Shown piece by piece: positions 1 through 64,000 of a stretch of 64,000 nt of DNA. Position 1 is the first letter of the stretch. Each line of letters opens with the position of its first letter. The stretch comes from an uncultured Gammaproteobacteria bacterium (GTDB lineage Bacteria > Patescibacteriota > Patescibacteriia > UBA11705 > DATKZF01). The notes under the pieces were generated by a model. It searched no databases. It had not been told where the DNA came from and saw only the letters and a program-made list of their open reading frames with translations. Both the position numbers and the translations under genes were made by a program. The stretch covers positions 7,331 to 71,330 of the forward strand of contig CAYPKD010000001.1 of assembly GCA_964411255.1 (NCBI GenBank), read 5' to 3'.

Positions 1-1686
1 CTGCCTCATTAGATTTTCATTCTCATCCCATGGATTTTCTAATTGCCAGTAATTTGAATGGTCTAAATTAATTTTATCTAAAATATCTCTTTTAGCAAAA
101 GAAGAATTCCGTACTTCAATAGAATTCTCTGCCATGATCAAAAAATCTTTAACTTGCCTCTCAATATTTCTCTCTGTATTTGGTTCTAAATATAAATTTT
201 TTACTTCTGGCATCTCAGTGGCAATATTGTCATATCCTAATATTCTTGAAACTTCTTCAATCAAATCCTCCTTTATTGAAATGTCTCCGGTCGCCCTCCA
301 GGACGGCACCTGAACTTCCCACGCGCGTCTCTTATCTTTAACTTTAAATCCAAGGCTTTGTAAAATCCTTTCAACTGTTTTATCTTTTACTTCCTGGCCG
401 ATCCTTTTTAACAAAAAGTCCTTTGGCAGCTCAATTGGTCCTTGGTTTAATTTAAATTTCTCAAATCGTACAACATTACTTGCCACCTTTGCCTCTGGCT
501 GCGTTTTCATTATTAACTCAACAACCCTCTCTAATGCACAATGCGCATTTGTCGGATCAAGACTCTTTTCAAATCTCATTGAAGCTTCTGATCTTAATCC
601 AAGCTTGGTTGCTGTTCTTCGAATGTTTACTGGATCAAAATTTGCAGACTCAATAATAATTGAATCTGTTTTTTCAGAAATTTCTGAATTTTGCCCGCCC
701 ATAATTCCAGCTAAAGCTACCGCATCTTTTGAATCTGCAATCACCAACATTTCTTCGCCTAAAGTCCTTTGTTCACCATCCAGTGTGATTAATTTCTCTC
801 CAGGAGTGGCTAAACGAACGGTTATCTGATTATTTTTTAATTTTTTTGCGTCAAAGGCATGTATTGGCTGGCCCATTTCAAACAATACATAATTTGTAAT
901 ATCAACAATATTATTAATTGATTTTTGGCCAATGGATTGCAATGACTGCTTTAACCATTTTGGTGAAGGACCAACTTTTATATTATTTATTGCCACACCA
1001 TAATATGCTGGACAAAGCTTTGATTCCTTAACCTTTAGCTTTAAATCAATGGCCTTTTCTTCTTTCAGCTTGAAAGGCTTTATCTCCTCAAGCTTTTTAT
1101 CATAAAGCGCTCCCAATTCCCTGGCAATGCCATAATGAGACCAAAGATCAGGTCTATTTGTTAAAGACTTATTATCAATGTCTAAAACATAATCGTTAAC
1201 GCCCAAAGCCTCTGCCAAATTCTGGCCGACCTCAAGGTTTAGGTCAGACAAATTCAAAATATCGCCATTTTTATGATCAAATATTTCACCCAAGCCGATC
1301 TCATCAGCAGCGCAAATCATGCCAAAGCTTTTTTCTCCCCTAATTTTAGTTGGTTCAAGTTTAACTGGATCACCTTCACCATGCCATCGCACCATTGCGC
1401 CTGGGATGGCTAAAGCAATTAGCATACCCTGTTCTAAATTTGATCCACCGCAAACCACTCTGACAGTTTCTTTGCCCAAATCAACATCAGCTAATTTTAA
1501 TTTATCAGCATTTGGATGAGGGAACAGTTTTGTTACTTTCCCAACAAAAATATTTTCCAGTTGCTGGGCTAAATAATTAAGGCCTTCCACTTCCACAGTG
1601 GCCATGGTTAATTTATTTGCGATTTCCTTTGGCTCAATTTTTTCAAGATTAACGTATTTATTAAGCCAGTTAATTGAGATGTTCAT
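1..1686 (-). CDS. pheT: Phenylalanine--tRNA ligase beta subunit (C-terminus runs off window start)
   Basis: Reverse-strand translation from ATG at 1684-1686 gives MNISINWLNKYVNLEKIEP... (tRNA-binding N-domain start typical of PheT); long frame continues to position 1; pheS is nearby. Confidence 0.8.
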   Translation of the reverse strand, partial: MNISINWLNKYVNLEKIEPKEIANKLTMATVEVEGLNYLAQQLENIFVGKVTKLFPHPNADKLKLADVDLGKETVRVVCGGSNLEQGMLIALAIPGAMVRWHGEGDPVKLEPTKIRGEKSFGMICAADEIGLGEIFDHKNGDILNLSDLNLEVGQNLAEALGVNDYVLDIDNKSLTNRPDLWSHYGIARELGALYDKKLEEIKPFKLKEEKAIDLKLKVKESKLCPAYYGVAINNIKVGPSPKWLKQSLQSIGQKSINNIVDITNYVLFEMGQPIHAFDAKKLKNNQITVRLATPGEKLITLDGEQRTLGEEMLVIADSKDAVALAGIMGGQNSEISEKTDSIIIESANFDPVNIRRTATKLGLRSEASMRFEKSLDPTNAHCALERVVELIMKTQPEAKVASNVVRFEKFKLNQGPIELPKDFLLKRIGQEVKDKTVERILQSLGFKVKDKRRAWEVQVPSWRATGDISIKEDLIEEVSRILGYDNIATEMPEVKNLYLEPNTERNIERQVKDFLIMAENSIEVRNSSFAKRDILDKINLDHSNYWQLENPWDENENLMRQ

Positions 1687-1804
1687 ATTTTGAAAAGTTA
1701 AAGTTAGAGAAGTTAAAAAGGTAAAAATGTTACGAGGTTATGATGTTAAAATATTAAATGGTTATAAAATAATAGTTAAAAAAGGAAAAAATCAAAGGCC
1801 AAAA

Positions 1805-2902
1805 TCAGTAAATCCTGACCGAGGCACGAACCGCGTATTCGTAACTCCGAGCATGCGGACGGACACAATCCAGGTTCAACTGCCTACTGATCCGACCCCA
1901 ACGCGAAAAACAAACGCCGCCCGAGAATTTTAAATACCCTGCTAAATTCCAATTGGCTCTACCACTCCCATCCCAGTCATCGATTACCTTGTTATTCTTC
2001 TGCAAATAACACATGAAATAAGATAGCTCAGCTTCTGGCGTCATGCCGCTCTCTCCCGCGTATTGCTCGTCTTCTTTCATTTTTTCCAAATACTGCTCCG
2101 GCGTTTTATTCGCTTCCAATTGCTTTCTTCCGCCAACTTCTTTTCCCTTGCCTTCTGCTGGCAAATCCGATAAATCTTCTATAAACATTATGTCCCAGCC
2201 ATCTGTCTTTTCTATAATTTCCTTCTTGGTTTTTCCGCCGTGATTTTCCTGATCATACTTTTCTGGAAAATAAACTAAATCGCTATCTTCACCAATATCC
2301 ACTTCTCCCCCTTTATACTCTTCTGCCAGCCAAAAAGGCTGATCTTCATTCAATTCAAGCTCATCTCCGTTTGTCCCCTTTAATTTACCTTGTCTATGTT
2401 TTTTTAATATTAATTCCTTGGCTTTCTCGGCCATATCACTCAATTTCATACCAAACGGCACTAAAAGCAGTTGCGTAAAACCTTGTTCTTTCTTTTTTTC
2501 AACAAATTCTTTCTTGGCCTCAACTCGCTCTAAAATTTCTTCATAAGTCGGGATTCTCCTTGGTTGGCTATTTATATCTATAAATCCCAGTTCTCCGCTT
2601 GGTAATTTTTCAATCAGTCCGTTCTTTTTTAAAGTTTCTATCTGGTCTTCATATTGCTCTTTTAACTCAAAGGTCTTTTCACTTTCTTTTTTTCCCTTGA
2701 TTTTCAATAATTCATTTTTGTAATCTGTATACAAATCTAAAGCTTGCTGCAATTTCCCTGCCTTTTCCGCTGCCACTGCCTTATCTATAATCTTGCCTAA
2801 AAATTCCTTTTCTTCTGGGGTGAGTGGTACACGCTTAACCTCGCCTCGCCGCGGCCTGGCCATTTTTAATTGACTTTCTAATGATTGTGGTTTTTCTGTC
2901 AT
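1805..2902 (-). CDS. Hypothetical protein, paralog A of 28479..29588 (~85% identical over most of its length)
   Basis: 365-aa ORF; near-identical DNA blocks shared with 28700..29560; no recognisable motif; C-terminal ~40 codons GC-rich and diverged. Confidence 0.6.
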   Translation of the reverse strand: MTEKPQSLESQLKMARPRRGEVKRVPLTPEEKEFLGKIIDKAVAAEKAGKLQQALDLYTDYKNELLKIKGKKESEKTFELKEQYEDQIETLKKNGLIEKLPSGELGFIDINSQPRRIPTYEEILERVEAKKEFVEKKKEQGFTQLLLVPFGMKLSDMAEKAKELILKKHRQGKLKGTNGDELELNEDQPFWLAEEYKGGEVDIGEDSDLVYFPEKYDQENHGGKTKKEIIEKTDGWDIMFIEDLSDLPAEGKGKEVGGRKQLEANKTPEQYLEKMKEDEQYAGESGMTPEAELSYFMCYLQKNNKVIDDWDGSGRANWNLAGYLKFSGGVCFSRWGRISRQLNLDCVRPHARSYEYAVRASVRIY

Positions 2903-3128
2903 ACTGTAATGAGTAATGTGTAACGAGTAATTGGTAATTTAGAATTCAGCCGCTGCTTTGGGTTATATAGAACAATTTTGAGATTCCCAATCAAGTTGGG
3001 AATGACGTCCAGGACAGCGGCGAGCAGACATCTCGCATCTCACATTTCTCATTTCTAATTTTGATAACATGCTCCAGGTTATGTGCTCCATGCTCCATGA
3101 TACAGGATACAAGATTCAGGATTCAGGA

Positions 3129-3959
3129 TCATTGATGTAACCCGCTATCATTCCTCAATCTATCAATTTCATCTTTATAATCTTTATAATATTTCATTAA
3201 AAATGCGGTTACTTTTCCAATATTTGCTTTGGAAAAAACTGATTTTTTCAAATCCCATCCTTGGGCAAGGAATTTTTTCCTTTTTGCTTCAAATTTTTTA
3301 TTTTGCAACTGAGATGTGGGCATAGGCATGACCAAAAATTTATCTATCTGGTCATCTGCTTTTAATACCACTCCACCCTCTGGAATAAAATCAAAATTAT
3401 ATTCCTTTTTTAATCGTATTAATTCCTGATTTATTCTTTCTGAAATAATTTCTAAATTTTTATAAAAAGTTTCAATTTGTTTTTTTCCTCTTTTAGAAAA
3501 GATTCCCACTTTCACCTCATACATGCCGGTTATAAAAGCGACATTTTTTTCAGTATCTACCACTACTCCTAAATGATCTGGATTTTTAAACATCTTTCTC
3601 GGATCAAGCCCTAATATTTGAGGTCTTTGTAAACAATTCAATATAAAATTTCCTAAAACACTGTTTTCTTCTTCCCTATTCATCTCCTCATTAACCAATG
3701 ATTCAAATACACAACCGCGAAAAGTAACATATTCTTTGATCTGATTGAAAGAACTTTTTGGCATTTGTGCTAAAAGCTCTTCAGGATTAATATTTTCTAG
3801 AATTTCTTTTTTTCTTTCTAAAATGACAGAGTCAGGAGATTCTGATACTTTTTCACTAATCTCATGCCAGGATGCGTCTTTTACATCTTTAGAAAATTTA
3901 TCATATTCACGCATCCTTTTTGATTTTTGTTGTGGCATTCGAGGAGATGCTTCAAACAT
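3129..3959 (-). CDS. Hypothetical protein (276 aa)
   Basis: Long ORF between pheT and pheS; Lys/Glu-rich; no motif recognised. Confidence 0.5.
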   Translation of the reverse strand: MFEASPRMPQQKSKRMREYDKFSKDVKDASWHEISEKVSESPDSVILERKKEILENINPEELLAQMPKSSFNQIKEYVTFRGCVFESLVNEEMNREEENSVLGNFILNCLQRPQILGLDPRKMFKNPDHLGVVVDTEKNVAFITGMYEVKVGIFSKRGKKQIETFYKNLEIISERINQELIRLKKEYNFDFIPEGGVVLKADDQIDKFLVMPMPTSQLQNKKFEAKRKKFLAQGWDLKKSVFSKANIGKVTAFLMKYYKDYKDEIDRLRNDSGLHQ

Positions 3960-4063
3960 ATTTAATAGTTAGAAAAGTTAAAGAAGTTATGACATTACAA
4001 AGGCTAGAAAAAATTATTTCACTCGTCGCACTTGTCTTGCCTGTCTCACTCGTCTTGCTTTTA

Positions 4064-5092
4064 TCAAAACTGCTTCAAAAATCGTAAGTCAGCACTGTTA
4101 AAAAGTCTGATATCTTCAATTCCATAACGCATCATCACTAACCGAGTTAATCCCAAGCCGAAAGCAAAACCGCTCCATTCATTTGGATCAATCCCGCCAG
4201 CTTTCAAAACATTTGGATGAACCAAACCGCATGGCAAAACTTCAACCCATCCCGTATGCTTGCATACACTGCATCCAGAACCGCTGCAAATCAGGCATTT
4301 CATGTCTAATTCAAATCCTGGTTCAACAAAAGCAAAGAAACCAGGCCTCAATCGAATAGTAACGTCTTTTTTAAAAATACCTTTCATCAGCGTTTTCATT
4401 GTCGCTATCACATTGGCAATGGAAATATCTTTATCAATTACCAAACCTTCAAGCTGATCAAATGTATTTTCATGAGAAGCATCTAAAGCTTCGTATCTAA
4501 AAACTCGTCCAGGAATGATTGCCCGGAGCGGCGCGCCGTATTTTTGCATTGCCCGGACCTGAACAGAAGAAGTATGAGTTCTCAAAACCATTTTATCTTT
4601 GTCATTTTTTATATAAAAAGTATCCTGCATTTCACGAGCCGGATGATCTGCTGGTATATTGACTGCCTGGAAATTAAAATAATCTGATTCTAATTCCGGG
4701 CCGTCTAAAATCATAAAATTTAAACTTTTAAAAATATCCTCTAATTCATACTGAACCAAGGATATTGGGTGTAAATTACCTTTTTCTTTTTCAACTGGCA
4801 AAGAAATATCAATCCATTCCTTTTCTAATTTTCCCTCTACTTGCTTTATTTCCAGTTGCTGACGCTTATTCTCAATTAATTTAACTAAATCCACTTTAAT
4901 CTCATTAGCCAACTGGCCAACTTCTTTTTTCGCCTCTTTTGATAAATCCTTCAAAGATTTTAAAACCTTATTTAGCTCCCCTTCTTTTCTGCCTAAATAT
5001 TTTTTTTCTAAAGTTTGCAGATCAGTTAAATCCGGCACTTTTTCAAGCTCTGTTTTTATTTGCTTTTTAAGTTTTTTTAATTTTTCTTTCAT
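4064..5092 (-). CDS. pheS: Phenylalanine--tRNA ligase alpha subunit
   Basis: Class II aaRS motifs (FRPGFFAFVEPGFELD, GLGLTRLVMM); N-terminal coiled-coil. Confidence 0.9.
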   Translation of the reverse strand: MKEKLKKLKKQIKTELEKVPDLTDLQTLEKKYLGRKEGELNKVLKSLKDLSKEAKKEVGQLANEIKVDLVKLIENKRQQLEIKQVEGKLEKEWIDISLPVEKEKGNLHPISLVQYELEDIFKSLNFMILDGPELESDYFNFQAVNIPADHPAREMQDTFYIKNDKDKMVLRTHTSSVQVRAMQKYGAPLRAIIPGRVFRYEALDASHENTFDQLEGLVIDKDISIANVIATMKTLMKGIFKKDVTIRLRPGFFAFVEPGFELDMKCLICSGSGCSVCKHTGWVEVLPCGLVHPNVLKAGGIDPNEWSGFAFGLGLTRLVMMRYGIEDIRLFNSADLRFLKQF

Positions 5093-5160
5093 ATATTGTT
5101 AGATTAGTAGATTGATAGATTGGTATAAAAAGTAGATCGATAGAACTCTAAAATTATTAC

Positions 5161-6009
5161 TTATTTACCTATTAAACGTTTAGCTTTTTCTAAGGTGGCA
5201 AATTCAGCTTCGTCTAACGGTACTTCAACTGAGGTTGATCCGTTTTCTTTGTTGTCCAGTTTTACATCTATTGACCGTCGCAACACATGCCAGCCAACCA
5301 CATCGCCTTTACCCTGCCGAGTCTTTACTCTGGATCCAACTGGAGGAAATTTTTCAGACAAACTCTCATACAATTCCTTTTCATATGCCAGACAGCATTT
5401 CAATCTGCCGCAAAGACCTGACAGACGCTCTGATCCTCGGTGAGCGACCTGCTGCAAATCTGCCAGCTCTGAAGTTACATTTCCCAATTCCTTTAAAAAG
5501 GTTTTGCAGCAAACCGGCTGCCCGCAACAGCCAACATCACCCACCATCTTTGATTCGTCCCGAATTCCAAGCTGCTGCAATCGGATATTGGTCTTAAATA
5601 TTCTATTTAAGTCTTTTAATAAATCCCTAAAATCAACTCTGCCATCAGCAATAAAAGCAAAAGTTATACGCCCAAAATCAAGATGGATATGCACGTCAAC
5701 CAATTTTATTGGTAATTTATGCTTTTTTATTAATTGTTTGCAAACTCTTATTGCTTCTTTTTTCTTTTCTTTATTTTGAATAATACTATCTAAGTCCTGC
5801 TTGTCAGCTTTTCTCAAAACTTGTTTTATCTCTCCTAATTTTTTTTCATCCTCATCTGTCAATTCCTTTTTCTCCATAACCTTTCCTAAATCTAAACCAT
5901 GCTGTGTTTCTACCACAACATAATCATCAACATTCAGCTCAATCTTATTCGGATCAAAATAATAGACTTTATCCCAGGTGTTAAATTGTATGCCGACTAC
6001 TTTCTTCAT
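5161..6009 (-). CDS. ricT: PSP1 C-terminal domain protein (RicT/YaaT family)
   Basis: Cys cluster GCCGQPVCC ... LKCCLAYE characteristic of PSP1/YaaT. Confidence 0.75.
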   Translation of the reverse strand: MKKVVGIQFNTWDKVYYFDPNKIELNVDDYVVVETQHGLDLGKVMEKKELTDEDEKKLGEIKQVLRKADKQDLDSIIQNKEKKKEAIRVCKQLIKKHKLPIKLVDVHIHLDFGRITFAFIADGRVDFRDLLKDLNRIFKTNIRLQQLGIRDESKMVGDVGCCGQPVCCKTFLKELGNVTSELADLQQVAHRGSERLSGLCGRLKCCLAYEKELYESLSEKFPPVGSRVKTRQGKGDVVGWHVLRRSIDVKLDNKENGSTSVEVPLDEAEFATLEKAKRLIGK

Positions 6010-6110
6010 ATAAATAACCCGAATCCCCGAATGTATCCGAATGCCCCGAATATATATCTATTCATTCGTGTCATTTGGGGTATTCGAATAAAAAATTCGT
6101 ATCATTCGTA

Positions 6111-6698
6111 TTAAACCTCAAATCTTACAAAATTATCAATTTCAATCTTTTCTCCAATTTTAGCAATCTTTTCCTTAATCAAATCTTCAATGGTCAAGTC
6201 TTCGTCTTTTATAAAAGACTGCTTTAACAAACATACTTCCTCATACCATTTACTAAGCTTGCCTTCAACAATTTTATCAATCATATCTTCTGGCTTTGAT
6301 TCAGCTAAAAGCTGTTCCTTGTAAATTTCCTTTTCTTTATTCAAAACTTCTTCTGGTATATCTTCTGGTTTTAAATATAATGGATTAGTAGCGGCAATCT
6401 GCATTGCTAAATCTTTTGCCAGCGCCTGAAACTCTTCATTACGGGCTACAAAATCAGTTTCACAGTCTAATTCTACCATTGAACCTATTTTTTTATTTGG
6501 ATGAATATAAGAGTAAATAATGCCCTCTTTAGTTTCCCGTTCTGCTGACTTTTTTGCAGCCTTAAGCTCACCTTTTTTTCGAAGAACTTCCATTGCTTTA
6601 TCGACATCACCACCTGCTTCTTCTAAAGCATTCCTGCAGTCATTAATACCGCAGCCTGTTTGTTGCCGCAATTTCGCGACTTGTTGTAAGTCAACCAT
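6111..6698 (-). CDS. tsf: Elongation factor Ts (short form)
   Basis: N-terminal UBA-like MVDLQQVAKLRQQTGCGINDCRNALEEAGGDVDKAMEVLRKKG; EF-Ts dimerisation domain. Confidence 0.85.
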   Translation of the reverse strand: MVDLQQVAKLRQQTGCGINDCRNALEEAGGDVDKAMEVLRKKGELKAAKKSAERETKEGIIYSYIHPNKKIGSMVELDCETDFVARNEEFQALAKDLAMQIAATNPLYLKPEDIPEEVLNKEKEIYKEQLLAESKPEDMIDKIVEGKLSKWYEEVCLLKQSFIKDEDLTIEDLIKEKIAKIGEKIEIDNFVRFEV

Positions 6699-6788
6699 AT
6701 TAATATAGGTTATGAAGTTACGAGGTTACGAAGTTATGAAGTTACTAATATCATAACGTCGTAACGAATTTAACATCGTAACGCCAAA

Positions 6789-7508
6789 TTATTTTTTAGT
6801 TTTTTTGTCTTCTTTTGGTTTTTTAACCGTCTTCTTTCCTTCATTCACTGTCTCAGCTACTAGTTTTGAAATCATTTCAATTGATTTTGTAGCATCATCA
6901 TTTGCAGGGATAGGATATTTAGCGTTTTGTGGATTTATATTTGTGTCACAAATGCCAACCACAGAAACTCCGACTTTATTTGCTTCAACCACTGCAGTTT
7001 TTTCTTCTTTCATGTCTACAATAAAAATTACTTCAGGCAGCTTATCCATGTTTTCCAAGCCGCCAATAATCTTATCCAGTTTTTTTAATTCTCTTTCTTT
7101 TACCAACTTTTCTTTTTTAGTAAACTTTTTCCATTCACCTTTTTCATTCTCAGTTTTCATTCGCTGAAACTTTTTGATTAATTTCAAAATAGTGTGAGAA
7201 TTGGTAAATGTTCCGCCCAGCCAACGTTCAACAATAAACGGCATGCCGCATGACTTGGCTGCCTCGCGCACAATGTCTTTGGCTTGTGTTTTTGTGCCTA
7301 AAAAAAGAACTGTGCCGCCTTTTGCTACAGTTTCTTTAACAAAATTCAAAGCCTCCTCTATTTTTTTCTGAGTTGTTTCTAAATTAATAATATGCACACC
7401 GTTTCGATCCCCGTAGATATAGGGCTTCATTTTCGGGTGCCATTTTCCAGTCTGATGCCCAAAATGAACACCAGCCTTTAACATGTCTAAAAGACTTGGT
7501 ATTGTCAT
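6789..7508 (-). CDS. rpsB: 30S ribosomal protein S2
   Basis: MLKAGVHFGHQTGKWHPKMKPYIYG... conserved S2 N-terminus; Lys-rich tail. Confidence 0.9.
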   Translation of the reverse strand: MTIPSLLDMLKAGVHFGHQTGKWHPKMKPYIYGDRNGVHIINLETTQKKIEEALNFVKETVAKGGTVLFLGTKTQAKDIVREAAKSCGMPFIVERWLGGTFTNSHTILKLIKKFQRMKTENEKGEWKKFTKKEKLVKERELKKLDKIIGGLENMDKLPEVIFIVDMKEEKTAVVEANKVGVSVVGICDTNINPQNAKYPIPANDDATKSIEMISKLVAETVNEGKKTVKKPKEDKKTKK

Positions 7509-7776
7509 AAATTTTCCTTTTTTCCTCTACTTTTCCAATCAACACGCCCCTGCACGGGGAGGATGTGCTAATTTTAGCTAAAAAATGCTTAGAAAAGTAT
7601 GTGTGATCTTAATTATTTAAGTCATGGTCCATGATTTATGATACATGATTCATGATAAATAAAATATATCATATTTGTCTGAAATAAGCAAGATTATCAA
7701 ACAAAAAACCAGCAAAGTAGTTACCTCACTGGCTGAAAGTAAAAAGTCAGCTTTTGTTTATGGACAAAACATTATC

Positions 7777-8772
7777 TTATCCTTTATTAAACTCCCATTT
7801 CCAGCAAGCAGCAGCGCCTAGAGTTTTCTGAGGAAAATCAATCATATTTGAAATAAGTGCTAATCCTGTCTCTGAAAGCCACATTGCCACATGATTTCCT
7901 GGATTTAAAGCCAAATCGCACCAATGAACCCATTTTTCTGCTTTCTTTTCTCCAGTCAATTTAAATATAGTAAATATTGCCTGAGCAAATACAGCTGCAT
8001 TACAATGCTCAGCCCATTCACCCATTGCTCTCGATTGCGCGCAAAAACCTGCATATATTCCTTCTGGCCTAAAATTAATTAAATAATATCCTGCTTGAGG
8101 TTTTTTATTAATATCTTGCTTAAAAACTCTATACCCTGTCTTCAGCCACCAATCGGCCTTTTTATCATTATCAAAATTCGGCGGATTTCTTGGATCATTG
8201 CCAACCATTTTTCTCAGCTCTCGCAAACTCCAATCAAAAATATATACTAATCTCCAATCTGAATCAATTTTATTGCCAGCAGCACCTGATTCAATTGTTC
8301 TGAGAGTATAGTTGATTGGAATCCTGCCTTTTGGCAAATCATGTTCCCACGATTCAGCAGCTTTTTTTGCATTTATAATTTTATCTCTGCCAAGCAATTT
8401 AATAGCTTGCTTCATGGTAACTGGCTTAGCGAACCTATCAAATTGCTCTTGTATCTGCCCTGCTATAACACGAATATCCTCTTCTCTCATTTTTTGCAAA
8501 TATTTTAATTCTAATCCCAATTTTTCAAGAGCAGCTAAAGTTGCGCCTAATTGGCCAAATTCCATAGCTGGAAACAAATCTAAAGATGACTTGACGCTTT
8601 CATTTGCCAGTAAGTGCTGGCGAATAATATCTACCACTTTAAAAGCAAAATCATTATCTGATCTTACTTTGCGCCAATGTTCAAATTCAATGCCATGCCT
8701 TTCAAAAATTTTCAATAACTCTACAACCTGAAAAAGATTGATTGTCCAAAGACCCTGACTGCTTGTGCTCAT
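7777..8772 (-). CDS. Hypothetical protein (331 aa)
   Basis: Long ORF, no recognised motif. Confidence 0.45.
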   Translation of the reverse strand: MSTSSQGLWTINLFQVVELLKIFERHGIEFEHWRKVRSDNDFAFKVVDIIRQHLLANESVKSSLDLFPAMEFGQLGATLAALEKLGLELKYLQKMREEDIRVIAGQIQEQFDRFAKPVTMKQAIKLLGRDKIINAKKAAESWEHDLPKGRIPINYTLRTIESGAAGNKIDSDWRLVYIFDWSLRELRKMVGNDPRNPPNFDNDKKADWWLKTGYRVFKQDINKKPQAGYYLINFRPEGIYAGFCAQSRAMGEWAEHCNAAVFAQAIFTIFKLTGEKKAEKWVHWCDLALNPGNHVAMWLSETGLALISNMIDFPQKTLGAAACWKWEFNKG

Positions 8773-8989
8773 TGCACCCCCCTTTGATTTTCACCTTGTT
8801 GCCCATATGACAACTTTGACAAAAATCAATCTTCTGCCTGCTCCCTGCAAGCATGCTCTTATATTATTCGTCAAAAGAAATAAAGTCAAATAGGAATAAA
8901 TCATCTTGTACTATCTTGTACAATTAATCTCGCCTGTCCTGAGCGAGCGAGTCTTTACCAAGCGAGTCGAAGGGTATATCTTGTAATAC

Positions 8990-9030
8990 TAAAAAAGGAC
9001 GAAAATCTGATTTCGTCCTCAAAGTTTATT
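8990..9030 (-). terminator. Rho-independent terminator downstream of the GC-rich cassette
   Basis: Minus-strand hairpin GGACGAAATCAGATTTCGTCC followed by U-run. Confidence 0.45.
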
Positions 9031-9038
9031 TGCTTATT

Positions 9039-10154
9039 TTAATCAACTCCCAACGGAACTCTGACACTACCCAGAAATCCTTCTCGATCTCCTTCAGTGT
9101 CGCGTTTTGGTCCGTTCAGAATCTCACGAGCAATACCTTCGCTTACAAAATGGCAGACAATGACCGCAGCAGGTTCTTCTTCCCACTCGTCAAGCGACCT
9201 TTTGTCAAGCTCAAGGTCTTGCCTTACCCGAGCGCCAGCAGCCACACCCACTTGATCCATGTGCGCAGCAGATCTGGTGCGCCGAGCTTGGGCAGTAACT
9301 GATTTGGATCGTTTTTTCCCCATTAAAGCATGGCGCCTAACACCGCCAGATGATCTCAGGCCTAACCTGCGAAGCGGTGGACCGCCAAGATATTGCTCCC
9401 CAAAATCACGACTGCCCTTATCTGAGTCACCAAATAGAGAACATTTATATGTTGAATCCACTGAACTGCGAAAACGCGGCATCTCTCGACGCGGTTTTGG
9501 CTCTTTTGATCTGAAAAAGGCAAAGCCGAACGAAGGAACTCTGTCCCCACCCAGCACTGCAATTCCCACATCTTTTTTCAGCATTTCAGCCGTAAAGTAG
9601 AACTGCCTTACCTGGTCACCAACGCGGAATCCATCCCACCAAAGAATGTTTGGATGAGAAACGTAATTCTGCGCAGGCCACTTGAAATTGCATTCAGGGC
9701 AAAAACGCTCGCCTTCAAATGGGACACTGTGAATCGGACACTTTTCCCGATAATGCTCCAGCCGAAGCTTGTCCACTTTTTGGCCAGTAATCGGATTCAT
9801 GCCAGTGGTTGAAGGCACAATGGCTGCGAAAAATCCGCCATCATTATGCCGCCAGTCATACCACATACCAGGACCCTGGCCTTCATCGCTCATTGGCACA
9901 GGAATGAAATAGGCATCGCCTTTTTTGCTCCATTCACTGGGACAACCAGCGTATTTGTGAACTGGGTAAGCAGGGGCTACTACTCCAGGAGGCAGACCAT
10001 GAACCTGGTCTTTTTCTCCTTTTGAAGCCAGCCGCGGGGCAAACATGATCTTTGCATGATAACCTTCAGTTACCAGCTTGCCCGTTGCCTCAGGAAATTC
10101 CTGGCTGAACTGCCTGACCCATTGGATACATTCGTCGTGTGTCTTAAAATCCAT
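9039..10154 (-). CDS. Hypothetical protein, GC-rich (likely horizontally acquired)
   Basis: 371-aa ORF with much higher GC than flanks; GGAGG RBS 6 nt before ATG; CxxC-like CPIHSVPFEGERFCPEC; many spurious overlapping ORFs typical of high-GC coding. Confidence 0.55.
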   Translation of the reverse strand: MDFKTHDECIQWVRQFSQEFPEATGKLVTEGYHAKIMFAPRLASKGEKDQVHGLPPGVVAPAYPVHKYAGCPSEWSKKGDAYFIPVPMSDEGQGPGMWYDWRHNDGGFFAAIVPSTTGMNPITGQKVDKLRLEHYREKCPIHSVPFEGERFCPECNFKWPAQNYVSHPNILWWDGFRVGDQVRQFYFTAEMLKKDVGIAVLGGDRVPSFGFAFFRSKEPKPRREMPRFRSSVDSTYKCSLFGDSDKGSRDFGEQYLGGPPLRRLGLRSSGGVRRHALMGKKRSKSVTAQARRTRSAAHMDQVGVAAGARVRQDLELDKRSLDEWEEEPAAVIVCHFVSEGIAREILNGPKRDTEGDREGFLGSVRVPLGVD

Positions 10155-10209
10155 TGATCCCTCCTTTGGGACTTGGGGCTCCTGACGGAGCCCCAGGCTC
10201 TAGTCTGAA

Positions 10210-11253
10210 CTAGTAACGCTGATGACCGGCTTGATCATCATCCCGATGGAAAGGATCAGCATTCCGGCTGGGAGAGCTTGTCCGGCTGCGCGTTCCGATT
10301 TCCACTCTGAGAGTGGGAAGCTCATCGCGCGCCCTCAGTTCGTCAAACCGAACCTTGCTGCGGCGATAACGCGCGGCCAGCGCATCAAAACCTTTGGAGG
10401 CGATATTGAACAGACGATGCTGCGCATCCACATGTCCAGCATTGGCTTCGCGAGTCATGTTGACCGCAATATACACCAGCTGGCGGGCGGAAAGTTCCAC
10501 CTCGCCCCACTTGATGCCCGTATCGCTGCAAACTCCTGAACGAAGCGGCTTTTCATTGATCGGGCACATATCCACTAGATGGGCAGGATAGTCTCCGATA
10601 GCGAAAAGCTTGTAGGTCACGTCCTGATGGGTATAAAGCCCTTCAGCAACGTCATCAAATCCTTCGTCCAGCTCTTTCATGTACTGGGCAGTTGCTTCCA
10701 CACTGCCATCGCCTGTGGCAGTATCAAAGCAGATCACCAATTTTGTGCCATACGCACCACGCAGCAGACCAACAGCCGGATGCCTGGGCTTGGAGTGCAC
10801 CACCTTGAAATAGGTGGGCAAAAAGATGACAGGATCGATCAGCGAAGTGAGCGTATCGCCCATTCCTCCACCCTGACCTCCCATCAGAGCCAGCAAAGCC
10901 AGCATGTTGTCACCGCCGCTAATGCCCAAAGAGCTAAGAAAGCCCTCAGGCGATTCAGGATCAGCAGGCTTTTCAGCCTTTGACTCCTTGGCAGCAGGTT
11001 TGCTGGTAGAGCCAGCTTCCTCTCGGAACATCTTGGCCATTCGCTGAGCATGCATGGGCTTGAACCCAGCATTCTCAATGGACTCGAAAGTAACGCCGGC
11101 CAGGACTTCGAGACTGTCGCCTCCAGCCTGATCCAGCTTCTTCCACACCTGCAAGGGCGTCATTTTGGCAATCTCTGCTGCCTTTTCGAGCGCCTCCCTG
11201 TAGGCTTTGTCCAATTTTGCAAATGCCTTCTTGGAATAACCGTTCTTAGCCAT
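10210..11253 (-). CDS. Hypothetical protein, GC-rich, co-operonic with 9039..10154
   Basis: 347-aa ORF; 55-bp spacer holds perfect hairpin GGGGCTCC-tgac-GGAGCCCC; no recognised domain. Confidence 0.55.
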   Translation of the reverse strand: MAKNGYSKKAFAKLDKAYREALEKAAEIAKMTPLQVWKKLDQAGGDSLEVLAGVTFESIENAGFKPMHAQRMAKMFREEAGSTSKPAAKESKAEKPADPESPEGFLSSLGISGGDNMLALLALMGGQGGGMGDTLTSLIDPVIFLPTYFKVVHSKPRHPAVGLLRGAYGTKLVICFDTATGDGSVEATAQYMKELDEGFDDVAEGLYTHQDVTYKLFAIGDYPAHLVDMCPINEKPLRSGVCSDTGIKWGEVELSARQLVYIAVNMTREANAGHVDAQHRLFNIASKGFDALAARYRRSKVRFDELRARDELPTLRVEIGTRSRTSSPSRNADPFHRDDDQAGHQRY

Positions 11254-11356
11254 CTCTCTCTTCTCTCTTCTCCCCTTGCTTTCTCAAAAAATCTGCGATT
11301 TGCAAATCTTCTGCCTGATTCATAAAGGGCAATGAAATCAAGACCAGTAACCACTA

Positions 11357-11413
11357 CTGGCAGGAAAATAAAAGGAATAAACCTATAATTTTCACCTTTT
11401 ATTTTCCTGCCAG
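11357..11413. repeat. 19-bp perfect inverted repeat (CTGGCAGGAAAATAAAAGG / CCTTTTATTTTCCTGCCAG) with 19-nt loop
   Basis: Read directly from sequence; lies ~100 bp upstream of the GC-rich cassette start. Confidence 0.7.
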
Positions 11414-11605
11414 AATATGATTAAAATAAACAAAATATCAAAGAACTTCCTACACTTACATTAAATCACGAATAAAACATTATATCAAATATATATTAAT
11501 ATATCAATATTTCTACTAATTTTAGAGAAATTCGGCAATTTGTATTAATTCTTACCTCTTGCTTTTTTCTTGTTTATATAGTATACTATATGAAGTATAT
11601 TAAAT

Positions 11606-11692
11606 GGGTCGGTACCAAAGCGGTCAACTGGGGCAGACTGTAAATCTGCTGGCCTTGTGCCTTCGGTGGTTCGAATCCGCCCCGGCCCACCA
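11606..11692 (+). tRNA. tRNA-Tyr(GTA), class II with long variable arm, CCA encoded
   Basis: Manual cloverleaf: acceptor GGGTCGG/CCGGCCC, anticodon loop CUGUAAA, T-loop GGTTCGAATCC. Confidence 0.85.
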
Positions 11693-11799
11693 TCCTACGC
11701 GCTAGCGAAGGATGTCGTTCGAAGCTTTATGCGAAGAATGACATAATCATATAAACTTATTGTGTGATTGCGTATGCTTCGGATGACGTAGCCATAAAA

Positions 11800-11824
11800 A
11801 CAGCATTACTGCTGTCTTTTTTTA
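11800..11824 (+). terminator. Rho-independent terminator after tRNA-Tyr
   Basis: ACAGCA-ttac-TGCTGT followed by CTTTTTTTT. Confidence 0.5.
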
Positions 11825-11854
11825 TTAAACACTGTTTTTAAAATTTTAACTCCT

Positions 11855-13129
11855 TTAACTTTTTAACAATTTTCTCGTCTCTTTTTTATAATCCTCCACA
11901 CTCGGCTGATTAAATGCATTTACTTTAAGCAATTGCGCCAAATACATCATTTCAATCATTCTAAACTGCAAATAATATCCCAGGCTTTGCTCTGATATCT
12001 TTCCTAATTCAATTATTAAATATGGCAAATTGTTTTTCTTATATGCTGCTTTCACTCCGCCAAAAATCGCATTCATAATATTTTCAAAACTTTTACCTTT
12101 AATATTTGAAATCAAACCATCAAAACTTAAATTCTTTGACACAGAAACTATAGTATCATTTTTTCCATATACAATATTTGTAAATTTATCTTTTGGCCCG
12201 CCAAAATAGAGCTGAGCCATGGAATGCAAATCAGTTGACCCAATCGAAACAATTGGAGTAATTCCTTTTCTGACAACTTTACCTTTCAAGTTTTTTTTCT
12301 TGCCAATGCTTTCAGCCATTAACTGGCGATACCATTTGCCCAAGGATTCAAGTTCTGGATTAAATATAAATGTATTGTGAATGTTTATTCCTTTTTGATT
12401 ATGCAAATAAATTAATCCTGCGCTGACAATTGAAAAATTTTTATTAATATTTTTCTGAACATTATCTGTAACTGCTCTGGCAGCGCCTTTGTGAAGTTTG
12501 TCAATGTCAATCCCTGCTAAATAAAGCGGCAACAAACCAACTGCTGAAAAAACTGAATATCTGCCGCCTACCATTTTTGAAATGGCCAGCTTATTATCTG
12601 CTAACTTCCATAATTTTGAATTTTCTTCAGTAATACAAACAATTCTTTTTTTTATGTCTGCTTTTTTTTGTTTTAATAAACTGATCAAAGCCTCCAAATT
12701 TGAAATTGTTTCAGTGGTTGTGCCTGATTTGCTAACTGCTACTATGACAAACTCCTGTGGTTTAAGTTTATTTAGCGTAAAAGCAGTCTGTTTTATTTTT
12801 AATGAAGAAACAGTATCTAAAAATAAAATTTCAGGTTTTGTTTTATGCTGCAAAGCTTCATAAACAGCCATTGTTCCCAAATTTGAACCGCCAATGCCAA
12901 TAACAACGATATTCTTTAACTTTTGCCTGCCAATTTTTTTTGCCATTTTCTTCACTTCATCTCGCAATTTCTTATCAAAGCCTAATTGAATTGAACTTTC
13001 ACTATCTTTATAATCTCTTTTTTTTGCCACTGACTGTAAATGCGAAATATAAGCTGATAATTTGGCAGCAGTTGCTTTTATTTTATTCGCATTAATATTT
13101 GCTGTTTTTTTATAATCAAATTTAATCAT
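11855..13129 (-). CDS. pgi: Glucose-6-phosphate isomerase
   Basis: NIVVIGIGGSNLG ... SKSGTTTET motifs of the PGI/SIS family. Confidence 0.8.
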   Translation of the reverse strand: MIKFDYKKTANINANKIKATAAKLSAYISHLQSVAKKRDYKDSESSIQLGFDKKLRDEVKKMAKKIGRQKLKNIVVIGIGGSNLGTMAVYEALQHKTKPEILFLDTVSSLKIKQTAFTLNKLKPQEFVIVAVSKSGTTTETISNLEALISLLKQKKADIKKRIVCITEENSKLWKLADNKLAISKMVGGRYSVFSAVGLLPLYLAGIDIDKLHKGAARAVTDNVQKNINKNFSIVSAGLIYLHNQKGINIHNTFIFNPELESLGKWYRQLMAESIGKKKNLKGKVVRKGITPIVSIGSTDLHSMAQLYFGGPKDKFTNIVYGKNDTIVSVSKNLSFDGLISNIKGKSFENIMNAIFGGVKAAYKKNNLPYLIIELGKISEQSLGYYLQFRMIEMMYLAQLLKVNAFNQPSVEDYKKETRKLLKS

Positions 13130-13226
13130 ATTTTTTTATTTTATACTTATACTCATTATATCAGATTAAATAACAAAACAAAAAAGCCCGCAAGCGGACT
13201 ATACCTTTTAATGGCCTGCCATCAAG

Positions 13227-13793
13227 CTATCTTAATATTTTAACAATTCCCACTAAAGCATCCCTTTTGTTTTCCGGGTCTTTAAACTTATATAAACACT
13301 CTTTTAATTCTGGTTTTATATCTTTTGCCTTTGAACTTATTTTTGTAGCTCTTTCTAATTTTGTTGCATCGTAAATAATTAAAATATCAATCTTCACCCT
13401 GTATCCTCGATCTAACAATACATTTTCATAAAATTTCTTAACTGTATATCCAAATAAAGAAGTATGTTCGTAAGAGCTATCCAAGATTATTTTATGTTTT
13501 TTTATTTCAAATAATCCTGCCTGAATATCATGATCATACATACTAAATCCCTGATGACATACTTCCTTTCTGTCTGGGTCGTATTTATCTGTCCCTAATT
13601 TTAATATGACTGATGTAAGTTCGTTTATAGAAAGCTTGGGATGATCGTCTTTTCCTATTGCTCTATAAATATAATTTCCGTCAGGTAAATTACTCTCTAT
13701 TTCCTTGTCAACTTTTTTTCCTATTTTAAAATAATCCGGTTTATTTTTAATATGATATTCCGGAACATGAACTTCAATTATTTTTACTGCCAT
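13227..13793 (-). CDS. Hypothetical protein (188 aa)
   Basis: ORF only. Confidence 0.45.
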   Translation of the reverse strand: MAVKIIEVHVPEYHIKNKPDYFKIGKKVDKEIESNLPDGNYIYRAIGKDDHPKLSINELTSVILKLGTDKYDPDRKEVCHQGFSMYDHDIQAGLFEIKKHKIILDSSYEHTSLFGYTVKKFYENVLLDRGYRVKIDILIIYDATKLERATKISSKAKDIKPELKECLYKFKDPENKRDALVGIVKILR

Positions 13794-13813
13794 AACATTT
13801 TCATAACTAATAA

Positions 13814-13858
13814 TGGAGCCAACGAGCGGACTTGAACCGCTGACCTACTCCTTACCAT
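13814..13858 (-). pseudogene. 3' half of split tRNA-Thr(GGT) (anticodon loop to CCA); island right junction
   Basis: Reverse strand reads ATGGTAAGGAGTAGGTCAGCGGTTCAAGTCCGCTCGTTGGCTCCA; complements the 5' half at 25887..25924. Confidence 0.8.
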
Positions 13859-14024
13859 AAAACAACCCAACTACAAAACAACATAATTCACCTAAAGTAA
13901 GAGTAAAACCTTAACAATCTTACTCTTACAGGTGATTGCTTGGATGACCTGTTTACTACGGCTCTTTGCTCAGTTAGTATTACAATACTGCAATACTTAA
14001 TTTTTATGTTTTAAGCATAACATA

Positions 14025-14969
14025 TCAAATTAAATTTTCAAAGGTCAGTTTATTTGCCTTTGCTTTCATTACGTGAGTAGGTCTACAGCGAAGGTATATT
14101 GATGTCATTTTAATCCCCTTATGCCCTAGTATTTGTTGCAACTCTGAAATATCATAACCTTGATTTATACAATTCATGGCGAACGTATGACGAAACATAT
14201 GGGCATGAAATTTAACACCAGATTCATCATTTAATCTCTTTATCATATGTTTCACTCCATCTTTTGTGAATCTTGAATTATGAGTAGAAGAGATGAAAAA
14301 ATATGGAGAAGTATTCTTAGTTTTTTTCCTCTCTTCTAAATAATCCTTTAATATCTGGAATAATTTAAGATTCATATTAACTATTCTATCATGACCTGTT
14401 TTTGAGGTTTCACCCCTGACAAACACCTCCATTCTATCAAAATCAATATCATCAAGACGTAAACTCACTAATTCATTAAGTCTTAAACCGCAAAAAAGAA
14501 AAGTAGCTACTATGGCATAATTACGTTTTCGCAATAAACTATTCTTCCAATCAATATTGATTAAAACTGCTGAAATAATTTTATCAATATCATCTTTCTT
14601 AATAAATTTTTTATCTAGATACTCAACCTTAGGTGCTTTTATGTACATAAAAGGATTATGGTCAATATATTTTCTTATCCTTAACCAATCAAAAAACCGA
14701 CTCAGTTTACTTCGATAAGTAGCAATCGTACTATTCTTTACTCCGACTTTAATTCCACCCTTTCCTACTAGTCTTTTACGTTTTTGTAAATGTTCAAAAA
14801 ATATATTCATAACCTCAGGTGTTATCTTATCTAAAGATAAATTCGGTATGAGTTCACTTAAAAGCTTAAAAGATGATTCATACCCTCTTATAGTAACTTC
14901 TGAAAGTCCCAAAGAATAACGCGATTCTCTGACAAACTCCTCAAAAAGCTCATTAAGATTCTTTTTCAT
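14025..14969 (-). CDS. Tyrosine recombinase / phage-type integrase
   Basis: C-terminal HxxR...Y motifs (FRHTFAMNCINQGYDISELQQILGHKGIKMTSIYL); next to right junction. Confidence 0.85.
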   Translation of the reverse strand: MKKNLNELFEEFVRESRYSLGLSEVTIRGYESSFKLLSELIPNLSLDKITPEVMNIFFEHLQKRKRLVGKGGIKVGVKNSTIATYRSKLSRFFDWLRIRKYIDHNPFMYIKAPKVEYLDKKFIKKDDIDKIISAVLINIDWKNSLLRKRNYAIVATFLFCGLRLNELVSLRLDDIDFDRMEVFVRGETSKTGHDRIVNMNLKLFQILKDYLEERKKTKNTSPYFFISSTHNSRFTKDGVKHMIKRLNDESGVKFHAHMFRHTFAMNCINQGYDISELQQILGHKGIKMTSIYLRCRPTHVMKAKANKLTFENLI

Positions 14970-15579
14970 TGCTCTCAGTTTCTTGATTTTCTTCTATTTT
15001 CTTTGTTTTAGCAATTATTTGGTCAATTACATCTGATATTTCACTCCTATCTTCTTCGCTCATTTCGTCCAATTGCTCGCTTGCTTTGTCCCACATTGAA
15101 TTTTCATTTCTACTTTTTAACCAATCAGTGATTAAAGTTATTTTGCTAAAATTGTGTTGTCCCATATCCCATCCATTAAAAGACGCATAGTCCTTAAGCA
15201 TCTTCATCAAAATCTTTAAGGCTTTCTCCTTCTCGCCTTTGACCCAAGATTTTGCAATATTTTTCTCACTAATTAAATCTGTCATCTGCTCAATCGTTGT
15301 TTCCATCTGCGCGCCCAGTATCCCGCGCAAGCTTAAGGTATCCTCTATATCCTTTAAGTTATTTGGCTGGTTCTCCTTGTAATAAGAAGAAATGTCCCGC
15401 TCAACTGTGCGAAGAGTTACCTCACCCCAGCCACGATGTTCAGCCATAGTATTTAATCTTTTTTTGACGGTTTCATTAGAAAAACCATTTAATTTAAGCA
15501 TTATCGTGGTATCACGACGTGCTCTTAGCAGAGATGCAGGAATTGATTTCCTGCCTGTTGTCTTTTTGACTTCTGTCAT
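14953..15579 (-). CDS. Hypothetical island protein (208 aa), overlaps integrase start
   Basis: ORF only; acidic C-terminus. Confidence 0.45.
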   Translation of the reverse strand: MTEVKKTTGRKSIPASLLRARRDTTIMLKLNGFSNETVKKRLNTMAEHRGWGEVTLRTVERDISSYYKENQPNNLKDIEDTLSLRGILGAQMETTIEQMTDLISEKNIAKSWVKGEKEKALKILMKMLKDYASFNGWDMGQHNFSKITLITDWLKSRNENSMWDKASEQLDEMSEEDRSEISDVIDQIIAKTKKIEENQETESNEKES

Positions 15580-15851
15580 ACTTTTTTAAGTTAATTTTTA
15601 AATACCGGCGTTTACGACATTCTCTAAATACAAAAAAACACAGAACGGCGATTACAACCGGGCAAAATACAAAAAATTGTATTTTTAGTTTGCCCTAGAT
15701 GGTTATAGTCAAAATTCTGTGCTTTTAAATTAAGCTGTTGGGACTATGTATGTTCTAGTACTTAGATTGTTAATGTATATTTAAATGGTAATATCAATTC
15801 TTAATCATGTCAATACCCCATGTTGATAAGAGTTAACAAAGTTGAAAAAGT

Positions 15852-16610
15852 TTATTTTTCTGTCTTTGTATTTCTAGAATCTACATAACTACAATAATCA
15901 CATTCTGAACCGGCTTTTGGAATTTTCTTACTTCTCAAAGTTTTATGTATATCTTTAATAGTCTGCTCAAGCCATTTATCGCTACCCTTATACGGAATCA
16001 ATACTATTTCAAATTCTAATTTTGCATCAAACGCTTCTCTATCTTTACGGCCATTGCAATAAACAAAATAACCCATATTTGATACTTTCAAGCCATTCAT
16101 CCTTAATAACCACTGATAAATCTCCATTTGCCTTTTATAGCCATCCATCCAAGGCTTATCAAGTTTAGTAACTGGTTCTTGCTTACTGGTGGCCTTATAG
16201 TCAACGACTATGTACTTACCTTTTGAATCCTGCCATAAATCATCAATTGCTCCTGTAATAATAAAATTAGTTGGTTCATGTAAATACTGAACACCCTTAA
16301 AATTTTCTCGCCAAACATCAAGATTATCATGAGCCACTGGTTTTGCATCAACCTTATACTTCTTTAATAATGGATGTTGTTTATTTTTACTTCTATGTTC
16401 ATCGAATTCTTTCTTTAGTAATTCATCAACTGTAGAATTCAATGCAAATGGAAATCCCGGTGGTCTGCCAACTCCCAATTTTCTATCAAGATAAAAACAT
16501 CTTGGACAATCCAAAAACAAATCTATCTTTGAACGAGATATCTTAAACGGCTTTTTTGACTTTGGGTCGTAAAGATTTTTTGTTCGTTGTGAATTGTAAT
16601 ATTGGGACAT
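15852..16610 (-). CDS. PD-(D/E)XK nuclease, Cas4/RecB-like, with Cys clusters
   Basis: GAIDDL ... VVDYK ... QMEIYQW (D-EXK-QxxxY) plus N-terminal DCPRC and C-terminal ECDYC cysteines. Confidence 0.55.
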   Translation of the reverse strand: MSQYYNSQRTKNLYDPKSKKPFKISRSKIDLFLDCPRCFYLDRKLGVGRPPGFPFALNSTVDELLKKEFDEHRSKNKQHPLLKKYKVDAKPVAHDNLDVWRENFKGVQYLHEPTNFIITGAIDDLWQDSKGKYIVVDYKATSKQEPVTKLDKPWMDGYKRQMEIYQWLLRMNGLKVSNMGYFVYCNGRKDREAFDAKLEFEIVLIPYKGSDKWLEQTIKDIHKTLRSKKIPKAGSECDYCSYVDSRNTKTEK

Positions 16611-16614
16611 ATTA

Positions 16615-17463
16615 TTATTGTCTTTCGTTTTTATCTAATGTATTACCCTCTTCATCTTTCCATTCTTTCCACCCATTAGCACGACGTGCAAGAATAACAG
16701 CGGCAGCAGCACTAGGACTATTAAAAATATAGTTCTTTACAAATTTGTAAGAATCCTCGCCTTCTTTTTCTATTACTCCATCCGCTAATAATCTCTCCAC
16801 CATTCCCTCAACCCAAGTACCAGCAGTTTTTGTTAGCTTTCTTCTTGTTATGGAGTCACTATACACAACTAATCCCTCATCTGAATATTTCCCTTTAGCT
16901 TTTGCTGATGGGCCTTTGCAGTAATAAATCTTTTCAGATTCATCAATAATATTAATATCATCAAAAATCGGATATCCTAAAGTAGCTACCAAAAGCTCAA
17001 TACTTCCAAAAAAATCCATAACATCAGCCACATCAGTTTCTGGTAGTTGTGTTTTTGCCGGAATAGTACCATTTACAACATTACATCGATTTAATTTCTG
17101 AGCAATATCATAACAATACCCTTCTAAATATTTCACGTGGGCTTTATTAATTGAGTTATTTGTACTAACAAAACACAATGCAATATTCCAAAAATCTTTA
17201 CCTTCATCTTTGTTATGCTGTAATAATCTTTTATACACCTGTTCTGCCTCTCCAATGTATACATCGGGAATATTTGAATCAATTTCTTTTCCTATCAGAA
17301 AATAAAGCCCAACAGTTTTTAATTCATCGCGACTTGCCGCTTCCTTAATTTTATTTCTTGGCACCAAAATTGCTTTAGCAACACGACCACCAATCTCTGC
17401 AATTTTAACACCAGAGGGGGTGCCGTCAGCTAATAAAATTTTAATTGTTTTAGGATTTTTCAT
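16615..17463 (-). CDS. GIY-YIG nuclease-like N-domain with DUF4357-like C-domain (hsd-associated)
   Basis: GLYFLIGKE...VYIGEAEQVYKRLLQH resembles GIY-YIG; abuts DUF45 gene and Cas4-like gene. Confidence 0.55.
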   Translation of the reverse strand: MKNPKTIKILLADGTPSGVKIAEIGGRVAKAILVPRNKIKEAASRDELKTVGLYFLIGKEIDSNIPDVYIGEAEQVYKRLLQHNKDEGKDFWNIALCFVSTNNSINKAHVKYLEGYCYDIAQKLNRCNVVNGTIPAKTQLPETDVADVMDFFGSIELLVATLGYPIFDDINIIDESEKIYYCKGPSAKAKGKYSDEGLVVYSDSITRRKLTKTAGTWVEGMVERLLADGVIEKEGEDSYKFVKNYIFNSPSAAAAVILARRANGWKEWKDEEGNTLDKNERQ

Positions 17464-17464
17464 A

Positions 17465-17785
17465 TTAATTTATACAATATTTATTTAATCTCAATTCTAA
17501 CTTTTCATATTCACCTAAATACGACGACATTCTGCTTTTCCATAATTTACTATGATTCGGGGTATGAAAATGAAGTAATTCATGAACGATCACATACTCT
17601 CCCAAATCTCGCTCAATTTCTAGGAGCTCAACGTTAAAATTCAGATTTCCATTAGTTGAGCAAGAAGCCCATTTATTTTTCATTGGACGCAAATACAAGC
17701 ACCTTATTTTAATGCCAATCTTATCAGCAAAAAAATAGACACGCTCTTTGAATTCAGCTTTATTTGTCCAACAATTAGATATCAT
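17465..17785 (-). CDS. DUF45/M48-like metal-dependent hydrolase, short (106 aa; YgjP-like, possibly truncated)
   Basis: HELLHFH (HExxH); overlaps hsdR stop, a common hsdR-adjacent partner. Confidence 0.5.
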   Translation of the reverse strand: MISNCWTNKAEFKERVYFFADKIGIKIRCLYLRPMKNKWASCSTNGNLNFNVELLEIERDLGEYVIVHELLHFHTPNHSKLWKSRMSSYLGEYEKLELRLNKYCIN

Positions 17786-20699
17786 AAGCTTTTGAAATTA
17801 GTCTAAATAATTCTTCAGCCACTTTTGTTGCCTTTTCTATATCGTCTTCTTCTGCCAGTATCGCATAATAAATCTCTGCACGAAGTTTTCTCAAAGCTTC
17901 AGTACTTTGTTTCCAAGTTTGATGCTCTACAAATGCCTCCTTAATCTTATCAGTAACAATATCTGGCTGAGGAATCTTATGTTGTTCGATTAATTGATTT
18001 ACAAAATAAGTTAAACTATCAAACCCTTTTTCTGCCTGTTTCTTTCGACGTTCAATATCTTCTTCGTATAACTTTCGAAGTTCTTCCAAGGTTTTCTTTG
18101 TTGTTAATTGCCGAGACTCATATCTTTCCTTAATTTCTTCAGCTCTTTCCAACAATGAAATCAAGAAAAGGTCATCGCTTTGTTCTTCTGCTATTTTCTC
18201 GATGGATTTTATTAAATTGATAATTCTAACATTATCATCTTCATGCTTAGCTTTAATTTTCTCGATTGATTTCTTATTAATTTCGTAAAATTCAGACTGA
18301 GTTTCCAATTTTTCCAAGCCTACATGCTTTTGAACCAGTTGATTTGTTTTTCTCTGAAATTCTCTATCAATGTAAACTTTTTTTGCATAGGCATTTCGAA
18401 CAATTCCATAGATTGCTGATAACGTGCCATAATCATCAATGTATGGTCTCAAAAAAGCATCTGGGGAGATAATCTCATAAAGCATTTCAATCTCTTTATA
18501 GAGTTTGAAAAACTTTTTACGTTTTTCTGCATCACGGAAATGCTCTATTAACTTATCTGTATCCTTATCATCAAACTTTTTAGAAACCAACTTCAAATAT
18601 GAAGCAGCCTCTTTCTTCATCTTTTTTTCAAATTGTTTTTTCAATAATCCTAAGTCTTTAACTACTGCATCTATCTCATCACTATCAAAAGCTAATGCTT
18701 TTTCAACTTTATCGAAAATTCCGATAAAATCTAATACAAAACCATGCGGTTTAAGCATATTATGTTCTTCATTCTCATAAGGCCGATTTACACGCGCAAT
18801 AGCTTGTAAAAGCGTATGATCACGCATTGGTTTATCAAGATACATTGCATACAGAATTGGTGCATCATATCCTGTTAAAAGCTTTTCTGTGACAATAAGA
18901 ATTTTGGGCTGTTCTCCATATTTAGTAAATTTCTTTCTAATCTCTCTTTCCCTTTGTTCATCATGATGAAATTCTTTTAATAATTTAGAATCATTGTTAT
19001 TACCAGTATAAACAACTTCTGAATATTCCTTTGGTAAATATTTATCTAGAGCTTTCTTGTAATATGCACAAGCTTCTCGGTCTACTGCAACAAAAAATGC
19101 TTTATAGCCTAAAGGCTCCACATTTTCTTTGAAATGTTCAGCTGCATATTTTGCCACTGCATCAATTCTTTTTTCTCCTTTTAGAAAATTTTTAATATTA
19201 ACTGCTCTTTCAAGGACTTTATTCAATTCTTCAATCTCTGTTATTCCATGAGCATCTGCAAGTTGCAAAAATTCTTCTTCCAATGTTTCTTTTGGCACTA
19301 AAAGTTTATTTGGAGCAATACTATAAAATAAGGGCAACGTAGTACCGTCTTCGATACTATCAGCAATAGAATACTTATGAAGATAACCCTTTTTATCTTC
19401 AAGACCAAATGTCTTAAATGTTCCTTTTCCATATACAGTCTTATCAATAGGTGTCCCAGTGAATCCTATAAAAGATGAGTTCGGTAATCCTGCCATTAAG
19501 AAATTCCCTAAATCACCTTGAGTAGTCCTATGCGCTTCATCAATAAGCACAAAAATATTTTCTCGAGTATTGATATCTGCAGGCATTTTCTGAAATTTGT
19601 GAATTGTCGTTACAATAATTCCTCGATAATCATCTTTAAGTAATTTATTAAGCTTTCGAATAGAAGTTGCATGTTCAACATTATTCAATCCAACCGAGCT
19701 TAAATTTGTTATCATTTGCTGCTCTAGTTCATTACGATCAATCATAAGCAAAATAGTAGGTTTATCTGATTCTGGAGCTTTGAATAATAATTCGGCGACT
19801 TTAATCATTGTATAAGTTTTTCCTGAACCTTGAGTATGCCAAACCAAACCACGTCTTTTGGTTTTATTATGAGCGCGTTTAATAACTTCTTCAACTGCCT
19901 CTTGTTGGTGTTGCCTAAGTATGTATTTATTCAACTCTTCATCTTTCTCTGCAAACATTATGTATTTACCCAACACATCCAATATCTGACGTTTATCGCA
20001 AAATGTTTTAATTTTAGATTCTAACTTACCGATTTCTTTTTCTTTCCAATTAAAAATATTCCTTCTAATTAAATTCCATGTTACCCCATAGCTAAAACCA
20101 ATACTTTCCGTTGCTGTAAATATTTGCTCTGGTACAAATAACTCAGGTGTTTCATTATGATATCGACGTAATTGGTCGATTCCAATTGCAACCGCCTCGT
20201 CCTTGGTTGCGTTTTTACATTCAATAACAAGAACTGGAATACCATTAATTAAAAAAACAACATCCTCTCTGTTAGCATACTTGCCATTAAAATAATAAAA
20301 TTCCTCAGTCACTTCAAACACATTATTACTGAACTTATCGTAATCAATCAGATTAAGATTTAATTCTCTATTCTCACCTTCGTGAAAAAATGTTTTGTCT
20401 CCTCTTAAATATTGTACAAATTCACGATTACCATAGATATCTGGAGTTAATGCTGAAAAACGACGAATAAGGTCATCAATATTATTATGAAAATGAGGAT
20501 TAAATTTATTAACTTTTTCATGAAGGATACCCTGAAAATAAAGAGAAGCAGTTTCAGCTCTGTCGCGAGGTGAAACTCCTTGGGGGTCAAAACCACGGCG
20601 TTCTTCAGCCTCTTTTTGGCCAACATACTTCCATCCAATTTCTTGGGCGTATTTAAGTATCCTAGCTTGTACTGATTTTTGCTCTGTTGGTTTAGACAT
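17775..20699 (-). CDS. hsdR: Type I restriction enzyme R subunit
   Basis: 974 aa; SF2 helicase motifs TQGSGKT, DEAH (VLIDEAHRTTQG). Confidence 0.9.
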   Translation of the reverse strand: MSKPTEQKSVQARILKYAQEIGWKYVGQKEAEERRGFDPQGVSPRDRAETASLYFQGILHEKVNKFNPHFHNNIDDLIRRFSALTPDIYGNREFVQYLRGDKTFFHEGENRELNLNLIDYDKFSNNVFEVTEEFYYFNGKYANREDVVFLINGIPVLVIECKNATKDEAVAIGIDQLRRYHNETPELFVPEQIFTATESIGFSYGVTWNLIRRNIFNWKEKEIGKLESKIKTFCDKRQILDVLGKYIMFAEKDEELNKYILRQHQQEAVEEVIKRAHNKTKRRGLVWHTQGSGKTYTMIKVAELLFKAPESDKPTILLMIDRNELEQQMITNLSSVGLNNVEHATSIRKLNKLLKDDYRGIIVTTIHKFQKMPADINTRENIFVLIDEAHRTTQGDLGNFLMAGLPNSSFIGFTGTPIDKTVYGKGTFKTFGLEDKKGYLHKYSIADSIEDGTTLPLFYSIAPNKLLVPKETLEEEFLQLADAHGITEIEELNKVLERAVNIKNFLKGEKRIDAVAKYAAEHFKENVEPLGYKAFFVAVDREACAYYKKALDKYLPKEYSEVVYTGNNNDSKLLKEFHHDEQREREIRKKFTKYGEQPKILIVTEKLLTGYDAPILYAMYLDKPMRDHTLLQAIARVNRPYENEEHNMLKPHGFVLDFIGIFDKVEKALAFDSDEIDAVVKDLGLLKKQFEKKMKKEAASYLKLVSKKFDDKDTDKLIEHFRDAEKRKKFFKLYKEIEMLYEIISPDAFLRPYIDDYGTLSAIYGIVRNAYAKKVYIDREFQRKTNQLVQKHVGLEKLETQSEFYEINKKSIEKIKAKHEDDNVRIINLIKSIEKIAEEQSDDLFLISLLERAEEIKERYESRQLTTKKTLEELRKLYEEDIERRKKQAEKGFDSLTYFVNQLIEQHKIPQPDIVTDKIKEAFVEHQTWKQSTEALRKLRAEIYYAILAEEDDIEKATKVAEELFRLISKAYDI

Positions 20700-21942
20700 A
20701 ATTATTAATATTTTGGAAATTAATCATATTAACTCTAATCTGATTACTCATAAGTTTATCTAATATAGAATCAAATAGATTCATATAGCAATTTTTCTTC
20801 GATCTTAATAAAATAAGTTTTTTATCAATTGCGCTTAAAGATTGTGAGATACTGGACTGTTCGGATTTATTTGGAAGAGGCACCTTTTGATTTTTCACAT
20901 CATTATCCCTTACAGCTGGATAACTTGCTCCTCTTTGCAAACTCCCTATGGATTTAATAAAATTTTCAGTTAACAAATATTGAAATAAAAAATTATGTTC
21001 AATTTTTTCAGGATTCACTCTGAGGACACAATAGCCAGTACTACAAACCTCATTATCTAATTCAGAAGGAATCACAGCTATTCTCTTCAGGGTGGGTCTT
21101 ACTGTAGCAAAAATTATGTCATTTTCTTGCACTTGTTTTTTTGCTCGACTTGGAGCATCTTTACCAAGAATATTGCTAGTATCTTCTATTTGAAATGATT
21201 CATTAGACACACTTGAAACATCTATGTATTTGAAAAATTCGTTGGGTTTCTTTTTGGGCTCCACATTTGATGTTTTTAATAATAAAGATTTTATTGTTAC
21301 CAAATCCCAACTCTCTGGAATGAAACCAATTTCAGTTTCTTTTTGTCTCTCTCCTTTTGTCCCTTCAGTAAATAGTTTTTGCATTAATACATTCTTAAGT
21401 TCAGTCGTTTGCGCAATAAGTTCATTCTGCATTTCAATTGATTTTTGTATTACTGACAAAATATATGCAATGTTTTTTTGTATACTACCTTCCCACAAAG
21501 GAATTTGAATATTCTTAAAATCTGATTTCTTAAAAAAACCACGAGTTGTTTCTGAATTTCTCTCGATAAATTCTTGAATTGAAGACAAGAGGTAGAAGTA
21601 TAAAAATTTAGGGTTCAACTCTTTATTCCCAGGTGTTACTTTCCACATATTTTGGTTTAATAATGCTGGTAGGATATCTCTCGGTATCATTGTCATTTTA
21701 CCTCTTGTTGCACCCACCATAACAATTAAAATATCTCCTTTATTCAATAAATACTTTGCATATTTTTTTGAAAAATCTTGAGGTAAATATTCAACATCTC
21801 CCAAATTAATTTGTCCCCCCTCCAAAATATTCACAACTCTAAAATTAAGAATACCGCTATCTACGTAGTCCTTGCTCTTGAATGCAAAACCATTTGTAAC
21901 ATCACATTCTTTTCCGATTGTACTATATTTAGTATTACTCAT
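20692..21942 (-). CDS. hsdS: Type I R-M specificity subunit
   Basis: 416 aa, two target-recognition-domain halves separated by conserved spacers; overlaps hsdM and hsdR. Confidence 0.8.
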   Translation of the reverse strand: MSNTKYSTIGKECDVTNGFAFKSKDYVDSGILNFRVVNILEGGQINLGDVEYLPQDFSKKYAKYLLNKGDILIVMVGATRGKMTMIPRDILPALLNQNMWKVTPGNKELNPKFLYFYLLSSIQEFIERNSETTRGFFKKSDFKNIQIPLWEGSIQKNIAYILSVIQKSIEMQNELIAQTTELKNVLMQKLFTEGTKGERQKETEIGFIPESWDLVTIKSLLLKTSNVEPKKKPNEFFKYIDVSSVSNESFQIEDTSNILGKDAPSRAKKQVQENDIIFATVRPTLKRIAVIPSELDNEVCSTGYCVLRVNPEKIEHNFLFQYLLTENFIKSIGSLQRGASYPAVRDNDVKNQKVPLPNKSEQSSISQSLSAIDKKLILLRSKKNCYMNLFDSILDKLMSNQIRVNMINFQNINNYV

Positions 21943-23488
21943 ATCCTAATTTAGAAAGAATCTCCGACATTTCTTTATCGATGTTTTTTGATTCTTTTTC
22001 AATTTCTTTTAATTCCAATACAATTTCTTTGATTGGTTTATGCTCAGCATCATCTGAAATATGTATGTATCGGCTTGGAGAAATATTGTAATCATTTTTA
22101 ATAATTACATCTTTATCAATAAATTCTGAAAATTTCTCGATTTCTTCAAATTTATTAAAAGTATTAGCAATTTTTTCTATTCCTTCATCAGTAATGTAAT
22201 TCTTTGGGTCACCTTTTTTGAATTCTTTAGAAGCATTTACTAAAAAAACTTTGTCTTTATGCTTTTTATTTTTATTCAAAAATAGAATAATACCTGGAGC
22301 AGTAGTATTGTAGAAAAGATTCTCTGGCAAATACAAAACACCTTCCAGTAAATCATTATCTACAAAGTAAGCTCGAGCTTCTTTTTCTTTATTTGTATTT
22401 GCATTTCCTGAACCTCGTGATGCTGCGCCTGTATCAAGTACAATTGCGGCTTTACCAGAATTATTCAAACTAGCCCAAATGTGCTGAACCCAAGCCCAAT
22501 CAGCATTACCACCTGGATTCTTTTTGAAGCGCTCAAAATGGTCATCATTGTAAAAATTATCACCCAAATACGGTAACGAATCCTTTCCTTGATTCCACAT
22601 AGGATTGGCTACCACTCTATTAAATTTCTTTAATTTCCCTTTATCGAGAAATTTAGGGCTTTTCATCGTGTCTCCTATCTCAATATCACCCTCCATGTCA
22701 TGCACAATCATATTCATTTTTGCCATTGCCCAAGTATCTCCTACAAACTCTTGTCCATACAATTTCAATGGTGCAACCTTCTTTTTTCCATTATGCTTTT
22801 GTTGCATTACAATTTGATTTTTAATAAGTAGGCCGCCGCTTCCGCAGGTTGGGTCATAAATATCCATTCCCGGCTCTGGTTCCATTATTTTTGCCATAAT
22901 CAACCCAACTTCAGTAGGGGTATAGAACTCTCCAGCACTTTGGCCGCTATTTTCTGCAAATTTTCTAATAAGATACTCATAACTTCGACCAATGATATCT
23001 GGTTCGACATCTTCCAGACCTAAACGCTTCTGGCTAATCCTTTCAATTAGATTAGACAATCTATCATCTGGAATATCTCGTTGACCATGTGTAGTTGCAT
23101 TAAAATCGACCCGGTCAATAATCCCAGATAAAGAAGGATTTTCTTTAGCAATACCTCGAAGCAAATTTGTTAACTGCTCTCCAACATTACTAGATATTTT
23201 TCGTATTGCTGACCAAACCTCATCTGTGTCTGGATTCAGTGGAATTAAAGGTAGATAATATCGAACTAATTTCCTATCTTTTTCAATTAGTGCAAAAGCC
23301 TTTCTTCTGCCTCCTACTTTCATTGCAATGCGATTTACTTCATCATCGAATACGTCACAAAGCCTTTTAACAAAAATTAGAGGCAAAATATAGTCTTTAT
23401 ACTTTGCGGCATCCTTTGCTCCACGAATAGAGCAGGCTGCATCCCATATCCATGATTCTAATGATTTTCCATTGTTATTTTTTGTCAT
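21935..23488 (-). CDS. hsdM: Type I R-M DNA methyltransferase subunit (N6-adenine)
   Basis: HsdM N-domain; motif I DPTCGSGGLL; motif IV reads NPMW rather than canonical NPPF. Confidence 0.9.
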   Translation of the reverse strand: MTKNNNGKSLESWIWDAACSIRGAKDAAKYKDYILPLIFVKRLCDVFDDEVNRIAMKVGGRRKAFALIEKDRKLVRYYLPLIPLNPDTDEVWSAIRKISSNVGEQLTNLLRGIAKENPSLSGIIDRVDFNATTHGQRDIPDDRLSNLIERISQKRLGLEDVEPDIIGRSYEYLIRKFAENSGQSAGEFYTPTEVGLIMAKIMEPEPGMDIYDPTCGSGGLLIKNQIVMQQKHNGKKKVAPLKLYGQEFVGDTWAMAKMNMIVHDMEGDIEIGDTMKSPKFLDKGKLKKFNRVVANPMWNQGKDSLPYLGDNFYNDDHFERFKKNPGGNADWAWVQHIWASLNNSGKAAIVLDTGAASRGSGNANTNKEKEARAYFVDNDLLEGVLYLPENLFYNTTAPGIILFLNKNKKHKDKVFLVNASKEFKKGDPKNYITDEGIEKIANTFNKFEEIEKFSEFIDKDVIIKNDYNISPSRYIHISDDAEHKPIKEIVLELKEIEKESKNIDKEMSEILSKLGYE

Positions 23489-23499
23489 AAAATTAAAAA

Positions 23500-23676
23500 T
23501 TAATTCTGACTCTCCTGAATAAACTTCTGGAGGTCTTTTTCACTAATTCGCCATTGACCAATCTTAGATGCCTTTAAGCGTCCTGATTCAATATACCGTG
23601 TTACAGACCTTTCGCTTACTCTAAGAATCTCTGCCACTTCTTTTAATGTTAGTAATTTTTCTTTAGTCATAAGCAT
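23500..23676 (-). CDS. Excisionase/AlpA-like helix-turn-helix DNA-binding protein (58 aa)
   Basis: Manual translation MLMTKEKLLTLKEVAEILRVSERSVTRYIESGRLKASKIGQWRISEKDLQKFIQESQN; below ORF-track size cutoff. Confidence 0.55.
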   Translation of the reverse strand: MLMTKEKLLTLKEVAEILRVSERSVTRYIESGRLKASKIGQWRISEKDLQKFIQESQN

Positions 23677-23767
23677 TTGTTATTACTAATATTGTAACTA
23701 ATTAAAAGCGATGTGTCAAAATTTGTCATGTTTTGACATATAGGTTTAATTTGAGTAAAGTAATGGT

Positions 23768-24748
23768 ATGAGCAAACAAACTACAACAAAAAGAAGTCAT
23801 TATCTTCCCAAAACTTACCTAAAGCATTTTCTTTTGGATGATGCTTTGTTTATGTATATGAAAGGGAAAAAATTTTTTGATGAAGAAAAAACACCCGCGG
23901 AAAGAATATTAAAGGTTGGGGGTGAAGATGGGCTAACAAATATTGGGTTGAAAAATAATTTGTATAATCCCGAAATTGATGGTATTTCCAGTGATGATAT
24001 GGAGGAGATATTCAGAGGATATGGGGAGGACTACTACAATGAATTGATATATGATATTAGCAAGTTAGATGACCAAGCTTTAATACCAGAAATAATAAAA
24101 TCAAAATTAGCTTATTTTCTAGCTTCAATGCGTGTACGAACACCTCAATTCAAATCAGAAACTGAAGAAATGGACACCGCATTTAGAAAGCATTTCTCTA
24201 AAAGACATTTTGAACTAATTAACCCTGAGGAAATAGTTGAAGTAAGTAAAAAAGAATTTTCTAATGAAATAAGCCTGGAAGAAGCTAATAAGATAAAGGA
24301 CTGTATTGTTAAACAAGAATATGATCTTAAATATCCCAATGGCTTTTTTATTCAAATGGCCCTTATGATGATAAATCACTATGCTGACATTTTCCATCAA
24401 ATGACTGTAAGCATAGTAAAGTCTGATGGGCGATATTTTGTAACTTCTGATAATCCAGTAGTATATTTCGTTCCTCCTGAGAAAGTAAATTTCTATCATC
24501 CCCCTAAAGCACTTGTAAGTCCATTTACAGAATTATTTTTTCCACTGACAAAAGACTTAGCGGTAACTTTAAATTGGAGAAAGAATGAAGAGCGAATAAC
24601 CAAAACATCAAGGGCAATAGTTGAGATATTTAATAATAACATTACTCACCATTCTTTCGACTTTATTTTTTCACCAATTCAAATGAAAGCACTAAACAAG
24701 TTTACAAAAGAACACATACCTTATCCATTCAAAATTAGGGTTAGCTAA
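23768..24748 (+). CDS. DUF4238-like protein
   Basis: N-terminal HYLPKTYLKHF matches the DUF4238 signature start; only plus-strand gene in island. Confidence 0.5.
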   Translation: MSKQTTTKRSHYLPKTYLKHFLLDDALFMYMKGKKFFDEEKTPAERILKVGGEDGLTNIGLKNNLYNPEIDGISSDDMEEIFRGYGEDYYNELIYDISKLDDQALIPEIIKSKLAYFLASMRVRTPQFKSETEEMDTAFRKHFSKRHFELINPEEIVEVSKKEFSNEISLEEANKIKDCIVKQEYDLKYPNGFFIQMALMMINHYADIFHQMTVSIVKSDGRYFVTSDNPVVYFVPPEKVNFYHPPKALVSPFTELFFPLTKDLAVTLNWRKNEERITKTSRAIVEIFNNNITHHSFDFIFSPIQMKALNKFTKEHIPYPFKIRVS

Positions 24749-25656
24749 TAATCATCAAGTGGATGTTTTCTAATCTGGGACCGTAAATGCTCTGCTGAAG
24801 CAGCCAGATAAATCGTCGTTGTCTTGATGTCCGCATGCCCCATCATTCTAGATAAAGAATAAATATCACATCCTCCCTCCAACATCAACGTCGCAAATGT
24901 GTGGCGTAGTTTGTGAATCGTAAACGGAATCTCTGACGAATCACGAATTTTTTCAACTAGTCTTTTAATACCTGAGTCAGCAAATCCGCAATTTCTGTTT
25001 AATGAAGCAAAAAATTCTGGGCAAGTCTTTTTCAGACGTTTGCGTTCTATTAAATATTTTTCTAAACTTTCAGCCAATTTTGAACCTATTGGTATAATTC
25101 TGTCTTTACTTCCCTTTCCCTGATAAACAAATATAGACATATTTTCTAAATCAACGTCAGATAACTTTAATTTTATCAATTCTCTTTTTCTGAGCCCAGC
25201 AAATAGAAATACTGAAAATATTGCATGATTTCTGTATCTGAGATATCGATACTTATACGGGTAGTTATAGACCACTTCCAGTAATCTATTAGCTTCTTGC
25301 CTTGATAACTTGGGAGGTAGTTTCTTTTCAAGCTTTGGGACTTCAATATCCTCTGCAAAATTTTGTTCAAGATGACCTTCTTGAACACACCACCTGAAAA
25401 ATACCAAGAGACTCTTATGATAAGTTATGAACGTGTTTGTGCTCCAATCTCTTTGAGTTCTCCCATCATAAAAAAACTTTCTGACATTGGTTTCATTTAC
25501 TTCTGATATTTTTTTTATTTCTGAAAGACTGCAATACAAATTGATACATACTCTGTATCTTTTAATTGTGTCGCCTGAATACCCCCTGATATAGCTTGAG
25601 TATTCACAAAACTGTTTGCCTAAATTTTTTATCAACATAAAAATACTGCCTTTCAA
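24745..25656 (-). CDS. Tyrosine recombinase / integrase (second)
   Basis: HKLRHTFATLMLEGGCDIYSLSRMMGHADIKTTTIYL; adjacent to island tRNA-Thr and left junction. Confidence 0.85.
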   Translation of the reverse strand: MKGSIFMLIKNLGKQFCEYSSYIRGYSGDTIKRYRVCINLYCSLSEIKKISEVNETNVRKFFYDGRTQRDWSTNTFITYHKSLLVFFRWCVQEGHLEQNFAEDIEVPKLEKKLPPKLSRQEANRLLEVVYNYPYKYRYLRYRNHAIFSVFLFAGLRKRELIKLKLSDVDLENMSIFVYQGKGSKDRIIPIGSKLAESLEKYLIERKRLKKTCPEFFASLNRNCGFADSGIKRLVEKIRDSSEIPFTIHKLRHTFATLMLEGGCDIYSLSRMMGHADIKTTTIYLAASAEHLRSQIRKHPLDDY

Positions 25657-25672
25657 TTGCAGTATTTCTAAA

Positions 25673-25748
25673 TGGAGCCGTCTTCGGGACTTGAACCCGA
25701 GACCCCCACCTTACCATGGTGGTGCTCTACCAGCTGAGCTAAGACGGC
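25673..25748 (-). tRNA. tRNA-Thr(GGT), intact, island-borne
   Basis: Reverse strand GCCGTCTTAGCTCAGCTGGTAGAGCACCACCATGGTAAGGTGGGGGTCTCGGGTTCAAGTCCCGAAGACGGCTCCA folds to canonical cloverleaf. Confidence 0.85.
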
Positions 25749-25886
25749 AAATTTGGTTTGCTGGTCAGACCTATAAAGCTTTATAAGTCGGTTAGCCGAC
25801 GACCTGTTTAGTAATAGAGATGGGGTCTATTATTAACAATTTAGCTAGTATTAGCGTAAAGAGTTAAAATTCATATGACCTGTTTA

Positions 25887-25924
25887 TTACCATGGAGTTG
25901 CTCTACCAACTGAGCTACGTTGGC
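25887..25924 (-). pseudogene. 5' half of split tRNA-Thr(GGT); island left junction
   Basis: Reverse strand GCCAACGTAGCTCAGTTGGTAGAGCAACTCCATGGTAA; acceptor GCCAACG pairs with CGTTGGC in the 3' half at 13814..13858. Confidence 0.8.
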
Positions 25925-26051
25925 TTAAATTCTGAATTATTGAAATAACTTAACATTTTATCGTAAATTCCTTTAATTTTATTCATATATTCATCATTCC
26001 CTTTTAATTCTTCAGCTTTGCTTTTTACTTTTAACGCCAAGTCTTCTGTAA

Positions 26052-26561
26052 TCAATAATTTTCCCACATCATATATTCATCTATTATTGCTATTTCTTCC
26101 TTGTCTTTATATGTATCAATAAAAATCTGATTATATTCCTTTAGTTGATCTAAACTTTCATTATTTGGTGTTTCAACATGTTTTAAATAATGTAAATAAT
26201 TTTGAATATCAAATTTTTTAAAATCAAGTATATCTTGTACCACTTTAATTGCTGCTCTTGTTATCCATAACTCAGATGATTGAAAATTCTTTTTGCTTAA
26301 TATGTCAGGGAAAATTTGCTCCATAATTATCCTTTGAATTTTGTCACAAATTAAATGTACTGCCCATCCCTTTTTAAAATCATCATCTTTATAAAAAGTT
26401 TCTTTAAGAAAATTTTTATCATGTGTTAAATTTTTATCAATCCCAGTAATATAACGGCTGTCAGGATAAATTGTCCCAGATATATATCTTTTCATTTCCT
26501 TAACATCAAACTGATCTTTTACATCCACTGCAAAACGTATGTGAGAGCATTCCAATGCCAT
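26052..26561 (-). CDS. Hypothetical protein (169 aa)
   Basis: ORF only. Confidence 0.4.
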   Translation of the reverse strand: MALECSHIRFAVDVKDQFDVKEMKRYISGTIYPDSRYITGIDKNLTHDKNFLKETFYKDDDFKKGWAVHLICDKIQRIIMEQIFPDILSKKNFQSSELWITRAAIKVVQDILDFKKFDIQNYLHYLKHVETPNNESLDQLKEYNQIFIDTYKDKEEIAIIDEYMMWENY

Positions 26562-26651
26562 AATAATTTTTATAATAGCTATTTTGCATTTTTATTTATT
26601 TCGCGTTTTTGCTTGTCATCCGAAGCCTTGCGCGAAGGATGACGTTTGCAC

Positions 26652-27542
26652 TTACCACAAATAATTCATTCCTTTAGAATTCTTTACTGCTTCCATTTTC
26701 TCAATAATCTCTCTATAATCTTTTAATTTTTGATTTTCAGGATTGATTCTTTTCAAACTATTTAACGCCTCTACGGCCAACACTTTATTTTTAGCTGCAA
26801 TGCTTGCTTCAATTAATAAGTCTAGATTTCGCGGATTATTTGGTTCAAGCTGAACGGCCTTTTTAAAATATTCAATACAATTTGTAAAATCTTCCATGGC
26901 AAACAAAACTTCTCCTAAATCCACATAATCATCAGCCAAATCAATACTGTTTGAAAATGTTTTTATTTCTTTTCCATCTTCCTGCTTTGTAATTTCCTCA
27001 CTGCCCTTTAGATCTAATTTTAAAACAAATTTATATGTTTCCAAAGCCTGTTTATATTCCTTCTTTTTCATATACAAATCAGCCAGTCCCGTATATGCCT
27101 TTTTTTCCTGCGGCGCTAAGCTGATAATTTCAATATACTTTTTCTCAGCCTCCTCATAATCTTCCTTTTTATAACTTTCCTGCGCTTCATCCAATATCTG
27201 ATCAATTTTTCTTTTAAATTCCATTGAATTTTTTGCCACTCCTTTTGTTTCTTCCCTTTTATATTTCTTTTCCAAATCCTGCGCCTTTTTATATAAACTT
27301 TTTAAGCTATCAGAAAATTTTGCCCATGACGGCACCAGCCCTTTTAATACCACTTCCTTTGTCTTTGTTGTCTTTCGCTTTAATCTGCCAATTAAAATCT
27401 TATCTCTGGTCTGCTTTTCCTTTTCCCGGGAAATTGTAGAAATATCTAAAGTCCTCAGCTGGGGCATTTTTTTTACAATTATAAATACAATGATGCCCAA
27501 ACTGACAACAATAACTCCTAATAATATCCAGAATAAAATCAT
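26652..27542 (-). CDS. Membrane-anchored TPR repeat protein
   Basis: N-terminal TM helix; several TPR-like repeats (AYTGLADLYMKKKEYKQALETYKFVLKLD). Confidence 0.6.
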   Translation of the reverse strand: MILFWILLGVIVVSLGIIVFIIVKKMPQLRTLDISTISREKEKQTRDKILIGRLKRKTTKTKEVVLKGLVPSWAKFSDSLKSLYKKAQDLEKKYKREETKGVAKNSMEFKRKIDQILDEAQESYKKEDYEEAEKKYIEIISLAPQEKKAYTGLADLYMKKKEYKQALETYKFVLKLDLKGSEEITKQEDGKEIKTFSNSIDLADDYVDLGEVLFAMEDFTNCIEYFKKAVQLEPNNPRNLDLLIEASIAAKNKVLAVEALNSLKRINPENQKLKDYREIIEKMEAVKNSKGMNYLW

Positions 27543-27634
27543 ATAGTGAAATAAAAATAAGATAAAAATACCTTATTTGCCAATAATCTTATTAAAACAA
27601 TTTAACAGCTAAAATAACAAAAGTCAACTATGCT

Positions 27635-28357
27635 TTAGAAAATCTTTTTTAACTCATCCGCATCCAAACTTGTTTTACCCACTAAAAATCCATTAATTTC
27701 TTTAACCTTTAAATACTCTTTAATATTTTTACTATTTACACTGCCACCATATAAAAAATTTGTTTTCTCATCCCAAAAGTCACTACCCAGCATAGATACT
27801 ATCATTCTCTTTGCCATCCTGCCTACGTTTTTAACAATGTCTGCTGAACAGTTTTTACCTGTGCCGATTGCCCAGACTGGTTCATAAGCCAGCATTATTC
27901 GGTTATTTTCATTCGGCTTAATTGTATTCAGAGCTGATTTAATCTGGTTGACAATAACTTGCTCACGATTTTCCATCTCTTCTTCTTTTTCTCCAAAGCA
28001 CAATATTGGAATTATCTGAGCTTTCCAGGCCTGTTTTACTTTTTGATTAATCAATTCATCAGTTTCATTTAAATGCTGCCTTCTTTCTGAATGGCCGATA
28101 ATTACATATTTGCAGTCCAATTCTTTTAACGTTTTGGCTGAAACTTCTCCAGTGTATGATCCTTTTTCCCAGGCAGCGCAATTTTGAGCAGCCAAATCAA
28201 GACTGCACTGTTTTCGAACTGCCCGCAGCATTGGAAAACTGGGTGCCAAAATTAACTCAAACTTTTTTTGAGGTAAAGATCTGGCATTTGCTGCTAAGCT
28301 CAAGGTTTCACCAAAACCCAGATTCATTTTCCAATTAGCAATAAAATATTTTTTCAT
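27635..28357 (-). CDS. tpiA: Triosephosphate isomerase
   Basis: IANWKMN, VIIGHSERR, AYEPVWAIGTG, YGGSV motifs; start taken at MKKYFIANWKMN. Confidence 0.85.
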   Translation of the reverse strand: MKKYFIANWKMNLGFGETLSLAANARSLPQKKFELILAPSFPMLRAVRKQCSLDLAAQNCAAWEKGSYTGEVSAKTLKELDCKYVIIGHSERRQHLNETDELINQKVKQAWKAQIIPILCFGEKEEEMENREQVIVNQIKSALNTIKPNENNRIMLAYEPVWAIGTGKNCSADIVKNVGRMAKRMIVSMLGSDFWDEKTNFLYGGSVNSKNIKEYLKVKEINGFLVGKTSLDADELKKIF

Positions 28358-28478
28358 ATATATATGATCCGAATAACCCAAATCACCAATCCGAATGCCA
28401 CGAATATAAACCATAATTATTTCAAAATATTCGGGGCATTTGGGGTATTCGCATACATTCGAGGCTTCGGATTATTTT

Positions 28479-29588
28479 CTAAATTCTGGCCGACGACCGA
28501 GCGCCGCGAAAGTCAAAACGATAATCCGGACTAGACCAATCCAAGAGCAACCGCCCATTGCCTCGATTCCAGTAAAAACAGCCAACGCCGCCCGCGCTCT
28601 TTAAATATCCTGCTAAATTCCAATTTACTTTGCCACTTCCCTGATAATCATCAATTCCTTTGTTGTTTTTTTGTAAATAATGCATGAAATATACCAATTC
28701 CGCTTCCGGTGTCATACCGCTTTCACCCTTGTATTGAGGATCGGTTTGCATTTTCTCCAAATACTGCTCTGGCGATTTATTCGCCTCCAATTGTTTTCTT
28801 TCCCCGACAGTTCTTCCCTTGCCTTCTGCTGGCAAATCCGGCAGATCTTCTATAAACATCACTTCCCATCCATCTGTATTTTCTATAATTTTTTCTTTTG
28901 TTTTGCCTCCATGATTTTCCTTATCATACTTTTCCGGATAATAAACCAAGTCACTATCACCTCCAATATCCACTTCTCCGCCTTTATACCCTTCTGCCAG
29001 CCAAATTGGCTTTTTCTCCCCTTTTTCCTCCTTTAGTTCAAGCAAATCTCCATTTGTACCTTTCAAATTTCTTTCTTTATGCTTTTTGATTATCAACTCT
29101 TTGGCTTTCTCTATTATATCGCTCAACTTCATGCCAAACGGCACTATTAAAAGCTGCGTAAAGCCCTGTTCTCTCTTTTTTTCAAGCAATTCTTTTTTTG
29201 CCTCAACTCGTTTCAAAATATCATCATAGGATGGGATTGGTCTGGGCTGGTCTTTAATATCAATAAATCCCAGTTCTCCGCTTGGTAATTTTTCAATCAG
29301 TCCATTCTTTTTTAAAGTTTCTATCTGGTCTTCATATTGTTCTTTTAACTCAAAGGTCTTTTCACTTTCTTTTTTTCCCTTGATTTTCAATAATTCATTT
29401 TTGTAATCTGTATACAAATCCAAAGCTTCTTGCAACTTCCCAGCTTTTTCCGCAGCCACTGCCTTATCCATAATCTTACCTAAAAATTCCTTTTCTTCTG
29501 AGGTGAGTGGTACACGCTTAACTTCTGCCCGCTGCGGGCGGGCCATTTTTAATTGGCTTTCTAATGATTGTTTTGGATTTTCTGGCAT
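28479..29588 (-). CDS. Hypothetical protein, paralog B of 1805..2902
   Basis: ~85% aa identity to paralog A with long identical DNA runs; ORF-track N-extension trimmed to MPENPKQ. Confidence 0.6.
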   Translation of the reverse strand: MPENPKQSLESQLKMARPQRAEVKRVPLTSEEKEFLGKIMDKAVAAEKAGKLQEALDLYTDYKNELLKIKGKKESEKTFELKEQYEDQIETLKKNGLIEKLPSGELGFIDIKDQPRPIPSYDDILKRVEAKKELLEKKREQGFTQLLIVPFGMKLSDIIEKAKELIIKKHKERNLKGTNGDLLELKEEKGEKKPIWLAEGYKGGEVDIGGDSDLVYYPEKYDKENHGGKTKEKIIENTDGWEVMFIEDLPDLPAEGKGRTVGERKQLEANKSPEQYLEKMQTDPQYKGESGMTPEAELVYFMHYLQKNNKGIDDYQGSGKVNWNLAGYLKSAGGVGCFYWNRGNGRLLLDWSSPDYRFDFRGARSSARI

Positions 29589-29613
29589 ATAGTAATAATA
29601 TGCAATTCTCAAA

Positions 29614-30882
29614 TTATAATTCCAGCAATTTCCTAAACTTATCACTCCCGTCCAACGGTCCAATCATCGCTAAGTTTATATATTCTTTTTTAAATACTTC
29701 GTTAGCTACTTTTTTAACATCTTCTAAAGTTACTTTATCAAACAATGCAAACTTTTGTTCAGGTGTTAAAACTTCATTGGTTAAAATAGACTGCTTAGCA
29801 TACCATTCAGCCAGTTCAGAAGAATTTTCCAAATGCAATATTACTTTTCCCTTCAAAAAATCTTTTGCTTCCTGAAGTTCAGTTTCAGTCACACCCTCTT
29901 CTTTAGCTTTTTTTAATTCCTGTAAAATTAATTCTATAGCTTTTTCAATTCTATTAATATCTAATCCAGACTGAATAACTAAATTTCCCGTATCCTGATA
30001 GATATTTATATAGCTTCGGATAAAATAGCATAATCCCTGGCGTTCACGAATATTAATAAATAAACGCGAGCTCATATTGCCACCTAAAATTACTGATAAC
30101 AAATACAAAGCGTAAACTTTATCATCAAAATAACTAAACCCTGGGAATCCAAATGCCAGCTGAACTTGTTCTGTCTTTTGCTTTTTAATTTTTATTCTTG
30201 GTTCAGCTTGAGTAAATTCAAATTTTTTAAATTTTGGCACCTCTTCCTCTGTTCTTTCAAATGCAAAATATTTTTCCACTTTTTCTTTAATATTATCTGG
30301 GTAATTACCAGCCACGCAGATAACTAAATTTTTCGGCTGATAAAAAGTATTTTTATAATCAAGCAAATCCTGTCGACTGACTTTTTTTATTACATCTCTA
30401 GGTCCGCTAATCTGCCAGCCTAAAGTATTTCCTTTATAAATGCTTTGCTCCAACAAATCCTCTATGTACATCAATGGATTATCCTCATACATATTTATTT
30501 CCTCAACTATCACTCCTCTTTCTCGGTTCATTTCTTTTTCATCATACTTTGAATTCAGCAGCATGTCTGAAATAACATCCATTGCTAAATCAACTTTTTC
30601 TGAAGCAATTTTCACATAGTATGCGGTCCAGTCTTTTGATGTGGCTGCATTGTATTCAGCACCTACCCTGTCCAATTCCTTTGAGATTGCTAATGTGTTT
30701 GGGCGTTTTTCTGTGCCTTTGAACATCAAATGCTCAATAAAATGAGAAGCGCCGTTAATTACTGAGGTTTCATAGCGGGAACCAACTCCGAAAATTGTTA
30801 ATACTGAGGCTGCTTTTGTGCTTTTGTTTGGTACTAAAATCAATCTAGAACCATTTGGTAAAGTTATAATTTCATGTTTCAT
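29614..30882 (-). CDS. M16 family zinc peptidase (insulinase-like)
   Basis: Inverted zinc motif HFIEHLMFKGTEKR (HxxEH); start taken at MKHEIITLPNG. Confidence 0.75.
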   Translation of the reverse strand: MKHEIITLPNGSRLILVPNKSTKAASVLTIFGVGSRYETSVINGASHFIEHLMFKGTEKRPNTLAISKELDRVGAEYNAATSKDWTAYYVKIASEKVDLAMDVISDMLLNSKYDEKEMNRERGVIVEEINMYEDNPLMYIEDLLEQSIYKGNTLGWQISGPRDVIKKVSRQDLLDYKNTFYQPKNLVICVAGNYPDNIKEKVEKYFAFERTEEEVPKFKKFEFTQAEPRIKIKKQKTEQVQLAFGFPGFSYFDDKVYALYLLSVILGGNMSSRLFINIRERQGLCYFIRSYINIYQDTGNLVIQSGLDINRIEKAIELILQELKKAKEEGVTETELQEAKDFLKGKVILHLENSSELAEWYAKQSILTNEVLTPEQKFALFDKVTLEDVKKVANEVFKKEYINLAMIGPLDGSDKFRKLLEL

Positions 30883-30967
30883 ATACAAACAGTATAGCGG
30901 AAAGTTATCAAAAAAACAACCGTTCGCAAATAAAAAAACCAAGAATTTGATTCTTGGTTTGTGCTTG

Positions 30968-33900
30968 TTATATCTTAATTTTCTTTCGTCTGGATATGAT
31001 CCAGAGTACAAATATTGCTAGCCAAAATACTGTCGGATATCCTCCTCCAGCTTGGCACATATTGCCACCGACTCGCTGGATTTCAAAATCATCTTCTGCA
31101 TTGGCTGGCAGAGAAGTTGGGTCATCATGTTCAAACATGGGTACAACTTCAAAAGTTTCGTATTTCGTTAATTCAACCCCGTCGTCAAACGTAGCTATAC
31201 AACTGACAGTATATGTTCCAATTTCATCGATTGTAAAATAATATCTGATATCAAAGCATTGGCCATTGTCCTGCGCTTCTTTTCTAAATCTTATAAAGTC
31301 ACAGACCACATCCTGGAAGCAGTGATCGTTAAGCGCATACGGCCAGAGCATAGCTTCCTCTCCGGCAAATGGCTGCTCAGGAAGAATAGATATAATAAAG
31401 TTATGATCATCATTGACTTGTTCATCTATCTGACATTGATCATCAATGCATACTTCATTATTTCCACACCTTTGTGCAACACCATAATAGGCATTTTCAG
31501 CTTCATCAAACCATTTCACTGTATTGCCATCGCATTTACGCGCAAATACCCTGTCATAATCATCTTCAGTATTAAAGCCGCCAATATCTACATGGCCATG
31601 ATCATATTCACCATCCCAATTTACCAAATCCCAATGATTTACCTGGAATTGTTCAACTACCTCAATAAACTCAATTGACGGCTGAGATGGTAATAAAAAT
31701 TCAGAATTAAATATTTCTGCTGCTTGCTTCAAATCTGATGCATCAGTTACAAATGCATCAAAAGCATCATCGCCATAATTTTGCTTGATTGCATTTTCTA
31801 CAAATTCTTTTGCTTGGTTATGATCCAGCTTGTTAGCCCAATTGTAAATGGCTTCAAGCTGATGTCTTTCAAGTTTACTCTCAGCTTTATCATACATATA
31901 TGTATCAGCCCACCATTTTCCATCTTTTACAATGCCAGAAGGCGGATTTGAATCAAAATCTATTACTTTATCCAGTTTTCCCTTCACAATATTGCTATAA
32001 GCATCACCAGTAGTGGTTTGATCCATCATAAATAGATCATTGAAATATTCAATCACTGGATTTTTTCCATCATATGTTTCTATTTGAAATCCCTTATGAA
32101 TCAAGCCTCTTGCTTGCAAGAAATGTCCCATTTCATGTTCAAGAGCAACAATGAAAATTTCTTCTTTTGTTACAAGTAAACCATAATATCCTTCTGGTAT
32201 ATTCACTCCCAGCTTTATTTTATTATAATCATACATATACGCTCCATATGGAGCAGGAATATCTACTTCTCTTAACAATATTTTTAAATCATCAAAGTAT
32301 GTACCGGCAACATTTGCACCCAACACTCTGACTTTTTCATACACAGGCTGTACTTTGTTTGCCTTAAACAAAGCAAGAAAGAATTCTTCGTTAAGCTCAC
32401 TTACCCATTTAAATCCATGAAATGGTCCATTGTTTATAGCATTGAAATAAATGAACTCTTCACCACCTTGCTTAATCCAAATAGGATTTTTATACAAACG
32501 ACTGCTCTTCTTAAGATTATTTCCTACTTTGAAATATGCATGTCTTCTTTCAAATACTTCTTCGCCAAAGATATAGCTCATCTTGGCGCCAAGACCTTTT
32601 CTGTCAATTTTGGCAACAAATTGGGTGATTCCATATTTGCTTGCCATCTTTTTAATACCTTGAGCGCCAACCGTTTTGGCAATGCCAAAAAACAACGTTC
32701 CCAAAGCAATCTGCGGATTATCCATAAAGGCCAAAAGCCATTCGACACATATCTCGCAGGCATCTGGGCCCCAGAGCGCGCCAGGATATATAAAATCCTC
32801 ATCTGTAATTCCGCCGTCTAACACGTCAGACAAATTAAAGTCAAGAATAAATGCGCCAATATTGTCTGGGTGGCTGCATGAAGCGCAGCTTATGGCTGAA
32901 ATAAACTGGAAACCAGGATCAAAAAATTCCCAGCCTTTATCCCACCATTCACTAAGCCATTCCCAGACTTCTTTAATTTCTTCTTCATCTGCGATCACAT
33001 TGGCTTTCTCAAACATTTCCTCACATCTATATGTAATCGTCTCCTCAGAGCTCAAGCAGTCCAAATAAACAATAGAATCCTCAGCGTCTTGTTCATTTTC
33101 TAGCTCTTCAATCATTTTGCTTACAAATTCCTGCAAGGATAAGCCAGCATAATAAGGCGATACCTTAAGCCAGGAAATTGTATCATTTGTATCAAGCACA
33201 ACTGAATCAACATGATGAACTTCAAAATAATATTCTGGTTCATAAATACAAACTGGCCCTTCGCATGACTGGAAGGGATTTGCTGCATCTTTCATAAAGA
33301 CAGCCTGCCATTCAACTACAGTTGTTGTTGAATTAACCGTAACAAACGGATATGCCAGCTGAAAATCATCTGGCAGGATCCACCAGTCCTCTTCATATAT
33401 GACAAAGGAAATTACTTCGCCATCGCAATACCCATTATTTAAAACAATTAATTCTACCCGTTCACCATCAATTACTTCTATCTTAGACCACCATGCGCTT
33501 AGAAATTCGCATTCTTCAGGAATTGGAGGCACATATTCTTCAACACATTCAGCATTTTCATTGTTTTCATCAGCCAGGCAGATAAAACCCTGATCGCACT
33601 GCTGATATTGTTCATAAACAATGCCATTACTGTCATAACACCAAACTGAATTAGTCTGATAATCGCATTGTAAAGTTGCACACGTATCATATTGGCAGGC
33701 AAGACAAGATCCTTGCTCACATCCGCAAATGCAACCTTCTATAATTTGCTGAGAAATATCTGAATCGAAAACACAACTAACGGTATTAACATCACAAATT
33801 GCAGATATGGTTTCCACTTCTTGAACAATATTGATTCCTTCACAATAGGCAGCACTATATTCAATAGATCCCTCACATAATTGTAAAATTTCAATTGAAA

Positions 33901-35563
33901 GCACTTCTTCATATTCATAACAAGATGCATCAGCGCAACCTTTGTTTAATTTAATAATGTCAAATACGACATTATTATCTAAACAATAATTCATGCCTAA
34001 GTATTCTGAATCAGTGCCGCAATCAGTCATATTCCAGGCTGTGTTGCAGCTTCCTGGCAGTTCCACACACTCAAGCAATAGATTTAAATCACAATATTTA
34101 TCATTAAGACTGCATATAGAAATATCGCAGTACTGGCAAGCTTGTTCATCAAAATAAGATGGCTGGCCGCAGACAGTATCAATACATTCGAATTGCTGTG
34201 TGCCATCAGGCTGGCAGTCTTCAGTTGGGCTACAATCCCAGTCTGGAGTACAACCCAAACATTGATCTGTATCTTGATCACATCCCCATTCGCATTCAAC
34301 ATGAACTTGCTCATAATTATATTGAAAACACCAACCGCAGGAATTATTTTCACAACAACGAACTGAATAACTGTTAAGCTTAACTAAATGGCCGCTTTCA
34401 CTGCTGCAATATTGCCCACTAACAGGGCCTGAGCTTGAGGCATTACCACATTCTTCTACCATATGATCTGGCTGATTTGATGCATTAAAGCACCACAAGT
34501 CATTGTTATGGCAATCGGTGTACTCACATGTTGGATCAGAAACGCATTCTCCATTTTCACAAGCACCAAGACAGGTTTGTTGATTTTGTTTTTTATAGCA
34601 ACAATTATATTCGTCTAAAACGCAGTCATATGCCACATTGCCATCGCAATGATTGTCAAACAGAAAGCACTCATCTGTACAATTGGTACAGCCTTCAATT
34701 TCAGCAGGCTTGCCATCATTTACTCCACAATTATTCAGGTCATTACAAGTCCGAGTTCTAAAGCAGTTCGCACATGAAGACCAAACACTGCAGCTCCAAT
34801 TTGGAGTACAATTTGAATCAACATTAAAATAAATCCAATCAATATATACTTCACTTCCACCATCGATTTTTACATAAACATCTACATCTGCAGCACCTGC
34901 TTCAGTTGCCACGCCACAAAATGGTCCTACCCAATTACTATCAGTTTCACCCAAAGTAAAATTAGGTGAATACGTATCATCTGACCAATTGATATTAACT
35001 GAACCTGATACCGTTTGCACTCGAACATTTGTGATATAGCAGTCAAACTCTCCAGAATTGTGTATTTCCAGCTCTTCACAAAAAGATTCATCCTGCATAA
35101 TATTGTAAAAATCCCAATCAGGGATTCCCAATTCACTAACATCACAATCACCTGCTGACGTATCTTCAACAGTAACAGTCACCCAGTCATAATCTGAATG
35201 GACCTCAAATCCATCACAGTCAAACATCAAGCCATCAACCCGGTAATCATATACACCAGGCGAAGTTGGAGCTGCAATATCTAAATATTCAACATGGCCA
35301 GTTACTGGCGCGTAAAAATATCCGTCAGTATATCCTTCCAAACCACCGCCAGGTTCCATAACTGTAAAATTAAATTGAACTGAACATTGGGCAACTTCTC
35401 CCAGCGCAGTAAATGCGCCTTCAAACCAGAGGATTTCCCCAGGCTGAACAATATTTCCATTTGGCGAATCATATAAATAATAAGCACCGGTTACATTCCA
35501 GGCCAATACTTTTGTACTGATAAACATTAAAATAATACTAATTATGCTAATTGTCTTTCTCAT
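30968..35563 (-). CDS. Giant (~1531 aa) secreted Cys-rich protein with zincin-like HExxH domain and C-terminal hydrophobic anchor
   Basis: Signal peptide MRKTISIISIILMFISTKVLA after GGAGGAG RBS; >100 Cys in CxxC-rich repeats; VALEHEMGHFLQ; C-terminus GGYPTVFWLAIFVLWIISRRKKIKI. Confidence 0.7.
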   Translation of the reverse strand: MRKTISIISIILMFISTKVLAWNVTGAYYLYDSPNGNIVQPGEILWFEGAFTALGEVAQCSVQFNFTVMEPGGGLEGYTDGYFYAPVTGHVEYLDIAAPTSPGVYDYRVDGLMFDCDGFEVHSDYDWVTVTVEDTSAGDCDVSELGIPDWDFYNIMQDESFCEELEIHNSGEFDCYITNVRVQTVSGSVNINWSDDTYSPNFTLGETDSNWVGPFCGVATEAGAADVDVYVKIDGGSEVYIDWIYFNVDSNCTPNWSCSVWSSCANCFRTRTCNDLNNCGVNDGKPAEIEGCTNCTDECFLFDNHCDGNVAYDCVLDEYNCCYKKQNQQTCLGACENGECVSDPTCEYTDCHNNDLWCFNASNQPDHMVEECGNASSSGPVSGQYCSSESGHLVKLNSYSVRCCENNSCGWCFQYNYEQVHVECEWGCDQDTDQCLGCTPDWDCSPTEDCQPDGTQQFECIDTVCGQPSYFDEQACQYCDISICSLNDKYCDLNLLLECVELPGSCNTAWNMTDCGTDSEYLGMNYCLDNNVVFDIIKLNKGCADASCYEYEEVLSIEILQLCEGSIEYSAAYCEGINIVQEVETISAICDVNTVSCVFDSDISQQIIEGCICGCEQGSCLACQYDTCATLQCDYQTNSVWCYDSNGIVYEQYQQCDQGFICLADENNENAECVEEYVPPIPEECEFLSAWWSKIEVIDGERVELIVLNNGYCDGEVISFVIYEEDWWILPDDFQLAYPFVTVNSTTTVVEWQAVFMKDAANPFQSCEGPVCIYEPEYYFEVHHVDSVVLDTNDTISWLKVSPYYAGLSLQEFVSKMIEELENEQDAEDSIVYLDCLSSEETITYRCEEMFEKANVIADEEEIKEVWEWLSEWWDKGWEFFDPGFQFISAISCASCSHPDNIGAFILDFNLSDVLDGGITDEDFIYPGALWGPDACEICVEWLLAFMDNPQIALGTLFFGIAKTVGAQGIKKMASKYGITQFVAKIDRKGLGAKMSYIFGEEVFERRHAYFKVGNNLKKSSRLYKNPIWIKQGGEEFIYFNAINNGPFHGFKWVSELNEEFFLALFKANKVQPVYEKVRVLGANVAGTYFDDLKILLREVDIPAPYGAYMYDYNKIKLGVNIPEGYYGLLVTKEEIFIVALEHEMGHFLQARGLIHKGFQIETYDGKNPVIEYFNDLFMMDQTTTGDAYSNIVKGKLDKVIDFDSNPPSGIVKDGKWWADTYMYDKAESKLERHQLEAIYNWANKLDHNQAKEFVENAIKQNYGDDAFDAFVTDASDLKQAAEIFNSEFLLPSQPSIEFIEVVEQFQVNHWDLVNWDGEYDHGHVDIGGFNTEDDYDRVFARKCDGNTVKWFDEAENAYYGVAQRCGNNEVCIDDQCQIDEQVNDDHNFIISILPEQPFAGEEAMLWPYALNDHCFQDVVCDFIRFRKEAQDNGQCFDIRYYFTIDEIGTYTVSCIATFDDGVELTKYETFEVVPMFEHDDPTSLPANAEDDFEIQRVGGNMCQAGGGYPTVFWLAIFVLWIISRRKKIKI

Positions 35564-35732
35564 CGTACTGCTCTCCTCCATCATACTTTTTGTTGTCAAA
35601 GGTCAAACAACCGATTTGGCTGATGTTAAGTTTAACAAAAACTTATTAAACCTGAGCCTTAACCAAATCATTGTAGCTTATACTCTTTCTGATAACTTTT
35701 CAAGTCTTCAAAAAAACCGAGCTCTCGCCCGG

Positions 35733-36677
35733 TTATACTACTTCTATTTCACTATCACTTGATACCCCCACTCCAGCATCAACCGCTGCTTTTATCTGAT
35801 CCATTTTCCAAGGATCCTTTAATATATTTTCAGCTTTAAATTTATGCAAAACGCGCAATGCTTCAACATCAATTGCCACCCGATCACCGCTAGCCATGAT
35901 TACCTCAGATTCAACCACTTCGCCTTTGCTCGGGCCTTCGCATCGGAAAGCTTTTCTGCCGTCTAAAATAATTAAATCCGGCCACATCAAAGTATTTAGA
36001 TAGCCAATATTTTCATAAATATATTTATGGTTTTTCATATGAAAATAAAGCAACCGATCACCAACATTGATTAGACCCATAGATAATTTCAAACTCATTG
36101 TAAAATCTGCCCGGCAATGAGTTTTTAGACATGGTAAATAAATTAACTTTCTTTTTTTATAAAGCTCTTTTGATAAGACTGCCTTTTTCCAGTGAGGCGC
36201 TTCAAGTTCGACTGCAACCCAATCTTTATTTTCCAGAGAAAAAACTTTTGCGCCCGCTTGTTCACACTCGTTTTTTATACCCAAATCTAATACCCGCTCT
36301 GTCGGCAGCCAGTGAACGCCACTCATATCAGCCACAATTACATTTTTAGCTCCTGCTTCATAGCATAATTCAACTACGCTCCTAGCAAAGATTGGATCAG
36401 TAGACGCAGGAAACGGATCATCGCTGTTTAAGTTTGGTTTGATAAAAACCTCATCACCTGGTTTAATGATTTTTTCAAAACCGCCCAGGTGGTCAACTGC
36501 ATCTTTTATTTTTCTCCGTAAATCTGTTTTTCCCACATCATAGGGGCATTTTTCAATTGCCAACAAGGATTTGCCATCTTTTTTATAAAGATTTTTTTTC
36601 TTTCTTAATTTATCTCTTTTTTGTTTGGGATTCAATACAACAAATTTTGAGCTTTTTAAAAGTTGTGCAATATTCAT
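35733..36677 (-). CDS. DUF362 domain protein
   Basis: FIKPNLNSDDPFPASTDP ... ILDGRKAF pattern resembles DUF362. Confidence 0.55.
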   Translation of the reverse strand: MNIAQLLKSSKFVVLNPKQKRDKLRKKKNLYKKDGKSLLAIEKCPYDVGKTDLRRKIKDAVDHLGGFEKIIKPGDEVFIKPNLNSDDPFPASTDPIFARSVVELCYEAGAKNVIVADMSGVHWLPTERVLDLGIKNECEQAGAKVFSLENKDWVAVELEAPHWKKAVLSKELYKKRKLIYLPCLKTHCRADFTMSLKLSMGLINVGDRLLYFHMKNHKYIYENIGYLNTLMWPDLIILDGRKAFRCEGPSKGEVVESEVIMASGDRVAIDVEALRVLHKFKAENILKDPWKMDQIKAAVDAGVGVSSDSEIEVV

Positions 36678-36755
36678 AGTTTTAGGAAGTAGATTGGTAG
36701 ATCAGTAGATTGGTAGATAAAGACTACCGATCTAACTCCCTACCGATCTACCAAT

Positions 36756-38084
36756 CTATACAAGTTGTGGCAATTCGGCTGCTCTTTTAATTCTGCCGGA
36801 AATTATTGACTCAACATTATAGACGCCAAATTTTTCAGCATCTAAAAAACCTTCCATTGCTGCTTCTGCCAGCCAGCCAGAATCCAGCCAGTCAAAAAGC
36901 CACTGGTGAGTATAACGCGGATCCAGTTGATCCTTGGCAGCATTAATTGTTTCCAGCCAGCTGTGGTTAAAATGCTCCTGTGCGCCAATTGGCGGAGCCA
37001 TAATAATTGGAATTCCCAGACCGCAATAAAATGAAAGTTCACTCGGCTTTGTCCAGAGCACATCAGTTTCAAGTAAAGCCTTATTAAACTGTTCAATATA
37101 TTTATGAAAGCTTATTGAGTAAATAATTTCTACTTTTGATTTATCTTCAAGTAAATTATTTTGCATCAACACTTTTTCAAAAAATTTATATATTTCATTT
37201 CTAACACCAGCAACCAAATTTATTTTTATCCGTCCCTGATCAATATGTTTTTTTAATGACTTTACAATTGTCTCTCCGATTTCCCGCTGCGCTCCAGCCC
37301 CGCCGACCGCAAAGGTTATGGTCAATGGGCGTTCTACATGTTTTGGTACGCAACCCGCAGGCAAATTATCCAAAATGGTCTTTTCATATTTTTTTTGATA
37401 AATACGCTTTGGATCTAATTTGCAAATGCGCCGCCCCAATGCTGTTTTTAAAACATTCATCTTTCTGCCGCCAATATTTTCTTTTGGCAAAGGGAATCCG
37501 GTTAAAAATATATTTTCTTCTCTTATCCCATACTCCTGCAAACGTTTCAATGCACGTCGTGTTGGAGCAAAATATTTAATCCTGCTCTTTTTCGGTTCCA
37601 GCGGCGCCCAGGTTCTGGAAATATCAGTATCAGTAGCTACTACGTAAATTTCATTTTTAAAATTATGAAACTCTGCAAAAAATGCCGGCACAAAAAAAGT
37701 GGTGATCATTGGAATATTTTCGTGATTTAAGAAATCAATCAAATGTTTACCCCAGCCATTTTTCATCAGTCGATACATTTGTTTTATTTGAAAACTTGCT
37801 TCTGACAAATCTCTTCTGGGATAGAATGGGTCAATTGACTGAAAATGTTTGTCATAAAAATTAAAAATTCCCTCGCCAACCAATGGGAGATGTTTTAGTC
37901 TGGAAATAAATTCATAAAAACTTCGACTTTGCTTCCAAACGCGCTGGTCTTTTTTTGGAATGCCTGCATAATCATTTGCAGTAATGATACCTTCATGAGC
38001 AATATCCTTTAGCGGATATGCAGCTCGCTGATGCCCATAACCCATAGTTACAGCAATCACCCATGCTTTTTTCATATTTTGCAT
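36756..38084 (-). CDS. Putative glycosyltransferase (MGDG-synthase/MurG-like GT-B)
   Basis: N-terminal VTMGYGHQRAA G-rich loop like GT28/MGDG synthase; weak. Confidence 0.4.
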   Translation of the reverse strand: MQNMKKAWVIAVTMGYGHQRAAYPLKDIAHEGIITANDYAGIPKKDQRVWKQSRSFYEFISRLKHLPLVGEGIFNFYDKHFQSIDPFYPRRDLSEASFQIKQMYRLMKNGWGKHLIDFLNHENIPMITTFFVPAFFAEFHNFKNEIYVVATDTDISRTWAPLEPKKSRIKYFAPTRRALKRLQEYGIREENIFLTGFPLPKENIGGRKMNVLKTALGRRICKLDPKRIYQKKYEKTILDNLPAGCVPKHVERPLTITFAVGGAGAQREIGETIVKSLKKHIDQGRIKINLVAGVRNEIYKFFEKVLMQNNLLEDKSKVEIIYSISFHKYIEQFNKALLETDVLWTKPSELSFYCGLGIPIIMAPPIGAQEHFNHSWLETINAAKDQLDPRYTHQWLFDWLDSGWLAEAAMEGFLDAEKFGVYNVESIISGRIKRAAELPQLV

Positions 38085-38159
38085 AAATAACAGATTTAAT
38101 ATTCTTTATTTTATTATAGCAAAATCAAGCTGATTTTTATACCAAATTATCCCAAACTA

Positions 38160-38188
38160 TTGACAATTATCGAAAAATATGATATTAT
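38160..38188 (+). promoter_or_regulatory. Near-consensus sigma70-type promoter (TTGACA-17-TATTAT)
   Basis: TTGACA at 38160-38165, 17-nt spacer, TATTAT at 38183-38188. Confidence 0.5.
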
Positions 38189-38291
38189 GGAATATCCGTA
38201 TCCTGGACTGGGCAACCTTGGGTTGGTAAGTATGTCTACTTTGAAATGGTATAACGGCAATTTCGCCGTTAACCAACCAAAGGAGGCCACC

Positions 38292-38600
38292 ATGTCCTGG
38301 AACCACGGAACCTACGGCTGGGAGAAGTACGAATCTTTTGTCCAGGCTCTGGATGTGCTAGGCATTGCCTACACCGAAGAGTTCAAGGACGAAGAGTACT
38401 CACGAGGCTCAGATCTGTACGGAGACGGTCCACAAAAGCTCCGTATCGCTCGCTTCACTGACACTTCCGAAAGGAACATGGTCTGTGAAGAGTACCTGTC
38501 GGTCCAGGACTGCGATTGCGATGGCTCAAGCCAAGTCGCAATTGCCGTCTATGAGCAGGGCCAGCAGCCTGAGCTCATGACTGAGGTACGAGAAGCCTAG
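38292..38600 (+). CDS. Small GC-rich hypothetical protein (102 aa)
   Basis: AGGAGG RBS before MSWNHG; GC well above neighbours; preceded by structured leader. Confidence 0.45.
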   Translation: MSWNHGTYGWEKYESFVQALDVLGIAYTEEFKDEEYSRGSDLYGDGPQKLRIARFTDTSERNMVCEEYLSVQDCDCDGSSQVAIAVYEQGQQPELMTEVREA

Positions 38601-38689
38601 CCCAACCCTTAGGGACAAGCAAACCGAGTTTGCTTGTCCTCCCACCAAAGCAATTTTTTCTAAAAATTTCTTTGGCAGGAATATCAATA

Positions 38690-38714
38690 CTATGCGTTAT
38701 GCATAGTTTTTTTT
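38690..38714 (+). terminator. Rho-independent terminator (plus)
   Basis: CTATGC-gttat-GCATAG followed by TTTTTTTT. Confidence 0.55.
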
Positions 38715-38715
38715 A

Positions 38716-38746
38716 TAAAAAAAATCCCATCATTTAATAATGGGAT
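38716..38746 (-). terminator. Rho-independent terminator (minus) for HD-GYP gene
   Basis: ATCCCAT-catttaata-ATGGGAT with U-run on minus strand. Confidence 0.55.
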
Positions 38747-38759
38747 TTGTATAAGAGAC

Positions 38760-39422
38760 TTAATGTTGTTCAAAACAAAACCCTTGCTTAAGAAATAAAT
38801 CAGAACAAACAGCAGCCACTTCTGGATCGTAGTAATCTGCCTTTGAAATCTCAGCCAAAGCCGGGTCAATCCCGAGCGCTGGCCTATATGGCCGGTGAGA
38901 AAACATTGCTTCAAAAACATCAGCCACCGCTAATACCATTGCTGGCCGTAAAATATCATGTTTATTAATACCATCTGGATATCCGCTGCCATTTCGTCTT
39001 TCATGATGTTGTTTAATAATCATTGGCACAGGCCATGGATAATTAAAGTTGTTCATAATATTAAAGCCAACGACTGGATGAGCTCTGATGCTTTCCCATT
39101 CATAAGGCAACAATTTGCCTGGTTTGGTTAAAACCTCTGCAGAAATTGATATTTTTCCAATATCATGGACAAGCGCTGCAAGCAGTACTTCATATGCTTC
39201 TTCAGATGTGAATCCAAGCTCTTTCGCCATTATAAAAGCAAGTTGGGCCACGCGTTTCTGATGCCTGGCTGTATGTCGATCTGCTTTTTCCATCATACAA
39301 ACCAATGCTGATATAGATCCATGCAAAAGACGCTTCACCTCTTTTAAACGATTTCTTAATGATTGCTCTGATAGCTTTAAATCTTTAATTTCTTGTTGAA
39401 GTTTGGCAATCGCCTCGCCCAT
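38760..39422 (-). CDS. HD-GYP domain phosphohydrolase
   Basis: HDIGK ... HHERRNGSGYPDG motifs. Confidence 0.75.
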   Translation of the reverse strand: MGEAIAKLQQEIKDLKLSEQSLRNRLKEVKRLLHGSISALVCMMEKADRHTARHQKRVAQLAFIMAKELGFTSEEAYEVLLAALVHDIGKISISAEVLTKPGKLLPYEWESIRAHPVVGFNIMNNFNYPWPVPMIIKQHHERRNGSGYPDGINKHDILRPAMVLAVADVFEAMFSHRPYRPALGIDPALAEISKADYYDPEVAAVCSDLFLKQGFCFEQH

Positions 39423-39626
39423 TAATGGCTATCCCTTCCAGTTTTGGTTTTAATTTGGATTTGTATTTTTATTTTCATTTTTGTCTCCTTGTCAACGATC
39501 ATTGTCGCCTGATATAAATTATAAGTAAAAAAAGGAAATCTCTCAATGCTTAGCTGTGGTTAACTTCTCAAAAAAATTTGTATTCTTAATTAAAAAAATC
39601 AGCGTCAAATCTGCGCAGACCTTTTT

Positions 39627-39980
39627 TTAATATACTTTTTTAAACTTTATACTAAATATCGGCTCATAATTATTATCTTCTTTATCAGTCACTTCCACAG
39701 TATCTCCTTTTACCAATTTATTGAGCGCAATGTCTGACAAAAGTTCCTGATCAGTCTGGATATCAGACTTTAGATCATCCAACTCTTCAAACTCTTTGGC
39801 AAAATCCTGCCTTACCTGATTTTCAGCCTGCTTTTTTTTATCTCTCAATTCTTTATAATCATCAACAATGTCTTTATAACCAGGGGTTTGCTCCAGCGCC
39901 TCCTTATACATTTTTTTTAATTCTTTTTGTTTTTCTTTTGCTTTTTGGATTCGATTAAATACTTCTTGAATGTTCTGCAT
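39627..39980 (-). CDS. Hypothetical coiled-coil protein (117 aa)
   Basis: ORF only; Lys/Glu-rich. Confidence 0.4.
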   Translation of the reverse strand: MQNIQEVFNRIQKAKEKQKELKKMYKEALEQTPGYKDIVDDYKELRDKKKQAENQVRQDFAKEFEELDDLKSDIQTDQELLSDIALNKLVKGDTVEVTDKEDNNYEPIFSIKFKKVY

Positions 39981-40035
39981 AAATTACAAATATTTTTTTA
40001 TTTATTACAAATAATTACGAATGGTAATTCTGAAT

Positions 40036-40725
40036 TCATAATACTTTATAGATTAAATGTAAATATGAATTTTTTAAACGATTAACTTTAATTAATTTTA
40101 ATGCTTTCAATTTTTTTAATTCACTTACTTTATGCAATGCCTTGCCATCCATCAAGGTGGAAGTTGTTTTACCGCCAACCAATATTGGCGCAATTACAAT
40201 TGAAACTCTATCGATCAATCCTTGCCTGACCAAGGTTGTATTTAATGTACCTCCTGACTGAATTGTCATCCGATTAATGCCAAATTCTCTTTTCAATTTT
40301 TGAAAAAGATTTGTGAAATCAATTTTTTTATATTTTATAACTGTAATGTTATTTAAATTCTTGCTTAATTTAACTGCCGGATGATTATTATTTGTTGTTA
40401 CTAAATACAGATGCTTTAACCATTTGGAAAGATATTCAACTCCAACTTTAGTTAAATGCGGTTTGCTGTCAATAATGACAAAACTGACTGGCATCTTTTT
40501 CGGCGCCTTTTTTCTTTTATTAACTCCAATCTTTGCCATCACTCGTCCGGTATTAAGTGAAACAATGTCTGTTCTCTTTTCCAAATCATAATACTGATGT
40601 AAGCCTTCTTTTACACCTTTAATTTTTTTCCAATCTCGATCAACATCCAAATCATCTGTGTCACCGCTGGAAATCTTACCATCCAGCGACATTATCATAA
40701 ATAAAGTTGTCCTTGGAAGATTCAT
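40036..40725 (-). CDS. Dihydrofolate reductase-like / RibD C-terminal domain protein
   Basis: LFMIMSLDGKIS ... MTIQSGGTLNTTLVRQGLIDRVSIVIAPILVGG; start trimmed to internal Met. Confidence 0.6.
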   Translation of the reverse strand: MNLPRTTLFMIMSLDGKISSGDTDDLDVDRDWKKIKGVKEGLHQYYDLEKRTDIVSLNTGRVMAKIGVNKRKKAPKKMPVSFVIIDSKPHLTKVGVEYLSKWLKHLYLVTTNNNHPAVKLSKNLNNITVIKYKKIDFTNLFQKLKREFGINRMTIQSGGTLNTTLVRQGLIDRVSIVIAPILVGGKTTSTLMDGKALHKVSELKKLKALKLIKVNRLKNSYLHLIYKVL

Positions 40726-40779
40726 ATCCAATAATTTTATATTCCGTAACATCTGCAATCTTCCGTAAGCCCTTAATCT

Positions 40780-41178
40780 CTACTCAGTGGTCTGGCCATC
40801 AAAATCTTCTTCATTAGCTTCAGCTTCTTCTTTTGTCTCCCTCACAATTTGATCCTTGTGATGCGCTGGTGAATAAATGGTATAAAGTTTCAATTCCTCA
40901 GAATCAGAAGTGTTAACCACGTTATGTTCAGCGCCTGCTGGAACAACAATTGCTGATCCATCTTTAACTTCATATTCATTGCCATCAATAATAACTTTAC
41001 CAGTCCCCTTTTCAAATCTAAAAAACTGGTCATTTTCCTCATGAACTTCCATGCCAATGTCTTCATTGGGCTTTAGTGACATTAAAACTAACTGACTGTG
41101 CTTTGAAGTGTATAACACTTTTCGAAAATTTGAATTTTCCAAAGTGTCTCTTTCAATGTTTGCATTAAATCCTTTCAT
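40780..41178 (-). CDS. Cupin domain protein
   Basis: Small beta-barrel with His motifs (MEVHEENDQFF ... AGAEHNVVN). Confidence 0.55.
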   Translation of the reverse strand: MKGFNANIERDTLENSNFRKVLYTSKHSQLVLMSLKPNEDIGMEVHEENDQFFRFEKGTGKVIIDGNEYEVKDGSAIVVPAGAEHNVVNTSDSEELKLYTIYSPAHHKDQIVRETKEEAEANEEDFDGQTTE

Positions 41179-41306
41179 ATTTTTATTTTATGAATTAATA
41201 CTATTTGATTATAACATATTGAACAAGCAAGACAAGTACGGCCAGTGCGACAAGTTTTTCAAATTTCAATGTAACACATCAAAAAAGACTGCATAATAAA
41301 TACAGT

Positions 41307-41699
41307 CTAAACTGGTATTCTTAGTTGAATAGGGGCAGGTTGATGATGATGACAATATTCATGTTCATCACAAATCGGCACGCCGCAGACAAGCGCTCCT
41401 GTATGACTACAGGGTTTTGTTGCCATATTACTGCAATCTGGATGTGAACATGCCCTCTTTGCATGCTCTTCACAAAACCCGCGTTCAACTGCGATTTTTG
41501 AGCATGGGTGGTAATCCCACTCGCTTTGCCATTTGCATAGTTTGCCTGATGCAACAAGTTTTTCTCTTTGTTTTTTTGCTTCATCTTCAGCTTCTCGCTG
41601 ACATTTTTCATTCAAACAATAAAATACAACGTCAGAACCATCTATAGTTAACTGAAATCCAATCAAATCATCTTTACCACACACCACACACTTGTGCAT
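41307..41699 (-). CDS. Cys/His-rich small protein (~130 aa), putative zinc-binding
   Basis: GGGAGGG RBS before MHKCVVCGK; 17 Cys plus His cluster CDEHEYCHHH. Confidence 0.45.
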   Translation of the reverse strand: MHKCVVCGKDDLIGFQLTIDGSDVVFYCLNEKCQREAEDEAKKQREKLVASGKLCKWQSEWDYHPCSKIAVERGFCEEHAKRACSHPDCSNMATKPCSHTGALVCGVPICDEHEYCHHHQPAPIQLRIPV

Positions 41700-41927
41700 C
41701 TTTTCCCTCCCGTGCCATGAGATAATATTTCTCATAGCTTATCAAAGGTACTTTATGTCCTTTCTGGACATTTCAAGCTTAGTTTATTATATATAATTAC
41801 AAAAGTAAATATGTAAAAATGTTTGACAAAATTTTCCTAATCCTGTATAATATTTGTAGTTTTTTTGAAAAATATTTGTTATTTGTAATTTCTAATTTCA
41901 GATTTCAAATTTCGAATTTAATTACAT

Positions 41928-42001
41928 TCGGAGGTCGTCTAATGGTAGGACTCCAGGTTTTGGTCCTGGCTATCCTGGTTCGAATCCAGGCCTCCGAGCC
42001 A
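41928..42001 (+). tRNA. tRNA-Gln(TTG)
   Basis: Acceptor TCGGAGG/CCTCCGA, anticodon loop UUUUGGU, T-loop GGTTCGAATCC, CCA encoded. Confidence 0.85.
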
Positions 42002-42111
42002 TAAAAGTTTCACCATAAAAGGTGTTTTTTTATTGACAAGAAGATTTATTTGTCTTAAGCTAGGAAAACATTTCTTTTTTTAGTAAAATTTGATAAAATA
42101 AAACTACGTAT

Positions 42112-43932
42112 ATGTCAATATTCAAGAAAAAAAGTTTTTGGATAATTTTGGTAATTATTGTAATAATTATCGTTATTGTTTTTGCAGCCAAATCCAGAAA
42201 GCAAGAAGAAGAAGAATATAATACAATAACCGTTGAAAGGCAGGATTTACTTCAAACTGTTGCAGAAACAGGCAAAGTAATTTCAGATCCTGATCTTGAT
42301 TTGAGTTTTCAAGCTGGCGGCGTTATCGGTAATATTTATTATGGTATTAATGATCAGGTCAGAAAAGATGATCTATTAGCCAGTTTGGAAGCAAATGACC
42401 AAAGCGCTTCTGTTGCCCGAGCTCAGGCAACTTTGGCTGCAGCTCAGGCTGCTCTTAATTTAAGGCTTGCCGGACCAATGCAGGAAGAAATAAATATTTC
42501 AAAGGCAAATGTTGAAATCGCCCAAGTAACACTGGAAACTTCACAAAACAATTTAGTAACGCTCGAAACTACTATTGAACAAAATATAAAAAATGCAGAA
42601 GTGGCATTAGAAAAGGCAAAAGTAAATTTAAATCTAATAGAAAACCAAACTGATATAAATCAACAAGTTGAAGATGCTTATGATAATATTTTTATTAGCT
42701 TAGGGACAAATCTAATAAGCATTTATAATGCAATCCAGGCAGCTGATTATGTTTTAGGCATTGATAATGTCACTGCCAATGATACTTTTGAACAATATTT
42801 GTCAATTAAAAATCCTCAAGATTTAATTGATGCTGAATTTAAATATCTTGAAGCAAAAGAAAGATATCAGGAAGTAAATAATTTTTACAATACATTAAAC
42901 ATTGAATCAGATCATTATTTAATAGATCAGGCAATAAAAGATATTGACAATGCTTTCCAATCTTCAGAAGAATGCTTAACCTCTACTCGCGGGGCTTTAG
43001 AAAACGCACTGGTCACTTTTACTTTTCCTCAAGCTACTTTAGACGGCTTAATCTTAAACATTGATACTGCCAGAACAAATCTAAGAGCAGCTATTTTATC
43101 TTTTGAAAATTACAAACAAGCTTTGACAACTGCGCAAAACGCATATGACATTGCCAATCAAGATTATGAAGCAGCTTTGCAAAATTTAGAAACTGTACAG
43201 GTTGAGTCAGAAAATCAGAGAAAAGCTGCTGAGCTTGATGTAAAAGCAAAACAAAGCTCACTAAACGCTGCTCAAGCAGAACTTGCACTAAAAGAAGCTG
43301 ATCCACGAGCAGTGGATTTGGCTGGTCTATATGCCAATGTTGATGAAGCCCGGGCAAATCTGGCAGCCAACCAATACTCTTATCAAAAAACTCAAATTGT
43401 TGCACCGGTTGACGGTATTATTTCAAAGGTTGAATATGATGTTGGTGAAAACATTGCCGCTTTTACACAGATGATGTCAATCATTACTCCATTACCAAAA
43501 ATCGAGGTTGATATTTCTGAATCAGACATTTCTAAAGTCGAACTAAATGATGAGGCAGAAATTACTTTAGATGCCTATGGCGATGATATTGTCTTCCCAG
43601 GCAAAGTAACCTTTATTGAACCGGCTGAAACAGAAATTGCCGGAGTTGTATATTATAAAATTAAAATTGTTCTCGAAGATATGATGGAAAAAGATATCAA
43701 ACCAGGCATGACTGCTAATGTAACTGTTACTACTGATAAAAAAGAAAATGTGATTGCCATTCCGCAAAGAGCGATTATTACGAAAAATGGAAAAAAAATT
43801 GTTAGAATATTAAAGCGAGGAGAAATCGAAGAAATTGAAGTACAGACAGGATTAAAAGGAGACTCAAATACTGAAATCATATCTGGCCTAAAAGAAGGAG
43901 ATGAAGTTATAACCTTTATCAAATCACAATAG
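42112..43932 (+). CDS. Efflux periplasmic adaptor subunit (HlyD/MacA family) with long coiled-coil
   Basis: N-terminal TM; long Ala/Gln-rich coil; C-terminal beta-domain; precedes macB-like genes. Confidence 0.65.
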   Translation: MSIFKKKSFWIILVIIVIIIVIVFAAKSRKQEEEEYNTITVERQDLLQTVAETGKVISDPDLDLSFQAGGVIGNIYYGINDQVRKDDLLASLEANDQSASVARAQATLAAAQAALNLRLAGPMQEEINISKANVEIAQVTLETSQNNLVTLETTIEQNIKNAEVALEKAKVNLNLIENQTDINQQVEDAYDNIFISLGTNLISIYNAIQAADYVLGIDNVTANDTFEQYLSIKNPQDLIDAEFKYLEAKERYQEVNNFYNTLNIESDHYLIDQAIKDIDNAFQSSEECLTSTRGALENALVTFTFPQATLDGLILNIDTARTNLRAAILSFENYKQALTTAQNAYDIANQDYEAALQNLETVQVESENQRKAAELDVKAKQSSLNAAQAELALKEADPRAVDLAGLYANVDEARANLAANQYSYQKTQIVAPVDGIISKVEYDVGENIAAFTQMMSIITPLPKIEVDISESDISKVELNDEAEITLDAYGDDIVFPGKVTFIEPAETEIAGVVYYKIKIVLEDMMEKDIKPGMTANVTVTTDKKENVIAIPQRAIITKNGKKIVRILKRGEIEEIEVQTGLKGDSNTEIISGLKEGDEVITFIKSQ

Positions 43933-43933
43933 T

Positions 43934-44665
43934 ATGGCAGCAAAAGTAAAAAAAGCGCTTATAGAATTAACTGACATAAAAAAAGAGTATGTAACTGAAG
44001 AAGTTGTGACCAAGGTTTTGCATGGAATAAATCTAACAATCAAGGAAGGTGAATTTCTTGGCATCATGGGACCTTCCGGATCAGGCAAATCTACTTTAAT
44101 GAATATAATTGGTTTCTTAGATCGGCTGACTTCAGGAAAATATAAATTTAAGGGCAAAGATGTCAGTAAATTAGATGATGATCAGCTTGCTGAAATGAGA
44201 AATTCAGAAATTGGTTTTATTTTCCAAACTTTTAATCTTCTTCCCAGGACAAATGTACTCGATAATGTAAAACTTCCTCTAATATATAGTAAAAAGAAAA
44301 ACAAAATTGAACTGGCAAAAAAGGCAGTCGAAGCAGTTGGTTTAACAAAAAGAATAAGTAACTTATCCAATCAACTTTCAGGTGGTGAAAAACAAAGAGT
44401 AGCCATTGCCCGGGCTCTGGTAAATGAGCCTTCTTTGATTTTAGCTGATGAACCGACTGGTAATTTGGACAGTAAAACAGGACAAAAAATTATGGAGTTA
44501 ATCGAGGATTTAAATGAGAAAGGACATACTGTGATTTTAGTTACACATGAAAGATATACAGCTGAGCATGCAGATAGAATAATTAAAATAAAAGACGGTC
44601 TAATAGTAGAAGATTATAAAAATCATGTAAGAAGAAGAGCCAAAGACGGCGAACTTGTAAAATAA
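43934..44665 (+). CDS. ABC transporter ATP-binding protein (MacB/LolD family)
   Basis: Walker [10 protein letters not shown], signature [15 protein letters not shown], Walker [12 protein letters not shown]. Confidence 0.85.
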
Positions 44666-44726
44666 ATCAAATCCCAATCTTGTAATATCTTGTATACAAA
44701 TCTTGTAAATCTCGTAACAAAATATT

Positions 44727-45968
44727 ATGGAATTCAAAGATGCAATTAAAATATCTATTAATAACTTAAGAGCGAATAAGGTTCGTTCTTTTTTAACAAT
44801 GCTCGGATTGGTAATTGGGGTAATGGCTATTATAATTATTATGTCAGTCGGCGCAGGAGCCCAGAGCCTGATTATTAATCAAATAAAAGGCTTTGGCACT
44901 AACATAATTACCATCATGCCCGGCTCCAGTGATGAAAGCGGTCCACCCACAGCAATAATGGGTATTACAATTACAACATTAAAATACGAAGACTCATTGG
45001 CGTTAGAAAAAAAATCAAATGTTGAGCATGCAGTCGCTGCATCTGCTTTTTTAACCGGCCAGGGCACTTTTAGCTGGAAGGATTCCAGTATTGAAACAAA
45101 TTTTACTGGTACTACTGCAAATTATCTAAACGTTGAAGAAGCAGAAGTCGAACGCGGCAGATTTTTTTCTAAAAGTGAAGAAAAAAGCATGGCCCGGGTA
45201 ATTGTACTTGGATCAGTAATCGCTGAAGATTTATTTGGTAATCAAGATCCAATCGGAGAAACAATAAAAATAAAAAAACATGCCTTCAAAGTTATTGGCC
45301 TAATGAAAGAACGAGGGGTAGTCGGTCTAGAGAATCAGGATAATAAAGCGTTTATTCCTATTTCAACATCACAAAAACTTTTACTGGGCGTTGACCATTT
45401 AGGATCAATACGAATAAAAATAGACAGCACTGAAAATGTTGATCAAAGTATTGAAGAGATAAAACAAACGCTCAGGGAACAACATGACATTGACAATCCA
45501 AAAGACGATGATTTTACAGTCAGGGCAGCAGCCCAGGCTTTAGAAATAGTTACCACCATAACTGATGCTTTAAAATTCTTTTTAGCAGCAGTTGGAGGTC
45601 TGGCTCTGGTAGTGGGTGGTATTGGTATTATGAATATTATGCTTATTGCAGTAAATGAAAGAATCAGAGAAATTGGACTTAGAAAAGCTGTTGGAGCCAG
45701 AAATATAAACTTAGTTACCCAGTTTTTAGCAGAAACCATTGTAATCACATTAATTGCCGGAGCTGTAGGAATAATAATAGGAGCGATAATCTCTGGACTT
45801 GTTGCCCTAGTGGCAAATTATCTTGACTATGACTGGGATTATATTGTATCTTTGCAGTCAATATTATTAGGCCTTGGCATATCATCATTAATTGGTTTGG
45901 TTTTCGGATTATACCCAGCAATAAAAACATCCAAAATAGAACCAATTGCTGCTTTACGATATGAATAA
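44727..45968 (+). CDS. ABC transporter permease (FtsX-like, MacB-type)
   Basis: N-terminal TM, periplasmic domain, C-terminal FtsX-like 3-TM bundle. Confidence 0.75.
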   Translation: MEFKDAIKISINNLRANKVRSFLTMLGLVIGVMAIIIIMSVGAGAQSLIINQIKGFGTNIITIMPGSSDESGPPTAIMGITITTLKYEDSLALEKKSNVEHAVAASAFLTGQGTFSWKDSSIETNFTGTTANYLNVEEAEVERGRFFSKSEEKSMARVIVLGSVIAEDLFGNQDPIGETIKIKKHAFKVIGLMKERGVVGLENQDNKAFIPISTSQKLLLGVDHLGSIRIKIDSTENVDQSIEEIKQTLREQHDIDNPKDDDFTVRAAAQALEIVTTITDALKFFLAAVGGLALVVGGIGIMNIMLIAVNERIREIGLRKAVGARNINLVTQFLAETIVITLIAGAVGIIIGAIISGLVALVANYLDYDWDYIVSLQSILLGLGISSLIGLVFGLYPAIKTSKIEPIAALRYE

Positions 45969-46039
45969 ATGGTTACAAGATGTACAAGATCAACATACGA
46001 GATAGTACAAGATGCTAAATCTAGTAATCTCGTAATATC

Positions 46040-47317
46040 TTGTACATAAATCGTGTAAATCTCGAAACAATGATAAAATCAAACTTCCAAATCGCAATCA
46101 AAAACTTAAAAATTAACAAATCCAGAACGCTGTTGACTGTTTTGGGTATTGTTATTGGAATTGGCGCGGTGATAACGGTTTTATCAGCCGGACAAGGAAT
46201 AAAGGGTCTAGTTCAAGGTGAATTAGCTGCCTTTGGAGACAATTGGGTTCAAATTGAAATAAAGGTTCCTTCTTCATCAAAATCTGAAACAGAGCAGGCA
46301 ACTTCTCTTGCTGCTGGTGTTGTTATCAATACATTGACAATTGATGATATGGAAGAAATAAAAAAAATTCCAAATATAACAAATGCATATGCAGGCAGCA
46401 TTAGCCAACAAATTGTAAAAAAAGGCGCTGAGCGCTCACAATCAATGCTTTACGGAGTATCTGCCAGTTATATAGATGTTGATAAAAGTGAAATGATGGA
46501 AGGTAGATTTTTCAGTGAGGAAGAAGACAGAGGCGCTGCCAGAGTGGTCATTCTCGGTGCAAAGGCAAAAACTAAATTTTTCGGAGAAGATGAAGTCTTA
46601 GGTAAAACAATAAAAATTGGTAAAGATAATTACCGGGTTATTGGCATCATGGAACCAAGAGGCGCGGTAATGATTTTTGACTTTGATGATATTTTATATA
46701 TCCCCATAAGGACAATGCAGAAAAAAATGCTAGGCGTTGATTATGTGTCAACAATAATAACTGAGGTTGACGATGTAAATAAAATAGATGAGACAGCTGA
46801 AGAAATAAAATTCATCATGAGAGAACAGCATGATACACCAACGCCGGAAAAAGAAGACTTTCGGGTCACCACCATGGCTGAGGCTCAAGAAATGATAGAT
46901 ATTATTCTCAATGGCGTTACTTTATTATTAATTGCCATTGCAGCCATTTCATTAGTCGTCGGTGGTGTGGGCATTATGAACGTCATGTACGTGGCTGTTG
47001 TTGAACGAACTTTTGAAATTGGCTTGCGCAAAGCTATTGGTGCAAAAAATGCTGATGTCATGTCTCAATTTCTCTTTGAAGCAATAATAATAACATTAAT
47101 GGGTGGAATATTTGGATTTGCAATTGGAGCTGGTCTGTCATTTTTAGTCAGTATTGGCGCTCAGCAAGCCGGATATAGCTGGGATTTTTCTCTTTCCATA
47201 ACATCAATTATATTAGCCATCGGATTTTCTGTAATAATTGGACTGATCTTCGGCCTTTATCCGGCAAAAAAAGCCGCCAAGCTTGATCCAATTAAGGCAT
47301 TAAGATATAAGCAATAA
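46040..47317 (+). CDS. ABC transporter permease (FtsX-like), paralog of previous
   Basis: Same architecture as 44727..45968 (LRKAIGAKNADV...IFGLYPAKKAAKLDPIKALRY). Confidence 0.75.
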   Translation: MYINRVNLETMIKSNFQIAIKNLKINKSRTLLTVLGIVIGIGAVITVLSAGQGIKGLVQGELAAFGDNWVQIEIKVPSSSKSETEQATSLAAGVVINTLTIDDMEEIKKIPNITNAYAGSISQQIVKKGAERSQSMLYGVSASYIDVDKSEMMEGRFFSEEEDRGAARVVILGAKAKTKFFGEDEVLGKTIKIGKDNYRVIGIMEPRGAVMIFDFDDILYIPIRTMQKKMLGVDYVSTIITEVDDVNKIDETAEEIKFIMREQHDTPTPEKEDFRVTTMAEAQEMIDIILNGVTLLLIAIAAISLVVGGVGIMNVMYVAVVERTFEIGLRKAIGAKNADVMSQFLFEAIIITLMGGIFGFAIGAGLSFLVSIGAQQAGYSWDFSLSITSIILAIGFSVIIGLIFGLYPAKKAAKLDPIKALRYKQ

Positions 47318-47344
47318 AAAAAGCTTACTATATTGAAGTAAGCT

Positions 47345-48094
47345 TTATACACTTTGTCCTTGCTTATAACTTGCTATATCTTCCTTATCAAATGTGGCAG
47401 TATCTTTCTCAGCCACTTTTTTTAATACATTATCCATTCTTTTTAGTACTTTCAAAATCTCTGCTTTAAGCGATCCCTGATTAAAAACCTGCTCGTCTAT
47501 TATCAAATACTTAACCCTCTCTTTAATTGCTCCTTGAACTGACATTGTATTTTCAGGGTCAGTTGGTAAAACCACCCAGGAAGGCCAAATACCAGTAATG
47601 AAAAACTGACAATCATTAAAATCTTTAGTTGATCTTAATACTCTAAAAATTTTTGGTGAACACATCAGGCTTTGAATACCAGATTGTTTGGCCAAGGCTG
47701 CTTGATTGGTTATTACCCTACATACTGAACTTGGAAATTGACCAGCTCCATTACTGGCAACCGGCGTATCAATAATCGCTACTGGAGTTGTATCAATCAA
47801 TCTTTGACGCAAGATTTTCATACTTGCCTGTCCAGTCCTGGCTAAAACAGTGATCATTTTTGGTGAATTTAACAGCATCTTATCAATTTCTTCGTTTATC
47901 TTTTCTGGATCACCAATTAATTTTGTATTGACCATTACATGAAAACCTAAATCATTTCGCAAATATTCAAACATCTCTGAATCATACTCTTCTAATAAAA
48001 ATGTTGAAATAAAACCTCGTAAGCTTGGCGCAAATTGCCTGACTTGCTCTATAGGCGATTGTAAAGAAACAATAAGCCGATCTGCTAAATTCAT
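47345..48094 (-). CDS. Orotidine-5'-phosphate decarboxylase-like protein (weak)
   Basis: LIVSLQ / VNTKLIGDP / FFITGIW loosely match PyrF motifs. Confidence 0.3.
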   Translation of the reverse strand: MNLADRLIVSLQSPIEQVRQFAPSLRGFISTFLLEEYDSEMFEYLRNDLGFHVMVNTKLIGDPEKINEEIDKMLLNSPKMITVLARTGQASMKILRQRLIDTTPVAIIDTPVASNGAGQFPSSVCRVITNQAALAKQSGIQSLMCSPKIFRVLRSTKDFNDCQFFITGIWPSWVVLPTDPENTMSVQGAIKERVKYLIIDEQVFNQGSLKAEILKVLKRMDNVLKKVAEKDTATFDKEDIASYKQGQSV

Positions 48095-48195
48095 GTTGTC
48101 CTCCTTAGCGAACTAAGCAAATACTCTTTAATTTTACCAAATATTATTAAAAAATCAAAAAAACTTGGCTTTTAGCCTTTTTTTTACTACTATAT

Positions 48196-48897
48196 ATGTA
48201 TATGTCAATTTTATCAGTAATAATTCCAGTTTTTAATGAAGAAAAACGAATTGGCTCCACTCTGCCCCAAATTCAAGGGTTTTTAAATTCAAAAAATATT
48301 GAGCATGAAATAATTGCTGTTGATGATGGCAGTACTGATAATTCTGTTGAAATTGTAAAGAAATTCCCAGATGTGCAAATTATAAAGCATGACAAGAATA
48401 AGGGAAAAGGCGCAGCAGTAAAGACTGGCATTCAAGCTGCCCAAGGCGATTTTATTTTATTTACAGATGCAGACAATTCAACTCCAATCGAGCAATTTAA
48501 TAATTTTGGGAATAAAAAAAATGAATATGATATATTAATTGGATCAAGATATTTGCCAAAAAGCAATATTAAGCTCAAACAGCCCTGGCACAGAAACATT
48601 ATCACCTTTTTTGGCAATAAAACGATTCGGATAATTCTGGGCATAAAACACAAAGATACTCAATGCGGATTTAAATTTTTCAAAAAAAATGTAGCAAAAG
48701 ATTTGATACAAAACCAAACCATAGACCGCTGGGGATTTGACATTGAATTATTATATTTAGCAAAAAAGAAAAATTATTCTGTTAAAGAAATTCCAGTCAC
48801 CTGGATTGACTCGCCTGACAGTAAAGTTAAGCCTTTTGACTTTTTAAAAACATTTGCTGAATTATTAAAAATTAGATTTACAAAATATAAAATATGA
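48196..48897 (+). CDS. Family 2 glycosyltransferase (dolichyl-phosphate glycosyltransferase-like)
   Basis: VIIPVFNEE ... DDGSTDNS ... TDADNS (DxD). Confidence 0.75.
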   Translation: MYMSILSVIIPVFNEEKRIGSTLPQIQGFLNSKNIEHEIIAVDDGSTDNSVEIVKKFPDVQIIKHDKNKGKGAAVKTGIQAAQGDFILFTDADNSTPIEQFNNFGNKKNEYDILIGSRYLPKSNIKLKQPWHRNIITFFGNKTIRIILGIKHKDTQCGFKFFKKNVAKDLIQNQTIDRWGFDIELLYLAKKKNYSVKEIPVTWIDSPDSKVKPFDFLKTFAELLKIRFTKYKI

Positions 48898-50051
48898 AGC
48901 CCGTAATAGTCCTCCACTTTGGCGAATTAATGCTCAAGGGTAAAAACCAATCTTTTTTTATAAAAATTTTAATACAAAATATTAAAAATTTTTTAGATAA
49001 AAAAAATTATAATAAAATTATTAGAAAAGAAGGTAAAATTGTAGTAGAAATAAGAGATGCACTATTCCACCCAACCTTAGTTGGCTCACTCAAAAAACTA
49101 CCTGGGATCTCTAATCTCGCTTTTGGTTATCAAACAAAGCCTGATTTAGATCAAATACAAAAAATCGCATTACAAATCGCTAAAGAGAATCCAGCCAAAA
49201 CATTTAAAATTCAAACCAGCCGATCATATAAAAAATTCACACTTAATTCAATGGAAGTTTCCAAACAAGTGGGCGGATTTGTCAAAGCTCAAACTAAAAT
49301 GCAAGTAAATGTTACAACGCCTGAACTTTTAATCAGAGTTGAGATTGCTAAAGATAAGGCCTATGTTCTTGGACCAAAAATCAATGGGCCTGGCGGTTTG
49401 CCAACCGGATCTTCTGGTAAAGTGATTTGCATGATGTCAGGCGGAATTGACAGTCCAGTGGCTGCATATATGATGATGAAACGCGGAGCTAATGTAATTT
49501 TATTTCATGCCCAAAACAAAACCATTACCCAAAAGCAAACTCAAGATAAAATCGAAAAATTAGCAGCCAAGTTGTCAGAATATCAAAAACCAATTAAACT
49601 ATATACAGTTCCTTTTGATCAAATCCAAAAACAAATCATTGCCAATACTGAAAGTTCGTACCGGATGATTATTTACAGAAGATTTATGCATTGCCTGGCA
49701 GATGAAATCAGAAAAAAGGAAAAGGCCAGGGCATTAGTAACCGGTGATAATTTAGCTCAAGTAGCATCGCAAACAATGGAAAACCTTATCTTAATCAGCT
49801 CGGCAACAGATTCATTAATTTTAAGGCCAATCATTGGATTTAATAAGCAGGAAACAATTGATCTGGCAGAAAAAATTGAAACCTATAAAATTTCAATCAT
49901 ACCTTATGCAGACTGCTGCTCATATTTAGTGGCTAAACATCCTCAAACTAAAGGCAAACTGGCTGATGTTGAAAAATTTGAGAAAAACATGGATATTGAT
50001 AAATTAGTTAAAGAGGCGATTGAAAATGCTGAAGTTAAATTATTTAATTAA
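48894..50051 (+). CDS. thiI: tRNA 4-thiouridine synthase
   Basis: THUMP-like N-region and PP-loop MMSGGIDSPVAAY. Confidence 0.8.
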   Translation: MKPVIVLHFGELMLKGKNQSFFIKILIQNIKNFLDKKNYNKIIRKEGKIVVEIRDALFHPTLVGSLKKLPGISNLAFGYQTKPDLDQIQKIALQIAKENPAKTFKIQTSRSYKKFTLNSMEVSKQVGGFVKAQTKMQVNVTTPELLIRVEIAKDKAYVLGPKINGPGGLPTGSSGKVICMMSGGIDSPVAAYMMMKRGANVILFHAQNKTITQKQTQDKIEKLAAKLSEYQKPIKLYTVPFDQIQKQIIANTESSYRMIIYRRFMHCLADEIRKKEKARALVTGDNLAQVASQTMENLILISSATDSLILRPIIGFNKQETIDLAEKIETYKISIIPYADCCSYLVAKHPQTKGKLADVEKFEKNMDIDKLVKEAIENAEVKLFN

Positions 50052-50140
50052 AGTAAAACGAGCAAGAAAGCAAAACAAGCAAGACGAGTTGTTAAATACT
50101 TGTTTTACTTGTCTCGCTCGTCTCGCTTGTCTCGCTATAT

Positions 50141-51061
50141 ATGTTAAACATCGCAGTTCTAGGAGGCGGCACCTCTTCTGAAAGAGAAGTCAGCCTCAAA
50201 TCATCAAAAAAAGTATTTGAAAACCTTGATGAATCTAAATACATTAAGGAATATTTTGATTTTCCGTCAGATTTGGATAAATTTCTTAAAGACTATAAAA
50301 AATTTGACGTAGTAATGCCAGTTTTTCACGGACCTGGCGGTGAAGATGGCACTATTCAAGGTTTTTTAAACACACTCGGCTTAAAATTTACATTTTCTGA
50401 CGTAGAAACGCATGCAATTGCCATGAATAAAAATATTACTAAAATAATAATGAATGGTATTGGATTATTGAATCCCAAATATAAAATGTTGGATTATAAA
50501 AATATTAAAAAACATGACATTGAAAAAGACTTTGGATATCCTTTTGTTGCTAAAGTTAACCGGGGTGGTTCAAGTATTGGCGTAGAAATTATAAATAATA
50601 AAGATGAATTTAATGAAAAAATACAAAATGTAATAAAGCACAAGCAAGATATCATGATTGAAGAATATATACCGGGCAAGGAAGAAACCGTTGCCATTTT
50701 GGGAAATGGAAATGATTCTGTTGCTATGCCAGTTACAGAAATACGTCCAAAAACAGAATTCTTCGATTATAAAGCAAAATATGATCCAGAATTTTGTGAT
50801 GAAATTTGTCCAGCGCCAATTGAAAACGACTTGGCAAAAGAATTGCAAAAGCAGGCATTATTAGTTCATCAAACTCTGGGCTGCCGTGGAATTTCAAGAT
50901 CTGATTTTATTGTTGCCGAAAATAATAAAATTTACTTTTTAGAAATAAACACCATTCCAGGAATGACCAATGCTTCACTCTTCCCTCAGGCAGCAGCAGT
51001 CAGCGGCTATGACTATCCTAAATTTCTAGATAAACTAATTGAACTAGCACTCCAGGAATGA
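50141..51061 (+). CDS. ddl: D-alanine--D-alanine ligase
   Basis: ATP-grasp; N-terminal IAVLGGGTSSEREVSLKS; C-terminal EINTIPGMT. Confidence 0.85.
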   Translation: MLNIAVLGGGTSSEREVSLKSSKKVFENLDESKYIKEYFDFPSDLDKFLKDYKKFDVVMPVFHGPGGEDGTIQGFLNTLGLKFTFSDVETHAIAMNKNITKIIMNGIGLLNPKYKMLDYKNIKKHDIEKDFGYPFVAKVNRGGSSIGVEIINNKDEFNEKIQNVIKHKQDIMIEEYIPGKEETVAILGNGNDSVAMPVTEIRPKTEFFDYKAKYDPEFCDEICPAPIENDLAKELQKQALLVHQTLGCRGISRSDFIVAENNKIYFLEINTIPGMTNASLFPQAAAVSGYDYPKFLDKLIELALQE

Positions 51062-51215
51062 CAACCTTTCTTGCCCTGCACCGAACTCTGTTCTGGTGCA
51101 GGGAGTTTATTACCCCAGCCTTCACTGCTCATACGTCATCCCCGACTCCAATCGGGGACCTCTTAGTAGTTGCAGTGCAGTAACAAAAAAAACCGCAAAC
51201 ATGCTTTGCGAATTT

Positions 51216-51416
51216 TTATTTTCTAAAATATTTATCGTAAATCTTAATCGAATAATATAATACAAATCCTCCCAGAACTGGCCCGATTAATATTCCCCAA
51301 AGGCCAATTAAAAACAATGATGTAAAACAGATCAAAACGCATAAAAGACAGGCAACTAATACGATCCAAAAATCTTTGACTCCCCTGTCCATGATTCTCC
51401 CCCTCTTTTGAACCAC
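51216..51416 (-). CDS. Small membrane protein (66 aa), paralogous to C-half of 51596..51916
   Basis: Two predicted TM helices; GAGGGGGAG RBS; preceded by structured ~140-nt repeat. Confidence 0.45.
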   Translation of the reverse strand: MVQKRGRIMDRGVKDFWIVLVACLLCVLICFTSLFLIGLWGILIGPVLGGFVLYYSIKIYDKYFRK

Positions 51417-51433
51417 TTTACTTTAATACAAAT

Positions 51434-51573
51434 AAAAAAAGAGGTCAAGCGGCCTCGCCTTTGTCATTTCGACCGAAGTGGAGAAATCTAATAAACTGTT
51501 GGCCGCTTTAATTAGATCTCTCGATTCCACTGCGCTGCGCTCGAGATGACAGTTTAGGGCGGCCAAATAAAAA
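51434..51573 (-). ncRNA. Structured ~140-nt leader/sRNA-like element, copy 1
   Basis: Long imperfect inverted repeat (TGTCATYTCGA...TCGAGATGACA); ends on minus strand with GC hairpin plus U-run; near-identical copy at 52036..52180. Confidence 0.4.
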
Positions 51574-51595
51574 ACCGCAGAAATGTTCTACGGAT

Positions 51596-51916
51596 CTATT
51601 TTACTCCCACCAATTCTCTGCTAAACTCCTTCCAGTCAAGATGCTGAACAATATTCCAGATAACATAATCTGAAATAATCAAACCTCCGAGTGTACACAG
51701 CAAAGGAATGGACAGAGTCCAAAAAGCTGGAACAGCCAGGCCAATAAAAGATAAAATGGCAAAAATTGTATAAATGTTCACAAATTTATCTCTTCTGCTA
51801 CTCATCTTTTCGATCTTTTCCCAATAATATATCCGACTACCATAGTCAAAACAGACATTACGATAATTCCAAACTTTTCCCAGCTTGGAGAGTGGATAAA
51901 CCATATACCTAAACAA
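51596..51916 (-). CDS. Small membrane protein (106 aa)
   Basis: Hydrophobic C-half similar to the 66-aa protein; preceded by repeat copy 2. Confidence 0.45.
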   Translation of the reverse strand: MFRYMVYPLSKLGKVWNYRNVCFDYGSRIYYWEKIEKMSSRRDKFVNIYTIFAILSFIGLAVPAFWTLSIPLLCTLGGLIISDYVIWNIVQHLDWKEFSRELVGVK

Positions 51917-52035
51917 ATATACATAACAATAAGCATAGCTAAAAATTTCTTAGCCATTTCTTTGTCTCTCATGCTTGCCTCCTTTGGGCATTGCAGGTTT
52001 TCATGTTAATGAACCTCAATAAAATTTAGCATAAA

Positions 52036-52180
52036 TAAAAGAAATGTCAAGCGGCCTCGCCTCATTTGTCATTTCGACCGAAGTGGAGAAATCTAATAAA
52101 CCGTTGACCGCTTCAGTAAGCTCTCTCGACTCCGCTACGCTGCGCTCGAGATGACAATCCAGGGCGGCCAAATAAAAAAG
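52036..52180 (-). ncRNA. Structured ~140-nt leader/sRNA-like element, copy 2 (truncated third start at ~52175..52210)
   Basis: ~85% identical to 51434..51573, including outer inverted repeat and terminal hairpin. Confidence 0.4.
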
Positions 52181-52306
52181 AGGTCAAGCGACCCCGTTTT
52201 TGTTGTAAGGCATAGCGGCCCGTATAGGCATAGTTGTAAGTTGTAGTTATTCCAACAACAACGCCTTAAAACCATACTGGCTGCCATGCCTTAAACATAC
52301 AACCAA

Positions 52307-53950
52307 TCACAGCATCCCCTTCTCTGCATTCTCCATACTGGCCTTTATAAAAGCATTAAACAACGGATGGCCCGTAAATGGCCTGGATTTAAATTCAGGA
52401 TGAAACTGAGTGCCTATAAAAAACGGATGGTCTGGTACTTCGATAATTTCAACCAATTTTCGGTCAGGAGATTCTCCGGCAAGTAATAATCCATTTTGCT
52501 CCAGTATTCCCCGATAATCATTATTTAATTCATATCGATGCCGATGACGCTCTGAAATATCTTCAATACCATAGGCTTTGAAACTTTTTGAATTTTTATT
52601 TAAAACACACGGATATGCGCCTAAACGCATTGTTGATCCATAATTATGCTCTTTAATATTTTCAATCTGCTCTGGCATAATATCAATTACTTTTGTCTCT
52701 GCATTTTCATCCATTTCACAAGTGGTGGCATTTGTTAATCCACATACATTTCTGGCAAATTCAATGGTCGCCAGCTGCATTCCATAACATAATCCAAAAT
52801 ATGGAATTTTATTTTCCCTCACAAACTGAATCGCTTTTATCTTTCCTTCAATACCTCGTGTTCCAAAGCCGCCTGGCACAATAACTCCTGCGTATTTTTT
52901 AAGTTCTTCAAGACGATTTGAATTTTCTTCATAATCTTCTGATCCCAGCCAGTCAATATCAGGCTTTACACCATGCATCCAGCAGGCATGCTTGATTGCT
53001 TCAATTACACTTATATATGAATCAGATAGAACAAAATCTCCAATATTAAAATATTTTCCTACAATGCCGATCTTTAGTGACTTGTCTGAGCTTTTTATCC
53101 TTTTCATTAACTCTTCCCATTCATTCAATCCAGCATACTCTTCTTTTGATTCTAAACCGAATTTTTTTAAAATTTTATTGCTAAAATGTTCTTTTTCAAA
53201 ATTAATTGGAACTTCATAGATATAATCAATATCTGGCGCAGATATAATATTATCAAAAGGTAAACTACCATTGGTTGCGATTTTTCGTTTTCGTACCTCA
53301 TCCAAAGACACTTCTGACCGGCATAGCACAAAATCAGGCTGAATACCTGCGGAATTTAATGTTCGAATCGCATACTGAGTCGGCTTTGTTTTCATTTCGC
53401 CCACTTTACTTGGGATCGGCAGATAAGTTACCAAAACAAATGCAACATCATTTGTATTTTTTAATTTCATCATTCTAGCTGCTTCCAAAAACAATAAATT
53501 TTGATATTCACCCACAGTTCCGCCAATTTCAATTATCATAATCTCAGATTCTGTCTCTTTCGTTGCCTGCTGCACCCGATCAATGATCTCATAAGGAATA
53601 TGAGGCACTACTTCCACGCATTTACCGTCATATTGTAAATTTCTCTCTTTACTAATAACAGACTGGTATACTCTACCAGTCGTCATATAATTTGTAGCGC
53701 AAATATTTGTATCTAAAAATCTCTCATAATTGCCAATATCCTGATCTGTTTCATCACCATCATCAGTTACAAAAACTTCGCCATGCTCAGTCGGATTCAT
53801 AGTGCCGGCATCAACATTAATATACGGGTCCATTTTTATGGCAGAAACTTCAAAACCTTTGGCTTTTAAAATCGCGCCAATAGACGCTGTTGCCACGCCT
53901 TTGCCCACTCCTGACATTACCCCCCCTACTACAAAAATGAATTTTGCCAT
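52307..53950 (-). CDS. pyrG: CTP synthase
   Basis: MAKFIFVVGGVMSGVGKG N-terminus; C-terminal GATase (GLCYGMQ, HPEF). Confidence 0.9.
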   Translation of the reverse strand: MAKFIFVVGGVMSGVGKGVATASIGAILKAKGFEVSAIKMDPYINVDAGTMNPTEHGEVFVTDDGDETDQDIGNYERFLDTNICATNYMTTGRVYQSVISKERNLQYDGKCVEVVPHIPYEIIDRVQQATKETESEIMIIEIGGTVGEYQNLLFLEAARMMKLKNTNDVAFVLVTYLPIPSKVGEMKTKPTQYAIRTLNSAGIQPDFVLCRSEVSLDEVRKRKIATNGSLPFDNIISAPDIDYIYEVPINFEKEHFSNKILKKFGLESKEEYAGLNEWEELMKRIKSSDKSLKIGIVGKYFNIGDFVLSDSYISVIEAIKHACWMHGVKPDIDWLGSEDYEENSNRLEELKKYAGVIVPGGFGTRGIEGKIKAIQFVRENKIPYFGLCYGMQLATIEFARNVCGLTNATTCEMDENAETKVIDIMPEQIENIKEHNYGSTMRLGAYPCVLNKNSKSFKAYGIEDISERHRHRYELNNDYRGILEQNGLLLAGESPDRKLVEIIEVPDHPFFIGTQFHPEFKSRPFTGHPLFNAFIKASMENAEKGML

Positions 53951-54023
53951 ATGTTATTAGGGAGTAGATCGGTAGTATACATATATCCTACCAATCTACT
54001 TTTCTACTGATCTACCAATCTAA

Positions 54024-54464
54024 TCACTCTGCTTTTGCTTCTAAATCAATCTGTACTACTTTATCACCAGACTGAATGTTTATATTATAATTTCCAGCTT
54101 TTTTTATAGACTCTTCTAATTTTATTTGTTTTGTTTTTACAGGTAAATTTTTCTTATTTAATTCTGCAGCAATTTTATCAGCAGTGATACCAGCAAAAAA
54201 TGTGCCGTTTTCATCTGCTTTTGAACTCATTTCTAATTTCAATCCCTGCAGCTGATCTGCCAAACTTTGCATATCAACTTTTCCCTTTTTTTTCACTGAC
54301 TGATGTCTTTTTTTCATCGCCTGAGCTTTAGCCACCTCAGCTTCAGTAGCCATTTTTGCCATTTTATGTGGAATTAAAAAATTTCTAGCATACCCGTCTG
54401 CTACCTGCTTAACATCGCCAATCTGGCCTAATTTTGGATCATTTTTTATTAAAACTATCTTCAT
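54024..54464 (-). CDS. rplI: 50S ribosomal protein L9
   Basis: MKIVLIKNDPKLGQIGDVKQVADGYARNFLIPHKMA. Confidence 0.85.
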   Translation of the reverse strand: MKIVLIKNDPKLGQIGDVKQVADGYARNFLIPHKMAKMATEAEVAKAQAMKKRHQSVKKKGKVDMQSLADQLQGLKLEMSSKADENGTFFAGITADKIAAELNKKNLPVKTKQIKLEESIKKAGNYNINIQSGDKVVQIDLEAKAE

Positions 54465-54583
54465 ATTTACAATAGTTCTTAGTTCTATAGTTCTATGGTT
54501 CTTAATTTTGAATACTTTGTCTTTTTCTTGTTCTAACTATAGAACAATAGAACTATATAACTCCACATTAGCTTAACATTAAA

Positions 54584-55321
54584 TTATTTTTTATGCAAAA
54601 ATTCTTTATAATACAGACTTGCAGCTACAACACAAGCTGGTAAAAATATCAAGTTAAATACTGGAATCAATGAACCTATTAATGCTCCCAATCCAAAGCC
54701 TAACATTGACCAACGATGCTTTTTCCATGCTGCCAGCTTATGATCAAATGTCCATTCACGCTTATCAAACTCAAAATCTAAAAATTCCATTGCCAAAAAC
54801 CACGAGGTAATCAAAATATTTATAATCGTTATTATGGTTGCGCCAATTAATGGAAATAGACTTATTAGAAGCAGCATTATTTGAGAAGCAAGAAAAATTA
54901 AAATCCGTTTTATTCCCCCACCCAAAGATTCCCATAAAATTATAATATTTTCTTTGGTGGTGTGTTTTCTTTCTTCTTCATCTATTTTTAATATCTTTGA
55001 TGTCTTTCTGGATAAAAATTCATAAAAGGGCGATCCAAAAATATTGGTCAAAGCAACAAAAGTAAATAGCATTAAAAATAAAATTAATATCACACCGACT
55101 CCAATAATCAAATAATATAATATTTTCTCAAACCATACATCCAATGATAAAAAATTCAAAGAACTGCTGGTAAAGCTGATAAAAAAATAGATAATGACAG
55201 CGTAAATAGCAAAATTTATTAAAACAGGAAATCCAACATAAGCTAATAATTTTTTATTGCTAAATAAAAATCGTAATCCCTTAAACGGTAGCACAAATCC
55301 TTTGGATATCTGATCAAACAT
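54584..55321 (-). CDS. Polytopic membrane protein (EI24/CysZ-like, weak)
   Basis: Multiple TM helices; loose resemblance to CysZ/EI24. Confidence 0.4.
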   Translation of the reverse strand: MFDQISKGFVLPFKGLRFLFSNKKLLAYVGFPVLINFAIYAVIIYFFISFTSSSLNFLSLDVWFEKILYYLIIGVGVILILFLMLFTFVALTNIFGSPFYEFLSRKTSKILKIDEEERKHTTKENIIILWESLGGGIKRILIFLASQIMLLLISLFPLIGATIITIINILITSWFLAMEFLDFEFDKREWTFDHKLAAWKKHRWSMLGFGLGALIGSLIPVFNLIFLPACVVAASLYYKEFLHKK

Positions 55322-55421
55322 ATATATAAAAACAAGACAAGCGAAACAAGTAAAACAAGCGACATAAGTTAGACATTCATATACTTGTCTTGCTCGTCTT
55401 GCTAGTCTCGCTTGTCTTGCT

Positions 55422-56639
55422 TTATTGTTCTTTTAATATTTCTAATGCCCTATCTAACTGCGGATCCAAATCATTTTCAAAATCTTCCCTGGTATATTCA
55501 ACCTCTTCATCAGGCGATACACCTTCTTCGCTAATGGAAATGCCGTTTGGCGTCAGCCATTTGGCAATAGTGATCTTTAATGAAGAACCGTCAGATAAAG
55601 TTTGTAAATTTTGTACTGAACCTTTTCCAAAAGTTTGTTCACCAACCAATGTCGCCTTTTCATAATCTTTTAATGCGCCGGCTACAATTTCTGAGCCTGA
55701 AGCACTTCCTCTGTCAATTAAAACAACCGTTGGGATATTTGTAAAGTCAGAAGTTCCTTTGGCTTTATATTCAATAACAGTTCCGTCTCCGAATTTTTCA
55801 CTCACCACTACATTACTGTTTTCAACCCAGGCTGAGGCTACAAATATTGCACTGTCCAGCAAGCCTCCTGGATTATTTCTCATATCCAAAACTATGCCCT
55901 TCACATTCTTTGATTTCATTTCCTCAACCGCTTTTTGAAATAAGGAATTTGTATCTGTATTAAAGTTTGAAATTTCAATATAGGCAATATTTCCATCCTT
56001 AATTTCAGTTTTTACACTCTGTATATAAATAACGTCCCGAGTAACTTCAACATCAAATGGCTCAGTGTCTTCCCTGACAATTGACAAAGTTACAACTGTG
56101 CCTTTTTCTCCGCGAATACGTTGTACTGCTTCTGAAACAGTCAGATCTGTGGCGTCTTCGCCGTCAATCGCATAAACTTTATCTCCAGCTTTTATTCCAG
56201 CTCTTTCCGCAGGAGAATCTGATAATGGCGCCACAATTACAATAAATCCTCCTTTTTGGGCAATCTCTGCCCCAATTCCCTGAAATTTTCCGTCAATATC
56301 TTCATTAAATTCTTTTGTTTTTTTAGGAGTCATAAAAACCGTATAAGGATCTTCTAATCCAGCCACTAACCCAGACATCATTGTATTAAACATTTTCTGA
56401 TTGTCTATCTTTTCTTTATCCACATAATCACGGTCTATAATTTTTAAAATTTCATCCATTATAGAAAAGTTGAACTCTTCAGGATACTTGCTGCTTTTCA
56501 ATTTAGTTTTTGACAAAACTGACTTATCTGTATGACTTACTTTTCCAGCAAAAAAGCCTCCCAGGCCTGACGCAATTATTAAAATAATAACAACCAATAC
56601 AACCAGCCATTTATTTGATTTTTTTCTTTGTAACTTCAT
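55422..56639 (-). CDS. S41 family C-terminal processing peptidase
   Basis: N-terminal TM, PDZ domain, GIVLDMRNNPGGLL and LIDRGSASGSEI motifs. Confidence 0.8.
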   Translation of the reverse strand: MKLQRKKSNKWLVVLVVIILIIASGLGGFFAGKVSHTDKSVLSKTKLKSSKYPEEFNFSIMDEILKIIDRDYVDKEKIDNQKMFNTMMSGLVAGLEDPYTVFMTPKKTKEFNEDIDGKFQGIGAEIAQKGGFIVIVAPLSDSPAERAGIKAGDKVYAIDGEDATDLTVSEAVQRIRGEKGTVVTLSIVREDTEPFDVEVTRDVIYIQSVKTEIKDGNIAYIEISNFNTDTNSLFQKAVEEMKSKNVKGIVLDMRNNPGGLLDSAIFVASAWVENSNVVVSEKFGDGTVIEYKAKGTSDFTNIPTVVLIDRGSASGSEIVAGALKDYEKATLVGEQTFGKGSVQNLQTLSDGSSLKITIAKWLTPNGISISEEGVSPDEEVEYTREDFENDLDPQLDRALEILKEQ

Positions 56640-56654
56640 ATATTAAATACGCAT

Positions 56655-57914
56655 TTAATCCTTAGTCCGCGTTATTTTGGCTCCTAACTTTCGAAGCCGC
56701 TGCTCAACTTTTGAATAACCGCGGTCAATTTGATAAATATTATCGATTTCAGTTTTTCCTTCAGCAATTAAGGCCGCAATTATTAATGCAAATCCTGCTC
56801 GTAAATCCGGGCTGGCTAACTTTCTGCCATATAATTTTTGTGGGCCACTGACAATTACTCTGTACGGATCACACATGATAATATTTGCGCCCATTTGATT
56901 TAATAAATCAGTATAAAATAATCTGCCCTCAAATACAGTTTCATGAACCAGGCTCAGTCCTTTTGCCTGAGTTAATAAAACCGTAAATGGCGGCTGAATA
57001 TCTGTGGCAAACCCAGGGTATTCATGAGTTTGAATATTTGCGGATTTTAAATTATTATCTCCCCAGACTGTAACCGAGTCAGCTCCCAGTTTATATTTAA
57101 CACCCATTTTATCAAATATGACCCAGAGCGATTCTAAATGTTCAGGCATACAATTGGTTACTTTGATTTTGCCTCCTGCTAATGCTCCCAGAATGGCAAA
57201 ACTGCCAGCTTCAATTCTGTCAGGAATTACTTTATACGTATCACCGCCGAGACATTCCACTCCTTCAATAACAATGGTCGGCGTACCTGCACCACAAATT
57301 TTTGCACCACAGCCATTTAAAAATTCTGCCAAAGCATATATTTCAGGTTCACAAGCAGCATTTTTAATCACAGTCGTTCCTTCTGCTAAAGTAGCGGTCA
57401 TCATCATTGCTTCAGTTACAGTAACAGAAATCTTTGGTAATACTATTTTTGCTCCGCGCAGCCTTCCTTTTGTTTTAAATTCATAAAATCCTTTTGTTTC
57501 TGAAAACTGAGCTCCAAATTTTTTAAATCCGTCTATAAATAAATCTATTGGCCTCTTACCAATGGCGCATCCTCCTGGATGAGGCATTTTAATATGGCCC
57601 CGGCGAACAAGCATTGGACCAATCAATAAAACTGATACTCTGATTTTTCGAACCAAATCAGGATCTAATCTATATTTGCTAACTTCTTTTGTCTGAAGGG
57701 AAATGGTTGAACCTTTTTTCTTTACCCGGGTGCCTGCTGAATCAACCAATTCTAAAAGACGTGAAATTTCTTCAATCTCAGGGGCATTTTCAATAATCAC
57801 CTCTTCATCAGTAAGCAAAGAAGCGGCAATTGCCTTTAGAGCTGCATTTTTAGCGCCGTTTACTTTAATTTCACCATTTAATTTGTATCCGCCTTGTATT
57901 GAAAACTTTGACAT
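56655..57914 (-). CDS. murA: UDP-N-acetylglucosamine 1-carboxyvinyltransferase
   Basis: MSKFSIQGGYKLNGEIKVNGAKNAAL N-terminus; C-terminal KLGAKI. Confidence 0.85.
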   Translation of the reverse strand: MSKFSIQGGYKLNGEIKVNGAKNAALKAIAASLLTDEEVIIENAPEIEEISRLLELVDSAGTRVKKKGSTISLQTKEVSKYRLDPDLVRKIRVSVLLIGPMLVRRGHIKMPHPGGCAIGKRPIDLFIDGFKKFGAQFSETKGFYEFKTKGRLRGAKIVLPKISVTVTEAMMMTATLAEGTTVIKNAACEPEIYALAEFLNGCGAKICGAGTPTIVIEGVECLGGDTYKVIPDRIEAGSFAILGALAGGKIKVTNCMPEHLESLWVIFDKMGVKYKLGADSVTVWGDNNLKSANIQTHEYPGFATDIQPPFTVLLTQAKGLSLVHETVFEGRLFYTDLLNQMGANIIMCDPYRVIVSGPQKLYGRKLASPDLRAGFALIIAALIAEGKTEIDNIYQIDRGYSKVEQRLRKLGAKITRTKD

Positions 57915-57999
57915 AAAAAATTGCATAATATGTAAACATTATGGCATAAATTTTAAAAAAAATAAAGAGGGCCTAAACAGCCCTCTTTTTATATAAATC

Positions 58000-60900
58000 T
58001 TACAATTCTGCAAAATAATCTTCACTTCTTTCAACAGTACTCCCAATACCAAACTTTTTAGCATATACTGAAGTTATCCCATCAGCTTTATTATCTGCAT
58101 ATTCTTTTAATGTCATATCAGTTCTGACAATGCCAACTTTTACTGTTTTTGATGGGTCATCTAAATAATCAACTTTTGCACGAAGCATGCCTTGCATATT
58201 GGCAACCCGCCTGTTCATAGCATCTTCAAATTTTGCCCAGCCAGCTGTGCCTTTATATCTAGATCTATATTCTGCTAAATTTTCTTTTAACTCTGCGATC
58301 GCTCCTCTCTCAGCCTTCATGTCTCTTAAAAAAGCTGCCCGTTGCTCAGGCGTATATTTATCTAAAAATTTTACTCCGCCCTGTTCAATAACTTTACCGC
58401 TTGGAACAGGCGCAGCTTCAGCCACTTCTTCTGCTGGTGCTGTTGGTTCTAATCCTTCAGCGGCTGCTGCTTCAGCAGCTTCCCTAGCTGCTTTGGCTGC
58501 AGCAATCTTTTCATCTAAACCTGGTGGCGGTACTGTTTGTGATTCAGCACCAGTAAACCATCTTGTAAGCTGGCCTTGCATTTCCTCATCAAAGGTTTTC
58601 GGACCTTTTTCAGAAAATGCCCATTCTAATTGTTTTAGCATTTCCTCATCAAAAGTTTTTGGACCCTTTTCTGAAAATGCCCATTCTAGCTGTTTTAGCA
58701 CTTCTTCATCAAAAGTTTTTGGACCCTTTTCTGAAAATGCCCACTCAAGCTGCTTATACATGGTTGCCCGAAGTTTTTCTTCTGGGGTCATTGGCAAATG
58801 ACGAGGGACAATCTCTTTTGGCCCAAATTTATCCTGATAATCTTCCAGGGATAAAGCTACTCCTTTTGGAGTTAATCTTTGTACTTCAACATGTAATGCG
58901 CCATCATCTGCTCTGACAACGCTTATTTGATCACCTGGTTTTACAGTATACGCCCCTTCCCAAACATCCTTGCTCGTATCATATCCCAGCTCTTTTAATT
59001 TTTCTAATCTCCATGCACGAACTGCTTTAGCATCTCCGATTTCTGATTTTAAACTTGGATTTTCTTCTAATATTCTATTAATTCCTTTAATCATTCCCTC
59101 ACCTTTCTGCAAAGATGTTACTCCTTCAGCTGATGGTGATAATTCCAATCGAGGTAAAGGCTCAGCAAATTCTTCAGGCATTTCTACTTCTGGTCCAATT
59201 TCTGTGGAAGCTGATGTTACTGGCGGCATTTTAGCTTCTGCGCTAGCAATCCTGGCCATAGAATCTTGTTCTATTCCAAGCGTTTGTAATTTTTTTCCAG
59301 TAATACCTGCATCAGCTGGTTCTCCAATAAAGCCTGTTTCTTTTAGAAGCCACCTTACTCCGCCGCTACCCACAAAAGAACCAATTCCAGCAGCCACTAC
59401 TTTCATTACTCTATCATTTTTCTTTGCTTTTTTTCTTCTCTTCTCAATCTCATCTAAATCGCCTTTGGCCATTTCTAATAATTTTGCATTTACTGCCAAA
59501 GCTTTATCTGCCAGATCTTTTTGCTCCATTTGTTCTTGAGATTCTCTCATTATTGCCTCGGCTTTATTATTAGCCAAATTTTGAATATTTTCATTTTCTT
59601 TTATTAAAGCAATAAGCTTTTTCTCATACTCTGGTTTTAGCCCAATACCTTCTTTTGTTTTAGAAAGCGCATCCATTGGATTAACAAACAAATTATTCTT
59701 TTCTTGAAATTGAATTATAATATCATCAACATCTGTCTGATCTCCAATCTCTTTGCTTAATTGGTCAATTTCTAGTGAAAGTCTTTCAGCATGATTTCTA
59801 ATTAGATTTTTTTCTTTTTTTGTTTTTGCTTTTTTATATGCTTGTTTTTCACCTTTAAATGCTACTAATAATTTCAATTCTCTAACTACAAGTTCTTGAA
59901 TATATTCCTGATGTTCTCTAAAAACTTCTTCTTTTGTTTTTTCATACATTTCACTTTCAGGTTCTTCACCTTCTCTTTTTGCCAGTTCAACAACATTTAA
60001 ATTTTCATTCAATCGTCTGCCATATTCTCTTTTTAAAACTTTATATGCTGGGATTTCAGATGGTTTTTTTCCATTCATTGGCCCGACCGCTTCAAAATAT
60101 TCCAGCCGCTTTCTCAAATCTTCATCTGACATTTCTCGCGCCTCATTTGATTTAACTTCTTTGCCCAATTTTTTATTAGCTATCATTTTCATTAAATCAT
60201 AAGAACCGATTCCAGCGCCCAGTCCACCCATTGCCCTGCGGGCCACAAACATGCCAGCAGCTGTTCCTGCTGCGCCAACTGCTGCTAATGCAGAACCACC
60301 AGCAACAAGGCCAGCGCCAATTAATGTTCGCACACTGGCTGCCCTGGCAATCATTTTTCCTATCTTACTTTTTGGCTTTATTCCAAGTTTAGTTAAATTC
60401 CAGTCTCCAAGCTTTTTATAAGCGTCATATATTTTCCTGCCAAATCCTCGTTCTTTTTGAAAAGCATCAGCCTGAGCATCTGCCAGTTTCATACTTTCCT
60501 CTAAATGCCTTTCAACCTTTCCGGCTACAAATTCAGCCCTGGCTTCTAAATATTTATCTTTTGAATATTCTACTTCAGCTTCTGCATCTACTGCAGCAAC
60601 TTTATTTTTCAAACGCCTTAATGCACCCCGAATACCTTCATATTTTTTTAATTTTGCCTTGGCTGCAGAAAACTTTTCGCGCGCCTTATCTAATACTGAT
60701 TTTTTTTCTAAATCTTCTGCGCTTAAAATTTCCTCAACTTCTTCTTTAAATTCTGCTTCTGCTTTTTCTGCCTTACCGACTAATTCTTTTTCTTCTTCCT
60801 CAAGTTCATCTGCTGCTTTTTCCCATCCCTTTTTACCTCGAAGACTGGCAAATCTATTCTTCATTGAAGACAAAAACCCTTTCTTTTTCTTAGCAATTGT

Positions 60901-61407
60901 TTCCTCCATTTCTTCAGCCACATCTTCTGCTGCTCTTTTTTCCAAAACAGCTTCTTTTTCAATCATTGTCTTATCAAGCTCTATCCCTTTTTCCTTGGCT
61001 GCTTCTAATATTTTTTTTCTGAGATTTTTTTCTGTTTGTTCAATTAATTTTGCTACTTCTGGATCCTCTTTATCAATTTCTTGTACAGGTTTCTTTTTCC
61101 GCTGAGCCTCTTTACCAAGCTTCATTATTAAATTTTCTTCTTCCTTTCTGATTAATCTTTCCAAATCGCTTTCTTCAATAACATCCTTTTTACCCTCTTT
61201 TTTATTTTTTAATGATGCTGCCATTATTTGTCTTTGAAGCTTTGCAGTATCAGCTTTTATCATTTCAGATATTTCTGCAATTTGCGGCTCAGCAGCTGTT
61301 TCTTCCATTTCTTCAGCTGCTTTCTTTTCCAAAGCAGCTTCCTTTTCGCTTTGCTCCTCCTCTTCTATTTTTCTAACCATCTTTTCAAATTTTTTTGATC
61401 CTGGCAT
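58000..61407 (-). CDS. Large (1135 aa) Glu/Lys-rich coiled-coil protein with central Gly/Ala-rich TM segment and internal tandem repeats
   Basis: Very high E/K content; GAGLVAGGSALAAVGAAGTAAGMFVARRAMGGLGAGIGS; three tandem FDEE(V/M)LKQLEWAFSEKGPKT units. Confidence 0.6.
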   Translation of the reverse strand: MPGSKKFEKMVRKIEEEEQSEKEAALEKKAAEEMEETAAEPQIAEISEMIKADTAKLQRQIMAASLKNKKEGKKDVIEESDLERLIRKEEENLIMKLGKEAQRKKKPVQEIDKEDPEVAKLIEQTEKNLRKKILEAAKEKGIELDKTMIEKEAVLEKRAAEDVAEEMEETIAKKKKGFLSSMKNRFASLRGKKGWEKAADELEEEEKELVGKAEKAEAEFKEEVEEILSAEDLEKKSVLDKAREKFSAAKAKLKKYEGIRGALRRLKNKVAAVDAEAEVEYSKDKYLEARAEFVAGKVERHLEESMKLADAQADAFQKERGFGRKIYDAYKKLGDWNLTKLGIKPKSKIGKMIARAASVRTLIGAGLVAGGSALAAVGAAGTAAGMFVARRAMGGLGAGIGSYDLMKMIANKKLGKEVKSNEAREMSDEDLRKRLEYFEAVGPMNGKKPSEIPAYKVLKREYGRRLNENLNVVELAKREGEEPESEMYEKTKEEVFREHQEYIQELVVRELKLLVAFKGEKQAYKKAKTKKEKNLIRNHAERLSLEIDQLSKEIGDQTDVDDIIIQFQEKNNLFVNPMDALSKTKEGIGLKPEYEKKLIALIKENENIQNLANNKAEAIMRESQEQMEQKDLADKALAVNAKLLEMAKGDLDEIEKRRKKAKKNDRVMKVVAAGIGSFVGSGGVRWLLKETGFIGEPADAGITGKKLQTLGIEQDSMARIASAEAKMPPVTSASTEIGPEVEMPEEFAEPLPRLELSPSAEGVTSLQKGEGMIKGINRILEENPSLKSEIGDAKAVRAWRLEKLKELGYDTSKDVWEGAYTVKPGDQISVVRADDGALHVEVQRLTPKGVALSLEDYQDKFGPKEIVPRHLPMTPEEKLRATMYKQLEWAFSEKGPKTFDEEVLKQLEWAFSEKGPKTFDEEMLKQLEWAFSEKGPKTFDEEMQGQLTRWFTGAESQTVPPPGLDEKIAAAKAAREAAEAAAAEGLEPTAPAEEVAEAAPVPSGKVIEQGGVKFLDKYTPEQRAAFLRDMKAERGAIAELKENLAEYRSRYKGTAGWAKFEDAMNRRVANMQGMLRAKVDYLDDPSKTVKVGIVRTDMTLKEYADNKADGITSVYAKKFGIGSTVERSEDYFAEL
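58579..58758. repeat. Three tandem 60-bp repeats (~95% identical) in frame within the 1135-aa gene
   Basis: Units CATTTCCTCATCAAARGTTTTYGGACCYTTTTCWGAAAATGCCCAYTCWARYTGYTTWWR; match to the quoted 20-aa protein repeat was inferred, not re-derived base by base. Confidence 0.8.
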
Positions 61408-61444
61408 ATTTTTAGTTTATTTTTAATAAAAGTCTATCGAAAAT

Positions 61445-61648
61445 TTAATCTTCGATTTTTTCAATTTTTTCTACCAATTCTTTTATTTCCCTTTTTTCAA
61501 ACTCATCAATAAATTCATTTATAAATTCATGTTCCTCCTCTTTTAATTCACTAAGTTTTTTTTCAAACTCTGAAAAAGCCTCTTTTAGCTTCTGAATTTT
61601 TTCTTTTGTTTGATCTGTCATATGATTACTCCTTTGGTACAGCATCAA
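61445..61648 (-). CDS. Small coiled-coil protein (67 aa)
   Basis: ORF only. Confidence 0.3.
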   Translation of the reverse strand: MMLYQRSNHMTDQTKEKIQKLKEAFSEFEKKLSELKEEEHEFINEFIDEFEKREIKELVEKIEKIED

Positions 61649-61925
61649 ATAATTCTTTTTTTACTTCTAAAACAACTTCCTGGGTAATTTTTTCCAGATT
61701 TGGCACTTTATCTGCCATAAAATTCGCCAGCGATTCTGAATCCTTTTCAATTTCCAGCATTTTATCCTTGTCTTCGTCTTTTAGCTCATCCATCACCCGC
61801 AGCATAATGCGTCTTTGAATCAAATCACTTGTTTGATCCAAAATGGCAGCCTTTCTGTCATCAGGCAAGGCTTCTAAACCTAATAATTGAATAATGTTTG
61901 CATTTAATAATTCTTTTTTTGTCAT
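61626..61925 (-). CDS. Hypothetical protein (99 aa)
   Basis: ORF only. Confidence 0.4.
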   Translation of the reverse strand: MTKKELLNANIIQLLGLEALPDDRKAAILDQTSDLIQRRIMLRVMDELKDEDKDKMLEIEKDSESLANFMADKVPNLEKITQEVVLEVKKELFDAVPKE

Positions 61926-62058
61926 AATTGATTTTTTTAGGTATTAAGTATAAGATAATGATCTATATAAAATTTACCATATTTAGCATATCCTAGCAAT
62001 TTTTATGTGGATTTTTTTTCAAAAATCAGATAAAATATTAGATATTAGAATAAAAAAT

Positions 62059-63402
62059 ATGAAGCTTAAAACCAGAAGAATAATTGCATTAACGTTTATA
62101 ATCGCTTTTCTCATTACTGCGCCAATTTTAATTTTATATACAGCAGGCTATCGATATAATTTTAAAAAAAATGAACTGAAAAAAACCGGTGCTTTGTTTT
62201 TAGAAACAGAACCAAAAGGGGCAGACGTTTATCTCAATGATATACAAAGAAAAGAAACAACGCCAGCTCATATAACAAATGTTTTTCCAAATACTTACAA
62301 AATAAGGCTGGAAAAACAAGGATATTATAATTGGGAAAAAGAATTAGAAATAAAGGCATCTCAAACCACTTTTTCTGAAGACATTATTCTTTTTAAAAAT
62401 TCTTCGCCAATATCTATTGAAACAGGAGAAGAAGTATTGGAGCTTTATCAAACTGACGACTGCATTATGGCAGTCTTTACAGAAAAAGTACGCTCACAAA
62501 ATGATATATCATTTAATTGTCTCGACGATGATAATAAATTTGAAATTATTTCAACTAATAAACGCGATACGGATATTTTATCCTGGAGCCCGTCAAAAAA
62601 TAAATTTTTAATTATAAACGGAGATAAATCCGGATATCAAATCCTTTCTTCAAACAATACTTATAGTCAAACTTTAAATCTGCCTTTAACCACCAACAGA
62701 ATAAAATGGGATTTAAAAAATGAACATCTCATTTATTATTCGATAGACAACCAAATCTGGCAGATCAATTTATTAGGCAGCCAGCCAGTATATTCTTTGG
62801 TTCATGATTTTGGTAATCAGCAAATCATGAATTTTAGAACTGCTGGAGATAAATTATATTTTATTAGTTCTGGCGCAAATGGGAATTTTTTAAACTTATC
62901 TGATATTAAAAAACCTGATGCGAATATTAAATCGATTGAATTGCCCTCTGCAAATTTTGTCATTGATTCCTTAATTGATGGGCATCTGATTTTATTAGAT
63001 AATAAAAAATCAAATATTTATATTTTGACTGAAAATTTAAGCCAAACAAAGATAAAGCAAGATGGCGGCAGTAAATATTCTTATTTAGAAGAACAGAAAT
63101 TATTAATTATCTACAATGATTATGAAATTTTCATGTTTGACCTAAAAGAGGAAGTACCGCAATCAAATTTGATAATTCGTTATAGCACAACAATAAATAA
63201 AGTCGACTGGTTTAATGACAATTATCTGATAGCTCTTCATGACGGCAAAATTAAAGTCATTGAACTTGATAATAGAGAAAATCATAATATTTGGGAATTA
63301 GACAGCGGAAATGAAACTGTCTATAATTTCATATTAGATAAATCAAAAGAAAATATTTACTATTTATCAAAAAATAAATTGTGGGAATTAAATATACAAT
63401 AA
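62059..63402 (+). CDS. Membrane-anchored PEGA domain protein with beta-propeller-like C-region
   Basis: TM after internal Met; LETEPKGADVYLNDIQRKETTPAHITNV is PEGA-like. Confidence 0.5.
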   Translation: MKLKTRRIIALTFIIAFLITAPILILYTAGYRYNFKKNELKKTGALFLETEPKGADVYLNDIQRKETTPAHITNVFPNTYKIRLEKQGYYNWEKELEIKASQTTFSEDIILFKNSSPISIETGEEVLELYQTDDCIMAVFTEKVRSQNDISFNCLDDDNKFEIISTNKRDTDILSWSPSKNKFLIINGDKSGYQILSSNNTYSQTLNLPLTTNRIKWDLKNEHLIYYSIDNQIWQINLLGSQPVYSLVHDFGNQQIMNFRTAGDKLYFISSGANGNFLNLSDIKKPDANIKSIELPSANFVIDSLIDGHLILLDNKKSNIYILTENLSQTKIKQDGGSKYSYLEEQKLLIIYNDYEIFMFDLKEEVPQSNLIIRYSTTINKVDWFNDNYLIALHDGKIKVIELDNRENHNIWELDSGNETVYNFILDKSKENIYYLSKNKLWELNIQ

Positions 63403-63504
63403 CTAATAGATCAAAAATCACCAGTGCTGCTGGTGATTTTTATATTATCCGGTGCTTAACGAAAAACAATACAGTTTTTTTTCTAGTAATATCAATGCAT
63501 TTTT

Positions 63505-63700
63505 CGCTTATAGCAGCGGGGGTCTGGGGGGCTGATTGCTCCCTGCGCGATATTTGAACTCTATCGTCACTTCGCATTTGAAGCCCCCCAGCAGTTTTTG
63601 GTTACTTTTTGGTGGCAAAAAGTAACTTGGCGCAAGCCCAGAACCGTATGGTTCTGGGCAAGCCAACATTGGAAAGGGCAAAGCAGGCATAGGCCTGTAT
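63505..63700. ncRNA. Candidate structured RNA (GC-rich, at least three strong hairpins); strand and identity unknown
   Basis: GGGGGGCT...AGCCCCCC long-range stem, GTTACTTTTTG-gtggc-AAAAAGTAAC, TTGGC-gcaa-GCCCAGAACC-gtat-GGTTCTGGGC-aa-GCCAA; the only ORF here is low-complexity. Confidence 0.3.
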
Positions 63701-63786
63701 AGCAAAAGATCTTATTTAATTTTAAAAAATATCCATGATAAAAAAGAAGCCTACTAACTGGCTCTTTTTTATCTAATTTGATATTT

Positions 63787-63993
63787 TTATGATAAAACCT
63801 TTTTCCCCCGAAGTTCAAGATAAGTCAGCACGCCAATTGAATATAAAAAAGTATTTAATAATCCTCGGTAAAAAAGCATAAATATAAATACCACCACTGC
63901 ACCTAAAATAGCAGTTATCAATGCTCCAATTGCACCCAACCACATTGAAAATAAAATTCCAATAAGTACAAATGGTAACATCAATATAATCAT
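63787..63993 (-). CDS. Small membrane protein (68 aa)
   Basis: Two hydrophobic helices; ORF only. Confidence 0.35.
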   Translation of the reverse strand: MIILMLPFVLIGILFSMWLGAIGALITAILGAVVVFIFMLFYRGLLNTFLYSIGVLTYLELRGKKVLS

Positions 63994-64000
63994 TGCAACC

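Follow-up and report, generated by a model that had tools for sequence, protein, structure and literature searches.

A GC-rich two-gene operon beside tRNA-Tyr in a CPR-like bacterial genome: a probable lateral acquisition related to a gene module of huge phages

Two kinds of described system come closest to the locus reported here. In the pap and fim pilin operons, the puf operon, and REP-stabilised transcripts, an intercistronic stem-loop sets the ratio of two products. The gene pair described below (A-B) likewise carries a stable, perfect hairpin between the first stop codon and the second ribosome-binding site, and this hairpin is conserved by position, not by sequence, over six cellular modules. 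In our locus, no U-run follows the stem, and we infer its effect on A-B expression. The second kind comprises islets of horizontal gene transfer (HGT) linked to tRNA genes. Like these, A-B is compositionally deviant, polymorphic for presence and absence, and situated beside a tRNA gene at a variable locus, which in a close relative holds other cargo (i.e., a GIY-YIG gene and a 203-amino-acid [aa] HTH gene). A-B differs from such islets in having no integrase, att duplication, or direct repeats, in being bounded by a 17-nt imperfect inverted repeat, and in that the neighboring tRNA block is inverted and not duplicated. As a genome feature, A-B is an ordinary type of event, namely, a small HGT islet at a variable tRNA locus. 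Its interest lies in the cargo: two annotation-free families with hundreds of members and a tight gene-pair linkage.

The locus was found in a 64,000-nt stretch of genomic DNA (here called the window) with a mean GC content of 35.3%. Gene A (10210..11253, minus strand; 347 aa; 54.1% GC) lies upstream of gene B (9039..10154, minus strand; 371 aa; 49.7% GC) on the same strand, with a spacer of 55 nt. An initial annotation of the sequence had described two GC-rich genes at these positions, with spurious overlapping open reading frames (ORFs) and products rich in Ala, Arg, and Gly, and each of these observations was reproduced. In 200-nt windows, GC content was 45 to 57% over positions 9000 to 11300 and 21 to 40% on either side; spurious ORFs were seen on the plus strand across A-B; and, relative to the other ORFs of the window, the A and B products contained more Ala, Gly, Arg, and Pro and less Lys, Asn, and Ile. 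The elevation affected all three codon positions in both genes (A, 0.61/0.44/0.58; B, 0.61/0.46/0.43), compared with roughly 0.37-0.51/0.25-0.37/0.21-0.31 in the flanking genes. The codon-usage comparison proposed in the annotation made A and B clear outliers in third-position GC (GC3). With the 42 other window ORFs as the reference (mean, 0.271; standard deviation [SD], 0.042; rpsB and tsf included), the excess was +7.2 SD for A (GC3, 0.575) and +3.7 SD for B (0.427).

The gene order in the window is pgi, tRNA-Tyr, A, B, the orphan ORF331, rpsB, and tsf. The adjacent tRNA-Tyr named in the annotation is present as tRNA-Tyr(GTA) (11606-11692, plus strand), about 350 bp from the pair and outside the GC-rich block. 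A close relative, locus L066 (82.5% nucleotide identity to the window in rpsB-tsf), has no A-B between its tRNA-Tyr and its homolog of ORF331; its order is pgi, the 203-aa HTH gene, tRNA-Tyr, the GIY-YIG gene, ORF337, and rpsB. Relative to the flanks, the tRNA block (11597-11742) is inverted between the window and L066. A second relative, the diverged orthologous locus L001/L074, is syntenic with the window, with 85 to 95% identity in coding and noncoding parts. In rpsB-tsf, nucleotide identity to L001 was 84.9% for L066 and 85.0% for the window. A metagenome scan for the rpsB locus brought up no relatives beyond the two known before.

The sharp GC boundaries, which coincide with the coding sequences, could be expected if foreign high-GC DNA had been joined into a low-GC contig by an assembly or binning error. 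The arrangement of A, B, and flanks was, however, identical on 15 contigs from different samples and four assembly sources (NCBI, JGI, ENA, and Logan), and we therefore conclude that A-B is not chimeric. The diverged orthologous locus with the same synteny also argues against an artefact, to which we assign a negligible probability.

Comparison of the window with L001 yielded dN/dS ratios of 0.12 for A and 0.22 for B. The corresponding dS values were 0.38 to 0.40 for A and B, 0.28 to 0.66 for the flanking genes, and about 0.6 for rpsB and tsf. To judge from these substitution patterns, purifying selection has acted on both genes since a time before the lineages of the window and L001 diverged.

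The pair has the signals of an operon, and the hairpins and terminator reported in the annotation were all located. A predicted sigma-70-type promoter (11479..11507, minus strand; TTGATA, 17 nt, TG-TATAAT) matches the consensus at 11 of 12 positions and has an extended -10 element; this call is a consensus match only. It sits in an AT-rich divergent region common to A-B and tRNA-Tyr; this region is 95% identical in L001. The reported 19-bp perfect inverted repeat about 100 bp upstream of the pair is present at 11357-11375 / 11395-11413 (minus strand; 19-nt spacer), 104 to 160 nt upstream of the A start, where it would form a leader hairpin in the 5' untranslated region (UTR) of A (leader fold, z = -4.7). 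It does not occur a second time in the window (0.06 chance matches expected), and in L001 its arms are identical and its loop is different. A second, smaller leader hairpin, GCCAGTAGTGGTTACTGGT (11343..11361, minus strand), is also conserved in L001.

Between the two genes, the perfect GC-rich stem-loop GGGGCTCC-tgac-GGAGCCCC (about 10174..10195, minus strand; -32 kcal/mol in context; z = -3.7) begins 15 nt past the A stop codon and precedes the B ribosome-binding site (AGGAGG). L001 shares the stem exactly but differs in the loop. Among the other cellular A-B modules, L002, L064, L070, L069, and L005 have a strong hairpin of other sequence at the same position after A, and L006 has merely a weak one. 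The ribosome-binding sites of both genes are intact. An intrinsic-terminator-like hairpin downstream of B (8985..9020, minus strand; a 10-bp stem and then TTTTTTAGTATT) ends the operon and is unchanged in L001.

A 17-nt imperfect inverted repeat frames the whole cassette, with an outer arm at 11418..11434 and an inner arm at 9029..9045 that overlaps the B stop codon. The arms are complementary at 16 of 17 positions, a value that none of 200 Markov-shuffled flank pairs reached. In L001, both arms carry the identical G-to-A change. No further perfect or one-mismatch copy of the repeat occurs within the window. One sequence of events consistent with these features is that a cassette framed by the repeat landed downstream of the AT-rich promoter. 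A and B would then share a single transcript with a structured leader, and the conserved intercistronic hairpin may set the A:B ratio by 3'-end protection or partial termination.

Outside this lineage, A-B proved to be a previously undescribed two-gene module, the main reservoir of which is huge phages and which is also found in some CPR bacteria. Almost every phage or CPR genome with both genes has them side by side; among 35 IMG/VR viral contigs (20 to 470 kb), 34 have A next to B in the order A then B. The same order, direct or close, was found in nine cellular loci (L001 to L006, L064, L069, and L070); in another, L065, it is reversed (B then A'). In the phages, A-B occurs in contexts that include the large terminase subunit, NAD-dependent ligase, ParB, and VWA proteins. 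Two carriers, L029 and L030, come from the same samples as the window. Retained by huge phages and kept under purifying selection in CPR bacteria, the pair offers a handle both on the demands that huge phages make of their hosts and on gene flow between phages and CPR bacteria. Two candidate extensions of the family were rejected: a 325- to 330-aa gene upstream of solo-B paralogs gave no hidden Markov model (HMM) signal as a divergent A even with filters off, and a GC-rich pair in L071 (1670-3806) had an hhalign probability below 1% as a divergent A-B.

Huge phages that carry A-B span 25 to 50% GC, and their copies follow the composition of the phage genome. At the 35 viral loci, the GC3 of A and B deviated from that of the phage's other genes by no more than about 2.5 SD, and mostly by no more than 1.5 SD; in a phage of 25% GC, the GC3 of B was 0.13. 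Because the phage copies match phage GC3, the A and B proteins do not in themselves impose a high GC content. In most other cellular CPR copies, including those of high-GC genomes, the GC3 of A and B was above that of the neighboring genes (e.g., by 15 points in L002, 20 in L064, 19 to 28 in L005, and 38 for a solo A in L071). As this excess recurs, composition alone is weaker evidence of transfer than it would otherwise be, and part of the excess could stem from a pressure specific to the family, for example expression-linked codon bias or biased gene conversion. On a small scale, the excess in cellular copies allows amelioration to be tested against biased gene conversion or codon selection as explanations in streamlined genomes.

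We nevertheless consider it likely that the block is a laterally acquired, intact, and expressed bicistronic operon, i.e., a cellular copy of this undescribed module centred on huge phages. It combines deviant synonymous-site composition, presence and absence in close relatives, and nearest homologs of matching composition. The last of these emerged from neighbor-joining trees (computed without support values), in which the B proteins of the window and L001 nest in a clade with L002, L064, L065, L069, and L070, all from chromosomal CPR/Uhrbacteria-type contexts of 60 to 70% GC with conserved synteny, and this chromosomal clade is sister to the viral B clade. Window B was 47 to 59% identical to the chromosomal CPR copies and 29 to 46% identical to the phage copies (best tblastn segment; 30 to 38% except for five at 39 to 46%). 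In the same kind of tree, likewise without support values, A is not congruent with B: window A and the A genes of the Uhrbacteria copies group with different A subfamilies. No close donor is among the sampled sequences. These relationships point to a high-GC CPR bacterium, or to an element that moves between such bacteria, as a likelier donor than a phage directly, and the third-position GC of A-B appears to be only partly ameliorated.

The annotation had argued from composition for recent horizontal acquisition. The foreign origin is upheld by the GC3 outliers, the absence from L066, and the high-GC relatives of B. "Recent" is too strong because the cassette is shared with a lineage at a dS of about 0.4 (A and B) or about 0.6 (rpsB and tsf), because it is under purifying selection, and because the closest sequence outside the lineage is just 59% identical (over 59% of the B protein). 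The counter-evidence that the annotation had named, i.e., homologs of the same high GC that are core genes across related low-GC genomes, was not encountered; A-B is not core there.

The recurrent GC3 excess bears on a different account, in which A-B is native and vertically inherited. Its linkage to rpsB-tsf would go back to an old CPR ancestor, the pair would have been lost in L066, and its GC content would reflect a gene-specific force (codon selection for high expression, mRNA structure, or GC-biased gene conversion). L070, a distant genome of 60% GC, has the module (A'-B) directly upstream of rpsB-tsf, so that an old linkage instead of an insertion is conceivable. Divergences between L070 and the window are comparable for B (47% identical) and ribosomal protein S2 (46%), the excess recurs at any genome GC, and the cassette, which is under purifying selection, is older than the divergence of the window from L001. 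Four observations lead us to regard a native pair as unlikely. An excess of 16 to 30 GC3 points at a genome GC3 of 0.27 is far outside the range of the 42 native ORFs, and the phage copies show no such constraint. The module occupies differing chromosomal sites in L002, L064, and L065 (beside glycosyltransferase genes), L005, L006, and L069, and it is absent from the close relative L066. Finally, the low-GC ORF331 separates B from rpsB, and in L066 it is linked to rpsB without A-B.

With lateral acquisition as the preferred reading, the vehicle was considered. The annotation had suggested phage or plasmid cargo. The phage part holds insofar as huge phages are the family's main carriers, but its copy in the window falls among chromosomal CPR copies. 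The plasmid part found no backing, as A-B had no match among PLSDB plasmids; a tblastn search of GenBank phages also gave no A-B match. A more specific version is that A-B is a direct prophage remnant, left by a huge or temperate phage that integrated at tRNA-Tyr via a nearby tyrosine recombinase and decayed to the two genes. By far the most members of the family are carried by phages, some of them from the same samples, the tRNA block about 350 bp away is inverted relative to L066, and a tyrosine recombinase gene is present at 14025-14969. This gene, the nearest of its kind, is nonetheless 2.6 kb off, beyond pgi, and is low in GC and Xer-like; it belongs to a separate type I restriction-modification island that ends at a tRNA-Thr. 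The GC-rich block contains no mobility gene, with A and B as its sole content, and no phage hallmark gene (terminase, portal, or capsid) was found in or beside it. The tRNA-Tyr-associated att site envisaged in the annotation did not materialize, since neither a tRNA-derived repeat nor a tRNA fragment was found. Flanking direct repeats, also proposed there, came down to a single 13-nt sequence, AATCTTCTGCCTG (at 8828 and 11305), which we treated as a chance occurrence because it is not conserved in L001 or L066. As window B groups with chromosomal CPR copies and not with viral ones, and as purifying selection on both genes does not fit decay, we judge a direct prophage remnant to be distinctly improbable. 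An integron cassette was also rejected: the recombinase scored 75 bits against a cutoff of 265 for the integron-integrase model, and the 19-bp inverted repeat, when compared with the features of attC sites, was unlike attC in being perfect, AT-rich, and 5' of the genes.

The annotation had recognized no family for either protein, and database searches agreed with it. Scans of A, B, and ORF331 against Pfam-A, NCBIfam, and PHROGs gave no usable match, and PADLOC-DB (anti-phage defence and toxin-antitoxin systems) gave no match at an E value of ≤1 for any of the three. When 36 A and 38 B members were scanned singly, just isolated one-member matches were obtained (E ≥ 3.6e-4). A Foldseek search against the PDB returned nothing significant for B and, for A, solely a SAM/HhH-like N terminus. 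Literature searches on huge phages and CPR bacteria and on P22.2, and one preprint on huge-phage folds, turned up nothing matching the A-B family.

Architecture and conservation suggest a function, which we put forward with low confidence. A may be an adaptor, with a SAM/HhH-like head and a conserved C-terminal docking tail that are both kept despite swaps of the central domain, and B may be its zinc-binding beta-sandwich partner. Together they might form a cytoplasmic complex that huge phages need in infection and that some CPR bacteria have co-opted. On a broader and still speculative reading, A-B could be an unrecognized functional system, near-universal in a large group of huge phages, that pairs a zinc beta-sandwich protein lacking any solved structural relative with a modular docking-tail adaptor and that CPR bacteria have repeatedly captured and exchange with one another, leaving GC-rich islets in low-GC genomes. 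A-B would then mark a hitherto undescribed point of contact between phage and host, or cellular machinery of phage origin, within the CPR radiation.

The A family has at least 295 representatives (50% clustering). Window A begins with a SAM/HhH-like helical domain at its N terminus, continues through a Gly/Met-rich linker into an alpha/beta domain, and ends in a disordered C-terminal tail. SAM/(HhH)2 domains, such as the NusA C-terminal acidic repeats and the Eph-receptor SAM domain, superpose on the first ~70 residues of A with a target-normalised TM-score of about 0.6, a root mean square deviation (rmsd) of 2.2 to 4 Å, and a Foldseek probability of up to 0.92, with E values that are not significant. 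At the profile level, SAM domains match the A head weakly (E = 0.04), and Pfam HHH_5 was touched by one family member only. The remaining 270 residues had no structural match in the Foldseek search against the PDB. The tail motif consists of LPxL[KR], 8 to 15 aa, DP[FML], 3 to 12 aa, and basic-x-aromatic at the C terminus; the tail of window A, ELPTLRVEIGTRSRTSSPSRNADPFHRDDDQAGHQRY, fits it. Nearly all of the 50-odd listed A sequences have the motif, including the core-replaced A' variants, although the LPxL[KR] element is missing from three A' variants and a few A tails end without an aromatic residue.

The structure model of B (pLDDT, 81; pTM, 0.77) has a beta-sandwich N-terminal domain, a disordered basic linker (residues 236 to 278), and a conserved alpha/beta C-terminal domain. 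At the level of the fold, this model matched only uncharacterised proteins from giant viruses and baculoviruses in BFVD: Harvfovirus A0A3G5A0P2, the "SHOCT domain" protein A0A8D9FQF2 of an uncultured marine phage, P22.2 of CnmeGV, and proteins of Marseillevirus, Moumouvirus, Edafosvirus, and Klosneuvirus. Foldseek E values were 1e-6 to 3e-4, with probabilities of 0.98 to 1.0 and query-normalised TM-scores of up to 0.44; with identities of 8 to 14%, large rmsd values, and such moderate TM-scores, these matches do not establish homology. Nor do they suggest a mechanism for B, as none of the matched proteins has an assigned function. Two other candidates were rejected. A p53-like zinc-bearing beta-sandwich DNA-binding domain, as in p53 and p73, was the top PDB match in Foldseek, but with an E value of 0.044, a probability of 0.08, and a TM-score of 0.11 to 0.16. 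The LigA-domain RiPP precursor SonA matched the C-terminal domain in a PDB profile search (E = 0.05), which we dismissed as chance because a 105-sequence profile brought no gain (E = 0.075).

The B family comprises at least 112 clusters. Its linker is variable between the conserved N- and C-terminal domains. The zinc-ribbon-like motif C-x2-H-x9-C-x2-C (C139, H142, C152, and C155) is invariant in 105 sequences, and B may bind zinc through these four residues.

The window has a mean GC content of 35.3%, and its genes (rpsB, a short 195-aa tsf, pheS, and pgi) indicate a CPR-type bacterium. Across about 9040-11260, GC content is 45 to 57%, with values of 21 to 40% on either side. This block is composed of two minus-strand open reading frames (ORFs), gene A (10210..11253; 347 aa; 54.1% GC) and gene B (9039..10154; 371 aa; 49.7% GC), and a 55-nt spacer. 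Both genes have elevated GC at each of the three codon positions. Regarding third-position GC (GC3), A (0.575; +7.2 SD) and B (0.427; +3.7 SD) exceed the mean of the 42 other ORFs in the window (0.271; SD, 0.042). The initial annotation, which described a GC-rich two-gene cassette in an AT-rich genome, is thus borne out. An assembly artefact was ruled out, given that 15 contigs, drawn from four independent sources, show the identical arrangement.

Four lines of evidence support a foreign origin of the A-B block, so the horizontal acquisition proposed initially holds in substance. First, in the 35 viral loci (IMG/VR contigs), the GC3 of A and B follows that of the other genes of the phage, in most cases to within 1.5 SD, and B has a GC3 of 0.13 in a 25% GC phage; the family therefore does not impose high GC. 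Second, in a neighbor-joining tree of B (without support values), the window B and its ortholog from the L001 contig nest in a clade with five CPR genomes of 60 to 70% GC (L002, L064, L065, L069, and L070), to which the viral B sequences form the sister clade. Third, L066, an unoccupied relative from a sample that also contains the organism of the window, has neither A nor B in the interval from pgi to tsf (order: pgi, 203-aa HTH gene, tRNA-Tyr, 97-aa GIY-YIG gene, ORF337, rpsB, tsf). The rpsB-tsf nucleotide identities are 82.5% (window-L066), 85.0% (window-L001), and 84.9% (L001-L066). Homology between the window and L066 resumes at about 8852 and at the tRNA block (11597-11742), leaving a variable interval of about 2.7 kb (window) or about 0.5 kb (L066). 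Fourth, the chromosomal site of the module varies among CPR genomes; in L002, L064, and L065, the pair lies in conserved synteny with glycosyltransferase, murA, and rplI genes.

An old linkage of A-B with rpsB-tsf is a live rival to this reading. Its best argument is L070 (2648-6427), a distant 60% GC genome in which a variant A gene with a replaced central domain (A') and then B lie immediately upstream of rpsB-tsf in the same neighborhood as in the window, and in which B (47% identical to that of the window) and S2 (46%) show comparable divergences. The empty L066 interval and the differing chromosomal sites speak for lateral acquisition, and the block is probably a laterally acquired, functional operon of the A-B module. 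The trees of A and B are incongruent, as would be expected from swapping of domains or partners, or simply from weak neighbor-joining resolution. Taken as a genome feature, the block reflects an ordinary type of event; it carries a gene pair of huge phages and CPR that is well conserved and wholly unannotated.

The GC3 excess over neighboring genes recurs in other cellular copies, amounting to +19 to +28 points for A and B in L005 (locus, 39.5% GC; flanking genes, 34 to 36%) and to +38 points for a solo A in the 35.6% GC genome L071. It is smaller (+10 to +20) in genomes of 60 to 65% GC and absent in L069 (70% GC locus). Two readings would account for the excess: repeated transfer out of home lineages with very high GC, or a pressure specific to the family that acts in cells (for example, codon selection or, in often-exchanged genes, biased gene conversion). 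L071 is itself CPR-like; its solo A homolog (P0115; 54.5% GC; GC3, 0.58) is followed by a GC-rich 103-aa ORF, and an unrelated pair of GC-rich genes (45% and 52.5% GC) lies about 4 kb away (GC-rich features at 1670-3806 and 8001-9384).

The cassette has the same location in a second lineage, represented by L001 and its duplicate L074. For the window versus L001, amino acid identity is 91% for A and 88% for B, and dN/dS is 0.12 and 0.22, respectively. Given these low ratios and a dS (0.38 to 0.40) within the range of flanking genes (0.28 to 0.66), the pair was present in the common ancestor of both lineages and has been kept by selection. Calling the acquisition "recent" was therefore too strong, as the pair predates the split.

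Searches of Pfam, PHROGs, NCBIfam, and PADLOC with the A and B proteins gave no match, in agreement with the earlier statement that neither belongs to a recognized family. In a 5.8-billion-cluster database, B had 112 homolog clusters, each unannotated. For A, a word-seeded search returned one relative and an exhaustive HMMER search returned 295 representatives (E <= 1e-3); the A family is therefore sizeable too, though faster-evolving. A lies directly or closely upstream of B in 34 of 35 viral contigs (20 to 470 kb) and likewise in the cellular loci L001-L006, L064, L069, and L070; the order is reversed (B, then A') in one genome, L065. The viral loci encode the large terminase subunit, NAD-dependent DNA ligase, and ParB-like, VWA, DUF2201, and Ro60-like proteins, together with NAD/ADP-ribose and RNA-repair genes, and, as is typical of huge phages, their genes are packed densely and run in one direction. 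In both the A and the B tree, copies labelled archaeal, on an Altiarchaeales MAG contig (L004) and from Nanoarchaeia (P0090), group within viral clades; they probably represent phage contigs assigned to archaeal MAGs in binning, not genes of archaeal chromosomes. More distant B paralogs stand alone, without A. A row of four genes, with a 325- to 330-aa gene followed by riboflavin synthase, lumazine synthase, and the B-like gene, is conserved in L008, L009, L010 (about 5.6-8.9 kb), and L017, i.e., three Uhrbacteria MAGs (~50% GC) and one 45% GC MAG labelled Gammaproteobacteria.

The structure model of B was confident (pLDDT, 81; pTM, 0.77), with an N-terminal beta-sandwich (residues about 27-219), a disordered basic linker (236-278), and an alpha-beta-beta-alpha C-terminal domain. 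Foldseek found no relative in the PDB; the fold matched solely uncharacterized proteins of giant viruses, baculoviruses, and one marine phage. Among the invariant residues of 105 B sequences are C139, H142, C152, and C155 (C-x2-H-x9-C-x2-C), most simply read as a putative zinc site. Few other polar residues are invariant, which favors a role in binding or structure over an obvious enzyme. The model of A (pLDDT, 84) begins with a helical head of ~70 residues that resembles, at weak scores, SAM and NusA-AR (HhH)2 domains; after a linker come an alpha/beta domain without a match and a disordered tail. Nearly all phage and cellular A proteins carry a tail motif consisting of LPxL[KR], 8 to 15 residues, DP[F/M/L], 3 to 12 residues, and a basic-x-aromatic C terminus. 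In the A' proteins of L065, L069, and L070, the central domain is replaced and the DPF and C-terminal tail parts are retained; A' also keeps the N-terminal head, and its different central domain contains Cys. Because a conserved head and tail flank a swappable core and the partner gene is an invariant neighbor, we infer that A and B may form an adaptor-plus-partner complex. That an adaptor and zinc-beta-sandwich complex would constitute a genuinely new functional system is possible but less likely than not.

The intergenic hairpin, 19-bp inverted repeat, terminator, and tRNA-Tyr named by the initial annotation are all present. The intercistronic stem-loop GGGGCTCC/GGAGCCCC (10175-10194) has the same stem in L001, with a changed loop (GTCA versus AGCC) and flanks. 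The perfect 19-bp repeat (11357-11375/11395-11413), which occurs once in the window, has the same arms and a different loop in L001; the two lineages share 95% identity in the upstream region. A terminator-like hairpin and its T-run (9020..8995) are unchanged, and a promoter-like site (11507-11479) matches 11 of 12 consensus positions. Folding of the A-B leader far exceeds that of shuffled sequence (z = -4.7). Judged from sequence comparison, these non-coding elements vary in the manner of functional structures. After the A stop codon, L002, L064, L070, L069, and L005 each have a strong, perfect hairpin whose sequence is unrelated, and L006 has only a weak one; cellular A-B operons thus share the hairpin by position, with a predicted role in tuning the A:B ratio. 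Three direct copies of ATCTTGTAC(T/A)A (8903-8988) and a small GC-rich hairpin (8929-8947) separate the operon terminator from the promoter region of ORF331. ORF331 (7777-8772), an orphan 331-aa gene between B and rpsB with host-like GC (36.7%), has just 4 homolog clusters in the 5.8-billion-cluster database; its identity in L066 (57%, versus 86% for the adjacent S2) indicates that it is fast-evolving or was replaced.

As to the route of entry, neither the block nor its edges yielded an att site, a tRNA fragment, or a mobility gene. No family member was found in GenBank phage records or PLSDB plasmids, nor is the family represented in PHROGs. The proposed vehicle needs correcting: nothing pointed to a plasmid, and the block is not a remnant left directly by a phage. 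A 17-nt inverted repeat (9029-9045/11418-11434; 16/17 complementary) frames the cassette, enclosing the leader hairpin and both genes, with the predicted promoter outside. None of 200 Markov-shuffled flank pairs reached its score, and L001 shows the same G-to-A change on both arms. This repeat could mark a non-autonomous cassette, as its scar or its terminal repeat, or, alternatively, could reflect 5'-3' pairing of the mRNA.

The tRNA-Tyr (11606-11692; 87 nt; long-variable-arm type) was called by ARAGORN; an Rfam gathering-threshold run gave just tRNA-Thr and tRNA-Gln. Relative to pgi/rpsB, the tRNA-Tyr block (the tRNA and about 50 nt downstream; 11597-11742) is inverted compared with L066 (819-961), where the tRNA has the orientation of its neighbors and directly follows the 203-aa gene; the locus has therefore been rearranged. 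L066 carries different small cargo here (a 203-aa protein with an N-terminal HTH [214-825] and a 97-aa GIY-YIG nuclease [1087-1380]), and the locus thus behaves as a small-insertion hotspot. The role given to tRNA-Tyr initially also needs correcting: it marks a variable locus, but no att site was found there. GC-rich paired hairpin repeats, e.g., CATCCTACGCGCTAGCGAAGGATG and TCGTTCGAAGCTTTATGCGAAGAATGA, follow the tRNA (11693-11800); their unit has two copies in L066 (913-1065), beside the GIY-YIG gene.

No link was found between the cassette and a low-GC, Xer-like tyrosine recombinase (14025-14969), which belongs to a separate island ending at tRNA-Thr. This low-GC, defence-type island (14025-25748) is bounded by two tyrosine recombinases. 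After the first come a 208-aa ORF, a PD-(D/E)XK/Cas4-like nuclease (15852-16610), a DUF4357 protein, type I restriction-modification HsdR, HsdS, and HsdM (17775-23488), and a DUF4238 protein; the second recombinase (24745-25656) abuts tRNA-Thr (25673-25748).

Follow-up and report, generated by a model that had tools for sequence, protein, structure and literature searches.

The window, the 64-kb stretch of DNA analysed here, holds a 12,035-bp insert that is a genuine integration in the anticodon loop of a tRNA-Thr(GGT) gene, because the two joined halves make a valid tRNA and a sister species holds the same 76-mer unbroken at this locus. The host of this island is an ultra-small Patescibacterium of the Candidate Phyla Radiation. 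Its tRNA-Thr(GGT) gene is destroyed and replaced, not regenerated, and such an insertion is tolerable because the island brings a full replacement tRNA-Thr(GGT), the feature that defines this kind of element. Altogether, it is highly probable that the insert is an integrated, non-viral mobile island that uses break-and-replace integration into tRNA-Thr(GGT).

Split tRNA-Thr(GGT) gene and its replacement

The junctions and the replacement gene comprise the following features, compared with locus L133 of a related species:
25887..25924, minus strand: positions 1-38 of the native tRNA-Thr(GGT), its orphaned 5′ half, attL; matches L133:1365-1402 identically
25893..25887, minus strand: core ATGGTAA ending the 5′ half, read from the sequence
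13814..13858, minus strand: 3′ half displaced from the native tRNA-Thr(GGT), attR; 96% to L133:1396-1448 including the flank
13858..13852, minus strand: core ATGGTAA opening the 3′ half, read from the sequence
25673..25748, minus strand: intact island-borne tRNA-Thr(GGT), termed tRNA B (ARAGORN; Rfam tRNA, 65.8 bits)
25639..25664, minus strand: terminator-like hairpin TACTGC-N9-GCAGTA ahead of a T-run, separating tRNA B from the Int1 start codon, found by eye

On the minus strand, the 5′ half (25924..25887) reads GCCAACGTAGCTCAGTTGGTAGAGCAACTCCATGGTAA and continues into TAAACAGGTCAT, and the 3′ half (13858..13814) reads ATGGTAAGGAGTAGGTCAGCGGTTCAAGTCCGCTCGTTGGCTCCA. The preliminary description had claimed a tRNA-Thr(GGT) gene split by an island, and the halves overlapped at the 7-mer indeed give 76 nt, a tRNA-Thr(ggt) according to ARAGORN, whose four stems are all Watson-Crick paired and whose anticodon arm is the standard one of Patescibacteria tRNA-Thr(GGT). 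Identity between attL and attR is exactly 7 bp (ATGGTAA), the flanking bases differing on both sides; this sole identity bears out the proposed crossover core in the anticodon loop, and defines the boundaries of both att sites as precisely as had been stated. From core to core the insert thus spans window positions 13859-25886 plus one 7-bp core copy. Neither junction, taken as is, yields any tRNA in ARAGORN, in agreement with the earlier claim that the left junction lacks a functional tRNA. Both junctions were found again in independent assemblies (Logan, JGI and ENA), which rules out an assembly artefact.

Comparison with the related species (loci L133 and L134) revealed an unbroken tRNA-Thr(GGT) that is 76/76 identical to the joined halves; this check, which the preliminary description had named as one that could refute its claim, thus supports it. 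The locus is syntenic, with the order TPR gene, p215, tRNA-Thr, PGI and tRNA-Tyr, and carries neither the island nor tRNA B. The synteny of TIM, TPR and tRNA-Thr is widespread.

The replacement tRNA B lies 138 nt inside the left junction, is identical to the native gene at 58 of 76 positions with the same anticodon loop, and has U73 and an encoded CCA. Besides tRNA B, ARAGORN found no other tRNA-Thr within the window. It is a continuous 76-nt gene with no intron, and was thus rejected as a group-I-intron tRNA gene. It also keeps the apparent target CC-ATGGTAA-GG; the integration model does not account for the lack of recombination between attL and tRNA B, which counts against it. The hairpin downstream of tRNA B was not reported by a consensus terminator scan; similar hairpins were seen by eye in four related loci (L139, L140, L188 and L135). 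The earlier reading, which overlooked this replacement tRNA-Thr(GGT), is incomplete and not wrong.

Recombinases, cargo and attachment-site repeats

The island genes are arranged as follows:
24745..25638, minus strand: Int1, 297 aa, Xer-like tyrosine recombinase with the full R-K-H-R-H-Y set (Pfam)
14025..14969, minus strand: Int2, 314 aa, second tyrosine recombinase, Xer-like, all catalytic residues present (Pfam)
23500..23670, minus strand: candidate Xis, HTH_17, 56 aa (gene call, Pfam; PHROG excisionase families, 6e-12)
23768..24748, plus strand: DUF4238 cargo protein
17775..23488, minus strand: Type I restriction-modification operon, hsdM-hsdS-hsdR
21935-23488, minus strand: hsdM (PF02384/PF12161)
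20692-21942, minus strand: hsdS with two target-recognition domains (PF01420; PADLOC Specificity_I)
17775-20699, minus strand: hsdR (PF04313/PF18766/PF22679)
14953..17785, minus strand: further cargo block of four genes
17465-17785, minus strand: YgjP-like protein
16615-17463, minus strand: DUF4357 protein, PADLOC PDC-S14
15852-16610, minus strand: PD-(D/E)XK Cas4-like nuclease
14953-15579, minus strand: 208-aa protein, family unassigned

This gene content agrees with the earlier account of a ~12-kb island with two tyrosine recombinases, an Xis-like HTH gene and a Type I restriction-modification operon. Int1 and Int2 share 33% identity, and both match PF00589 with E-values of 1e-30 to 1e-37. 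The best NCBIfam matches of both are Xer families. Profile matches revealed only SAM-like N-domains in both proteins and no lambda-type arm-binding domain. Their XerC/XerD scores of 140-177 bits fall below the NCBIfam cut-offs of 330-335, and both genes sit inside an insert that is missing from L133, so housekeeping XerC/XerD acting in dif resolution was rejected.

Besides the Type I restriction-modification system, the payload comprises candidate defence genes. Profile searches found no phage structural, lysis or repressor genes in the island, and its gene content includes neither transfer nor replication genes. In IMG/VR there is no close relative of Int1, the best match being 35% identical. 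A temperate phage was accordingly rejected, given no phage genes, a restriction and defence cargo, and Int1 identities of at most 35% in IMG/VR.

Short repeats surround the two cores:
25877..25886, minus strand: candidate C′ half-site TAAACAGGTC, adjacent to the core; the same motif, as (T/A)AAACAGGTC, comes directly after the core at 16 distinct junctions of the family
25795..25810, minus strand: candidate P′-arm site TAAACAGGTCGTCGGC, second direct motif copy, just upstream of tRNA B
13946..13954, minus strand: AAACAGGTC in the P arm, its start 96 nt ahead of the attR core
14393-14401, minus strand: fourth copy of AAACAGGTC, inside the Int2 coding sequence
13859..13868, minus strand: GGGTTGTTTT, left half-site on the island side, which repeats TAAACAGG in inverted orientation and imperfectly across the core

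The motif AAACAGGTC occurs four times in the 64-kb window, compared to 0.29 copies expected, with all copies on the minus strand and at the island ends. The P-arm motif or a one-mismatch variant lies 96 nt before the core in 10/10 elements examined. The predicted sequence spanning attP is GGGTTGTTTTATGGTAATAAACAGGTCAT. For the inverted repeat across the core, the family locus L166 offers a comparison, reading CCTGTTTT-ATGGTAA-AAAACAGA.

A family of islands in metagenomes

Homologue searches with Int1 retrieved 2868 proteins, the top matches being about 70% identical, and sequence comparison places the window island in a large conserved family whose attP architecture is fixed. In this layout, the element tRNA and Int1 lie at one end and Int2 at the opposite end. 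A tRNA-Thr(GGT) sits just upstream of the Int1 homologue in 4/4 contexts first inspected (L135-L138). Five more complete elements of 2.9-8.5 kb (L139, L140, L141, L148/149 and L159) each have tRNA-Thr halves at their ends, which give ARAGORN-valid tRNAs when put together; four of the five, as small as 3.7 kb, have Int1 on the left and Int2 on the right, and L159 has no detectable Int2. The unrecombined attP, in the order Int2, arm, core, arm, tRNA and Int1, is present in L137, L138, L166 and L188. A conserved family with such a fixed architecture is beyond what the earlier reading could know.

Other family members carry entirely different cargo and occupy the same site in other hosts, and L148 contains nested insertions or replacements. 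Between hosts with TIM proteins only 38-39% identical, Int1 identity reaches 72-73%, which points to horizontal spread. Some members carry instead a tRNA-Lys or just a tRNA 3′ half, and a tRNA-Lys(TTT) branch of the Int1 family (L165 and L170) uses the classical regenerating solution. Intact attP sites within long contigs, found in ~20 family loci, are unexplained by a simple model of integration and excision.

The crossover core of the replacement tRNA is interrupted by a group-I-like intron in many relatives; the features of group I introns (U at -1, terminal G and P1-P9 core) were found in 22 related loci. Group I introns in Patescibacteria tRNA genes have been described (mSystems 2026, PMC13011429; tFind, bioRxiv 10.1101/2020.01.27.920355), and Table 1 of the mSystems paper lists tRNA-Thr(GGU) interrupted at 36/37 in three genomes by ARAGORN/tFind calls. 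Relatives of the window island carry tRNA-Thr(GGU) interrupted at this same position, whereas the window's own tRNA B is intron-free. Neither paper links the intron-bearing tRNA-Thr to integrases or islands, and the words “integrase”, “recombinase” and “island” are all absent from the text of PMC13011429. The Infernal protocol of the two papers missed such tRNA-Thr introns.

Integration model, alternatives and known systems

We propose that the circular form of the island has the order Int2, AAACAGGTC at -96, core TGTTTT-ATGGTAA-TAAACAGG, AAACAGGTC, tRNA-Thr(GGT), Int1 and cargo. One or both Xer-like recombinases would bring the attP core together with the part of the host tRNA-Thr(GGT) gene that codes for the anticodon stem-loop, where the target CC-ATGGTAA-GG is a natural inverted repeat, and strand exchange would take place inside the 7-bp ATGGTAA. 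As attP shares only 7 bp with the tRNA, neither junction rebuilds the gene and two dead halves remain. The complete tRNA-Thr(GGT) of the island would then substitute for the broken host gene and become essential; the orphan 5′ half lies 138 nt upstream of it, so that the native tRNA promoter probably drives its transcription, with the tRNA then released by processing. Precise excision would restore the host gene, probably aided by the Xis-like HTH protein.

Present-day mobility is presumed in this scheme. A possible, though unlikely, alternative is that the island integrated as proposed and is now a fixed, immobile fossil, its recombinases repurposed or simply undecayed and the locus serving as the species' tRNA-Thr locus. 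Among the recovered contigs of the window's species, no excised circle, empty site, attP or attB junction was found; every contig with the flanking genes also bears the island, all of at least six samples being occupied, and the island GC of 31-34% is indistinguishable from that of the flanks, as expected of a fossil. Two Logan contigs stop exactly at the core, for which a sister species present alongside and sharing the tRNA sequence is an equally possible source. However, the two recombinase genes, the Xis-like gene and each of the four motif copies have stayed intact, the core copies at the two ends match perfectly, and the varied cargo at one site and nested insertions argue for a family clearly active on evolutionary timescales.

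That the 12 kb might be two independent tandem elements, each with its own integrase and Int2 unrelated to the Int1/tRNA module, is very improbable. Accretion at tRNA genes is common, L148 offers nested events within the family and the two recombinases are merely 33% identical; yet neither an internal att junction nor an additional tRNA fragment was found in the window, the pairing of Int1 on the left with Int2 on the right recurs in four other complete elements, and Int2 lies directly upstream of the core in unrecombined attP modules. The notion that tRNA B is native and the halves are decoy or pseudo-tRNA fragments of a conventional island inserted alongside is already contradicted: tRNA fragments often flank islands and tRNA B is intact and near the boundary, but the sister species has the joined sequence without tRNA B, the split gene has the Patescibacteria-typical anticodon arm, and a B-like tRNA, where present in the Int1 loci inspected, is directly upstream of Int1. 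Equally negligible is a phase-variable shufflon or local inversion system acting on hsdS without an integrative element; tyrosine recombinases beside Type I loci often shuffle hsdS, but here hsdS is single, no long inverted repeats connect hsdS segments, the recombinases flank the att sites rather than hsdS, and the family cargo is entirely different elsewhere.

The break-and-replace island favoured here is closest to the tRNA-dependent lysogeny of mycobacteriophages, described for Fionnbharth/Subcluster K4 and Cluster L actinobacteriophages (Guerrero-Bustamante & Hatfull, mBio 2024, PMC10865867), where this logic was demonstrated experimentally and the Lactobacillus johnsonii prophage Lj965 was named as a likely case. 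Both combine a tyrosine recombinase, a complete tRNA of their own and a very short core (10 bp in the phages, 7 bp here) in a host tRNA gene, with repeated sites flanking the attP core and no junction that rebuilds the tRNA. The window element, by contrast, is not a phage and lacks virion, lysis and repressor genes; its host is a Patescibacterium and its target is tRNA-Thr(GGT), compared to tRNA-Lys(TTT) for the phages. Instead of one lambda-like arm-binding Int, the island has two Xer-sized recombinases at opposite ends; its replacement tRNA is beside attP rather than elsewhere in the genome, and that of many relatives has a group-I-like intron. In addition, a requirement for the element's tRNA is presumed only in the case of the island.

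Genomic islands and prophages in tRNA/tmRNA genes, as defined by Islander/TIGER (PMC4383910), share with our element a tyrosine integrase at the island edge, a tRNA-gene target, accessory cargo, and a crossover placed within the anticodon loop, with the symmetric anticodon stem on either side. Because the classical type brings along a copy of the tRNA segment it displaces, one junction regenerates the gene and the other retains a fragment, whereas the window element shares 7 bp only and leaves the gene unrestored; as neither junction folds as a tRNA, a classical island was rejected. Two-recombinase systems include TnpA/TnpB of Tn554 and XerC/XerD at dif. They resemble Int1 and Int2 in that two distinct Xer-like tyrosine recombinases are encoded together and presumably both needed at one site. 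By contrast, Int1 and Int2 score under the NCBIfam XerC/XerD/XerA cut-offs, are missing from the empty site and target a tRNA anticodon loop, and their cooperation is presumed only. P22-type integration targets the anticodon loop of tRNA-Thr.

More speculatively, and with considerable doubt that all parts hold jointly, the island might represent an undescribed, very widespread, Patescibacteria-centred family of “tRNA-swapping” islands with four proposed properties. First, a heteromeric Xer-like pair would recognise the tRNA-Thr(GGT) anticodon stem-loop at the level of DNA. Second, the host tRNA gene would be permanently replaced, so that imprecise loss would be lethal and the tRNA would act as an addiction device. 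Third, tRNA-Thr genes would undergo serial turnover, as the nested L148 may illustrate. Fourth, many members would have gained a self-splicing group I intron exactly at ATGGT|AA, such that the replacement gene would be no target for self-recombination or rival elements; if true, this would be a tRNA intron with a DNA-level immunity function.

Break-and-replace tRNA integration was recognised in 2024 in phages of Actinobacteria only, and is found here in a non-viral defence island of the Candidate Phyla Radiation; the recombinase set-up differs, with attP flanked by two Xer-like enzymes, and the relatives in metagenomes number in the thousands. The 7-bp core, the arm repeats and two small recombinases make up a compact candidate integration tool for intractable bacteria. 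The family further suggests a testable role for tRNA group I introns in shielding a gene from integrases. Patescibacteria have minimal genomes in which tRNA genes are usually single-copy. Losing an element would be difficult once its own copy has taken the place of an essential tRNA, and such islands could be a major route for Patescibacteria to gain restriction and defence genes.

The split tRNA-Thr(GGT) gene

The native tRNA-Thr(GGT) gene lies in two pieces on the minus strand. Positions 25924..25887 read GCCAACGTAGCTCAGTTGGTAGAGCAACTCCATGGTAA followed by TAAACAGGTCAT, and positions 13858..13814 read ATGGTAAGGAGTAGGTCAGCGGTTCAAGTCCGCTCGTTGGCTCCA, directly preceded on the 5' side by GGGTTGTTTT; the identity common to both junctions is exactly 7 bp, ATGGTAA. 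Overlapped on this core, the halves give a 76-mer that ARAGORN calls as tRNA-Thr(ggt) with every stem Watson-Crick, and no tRNA is called on either junction unjoined. The sequence of both junctions and the ARAGORN call on the joined halves confirmed the coordinates and the split tRNA as given in the preliminary description. Its interpretation, an island integrated at the anticodon loop by a tyrosine recombinase, is supported but incomplete, as an intact tRNA-Thr(GGT) within the island had been overlooked. An assembly artefact is rejected, because independent assemblies of several samples reproduce both junctions.

Exact matches to the middle 27 nt of the rejoined tRNA occur in >120 genomes, nearly all of them Patescibacteria (CPR) MAGs; in many, as in the window, TIM and the gene of a TPR protein lie just upstream of the tRNA. 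This places the host in the Patescibacteria and identifies the split gene as a tRNA-Thr(GGT) of standard local sequence. P0002, the upstream gene, has its closest homologue (71% identity) on contigs L133/L134 of a sister species, where the gene order is TPR, p215, tRNA-Thr(GGT), PGI, tRNA-Tyr, and the tRNA is identical to the joined halves at 76/76 positions. In BLASTN, L133 aligned at 81-96% identity with window positions 27367-25876 and, across the 12 kb insert, with 13858-13806 and 13203-9572; nothing in it matched the insert or the second tRNA. This alignment identifies the 12 kb as inserted DNA and the split tRNA gene as native.

Upstream of the split tRNA, window positions 25915-26561 (minus) encode an orthologue of a conserved ~215-aa Patescibacteria protein, frameshifted at an A-run (residues 1-167 in one frame, 168-215 in another), with the same 169-aa product across all independent assemblies. 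The L133 counterpart has an intact ORF, the TAG stop of which lies inside the tRNA gene. A single gene, p188 (13227-13793, minus; 188 aa), separates the split tRNA, at its 3' end, from a terminator hairpin (window 13204-13811), which in L133 comes directly after the tRNA. The p188 protein has no family match in Pfam, NCBIfam, PHROGs or PADLOC. We rejected p188 as part of the island or as a relic of an older one, since its homologues (60-76% identical across Patescibacteria) occur in unrelated housekeeping contexts, such as after pheT and after recA.

The island, its replacement tRNA and the integration model

Features of the island in minus-strand order
25924..25887, minus: 5' half of the native tRNA-Thr and core
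directly past the core: TAAACAGGTC
66 nt beyond the first: second TAAACAGGTCGTCGGC
25748..25673, minus: tRNA-Thr(GGT), termed tRNA B
hairpin with a T-run
24745..25638: Int1, 297 aa
DUF4238 gene, opposite strand
excisionase-like HTH_17 gene, 56 aa
hsdM, hsdS and hsdR
YgjP-like gene
DUF4357 gene (PADLOC PDC-S14, 4e-98)
Cas4-like PD-(D/E)XK nuclease gene
208-aa protein, family unassigned
14025..14969: Int2, 314 aa
AAACAGGTC (P-arm)
spacer, 87 nt
up to 13814, minus: GGGTTGTTTT, core and 3' half (13858..13814)

Int1 and Int2 are two-domain Xer-like enzymes, 33% identical to each other, both of which keep the complete catalytic set, score under the XerC/XerD/XerA cut-offs and have no arm-binding domain of the lambda type. 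The motif AAACAGGTC has four copies in the 64-kb window (0.29 expected), all on the minus strand and all at the island ends. The fourth exact copy, at 14393-14401 (minus), lies within the Int2 reading frame and points the same way as the P-arm copy, which follows 447 nt downstream; this fourth copy may serve as an additional binding site or may result from coding constraint.

The GC content of the island is that of its flanks, and the island contains no phage genes and no transfer machinery. Its matches in PHROGs are confined to the integrases, the excisionase-like gene, two families of unknown function and weak hits to nuclease families (the Cas4-like cargo). A viral origin is rejected, given that PHROGs revealed no virion, lysis or repressor genes and IMG/VR no close relative of Int1. 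The readings as an hsdS shufflon and as a composite of two elements were likewise rejected.

Among the three tRNAs that ARAGORN found in the whole window, one is the intact tRNA-Thr(GGT) (minus strand, 25748..25673; Rfam tRNA, 65.8 bits). It sits between the two halves, 138 nt past the orphaned 5' half, with the Int1 start codon following after 34 nt. This tRNA B matches the split gene at 58/76 positions and is thus a distinct gene, with internally complementary acceptor and anticodon stems, the same anticodon loop as the split gene, U73 and an encoded CCA; it is intron-free and retains CC-ATGGTAA-GG. That tRNA B might itself be the native gene is rejected, as the sister species of L133/L134 has the joined-halves tRNA and no tRNA B.

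Integration is best explained by attP x attB recombination within ATGGTAA, catalyzed by Int1 and/or Int2. In this model, the island core recombines with the DNA of the host tRNA anticodon stem-loop, the stem of which forms an inverted repeat. Because the homology is limited to 7 bp, the host tRNA is not rebuilt, and the island tRNA-Thr(GGT) would take over from the broken gene. Once integrated, tRNA B lies 138 nt past the orphaned 5' half and may be transcribed from the native tRNA promoter, which we only infer, since on the relevant strand a sigma-70 promoter scan around the left junction gave no more than expected from shuffled sequence. Directionality in excision would most obviously fall to the HTH_17 protein, and precise excision would restore the host tRNA gene.

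A family of related elements and their tRNA introns

The databases hold 2868 homologues of Int1, with 65-73% identity to it among the best 120. Between hosts with TIM only 38-39% identical, Int1 is still 72-73% identical, a pattern that points to horizontal spread of the gene. A tRNA-Thr(GGT) lies directly upstream of Int1 in 4/4 contexts first looked up (L135-L138). In L135/L136, from another Patescibacterium, an element with different cargo occupies the same TIM-TPR locus: the native 5' half (GCCCACG...) runs into ATGGTAA and directly into TAAACAGGTC, followed by the second motif, an intact tRNA-Thr and Int1.

A metagenome scan with the Int1 alignment added 80 further loci. Five distinct elements have a 5' half before Int1 and a 3' half beyond it that together form an ARAGORN-valid tRNA-Thr. 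Int2 is at the far end of the complete elements L139 (8,460 bp), L140 (7,350 bp), L141 (8,204 bp) and L148/149 (3,733 bp); the smallest, L159 (2,884 bp), has no detectable Int2. The P-arm motif, exact or with one mismatch, precedes the core by 96 nt in 10/10 elements examined, and at 16 distinct junctions (T/A)AAACAGGTC directly follows the core, with a further copy ~75-90 nt on, before the tRNA of the element. The unrecombined sites of L137, L138, L166 and L188 share the order Int2, motif, core in an imperfect inverted repeat (CCTGTTTT-ATGGTAA-AAAACAGA in L166), motif, tRNA-Thr and Int1, and match exactly the joint predicted from the two island ends of the window. The island thus belongs to a large undescribed Patescibacteria family with a fixed attP.

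Two side observations concern members of this family. L140 carries within its island a LOOT RNA (L140:1929-2048; Rfam RF03000, score 83.9 bits, gathering threshold 46.4), which follows the Int1 gene at a distance of ~0.5 kb. In L150, L155 and L170, the 10-11 nt that begin a tRNA are found shortly before the targeted tRNA, ~450-500 nt upstream of Int1, and are fused to 12-18-nt sequences related to one another (GTTTTGGTAGGTCGTTA in L155 and L170, GTCTTGGTAGGCCTG in L150). These short fragments may be scars of another element type cutting in the D-arm.

In 22 distinct relatives (L139, L140, L146-L148, L150, L155, L158, L161, L166, L167, L174, L179, L183, L185, L188, L191, L202, L204, L205, L210 and L213), an insert of 190-230 nt follows ATGGT (position 36/37) in the tRNA-Thr(GGT) that the element carries ~300 nt before its Int1 homologue. 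In 22/22 cases, position -1 is U and the last intron base is G. Rfam Intron_gpI gave no match to the intron-bearing relatives at gathering or E<=10, and the group I assignment therefore rests on our own fold (P1-P9 with a P3/P7 pseudoknot) and its covariation, counted on 20 of the 22 intron sequences. In this fold, 93.2% of cells are paired, compared to 32-48% in slid controls, and compensatory changes occur in 36/56 pairs, the observed value being reached by 0/500 shuffles; P4, P7 and the splice-site U.G pair are invariant. The introns are thus predicted to be group-I-like, with strong covariation support. Thr(GGU) 36/37 calls were reported in three Patescibacteria genomes, not tied to mobile elements (PMC13011429).

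Because the intron divides the crossover core at the DNA level into ATGGT and AA, we propose that it would make the replacement gene refractory to the integrase. At L148:9410-13400, two nested pairs of tRNA-Thr halves surround an element with an intron-bearing tRNA, in the order 5' half-1 (GCCGTTG...), a 70-nt remnant, 5' half-2 (GCCCGGG...), the 3.7-kb element, 3' half-2 and the 3' remnant of tRNA-1. This nesting suggests serial tRNA-Thr replacement by successive elements, and appears to show that replacement tRNAs without an intron can be re-targeted.

Some ~20 family loci hold an intact attP inside long contigs (L137, L138, L165, L172, L206, L211 and L218 among them), and do not fit a simple integrate/excise model. 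In L137:8489-13332 and L138:8633-13350, the unrecombined module of Int2, intact attP, (tRNA) and Int1 adjoins a Replic_Relax gene and an unrelated tyrosine recombinase, the third at these loci; such modules also lie within other long contigs, including a 5.18-Mb circular genome. For the window island, the attP junction expected upon excision is GGGTTGTTTTATGGTAATAAACAGGTCAT, and the repaired attB with the flank of this species is TTCAGAATTTAAGCCAACG...CTCCATGGTAAGGAGTAGG...GGCTCCATTATTAGTTATG. Look-ups of the exact proteins of the two flanking genes, meant to reveal an empty site or excised circle of this species, gave occupied sites only, and none of the family contigs has the terminal overlaps of a circular form. 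Two Logan contigs, L008 (SRR6963311) and L009 (SRR14699967), have the end of the core as their last base (...CTCCATGGTAA), as expected if the de Bruijn graph branches there. These ends could come from an empty-site subpopulation or from a sister species in the same sample whose tRNA is identical; they were not counted for excision, because the latter gives the same graph branch.

Relation to known integration strategies

In tRNA-dependent lysogeny (Guerrero-Bustamante & Hatfull 2024, PMC10865867), a tyrosine integrase uses a common core of ~10 bp within a tRNA gene and leaves no rebuilt tRNA; lysogens depend for survival on a phage-encoded tRNA of that isotype, which makes up for the lost one. 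The authors name Lj965 as one likely case beyond Actinobacteria and ask how widespread the strategy is. The window element follows the same logic, agreeing in the three sequence-level criteria. It differs in that it is not a phage, has two Xer-like recombinases, uses a different host and target, and carries its replacement tRNA within the attP module. Regeneration at the junction, the defining criterion of classical tDNA islands (PMC4383910), is absent from the window element. Our literature search, which was incomplete, found no paper tying these recombinases to tRNA-Thr and Patescibacteria islands.

The classical solution is found in the tRNA-Lys(TTT) branch of the Int1 family, with the 3' half in attP (L165:9600-10000) and a regenerated tRNA (L170:9700-10000). 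Further loci of this branch are L169, L173, L178 and L180, and in the integrated copy L170 the regenerated tRNA-Lys is followed by GAACAGGTC-type repeats and Int1. Since a branch of the same Int1 family uses the classical solution, the two strategies are evolutionary neighbours. Altogether, the feature in the window is, as far as its sequence tells, a break-and-replace integrative defence island, a variant of a kind of element that has been recognised only recently.

What the first reader, a model, noticed from the sequence alone, without database searches (positions are those of the whole stretch)
15852..23488. Six-gene translationally coupled operon hsdM-hsdS-hsdR-DUF45-GIY-YIG/DUF4357-Cas4-like nuclease
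All six genes are on one strand with overlapping or abutting stops and starts (23488 to 15852). Behind a standard type I R-M module sit a short HExxH (DUF45/M48-like) protein, a GIY-YIG-like nuclease fused to a DUF4357-like domain, and a PD-(D/E)XK Cas4/RecB-like nuclease with N- and C-terminal Cys pairs. The last two have no obvious role in canonical type I restriction. They are candidates for a type I R-M-linked accessory defense module or a novel restriction-coupled effector.
Basis: partly seen in the sequence, partly recalled or inferred. Interest (0 to 1): 0.7.

Follow-up and report, generated by a model that had tools for sequence, protein, structure and literature searches.

The report
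Restriction operon with two extra nucleases
A 12-kb mobile island in a small-genome (CPR/Patescibacteria) bacterium carries an ordinary type I restriction-modification system followed by three add-on genes; two are nucleases from families that are already catalogued as likely anti-virus genes but have never been tested.

Summary
The six co-directional, overlapping or abutting genes are real. The operon has a seventh gene, a 56-aa HTH at its head behind the best promoter match. HsdM/S/R are canonical. The HExxH protein is only the C-terminal half of a YgjP/DUF45 domain. The 282-aa protein is a GIY-YIG nuclease fused to a RAMA-like DUF4357 domain. It matches PADLOC candidate PDC-S14 nearly full length (E 4e-98). 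Its family spans Bacteria and Archaea, and 25 of 78 sampled loci have type I components within six genes. The order hsdM-hsdS-hsdR-DUF45-GIY recurs in a Bacteroidota MAG, and the same gene set in a different order on a Salinibacter plasmid. The 252-aa protein has a Cas4/Dna2-type PD-(D/E)XK fold with four invariant Cys. It belongs to a very large, ~70%-identical CPR-wide "solo-Cas4" group that often ends R-M operons of several types (10 of 40 informative loci) but also sits among housekeeping genes. The operon is cargo of a 12,028-bp two-integrase element that splits tRNA-Thr(GGT) and carries a replacement tRNA. The exact six-gene set was seen only in this organism. Verdict: a defence island of known kind; the accessory genes are more likely autonomous add-ons than a new HsdR-coupled effector.

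The parts
23691..23719 (-). Best sigma-70-like promoter match (TTGACA-17-TACAAT, 11 of 12), likely operon promoter
   Evidence: This is a consensus match only. The total number of matches in the region is not above the shuffled expectation.
23500..23670 (-). 56-aa excisionase-family HTH (HTH_17), 11 nt upstream of hsdM. Candidate operon regulator or excisionase.
   Evidence: TIGR01764 39.1 bits against a cutoff of 28.8; PHROG excisionase/regulator families; JGI calls PF12728. A homolog (E 1e-20) heads a type III R-M operon in L139.
21935..23488 (-). hsdM, type I N6-adenine DNA methyltransferase (517 aa)
   Evidence: PF02384 8e-91, PF12161 1e-20; PADLOC MTase_I 6.5e-164
20692..21942 (-). hsdS, specificity subunit with two target-recognition domains (416 aa); 8-nt overlap with hsdM
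   Evidence: PF01420, two stretches, 1.3e-31; PADLOC Specificity_I 8e-52; junction
17775..20699 (-). hsdR, restriction/translocase subunit (974 aa); 8-nt overlap with hsdS
   Evidence: TIGR00348 487 bits (cutoff 285); HSDR_N, SWI2_SNF2, ResIII, T1R_D3-like
17465..17785 (-). Short YgjP/DUF45-type HExxH protein (106 aa); C-terminal half of the domain only; 11-nt overlap with hsdR
   Evidence: PF01863 6e-26, profile positions 113-206 of 207; aligns to residues 123-231 of the 233-aa L044 homolog; the upstream frame is closed by stops
16615..17463 (-). GIY-YIG nuclease fused to a RAMA-like DUF4357 domain (282 aa); PADLOC PDC-S14 family
15852..16610 (-). Solo-Cas4-like PD-(D/E)XK exonuclease with CxxC...CxxC (252 aa)
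23768..24748 (+). Divergent DUF4238 gene (326 aa), a second defence-type cargo gene
   Evidence: PF14022 2e-24; PADLOC DUF4238-Pers 3e-9. A DUF4238 protein protects E. coli against T7 (Rousset preprint).
13859..25886 (-). 12,028-bp integrative element carrying the operon, bounded by a 7-bp direct repeat ATGGTAA in the anticodon loop of a split tRNA-Thr(GGT)
   Evidence: 5' half at 25924-25887 and 3' half at 13858-13814. The joined halves are called tRNA-Thr(ggt) by ARAGORN.
25673..25748 (-). Element-borne complete tRNA-Thr(GGT), the replacement copy
   Evidence: Its sequence differs from that of the split tRNA.
24745..25656 (-). Tyrosine integrase 1, next to the element tRNA
   Evidence: PF00589 4e-30; more than 2000 CPR relatives; 65% identical to the L006 integrase
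14025..15579 (-). 208-aa unknown protein (15579-14953), overlapping by 17 nt with tyrosine integrase 2 (14969-14025), at the other end of the element
   Evidence: PF00589 1e-37 for int2; no family hit for the 208-aa protein. A second integrase at the far end also occurs in L181 and L183.

Best explanation
This is a mobile defence island, not a new kind of restriction machine. A 12-kb two-integrase element inserted in the anticodon loop of tRNA-Thr(GGT) of a CPR/Patescibacteria genome carries one operon: HTH regulator, HsdM, HsdS, HsdR, short DUF45 protein, GIY-YIG/DUF4357 nuclease, Cas4-like nuclease.

Shown: HsdMSR is a complete canonical type I system (m6A methylation of self DNA; ATP-driven translocation and cleavage of unmethylated DNA).

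Inferred:
(a) The GIY-YIG/DUF4357 (PDC-S14) protein is a self-contained second nuclease. Its RAMA-like C-terminal domain binds DNA, probably reading a modification state, and directs the GIY-YIG domain. The most likely role is type IV-like restriction of phages whose modified DNA escapes type I restriction.
(b) The Cas4-like protein is a metal-cluster 5'-3' end-processing exonuclease. In CPR bacteria it is appended to R-M operons of any type. The most likely role is degrading the ends produced by restriction, as RecBCD or AddAB do elsewhere.
(c) The half-length DUF45 HExxH protein is the usual hsdR-adjacent metalloprotease-like partner, possibly removing stalled HsdR.

The modules are co-transcribed and translationally coupled, but each can work without the others.
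For: Anatomy and domains.

Within the int1 element family the Cas4-like gene is variable cargo. It is present in three R-M-bearing elements, absent from a fourth R-M-bearing element (L182), from an element carrying only a C5 methylase (L183) and from an element without R-M (L181). Solo-Cas4 abundance in CPR and its R-M adjacency in DPANN are already noted in PMC5704561.
Against: No activity has been measured for any PDC-S14 member, and only in-silico mentions were found. A preference of RAMA for 6mA could not be confirmed for MPND, and RAMA contacts DNA without sequence specificity (PMC9963953). The family's frequent adjacency to adenine methylases (hsdM in about 20 loci, D12 class in 5) fits equally well with a nuclease that uses methylation as a self mark. 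The Cas4-like family is about 70% identical across many CPR lineages and often sits among housekeeping genes. That suits a core repair or salvage enzyme. The claim that CPR lack RecBCD/AddAB rests on general knowledge and was not tested on this genome. The DUF45 protein may be a decaying remnant.
Confidence: 0.6

Rival explanations
1. Integrated restriction-coupled effector. The DUF45, GIY-YIG/DUF4357 and Cas4-like proteins act with HsdMSR as one machine. For example, the RAMA-like domain reads the HsdM methylation state and the GIY-YIG domain supplies extra cleavage at sites where HsdR stalls, with Cas4 resecting the ends.
For: Tight translational coupling of all genes. The order hsdR-DUF45-GIY recurs in three phyla. 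The RAMA family is defined by its association with adenine methylases and restriction enzymes (PF18755 hit; PMC9963953). The GIY and Cas4-like genes stay together at 75% and 70% identity while the R-M module differs in L006.
Against: 53 of 78 GIY loci have no type I gene within six ORFs. The GIY gene takes many positions relative to the hsd genes: before, between and after. The Cas4-like gene follows four different R-M types and also non-R-M genes. GIY and Cas4-like genes co-occur in only 1 of 86 and 0 of 78 sampled loci. PADLOC models PDC-S14 as a single-gene candidate.
Confidence: 0.15
2. The Cas4-like gene is a housekeeping CPR nuclease (repair, recombination or salvage of imported DNA) that was simply captured by, or lies beside, variable islands. 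It has no defence role.
For: At least 8000 clusters were found. The best 120 are 68-88% identical across Parcubacteria, Paceibacterota, Buchananbacteria, Niyogibacteria and others. Housekeeping neighbourhoods occur in L091-L093 (dcw genes, ribosomal proteins) and beside gyrB in L162. Solo-cas4 genes evolve mostly vertically under ordinary purifying selection (PMC5704561).
Against: In the window the gene lies inside a mobile element with sharply defined ends. In L006, L139 and L179 it lies between the R-M genes and the element integrase. A 25% rate of R-M genes immediately upstream, usually with gaps of 10 nt or less, is far above what a random gene would show (the baseline is my estimate, not computed). 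Phage relatives exist: phrog_31195 and phrog_1706.
Confidence: 0.25
3. The two nucleases serve the mobile element itself (recombination or replication functions, or an addiction module) rather than the host's defence.
For: GIY, Cas4-like and integrase are all conserved (75%, 70%, 65%) between the window element and the L006 element, while the R-M module was exchanged. Both nucleases have phage-encoded relatives. Cas4-family genes are often recruited by mobile elements (PMC5704561).
Against: Other elements of the same integrase family lack one or both genes: L179 has no GIY, and L181, L182 and L183 have neither. The GIY family is mostly chromosomal and spread across all phyla next to R-M genes.
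Confidence: 0.08

Closest known systems
PADLOC phage-defence candidate PDC-S14 (GIY-YIG nuclease family protein with DUF4357)
   Same: Near full-length HMM match (E 3.8e-98, residues 1-280). Same length of about 280 aa and same three-part architecture as hundreds of relatives.
   Different: Nothing distinguishes it structurally. It is a CPR member, 45-55% identical to named Bacillota and Bacteroidota members. The family itself has no experimental validation that I could find.
GIY-YIG-RAMA fusions proposed as 6mA-dependent type IV restriction enzymes (Helbrecht et al. 2024, PMC11037411)
   Same: Same two-domain logic: a GIY-YIG catalytic domain plus a RAMA-fold DNA reader.
   Different: The proposal is untested. 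The reader domain here is the DUF4357 branch (the RAMA Pfam hit is below cutoff, 22 against 35 bits). The gene sits behind an m6A methylase, which complicates a simple 6mA-dependent model.
Solo-Cas4 of small-genome prokaryotes (Hudaiberdiev et al. 2017, PMC5704561)
   Same: Cas4/RecB-type fold. No CRISPR-cas nearby. CPR host. Adjacent to R-M genes, as described there for DPANN archaea.
   Different: It belongs to Pfam PDDEXK_1 rather than core Cas4 (TIGR00372 below cutoff). The Cys pattern is CxxC...CxxC. Here it is documented behind types I, II, III and PLD-helicase/MmeI-like R-M systems in CPR, and inside a defined mobile element.
E. coli immigration control region and hsd-embedded effectors such as PrrC/RloC (own knowledge, not tested here)
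   Same: A type I R-M locus acting as a scaffold for additional, independently acting nucleases that cover escape routes.
   Different: Different effector families. Here they are appended in one translationally coupled operon on a tRNA-integrating element.
Salinibacter ruber plasmid pSR56 locus (NC_014028.1) and MAG locus L044
   Same: hsdR, then a SprT/DUF45 metalloprotease, then (hsdM and) the GIY-YIG/DUF4357 protein.
   Different: Their DUF45 proteins are full length (233-239 aa), and no Cas4-like gene follows.
PD-T4-3, a GIY-YIG 5hmC-specific restriction endonuclease (PDB 9u75)
   Different: Not the same family: there is no PADLOC PD-T4-3 hit, and the reader domain differs.

Membership tests
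Type I restriction-modification system | HsdM: N6-adenine methyltransferase with an HsdM_N domain | tested here: met
   PF02384 8e-91, PF12161 1e-20
Type I restriction-modification system | HsdS with two target-recognition domains | tested here: met
   PF01420, two stretches; PADLOC Specificity_I
Type I restriction-modification system | HsdR: N-terminal nuclease domain plus SF2 translocase, scoring above the curated family cutoff | tested here: met
   TIGR00348 487 bits against 285; HSDR_N, SWI2_SNF2, ResIII
Type I restriction-modification system | ATP-dependent cleavage of unmethylated DNA and sequence-specific m6A methylation | not testable with these tools
   Needs biochemistry or a methylome.
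PADLOC PDC-S14 / GIY-YIG-DUF4357 family | Full-length match to the family HMM | tested here: met
   PDLC04925 3.8e-98, residues 1-280 on profile positions 13-295 of 301
PADLOC PDC-S14 / GIY-YIG-DUF4357 family | GIY-YIG catalytic core (Tyr, Tyr, Arg, Glu, Asn) and fold | tested here: met
PADLOC PDC-S14 / GIY-YIG-DUF4357 family | C-terminal DUF4357 domain above the Pfam gathering score | tested here: met
   77.7 bits against 38.4
PADLOC PDC-S14 / GIY-YIG-DUF4357 family | Anti-phage activity | not testable with these tools
   No experimental report was found in the searchable library.
RAMA domain (PF18755) | Pfam score above the gathering cutoff | tested here: not met
   22 bits against 35.2. Many relatives carry a precomputed PF18755 hit. 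The fold matches MPND and CcrM RAMA domains. The domain is RAMA-like, not a proven member.
Type IV (modification-dependent) restriction enzyme | Cleavage requires modified DNA; no cognate methylase is needed | not testable with these tools
   Inferred only from domain fusions and from frequent stand-alone occurrence.
CRISPR-associated Cas4 | Score above the curated equivalog cutoff | tested here: not met
   TIGR00372 41.3 bits against 65
CRISPR-associated Cas4 | Adjacency to cas1/cas2 or a CRISPR array | tested here: not met
   All ORFs of the element are annotated otherwise. No CRISPR-like repeat array in the 64-kb window. No CRISPR family in Rfam.
CRISPR-associated Cas4 | RecB-type PD-(D/E)XK fold with a Cys cluster | tested here: met
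YgjP-like / DUF45 metallopeptidase (PF01863) | Match above cutoff and an HExxH motif | tested here: met
   92 bits against 26; HELLH is present
YgjP-like / DUF45 metallopeptidase (PF01863) | Complete domain (about 207 profile positions) | tested here: not met
   Only positions 113-206 are matched. The protein aligns to the C-terminal half of a 233-aa homolog. The N-terminal half is not found in HsdR or in the upstream frame.

The most novel reading that the evidence does not exclude
In CPR bacteria, which mostly lack CRISPR and have pared-down repair systems, the CPR-wide Cas4-like nuclease could be a dedicated post-restriction end-processing enzyme. R-M systems of every type would recruit it to their 3' ends as a RecBCD/AddAB substitute. 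In this element it would work in series with a methylation-state-reading GIY-YIG/RAMA nuclease, forming a three-nuclease cascade: HsdR cuts, GIY-YIG covers modified escapers, Cas4 destroys the ends.
Probability: 0.15. Interest if true: 0.6.

Novelty: new member of a known kind. Interest (0 to 1): 0.3.

Why it matters
CPR/Patescibacteria are thought to rely mainly on restriction-modification for defence. It therefore matters for understanding immunity in this large uncultured radiation which accessory genes travel with their R-M systems. The survey gives concrete, testable leads. PDC-S14 (GIY-YIG/DUF4357) is type I-linked across phyla. A single, highly conserved Cas4-like nuclease is appended to R-M operons of four architectures in CPR. 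Neither lead is a new class of system, and both were already flagged bioinformatically.

Tried and rejected
- Sequence search of PDB with family profiles for both nucleases found nothing meaningful. Fold comparison was needed instead.
- I looked for an island-free "empty site" through the flanking 188-aa protein. All contigs with that exact protein carry the island, so recent insertion is inferred only from the perfect split tRNA.
- Rfam scan of the interrupted tRNA region in L006 gave no intron family match. ARAGORN with introns allowed does call a tRNA-Thr with a 221-nt intron.
- Literature searches for DUF45 or COG1451 with type I restriction gave nothing usable. The hsdR-DUF45 link rests on L044, L078 and pSR56 and on my own recollection.
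- Homing-endonuclease reading of the GIY-YIG gene: rejected. It is not inside an intron or intein, and its family sits stably next to R-M genes across phyla.
- Bona fide CRISPR Cas4: rejected (below cutoff, no cas genes, no array).
- DUF45 N-terminal half fused to HsdR or hidden by a frameshift: rejected.
- Nucleases as element backbone genes: weakened by elements of the same integrase family that lack them.
- First attempt at joining the tRNA halves used coordinates that were off by two. This was corrected.

Full report
**Observation.** The ORF table shows six co-directional minus-strand genes at exactly the reported coordinates:
- hsdM, 23488-21935
- hsdS, 21942-20692
- hsdR, 20699-17775
- a 106-aa protein, 17785-17465
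- a 282-aa protein, 17463-16615
- a 252-aa protein, 16610-15852

The junctions are 8-, 8- and 11-nt overlaps, then 1- and 4-nt gaps. Profile searches confirm every domain call. HsdM has N6_Mtase (8e-91) and HsdM_N. HsdS has two Methylase_S stretches. HsdR scores 487 bits on TIGR00348 (cutoff 285). The short protein matches YgjP-like/DUF45 (6e-26). The 282-aa protein matches DUF4357 (77.7 bits, cutoff 38.4). The last protein matches PDDEXK_1 (4e-16) and Cas4 models (PADLOC 1.7e-12).

Three refinements apply.
- A 56-aa excisionase-family HTH ORF (23670-23500) lies 11 nt upstream of hsdM. It sits behind the best promoter-like site of the 12.3-kb region scanned (23719-23691). The unit is probably seven genes.
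- The DUF45 protein covers only profile positions 113-206 of 207. It aligns to the C-terminal half of a 233-aa homolog, and no missing half is found in HsdR or in the upstream frame.
- GIY-YIG is not detected by Pfam in this sequence and had to be established by other means.

**The GIY-YIG/DUF4357 protein.** It matches PADLOC candidate PDC-S14 almost end to end (E 3.8e-98). Relatives of about 280 aa are numerous; NCBI names them "GIY-YIG nuclease family protein", and some hit PF01541. An alignment of 24 members shows invariant Y54, Y69, R79, E114 and N131, the GIY-YIG catalytic set.

**Is it linked to type I systems?** A scan of one genome per species found at least 565 loci in Bacteria and Archaea, and 80 were fetched with 10-kb flanks. 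I called ORFs in these loci, clustered them by BLAST and annotated cluster representatives with Pfam. The most frequent neighbour families were:

| Neighbour family | Loci |
|---|---|
| HsdR | 22 |
| N6_Mtase/HsdM | 19 |
| HsdS | 13 |
| RadC | 7 |
| D12 methylase | 5 |
| AlwI endonuclease | 4 |

. With iterated profiles, 25 of 78 loci have at least one type I component within six ORFs, and 10 have all three. Most are on the same strand, but the position varies: before, between or after the hsd genes.
- L044 (Crocinitomicaceae) has exactly hsdM-hsdS-hsdR-DUF45-GIY.
- RefSeq annotation of Salinibacter plasmid pSR56 shows hsdS-ATPase-hsdR-SprT metalloprotease-hsdM-GIY.
- Plasmid pPAES01 shows hsdR-hsdS-AAA-...-GIY.

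The family is therefore strongly R-M-associated, but two thirds of its members have no type I neighbour. This argues for an autonomous enzyme.

The top 120 are 68-88% identical and come from many Patescibacteria lineages. Contexts are mixed:
- behind a C5 methylase plus an NgoFVII-type endonuclease in L089;
- among dcw or ribosomal genes in L091-L093.

In 80 metagenomic loci, the upstream same-strand neighbours include ResIII (6), N6_Mtase (5), Eco57I (5), RhuM (5), Fic (4), reverse transcriptase (3), GmrSD (2), N6_N4_Mtase (2) and NgoFVII (2). They also include dehydrogenases, cyclophilin and gyrase B. Targeted annotation shows type III Mod-Res operons (L139, L166) and a type I operon (L108) ending in this gene. 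Ten of 40 loci with at least 2.5 kb of upstream sequence have R-M genes among the four upstream genes. In 30 of 57 loci the gap to the upstream gene is 15 nt or less. This extends to CPR an observation made for DPANN archaea by Hudaiberdiev et al. 2017, who also noted solo-Cas4 abundance in CPR.

**Do the two nucleases form a pair?** Mostly not. No Cas4-like homolog was found in the 78 GIY loci, and only one GIY homolog was found in the 86 Cas4-like loci. The exception is informative. L006 is a 372-kb CPR scaffold. It has a GIY protein 75% identical and a Cas4-like protein 70% identical to the window's, separated by one unknown gene. They lie behind a PLD-SNF2 helicase plus an MmeI/Eco57I-type methylase instead of hsdMSR, next to an integrase 65% identical to the window's int1. 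A second close GIY relative (77% identical) lies in hsdM-hsdS-TPR-hsdR-Cas4/DUF2779-GmrSD-GIY.

**Genomic context.** The operon is cargo of an integrative element.
- A tRNA-Thr(GGT) is split in its anticodon loop: the 5' half is at 25924-25887 and the 3' half at 13858-13814.
- A 7-bp direct repeat ATGGTAA marks both junctions. The joined halves are called tRNA-Thr by ARAGORN.
- The 12,028 bp between the halves carry a different, complete tRNA-Thr(GGT) (25748-25673), integrase 1, a divergent DUF4238 gene, the operon, a 208-aa unknown protein and integrase 2.
- The DUF4238 family has one member shown to protect against T7.

L006 has the same junction: a 5' tRNA half, the TAAACAGGTC motif twice, then an element tRNA-Thr that carries a 221-nt intron, then the integrase.

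The integrase family has more than 2000 CPR relatives. Five further elements show variable cargo:

| Element | Cargo |
|---|---|
| L179 | PLD-helicase + MTase + Cas4-like |
| L182 | PLD-helicase + MTase, no Cas4-like |
| L183 | C5 methylase, no Cas4-like |
| L181 | neither R-M nor nucleases |
| L180 | truncated |

A second integrase lies at the far end of the element in L181 and L183. The nucleases are therefore cargo, not backbone. All contigs carrying the exact flanking protein contain the island, so no empty site was seen.

**Mechanism.**
- Shown: a complete type I system and two nucleases with intact active-site residues.
- Inferred, GIY-YIG/DUF4357: it acts as a stand-alone, modification-state-guided (type IV-like) endonuclease that complements type I restriction.
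- Inferred, Cas4-like: it resects or destroys DNA ends produced by restriction.
- Inferred, DUF45: the half-length protein is the common hsdR-adjacent metalloprotease-like partner, and its role (perhaps clearing stalled HsdR) is speculative.

Against a single integrated machine stand the variable gene order, the many type I-free occurrences and the promiscuity of the Cas4-like gene. In its favour stand the tight coupling and the historical association of RAMA with adenine methylases. The housekeeping reading of the Cas4-like gene remains a serious rival.

**Verdict.** The locus is a new member of a known kind: a mobile defence island with a type I R-M system, PDC-S14 and a solo-Cas4. Interest is modest.

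Noticed in passing
window 25924-25887, 13858-13814 and 25748-25673: A tRNA-Thr(GGT) is split in its anticodon loop by a 12,028-bp element with a 7-bp direct repeat ATGGTAA. The tRNA is not restored. Instead the element carries a different, complete tRNA-Thr(GGT). The inner junction sequence GTTTT-ATGGTAA-TAAAC mimics the anticodon stem-loop.
   Followed up: partly
L006 12890-12370 (minus strand): A related CPR element has the same junction architecture. Its replacement tRNA-Thr(GGT) carries a 221-nt intron in the anticodon loop (ARAGORN with introns allowed). No Rfam family matches it.
   Followed up: partly
window 25889-25874, 25813-25798, 13958-13943; L006 about 12830 and 12740: The motif TAAACAGGTC occurs twice near the integrase-1 end and once near the integrase-2 end, and twice at the equivalent end of the L006 element. 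These are candidate integrase arm-type binding sites.
   Followed up: no
window 14025-15579; L181 17298-18113; L183 16848-17789: Elements of this family carry a second tyrosine recombinase at the end opposite to integrase 1. In the window it overlaps by 17 nt a 208-aa protein with no detectable family.
   Followed up: partly
window 23768-24748 (+): A DUF4238 gene is divergently transcribed from the R-M operon. A DUF4238 protein from a P2 hotspot protects E. coli against T7, so the island carries at least one more defence-type gene.
   Followed up: partly
L139 8-196 and window 23500-23670: A close homolog (E 1e-20) of the 56-aa HTH heads a type III Mod-Res operon that also ends in the Cas4-like gene and an integrase. 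This suggests an R-M controller role rather than, or as well as, an excisionase role.
   Followed up: no
L006 140-7139; L125; L164; L179 3157-9512; L182 11278-17696: A two-gene module recurs on CPR mobile elements: a PLD-nuclease/SNF2-helicase fusion of about 1100 aa plus an MmeI/Eco57I-type methylase of about 1050-1160 aa with a TaqI_C domain. It is often followed by the Cas4-like gene.
   Followed up: no
L092 7734-7994; L093 9249-9509; L097; L089 16219-16470: Small stand-alone GIY-YIG proteins (83-87 aa) lie next to or near the CPR Cas4-like gene in 7 loci. The significance is unclear because such genes are common in CPR.
   Followed up: no
window 7777-11253: The stretch 9000-11000 has GC 0.49-0.54 in a genome of about 0.34 GC. 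It holds two of three consecutive ORFs in 7777-11253 (331, 371 and 347 aa) for which the precomputed Pfam records list no hit. It looks foreign. tRNA-Tyr lies next to it at 11606-11692.
   Followed up: no
window 58578-58757: Three tandem 60-nt repeats (78-100% identity) lie inside the 1135-aa ORF 58000-61407. This is a coding repeat, not a CRISPR array.
   Followed up: no

Follow-up and report, generated by a model that had tools for sequence, protein, structure and literature searches.

Organization of the locus

The window, that is, the whole 64-kb stretch of DNA (64,000 nucleotides) that was analysed, contains an insertion of 12,035 bp (positions 13859-25886 plus one 7-bp core) between the two halves of a tRNA-Thr(GGT) gene. 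Along the minus strand, on which all features given below lie with a single exception, the order reads attL, a 138-nt spacer, a complete tRNA-Thr(GGT), a hairpin with a T run, a first recombinase gene (Int1), cargo, a second recombinase gene (Int2) and attR. The same island was found at the same site in several independent metagenome assemblies.

The complete tRNA-Thr(GGT) occupies positions 25673-25748 and has an encoded CCA end. ARAGORN calls three tRNA genes in the 64-kb window, this one being the sole Thr tRNA among them, and the Rfam tRNA model matches it end to end (65.8 bits, E=4.5e-12). The initial annotation had placed it inside the insertion and beside the integrase, which is confirmed by both programs and by its position, 138 nt inward of the junction at 25887 and 34 nt 5' of the Int1 start codon (ATG at 25638). 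Its sequence is GCCGTCT-TA-GCTC-AGCTGGTA-GAGC-A-CCACC-ATGGTAA-GGTGG-GGGTC-TCGGG-TTCAAGT-CCCGA-AGACGGC-T-CCA, with the acceptor stem GCCGTCT/AGACGGC and without an intron; the core motif of the island ends, ATGGTAA, is thus also present within the element tRNA itself. A terminator-like hairpin (ATACTGC-9 nt-GCAGTAT) with a T run can be read from the sequence at 25639-25665, where it abuts the Int1 ATG. A consensus promoter/terminator scan around the element tRNA returned no minus-strand call and no promoter; the hairpin was not called because its loop measures 9 nt.

Int1 (24745-25638) is a 297-aa Xer-like tyrosine recombinase (Pfam Phage_integrase, 3.8e-30) with the catalytic residues R150, H242, R245, H268 and Y277. 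Its NCBIfam scores all fall below the respective cut-offs (184.3 against 220 for XerA, 177.2 against 335 for XerC and 176.6 against 330 for XerD). Int2 (14025-14969; Pfam), a second Xer-like tyrosine recombinase of 314 aa, is 33% identical to Int1 (BLASTP), and its NCBIfam Xer scores are lower than those of Int1 and likewise below the cut-offs. Both proteins have a Phage_integrase domain with intact catalytic residues, and the nearest solved structures are those of archaeal XerA.

The cargo between the two recombinases begins with a DUF4238 protein gene (23768-24748; Pfam; DUF4238-Pers in PADLOC), the only feature on the plus strand. It is followed by a gene for a 58-aa HTH_17 protein (23500-23676; Pfam HTH_17, 9.8e-18; PADLOC mad1), a candidate excisionase or restriction-modification controller of the mad1-like kind. 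The genes of a type I restriction-modification system (17775-23488; Pfam, PADLOC) stand together in the island: hsdM (21935-23488; N6_Mtase/HsdM_N, MTase_I), hsdS (20692-21942; Methylase_S, Specificity_I) and hsdR (17775-20699; HSDR_N/ResIII, REase_I). A further cargo block (14953-17785) comprises a YgjP-like gene (17465-17785), a DUF4357/PDC-S14 gene (16615-17463), a Cas4-like PD-(D/E)XK nuclease gene (15852-16610) and a gene for a 208-aa protein without family assignment (14953-15579). None of the 12 island ORFs encodes a phage structural, virion, lysis or repressor protein.

The split host tRNA and the island boundaries

The 5' half of the host tRNA-Thr(GGT), which forms the attL junction, lies at 25887-25924 and consists of the acceptor strand GCCAACG, the D arm, ACTCC and ATGGTAA; this exact 38-nt match occurs once in the window. 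The 3' half (13814-13858), located by a window search for T-arm and acceptor patterns, reads ATGGTAA-GGAGT-AGGTC-AGCGG-TTCAAGT-CCGCT-CGTTGGC-T-CCA. The two halves share the 7-nt anticodon loop ATGGTAA as a direct repeat, one copy being the attL core (25887-25893, read from the sequence) and the other the attR core (13852-13858). Their stems are fully complementary, both in the acceptor (GCCAACG/CGTTGGC) and in the anticodon arm (ACTCC/GGAGT), and in-silico removal of the insert together with one ATGGTAA yields a 76-nt tRNA-Thr(GGT) with all stems paired, which ARAGORN accepts. Host and element tRNA of the window both have U73 and an encoded CCA. As had been noted from the first reading, their acceptors differ (GCCGTCT in the intact copy, GCCAACG in the split one).

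Neither ARAGORN nor Rfam finds a tRNA at the attL or attR junction. Past the core, attL reads TAAACAGGTCATATG, and the sequence of attR leading up to the core is ...GGGTTGTTTT; neither stretch resembles part of a tRNA. The junctions reconstructed in silico are GAGCAACTCCATGGTAAGGAGTAGGTCAGCGG for attB and GGGTTGTTTTATGGTAATAAACAGGTCATATG for attP. That the island disrupted a native tRNA-Thr(GGT) and brought its own copy can be regarded as practically certain. Two Logan contigs (L008 and L009) stop exactly at the core and were considered as a sign of occupied and empty alleles coexisting. They were not counted as evidence of excision, because contigs from the same samples span attR and other CPR species have an identical 5' half.

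The decamer TAAACAGGTC has exactly three exact copies in the 64 kb, each near an island end. The core-adjacent copy (25877-25886; exact-match search) abuts the attL core and is probably a recombinase half-site. The AGGTC within it stands 5 nt past ATGGTAA, with the same spacing as the variable loop in the host tRNA (GGAGT-AGGTC), so that attP resembles the right half of attB over more than the 7 identical base pairs. In most related loci, too, this box or one like it is found 3' of the core. A second copy (25801-25810), in the context TAAACAGGTCGTCGG, lies 52 nt upstream of the element tRNA, is kept in related loci and probably represents an accessory binding site. The third (13946-13955) lies 87 nt inside the attR core.

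Host background

Homologues of the window's neighbouring genes are annotated as Patescibacteria or Parcubacteria. Exact matches to the 38-nt 5' half were found in three MAGs of the species-representative set (Niyogibacteria, Parcubacteria-group and Saccharibacteria), and in all three CPR MAGs the matching 38 nt continue as an intact tRNA-Thr(GGT) beside a tRNA-Tyr. The split gene therefore corresponds to a typical native CPR tRNA. Within the 8 kb examined in each of these MAGs, there is no second or tandem Thr(GGT). An empty-site search with six relatives (63-76% identity) of a neighbouring 188-aa gene showed that synteny is not kept and that no tRNA is nearby; an empty-site allele of this species was not recovered. 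In the host ORFs of the window, ACU makes up 36.0% and ACC 15.6% of the Thr codons (together 52%), so that a reader of the GGU type is in demand.

Recurrence of the arrangement in related loci

More than 2500 homologues of Int1 were found, mostly with 60-73% identity; the best 120 of these are all about 297 aa long and 65-73% identical. A metagenome scan gave 41 loci with close relatives of Int1, in which the 420 nt upstream of every Int1 start were read. In about 25 loci, the Int1 start codon is preceded at a distance of 31-48 nt by the end of a complete tRNA-Thr(GGT), and a hairpin with a T run separates element tRNA and Int1 in most of the related loci. About 17 independent loci show, 150-210 nt further upstream of the complete tRNA, a truncated 5' half of a tRNA-Thr(GGT), giving the order disrupted 5' half, TAAACAGGTC or a close variant, complete tRNA-Thr(GGT) and Int1 homologue. 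The truncated halves stop exactly at ATGGTAA (TTGGTAA in one case) and vary by locus, showing at least nine different acceptors, whereas most of the complete genes are of GCCGTTG type.

At two of these loci, both halves of the disrupted gene are present and match. At L020, the 5' half (296-333, GCCGATG/ACTCC) matches a 3' half at 4263 (GGAGT...CATCGGC), enclosing an element of about 3.9 kb with an IS1595 transposase and a P63C protein as cargo. At L026, the 5' half (1360-1397, GCCAACA/CTCCC) matches a 3' half at 6172 (GGGAG...TGTTGGC), and the element of about 4.8 kb carries an ABC-F ATPase and a radical-SAM/PqqD enzyme. With the window island, these two elements have only the tRNA and Int1 in common, their cargo being unlike. 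This recurrence despite differing cargo indicates that attP, tRNA-Thr(GGT) and Int1 are the conserved unit and that the tRNA belongs to the element. The earlier suggestion that the tRNA came in with the element is therefore upheld by the complete gene standing before Int1 in about 25 loci and by the bounded pair.

Reciprocal tRNA types in L017 and L019 raised the possibility of serial replacement, in which a new element enters the tRNA of an older one. This was not supported: within 330 nt upstream of 14 disrupted halves there are no element boxes or cores. Canonical, tRNA-restoring elements may exist among the more distant relatives of Int1 (about 60% identity): L042 has only the 3' half of a Thr tRNA, and L047 has the 3' half of a tRNA.

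Many loci have, in addition to Int1, an Int2-like gene (39-47% identity to Int2), and three arrangements occur. The Int2-like gene stands directly after Int1, in convergent orientation, in L024, L027, L029, L030, L031, L045, L051 and L056; at the far end in the window and probably in L018; and upstream of Int1 in L032, L048, L035 and L081 (a 5.18-Mb contig). The order in the last four loci is Int2, a core (ATGGTAA or TTGGTAA) without a tRNA half on its left, tRNA and Int1. This is the arrangement of an unrecombined attP. When the window island is circularised in silico, the same Int2-attP-tRNA-Int1 order results, with Int2 just upstream of attP; opening of such a module at attP would leave a recombinase at each island end. 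Since L020 and L026 have no Int2, this gene is frequent and not universal. It may be speculated that Int1 and Int2 work together like XerC and XerD. Which recombinase acts at the core we infer from gene position only.

Conservation of the element tRNA

A gapless alignment of 20 distinct element tRNAs was evaluated for base pairing; the copy of the window conforms to the common cloverleaf. All 420 of 420 stem cells are standard pairs, a figure partly built in, as extraction demanded paired acceptor, anticodon and T stems; alignments slid as a control reach 31-50% pairing. Compensatory, two-sided changes occur in 13 of the 21 stem pairs, and the covariation score of 0.49 (0.116 in shuffles) is reached by 0 of 500 shuffles. 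The pairs G1-C72 and C2-G71 and the GGU anticodon, which are identity elements for E. coli ThrRS, are kept in all element tRNA copies. A structural failure is seen in one of about 25 loci, L033, where a host-type 5' exon and an element-type 3' exon form a mismatched chimera. The element tRNA thus remains fully foldable through compensatory changes, as would be expected of a gene in use.

A hypothetical chimera of host 5' half and element 3' half in the window would have mismatches in 3 of 7 acceptor pairs and 2 of 5 anticodon-stem pairs (5 of 12 in total), and host/element chimeras are mismatched in 12 of 17 loci.

A putative intron in the element tRNAs of relatives

An insert of 187-222 nt without an ORF follows U36 of the element tRNA (ATGGT^AA) in 15 related loci. 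In all 14 distinct sequences, P1 is formed by the exon GGU and a GCC in the insert and has a U.G pair at the 5' splice site; the last nucleotide of the insert is G (14/14). The helices follow the order P1, P2, P3, P4, P5, P6, P7, P3', P8, P7', P9, with a P3/P7 pseudoknot. A structure model partly derived from the same 14 sequences has 95.6% of its cells paired and compensatory changes in 28 of its 51 pairs; 0 of 500 shuffles reach the observed covariation. Identification through Rfam was tried and failed, as RF00028 gave no match to the inserts at E<=1 or E<=10. With the U.G pair, the terminal G and the P3-P9 core all present, the inserts are best described as putative group-I-like introns. 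Since the intron splits the 7-bp core, it might, as a hypothesis only, keep related integrases from attacking the tRNA gene of the element.

Proposed explanation and alternatives

The anatomy of the island, the recurrence of its arrangement across the family and the conservation of its tRNA are the observations from which an explanation has to start. The one that we consider quite probable is that the island recombined with the anticodon loop of the host tRNA-Thr(GGT) and supplies a whole tRNA of its own. According to this explanation, the 12,035-bp island would recombine with the anticodon loop of the native host gene, with Int1 and/or Int2 presumably catalysing the event. The attachment sites attP and attB would have in common the ATGGTAA loop and AGGTC 5 nt further on, and nothing else. 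Because this identity is so short, the host gene would be left as two dead halves and rebuilt at neither junction. Integration at attP would split the Int2-attP-tRNA-Int1 module, so that Int2 would come to lie at one island end and the tRNA with Int1 at the opposite one.

The element tRNA (G1-C72, C2-G71, GGU, U73), if expressed and charged as we suppose, would then take over the decoding of ACU and ACC in a host that presumably has no other tRNA-Thr(GGT). As the crossover falls midway along the tRNA, an element bringing only a 3' half would need one that pairs with the 5' half of each host; carrying the complete gene would remove this constraint. Loss of the island other than by precise excision should cost the cell its tRNA-Thr(GGT). 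The initial annotation had proposed the intact tRNA as a likely replacement for the disrupted gene. The recurrence at about 17 loci, the bounded elements L020 and L026 and the compensatory changes in the element tRNAs speak in favour of this proposal, and functional replacement of the native tRNA-Thr(GGT) is, on these grounds, likely.

Three other explanations were weighed. The tRNA might be ordinary accessory cargo, e.g., for codon supply or as a spare against anticodon nucleases, with ACY codons decoded by another tRNA-Thr(GGT) or by a tRNA-Thr(UGU) that reads all four ACN codons. It is common for mobile elements to carry tRNAs for other purposes (PMC10865867), and the island is otherwise a defence island according to PADLOC. 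However, the carried tRNA has the exact anticodon of the destroyed gene in all of the about 25 loci, it stands within the integration module and not among the variable cargo, and CPR-type loci with an intact host-type gene have a single Thr(GGT). Accessory cargo is therefore an unlikely explanation.

Somewhat less probable still is a mainly cis-acting role, in which the tRNA would be a transcription or processing signal controlling Int1 or a secondary attachment site. The spacing from tRNA through hairpin and T run to ATG (31-48 nt) is kept in all loci and the element tRNA contains the core ATGGTAA, as such a role would have it. Yet neither the maintenance of four stems, Thr identity pairs and anticodon through compensatory changes nor that of a spliceable intron of the self-splicing type is needed for a role in cis. 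A cis role and replacement can also coexist.

Finally, the intact gene could be the one native to the host, with the two halves left over from an ancient tandem duplication or a rearrangement, in which case the island would not have disrupted anything essential. This is highly improbable and already contradicted by the split-half, recurrence and module evidence. It is true that tRNA-Thr genes occur clustered and that identical stems are found in the disrupted half and the adjacent complete gene of L018, L021, L029 and L030. But the halves are 12 kb apart and perfectly complementary with a 7-bp direct repeat, the complete tRNA moves with Int1 into genomes with differing disrupted halves, unintegrated modules have tRNA and attP without a tRNA half, and the native Tyr/Thr(UGU) tRNA cluster is where the disrupted half of L020 and L039 lies.

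Implications

Beyond the replacement of the host tRNA by the window island, a joint reading of all loci is tentative and, on balance, doubtful. According to it, a very large family of small, cargo-carrying islands would exist in CPR/Patescibacteria and some other bacteria. Their two-recombinase module, Int2-attP-tRNA-Int1, would always break the host tRNA-Thr(GGU) gene at its anticodon loop and put a copy of its own in place, and in about half of the family this substitute tRNA would have a self-splicing group-I-type intron exactly within the core (ATGGT^AA) as site immunity. If true, integration would be independent of the host tRNA sequence, which would open a route for broad-host-range spread, and the island would be hard to lose, amounting to a tRNA addiction. 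CPR bacteria have tiny genomes and minimal tRNA sets. An island that replaces an essential decoder would become part of the translation apparatus, and this could explain the fixation of defence and other cargo in CPR genomes. Tyrosine-recombinase integration that depends on a carried tRNA, so far shown for actinobacteriophages only, would then also be represented among non-phage islands and Xer-like recombinases. With its attP, tRNA and one or two small recombinases, the module is compact and may also serve as an integration tool for otherwise intractable organisms. The intron-bearing variants, for their part, point to a connection between tRNA introns and the protection of attachment sites that can be tested.

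Comparison with known systems

Canonical tRNA islands and prophages recombine in the anticodon loop or at the 3' end of a tRNA gene and bring a 3' segment of it along. With such islands, of which the tycheposons of Prochlorococcus are an example, the window island shares a tyrosine recombinase beside a tRNA, small size, site specificity and variable cargo, often of defence or niche genes. Tycheposons, the best-known small cargo islands at tRNA genes, also use tRNA-Thr(GGT); their att site of about 40 nt restores the tRNA and leaves partial 3' copies behind (bioRxiv 10.1101/2020.12.28.424599). Unlike in canonical tRNA islands, the attP of the window is without a segment of the target tRNA, and the 5' and 3' halves are both dead.

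The recombinases themselves resemble XerA, XerC and XerD in size, domain layout and best NCBIfam and PDB matches, and the presence of two paralogues recalls XerC/XerD. They differ from the housekeeping Xer recombinases in that Int1 and Int2 score below all equivalog cut-offs and are located inside an att-bounded mobile island.

Bacterial group I introns are found in the tRNA anticodon loops of cyanobacterial tRNA-Leu(UAA) and tRNA-fMet, Azoarcus tRNA-Ile and Agrobacterium tRNA-Arg. The inserts of the related loci agree with these in the site after an anticodon-loop U, the U.G pair in P1, the terminal G and the P1-P9 topology. In contrast to the known examples, the putatively self-splicing intron of the relatives sits in the tRNA-Thr(GGU) of a mobile element.

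The closest parallel is the tRNA-dependent lysogeny of actinobacteriophages, i.e., mycobacteriophages and Gordonia phages such as Fionnbharth, LeBron and Gaia, described by Guerrero-Bustamante & Hatfull 2024 (PMC10865867). These phages have a tyrosine integrase and a core of 8-17 bp, and the tRNA is not rebuilt; a phage tRNA of the same anticodon was found experimentally to be required for viable lysogens, and the prophage Lj965 of Lactobacillus johnsonii is a likely further case (PMC10865867). The window agrees with this system in an attB that overlaps a host tRNA gene, tyrosine-family recombinases encoded by the island, a short core (7 bp here), the lack of a functional rebuilt tRNA at attL and attR, and an element tRNA with the same anticodon as the disrupted gene, which is also found in about 25 related loci.

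There are several differences. The element of the window is not a temperate phage, its cargo consisting of restriction-modification and defence genes, and a phage origin was rejected since viral contigs (IMG/VR) contain neither the element tRNA nor a close Int1; the sole match to the attP/attL-type pattern in them is a chance match inside a coding region. The host is of the CPR/Patescibacteria type, and tRNA-Thr(GGU) is targeted instead of a Lys, Ile2 or Leu tRNA. Small Xer-like recombinases, often paired (Int1, Int2), are used, and these have no arm-binding N-terminal domain. The island tRNA is placed immediately between attP and int, and many relatives have a group-I-like intron in it. The requirement for the tRNA has been shown by experiment for the phages only. 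A literature search of limited scope found no reports of tRNA-replacing non-phage islands or of CPR cases. The logic of replacement is thus already known from phages, and its probable occurrence in non-phage islands, in CPR hosts and with Xer-like recombinases represents a variant of it.

Interruption of the element-borne tRNA and the unintegrated module

In related loci, the tRNA-Thr(GGT) gene borne by the element is itself interrupted. Upstream of the homologues of Int1, the Xer-like tyrosine recombinase beside this tRNA, an insert of 187–222 nt follows U36 and divides the ATGGTAA core in the anticodon loop. Such insert-bearing genes lie at L017 5693–5960, L018 249–516 and L021 248–529, and were also found in metagenome loci L024, L027–L030, L034–L036, L039, L041 and L048. 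The insert displays group I hallmarks, namely a U·G pair at the 5′ splice site, a terminal G and a P1–P9 arrangement that includes a P3/P7 pseudoknot and shows strong covariation. Rfam RF00028 gave no match to the tRNA inserts of the relatives, and the interrupted tRNA genes are not called by ARAGORN.

Four loci hold the module in unintegrated form (L032 4656–6885, L048 2467–6888, L035 3144–5561 and L081 8489–10891). The order is a gene resembling Int2 (the second recombinase, from the far island end), the attP core, tRNA-Thr(GGT) and Int1, and the left side of the attP core carries no tRNA half. A Replic_Relax gene adjoins the L081 module, as does a third integrase; because the L081 module is sited in a 5.18-Mb contig, the module family is not limited to genomes of the size typical of Patescibacteria-type ultra-small bacteria (CPR).

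Contig ends at the attL junction

In two Logan contigs from different samples, L008 (end 3406) and L009 (end 3317), the terminal nucleotide is precisely the final base of the attL core (window 25887), and a third contig begins 30 nt ahead of that base. The other junction, attR, is crossed by unbroken contigs. Contig ends at the attL core are consistent with the de Bruijn graph branching there. Empty-site alleles that coexist with occupied ones may underlie the pattern, as may other CPR species with an identical tRNA 5′ half.

Start region of Int1

A hairpin and T run (window 25639–25665, minus strand) abut the Int1 start codon, leaving no space for a ribosome-binding site, and occupy the same position in L016–L048. 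This direct contact is conserved across the family. The layout suggests that Int1 expression would require either read-through from the tRNA or leaderless translation.

Cargo and composition of the window

Besides type I restriction-modification genes, the island encodes a DUF4357 protein (window 16615–17463) with a strong PADLOC match to PDC-S14 (3.8e-98), a Cas4-like nuclease (15852–16610) that lies outside any CRISPR context, and an HTH protein resembling mad1 (23500–23676). It is a small composite defence island. Separately, window 9000–11300 has a G+C content of 49–54%, versus ~33% elsewhere. Its two minus-strand ORFs (9039–10154 and 10210–11253), for neither of which Pfam returned a family, adjoin tRNA-Tyr (11606–11692), and the stretch may be a separate foreign segment.

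Further features of the relatives

Two related elements, L017 (7226–7348; 87 bits) and L033 (4219–4334; 86 bits), carry a plus-strand LOOT RNA (Rfam RF03000; gathering score 46.4) downstream of their Int1 homologues; this RNA is absent from the window. The L033 element tRNA (223–~510) is chimeric when compared with the L034 gene (3147–3431): the acceptor and anticodon stem of its 5′ exon match the disrupted host half (GCCGCGG/CATCC), and the 3′ exon matches the element type (GGAAG...CGACGGC). Either recombination between two neighbouring 5′ halves or an assembly artefact would account for it.

More distant Int1 relatives (~60–64% identity) have no complete tRNA beside the integrase and adjoin other tRNA pieces: a tRNA-like 5′ half that is truncated and has the loop CUUUUAA (L038 ~5770–5830), a 3′ half starting at a CUUAAGG loop (L047 ~1790–1840) and a tRNA-Thr 3′ half starting at ATGGTAA (L042 5826–5870). 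Such relatives may restore the tRNA in the canonical way or use different targets.
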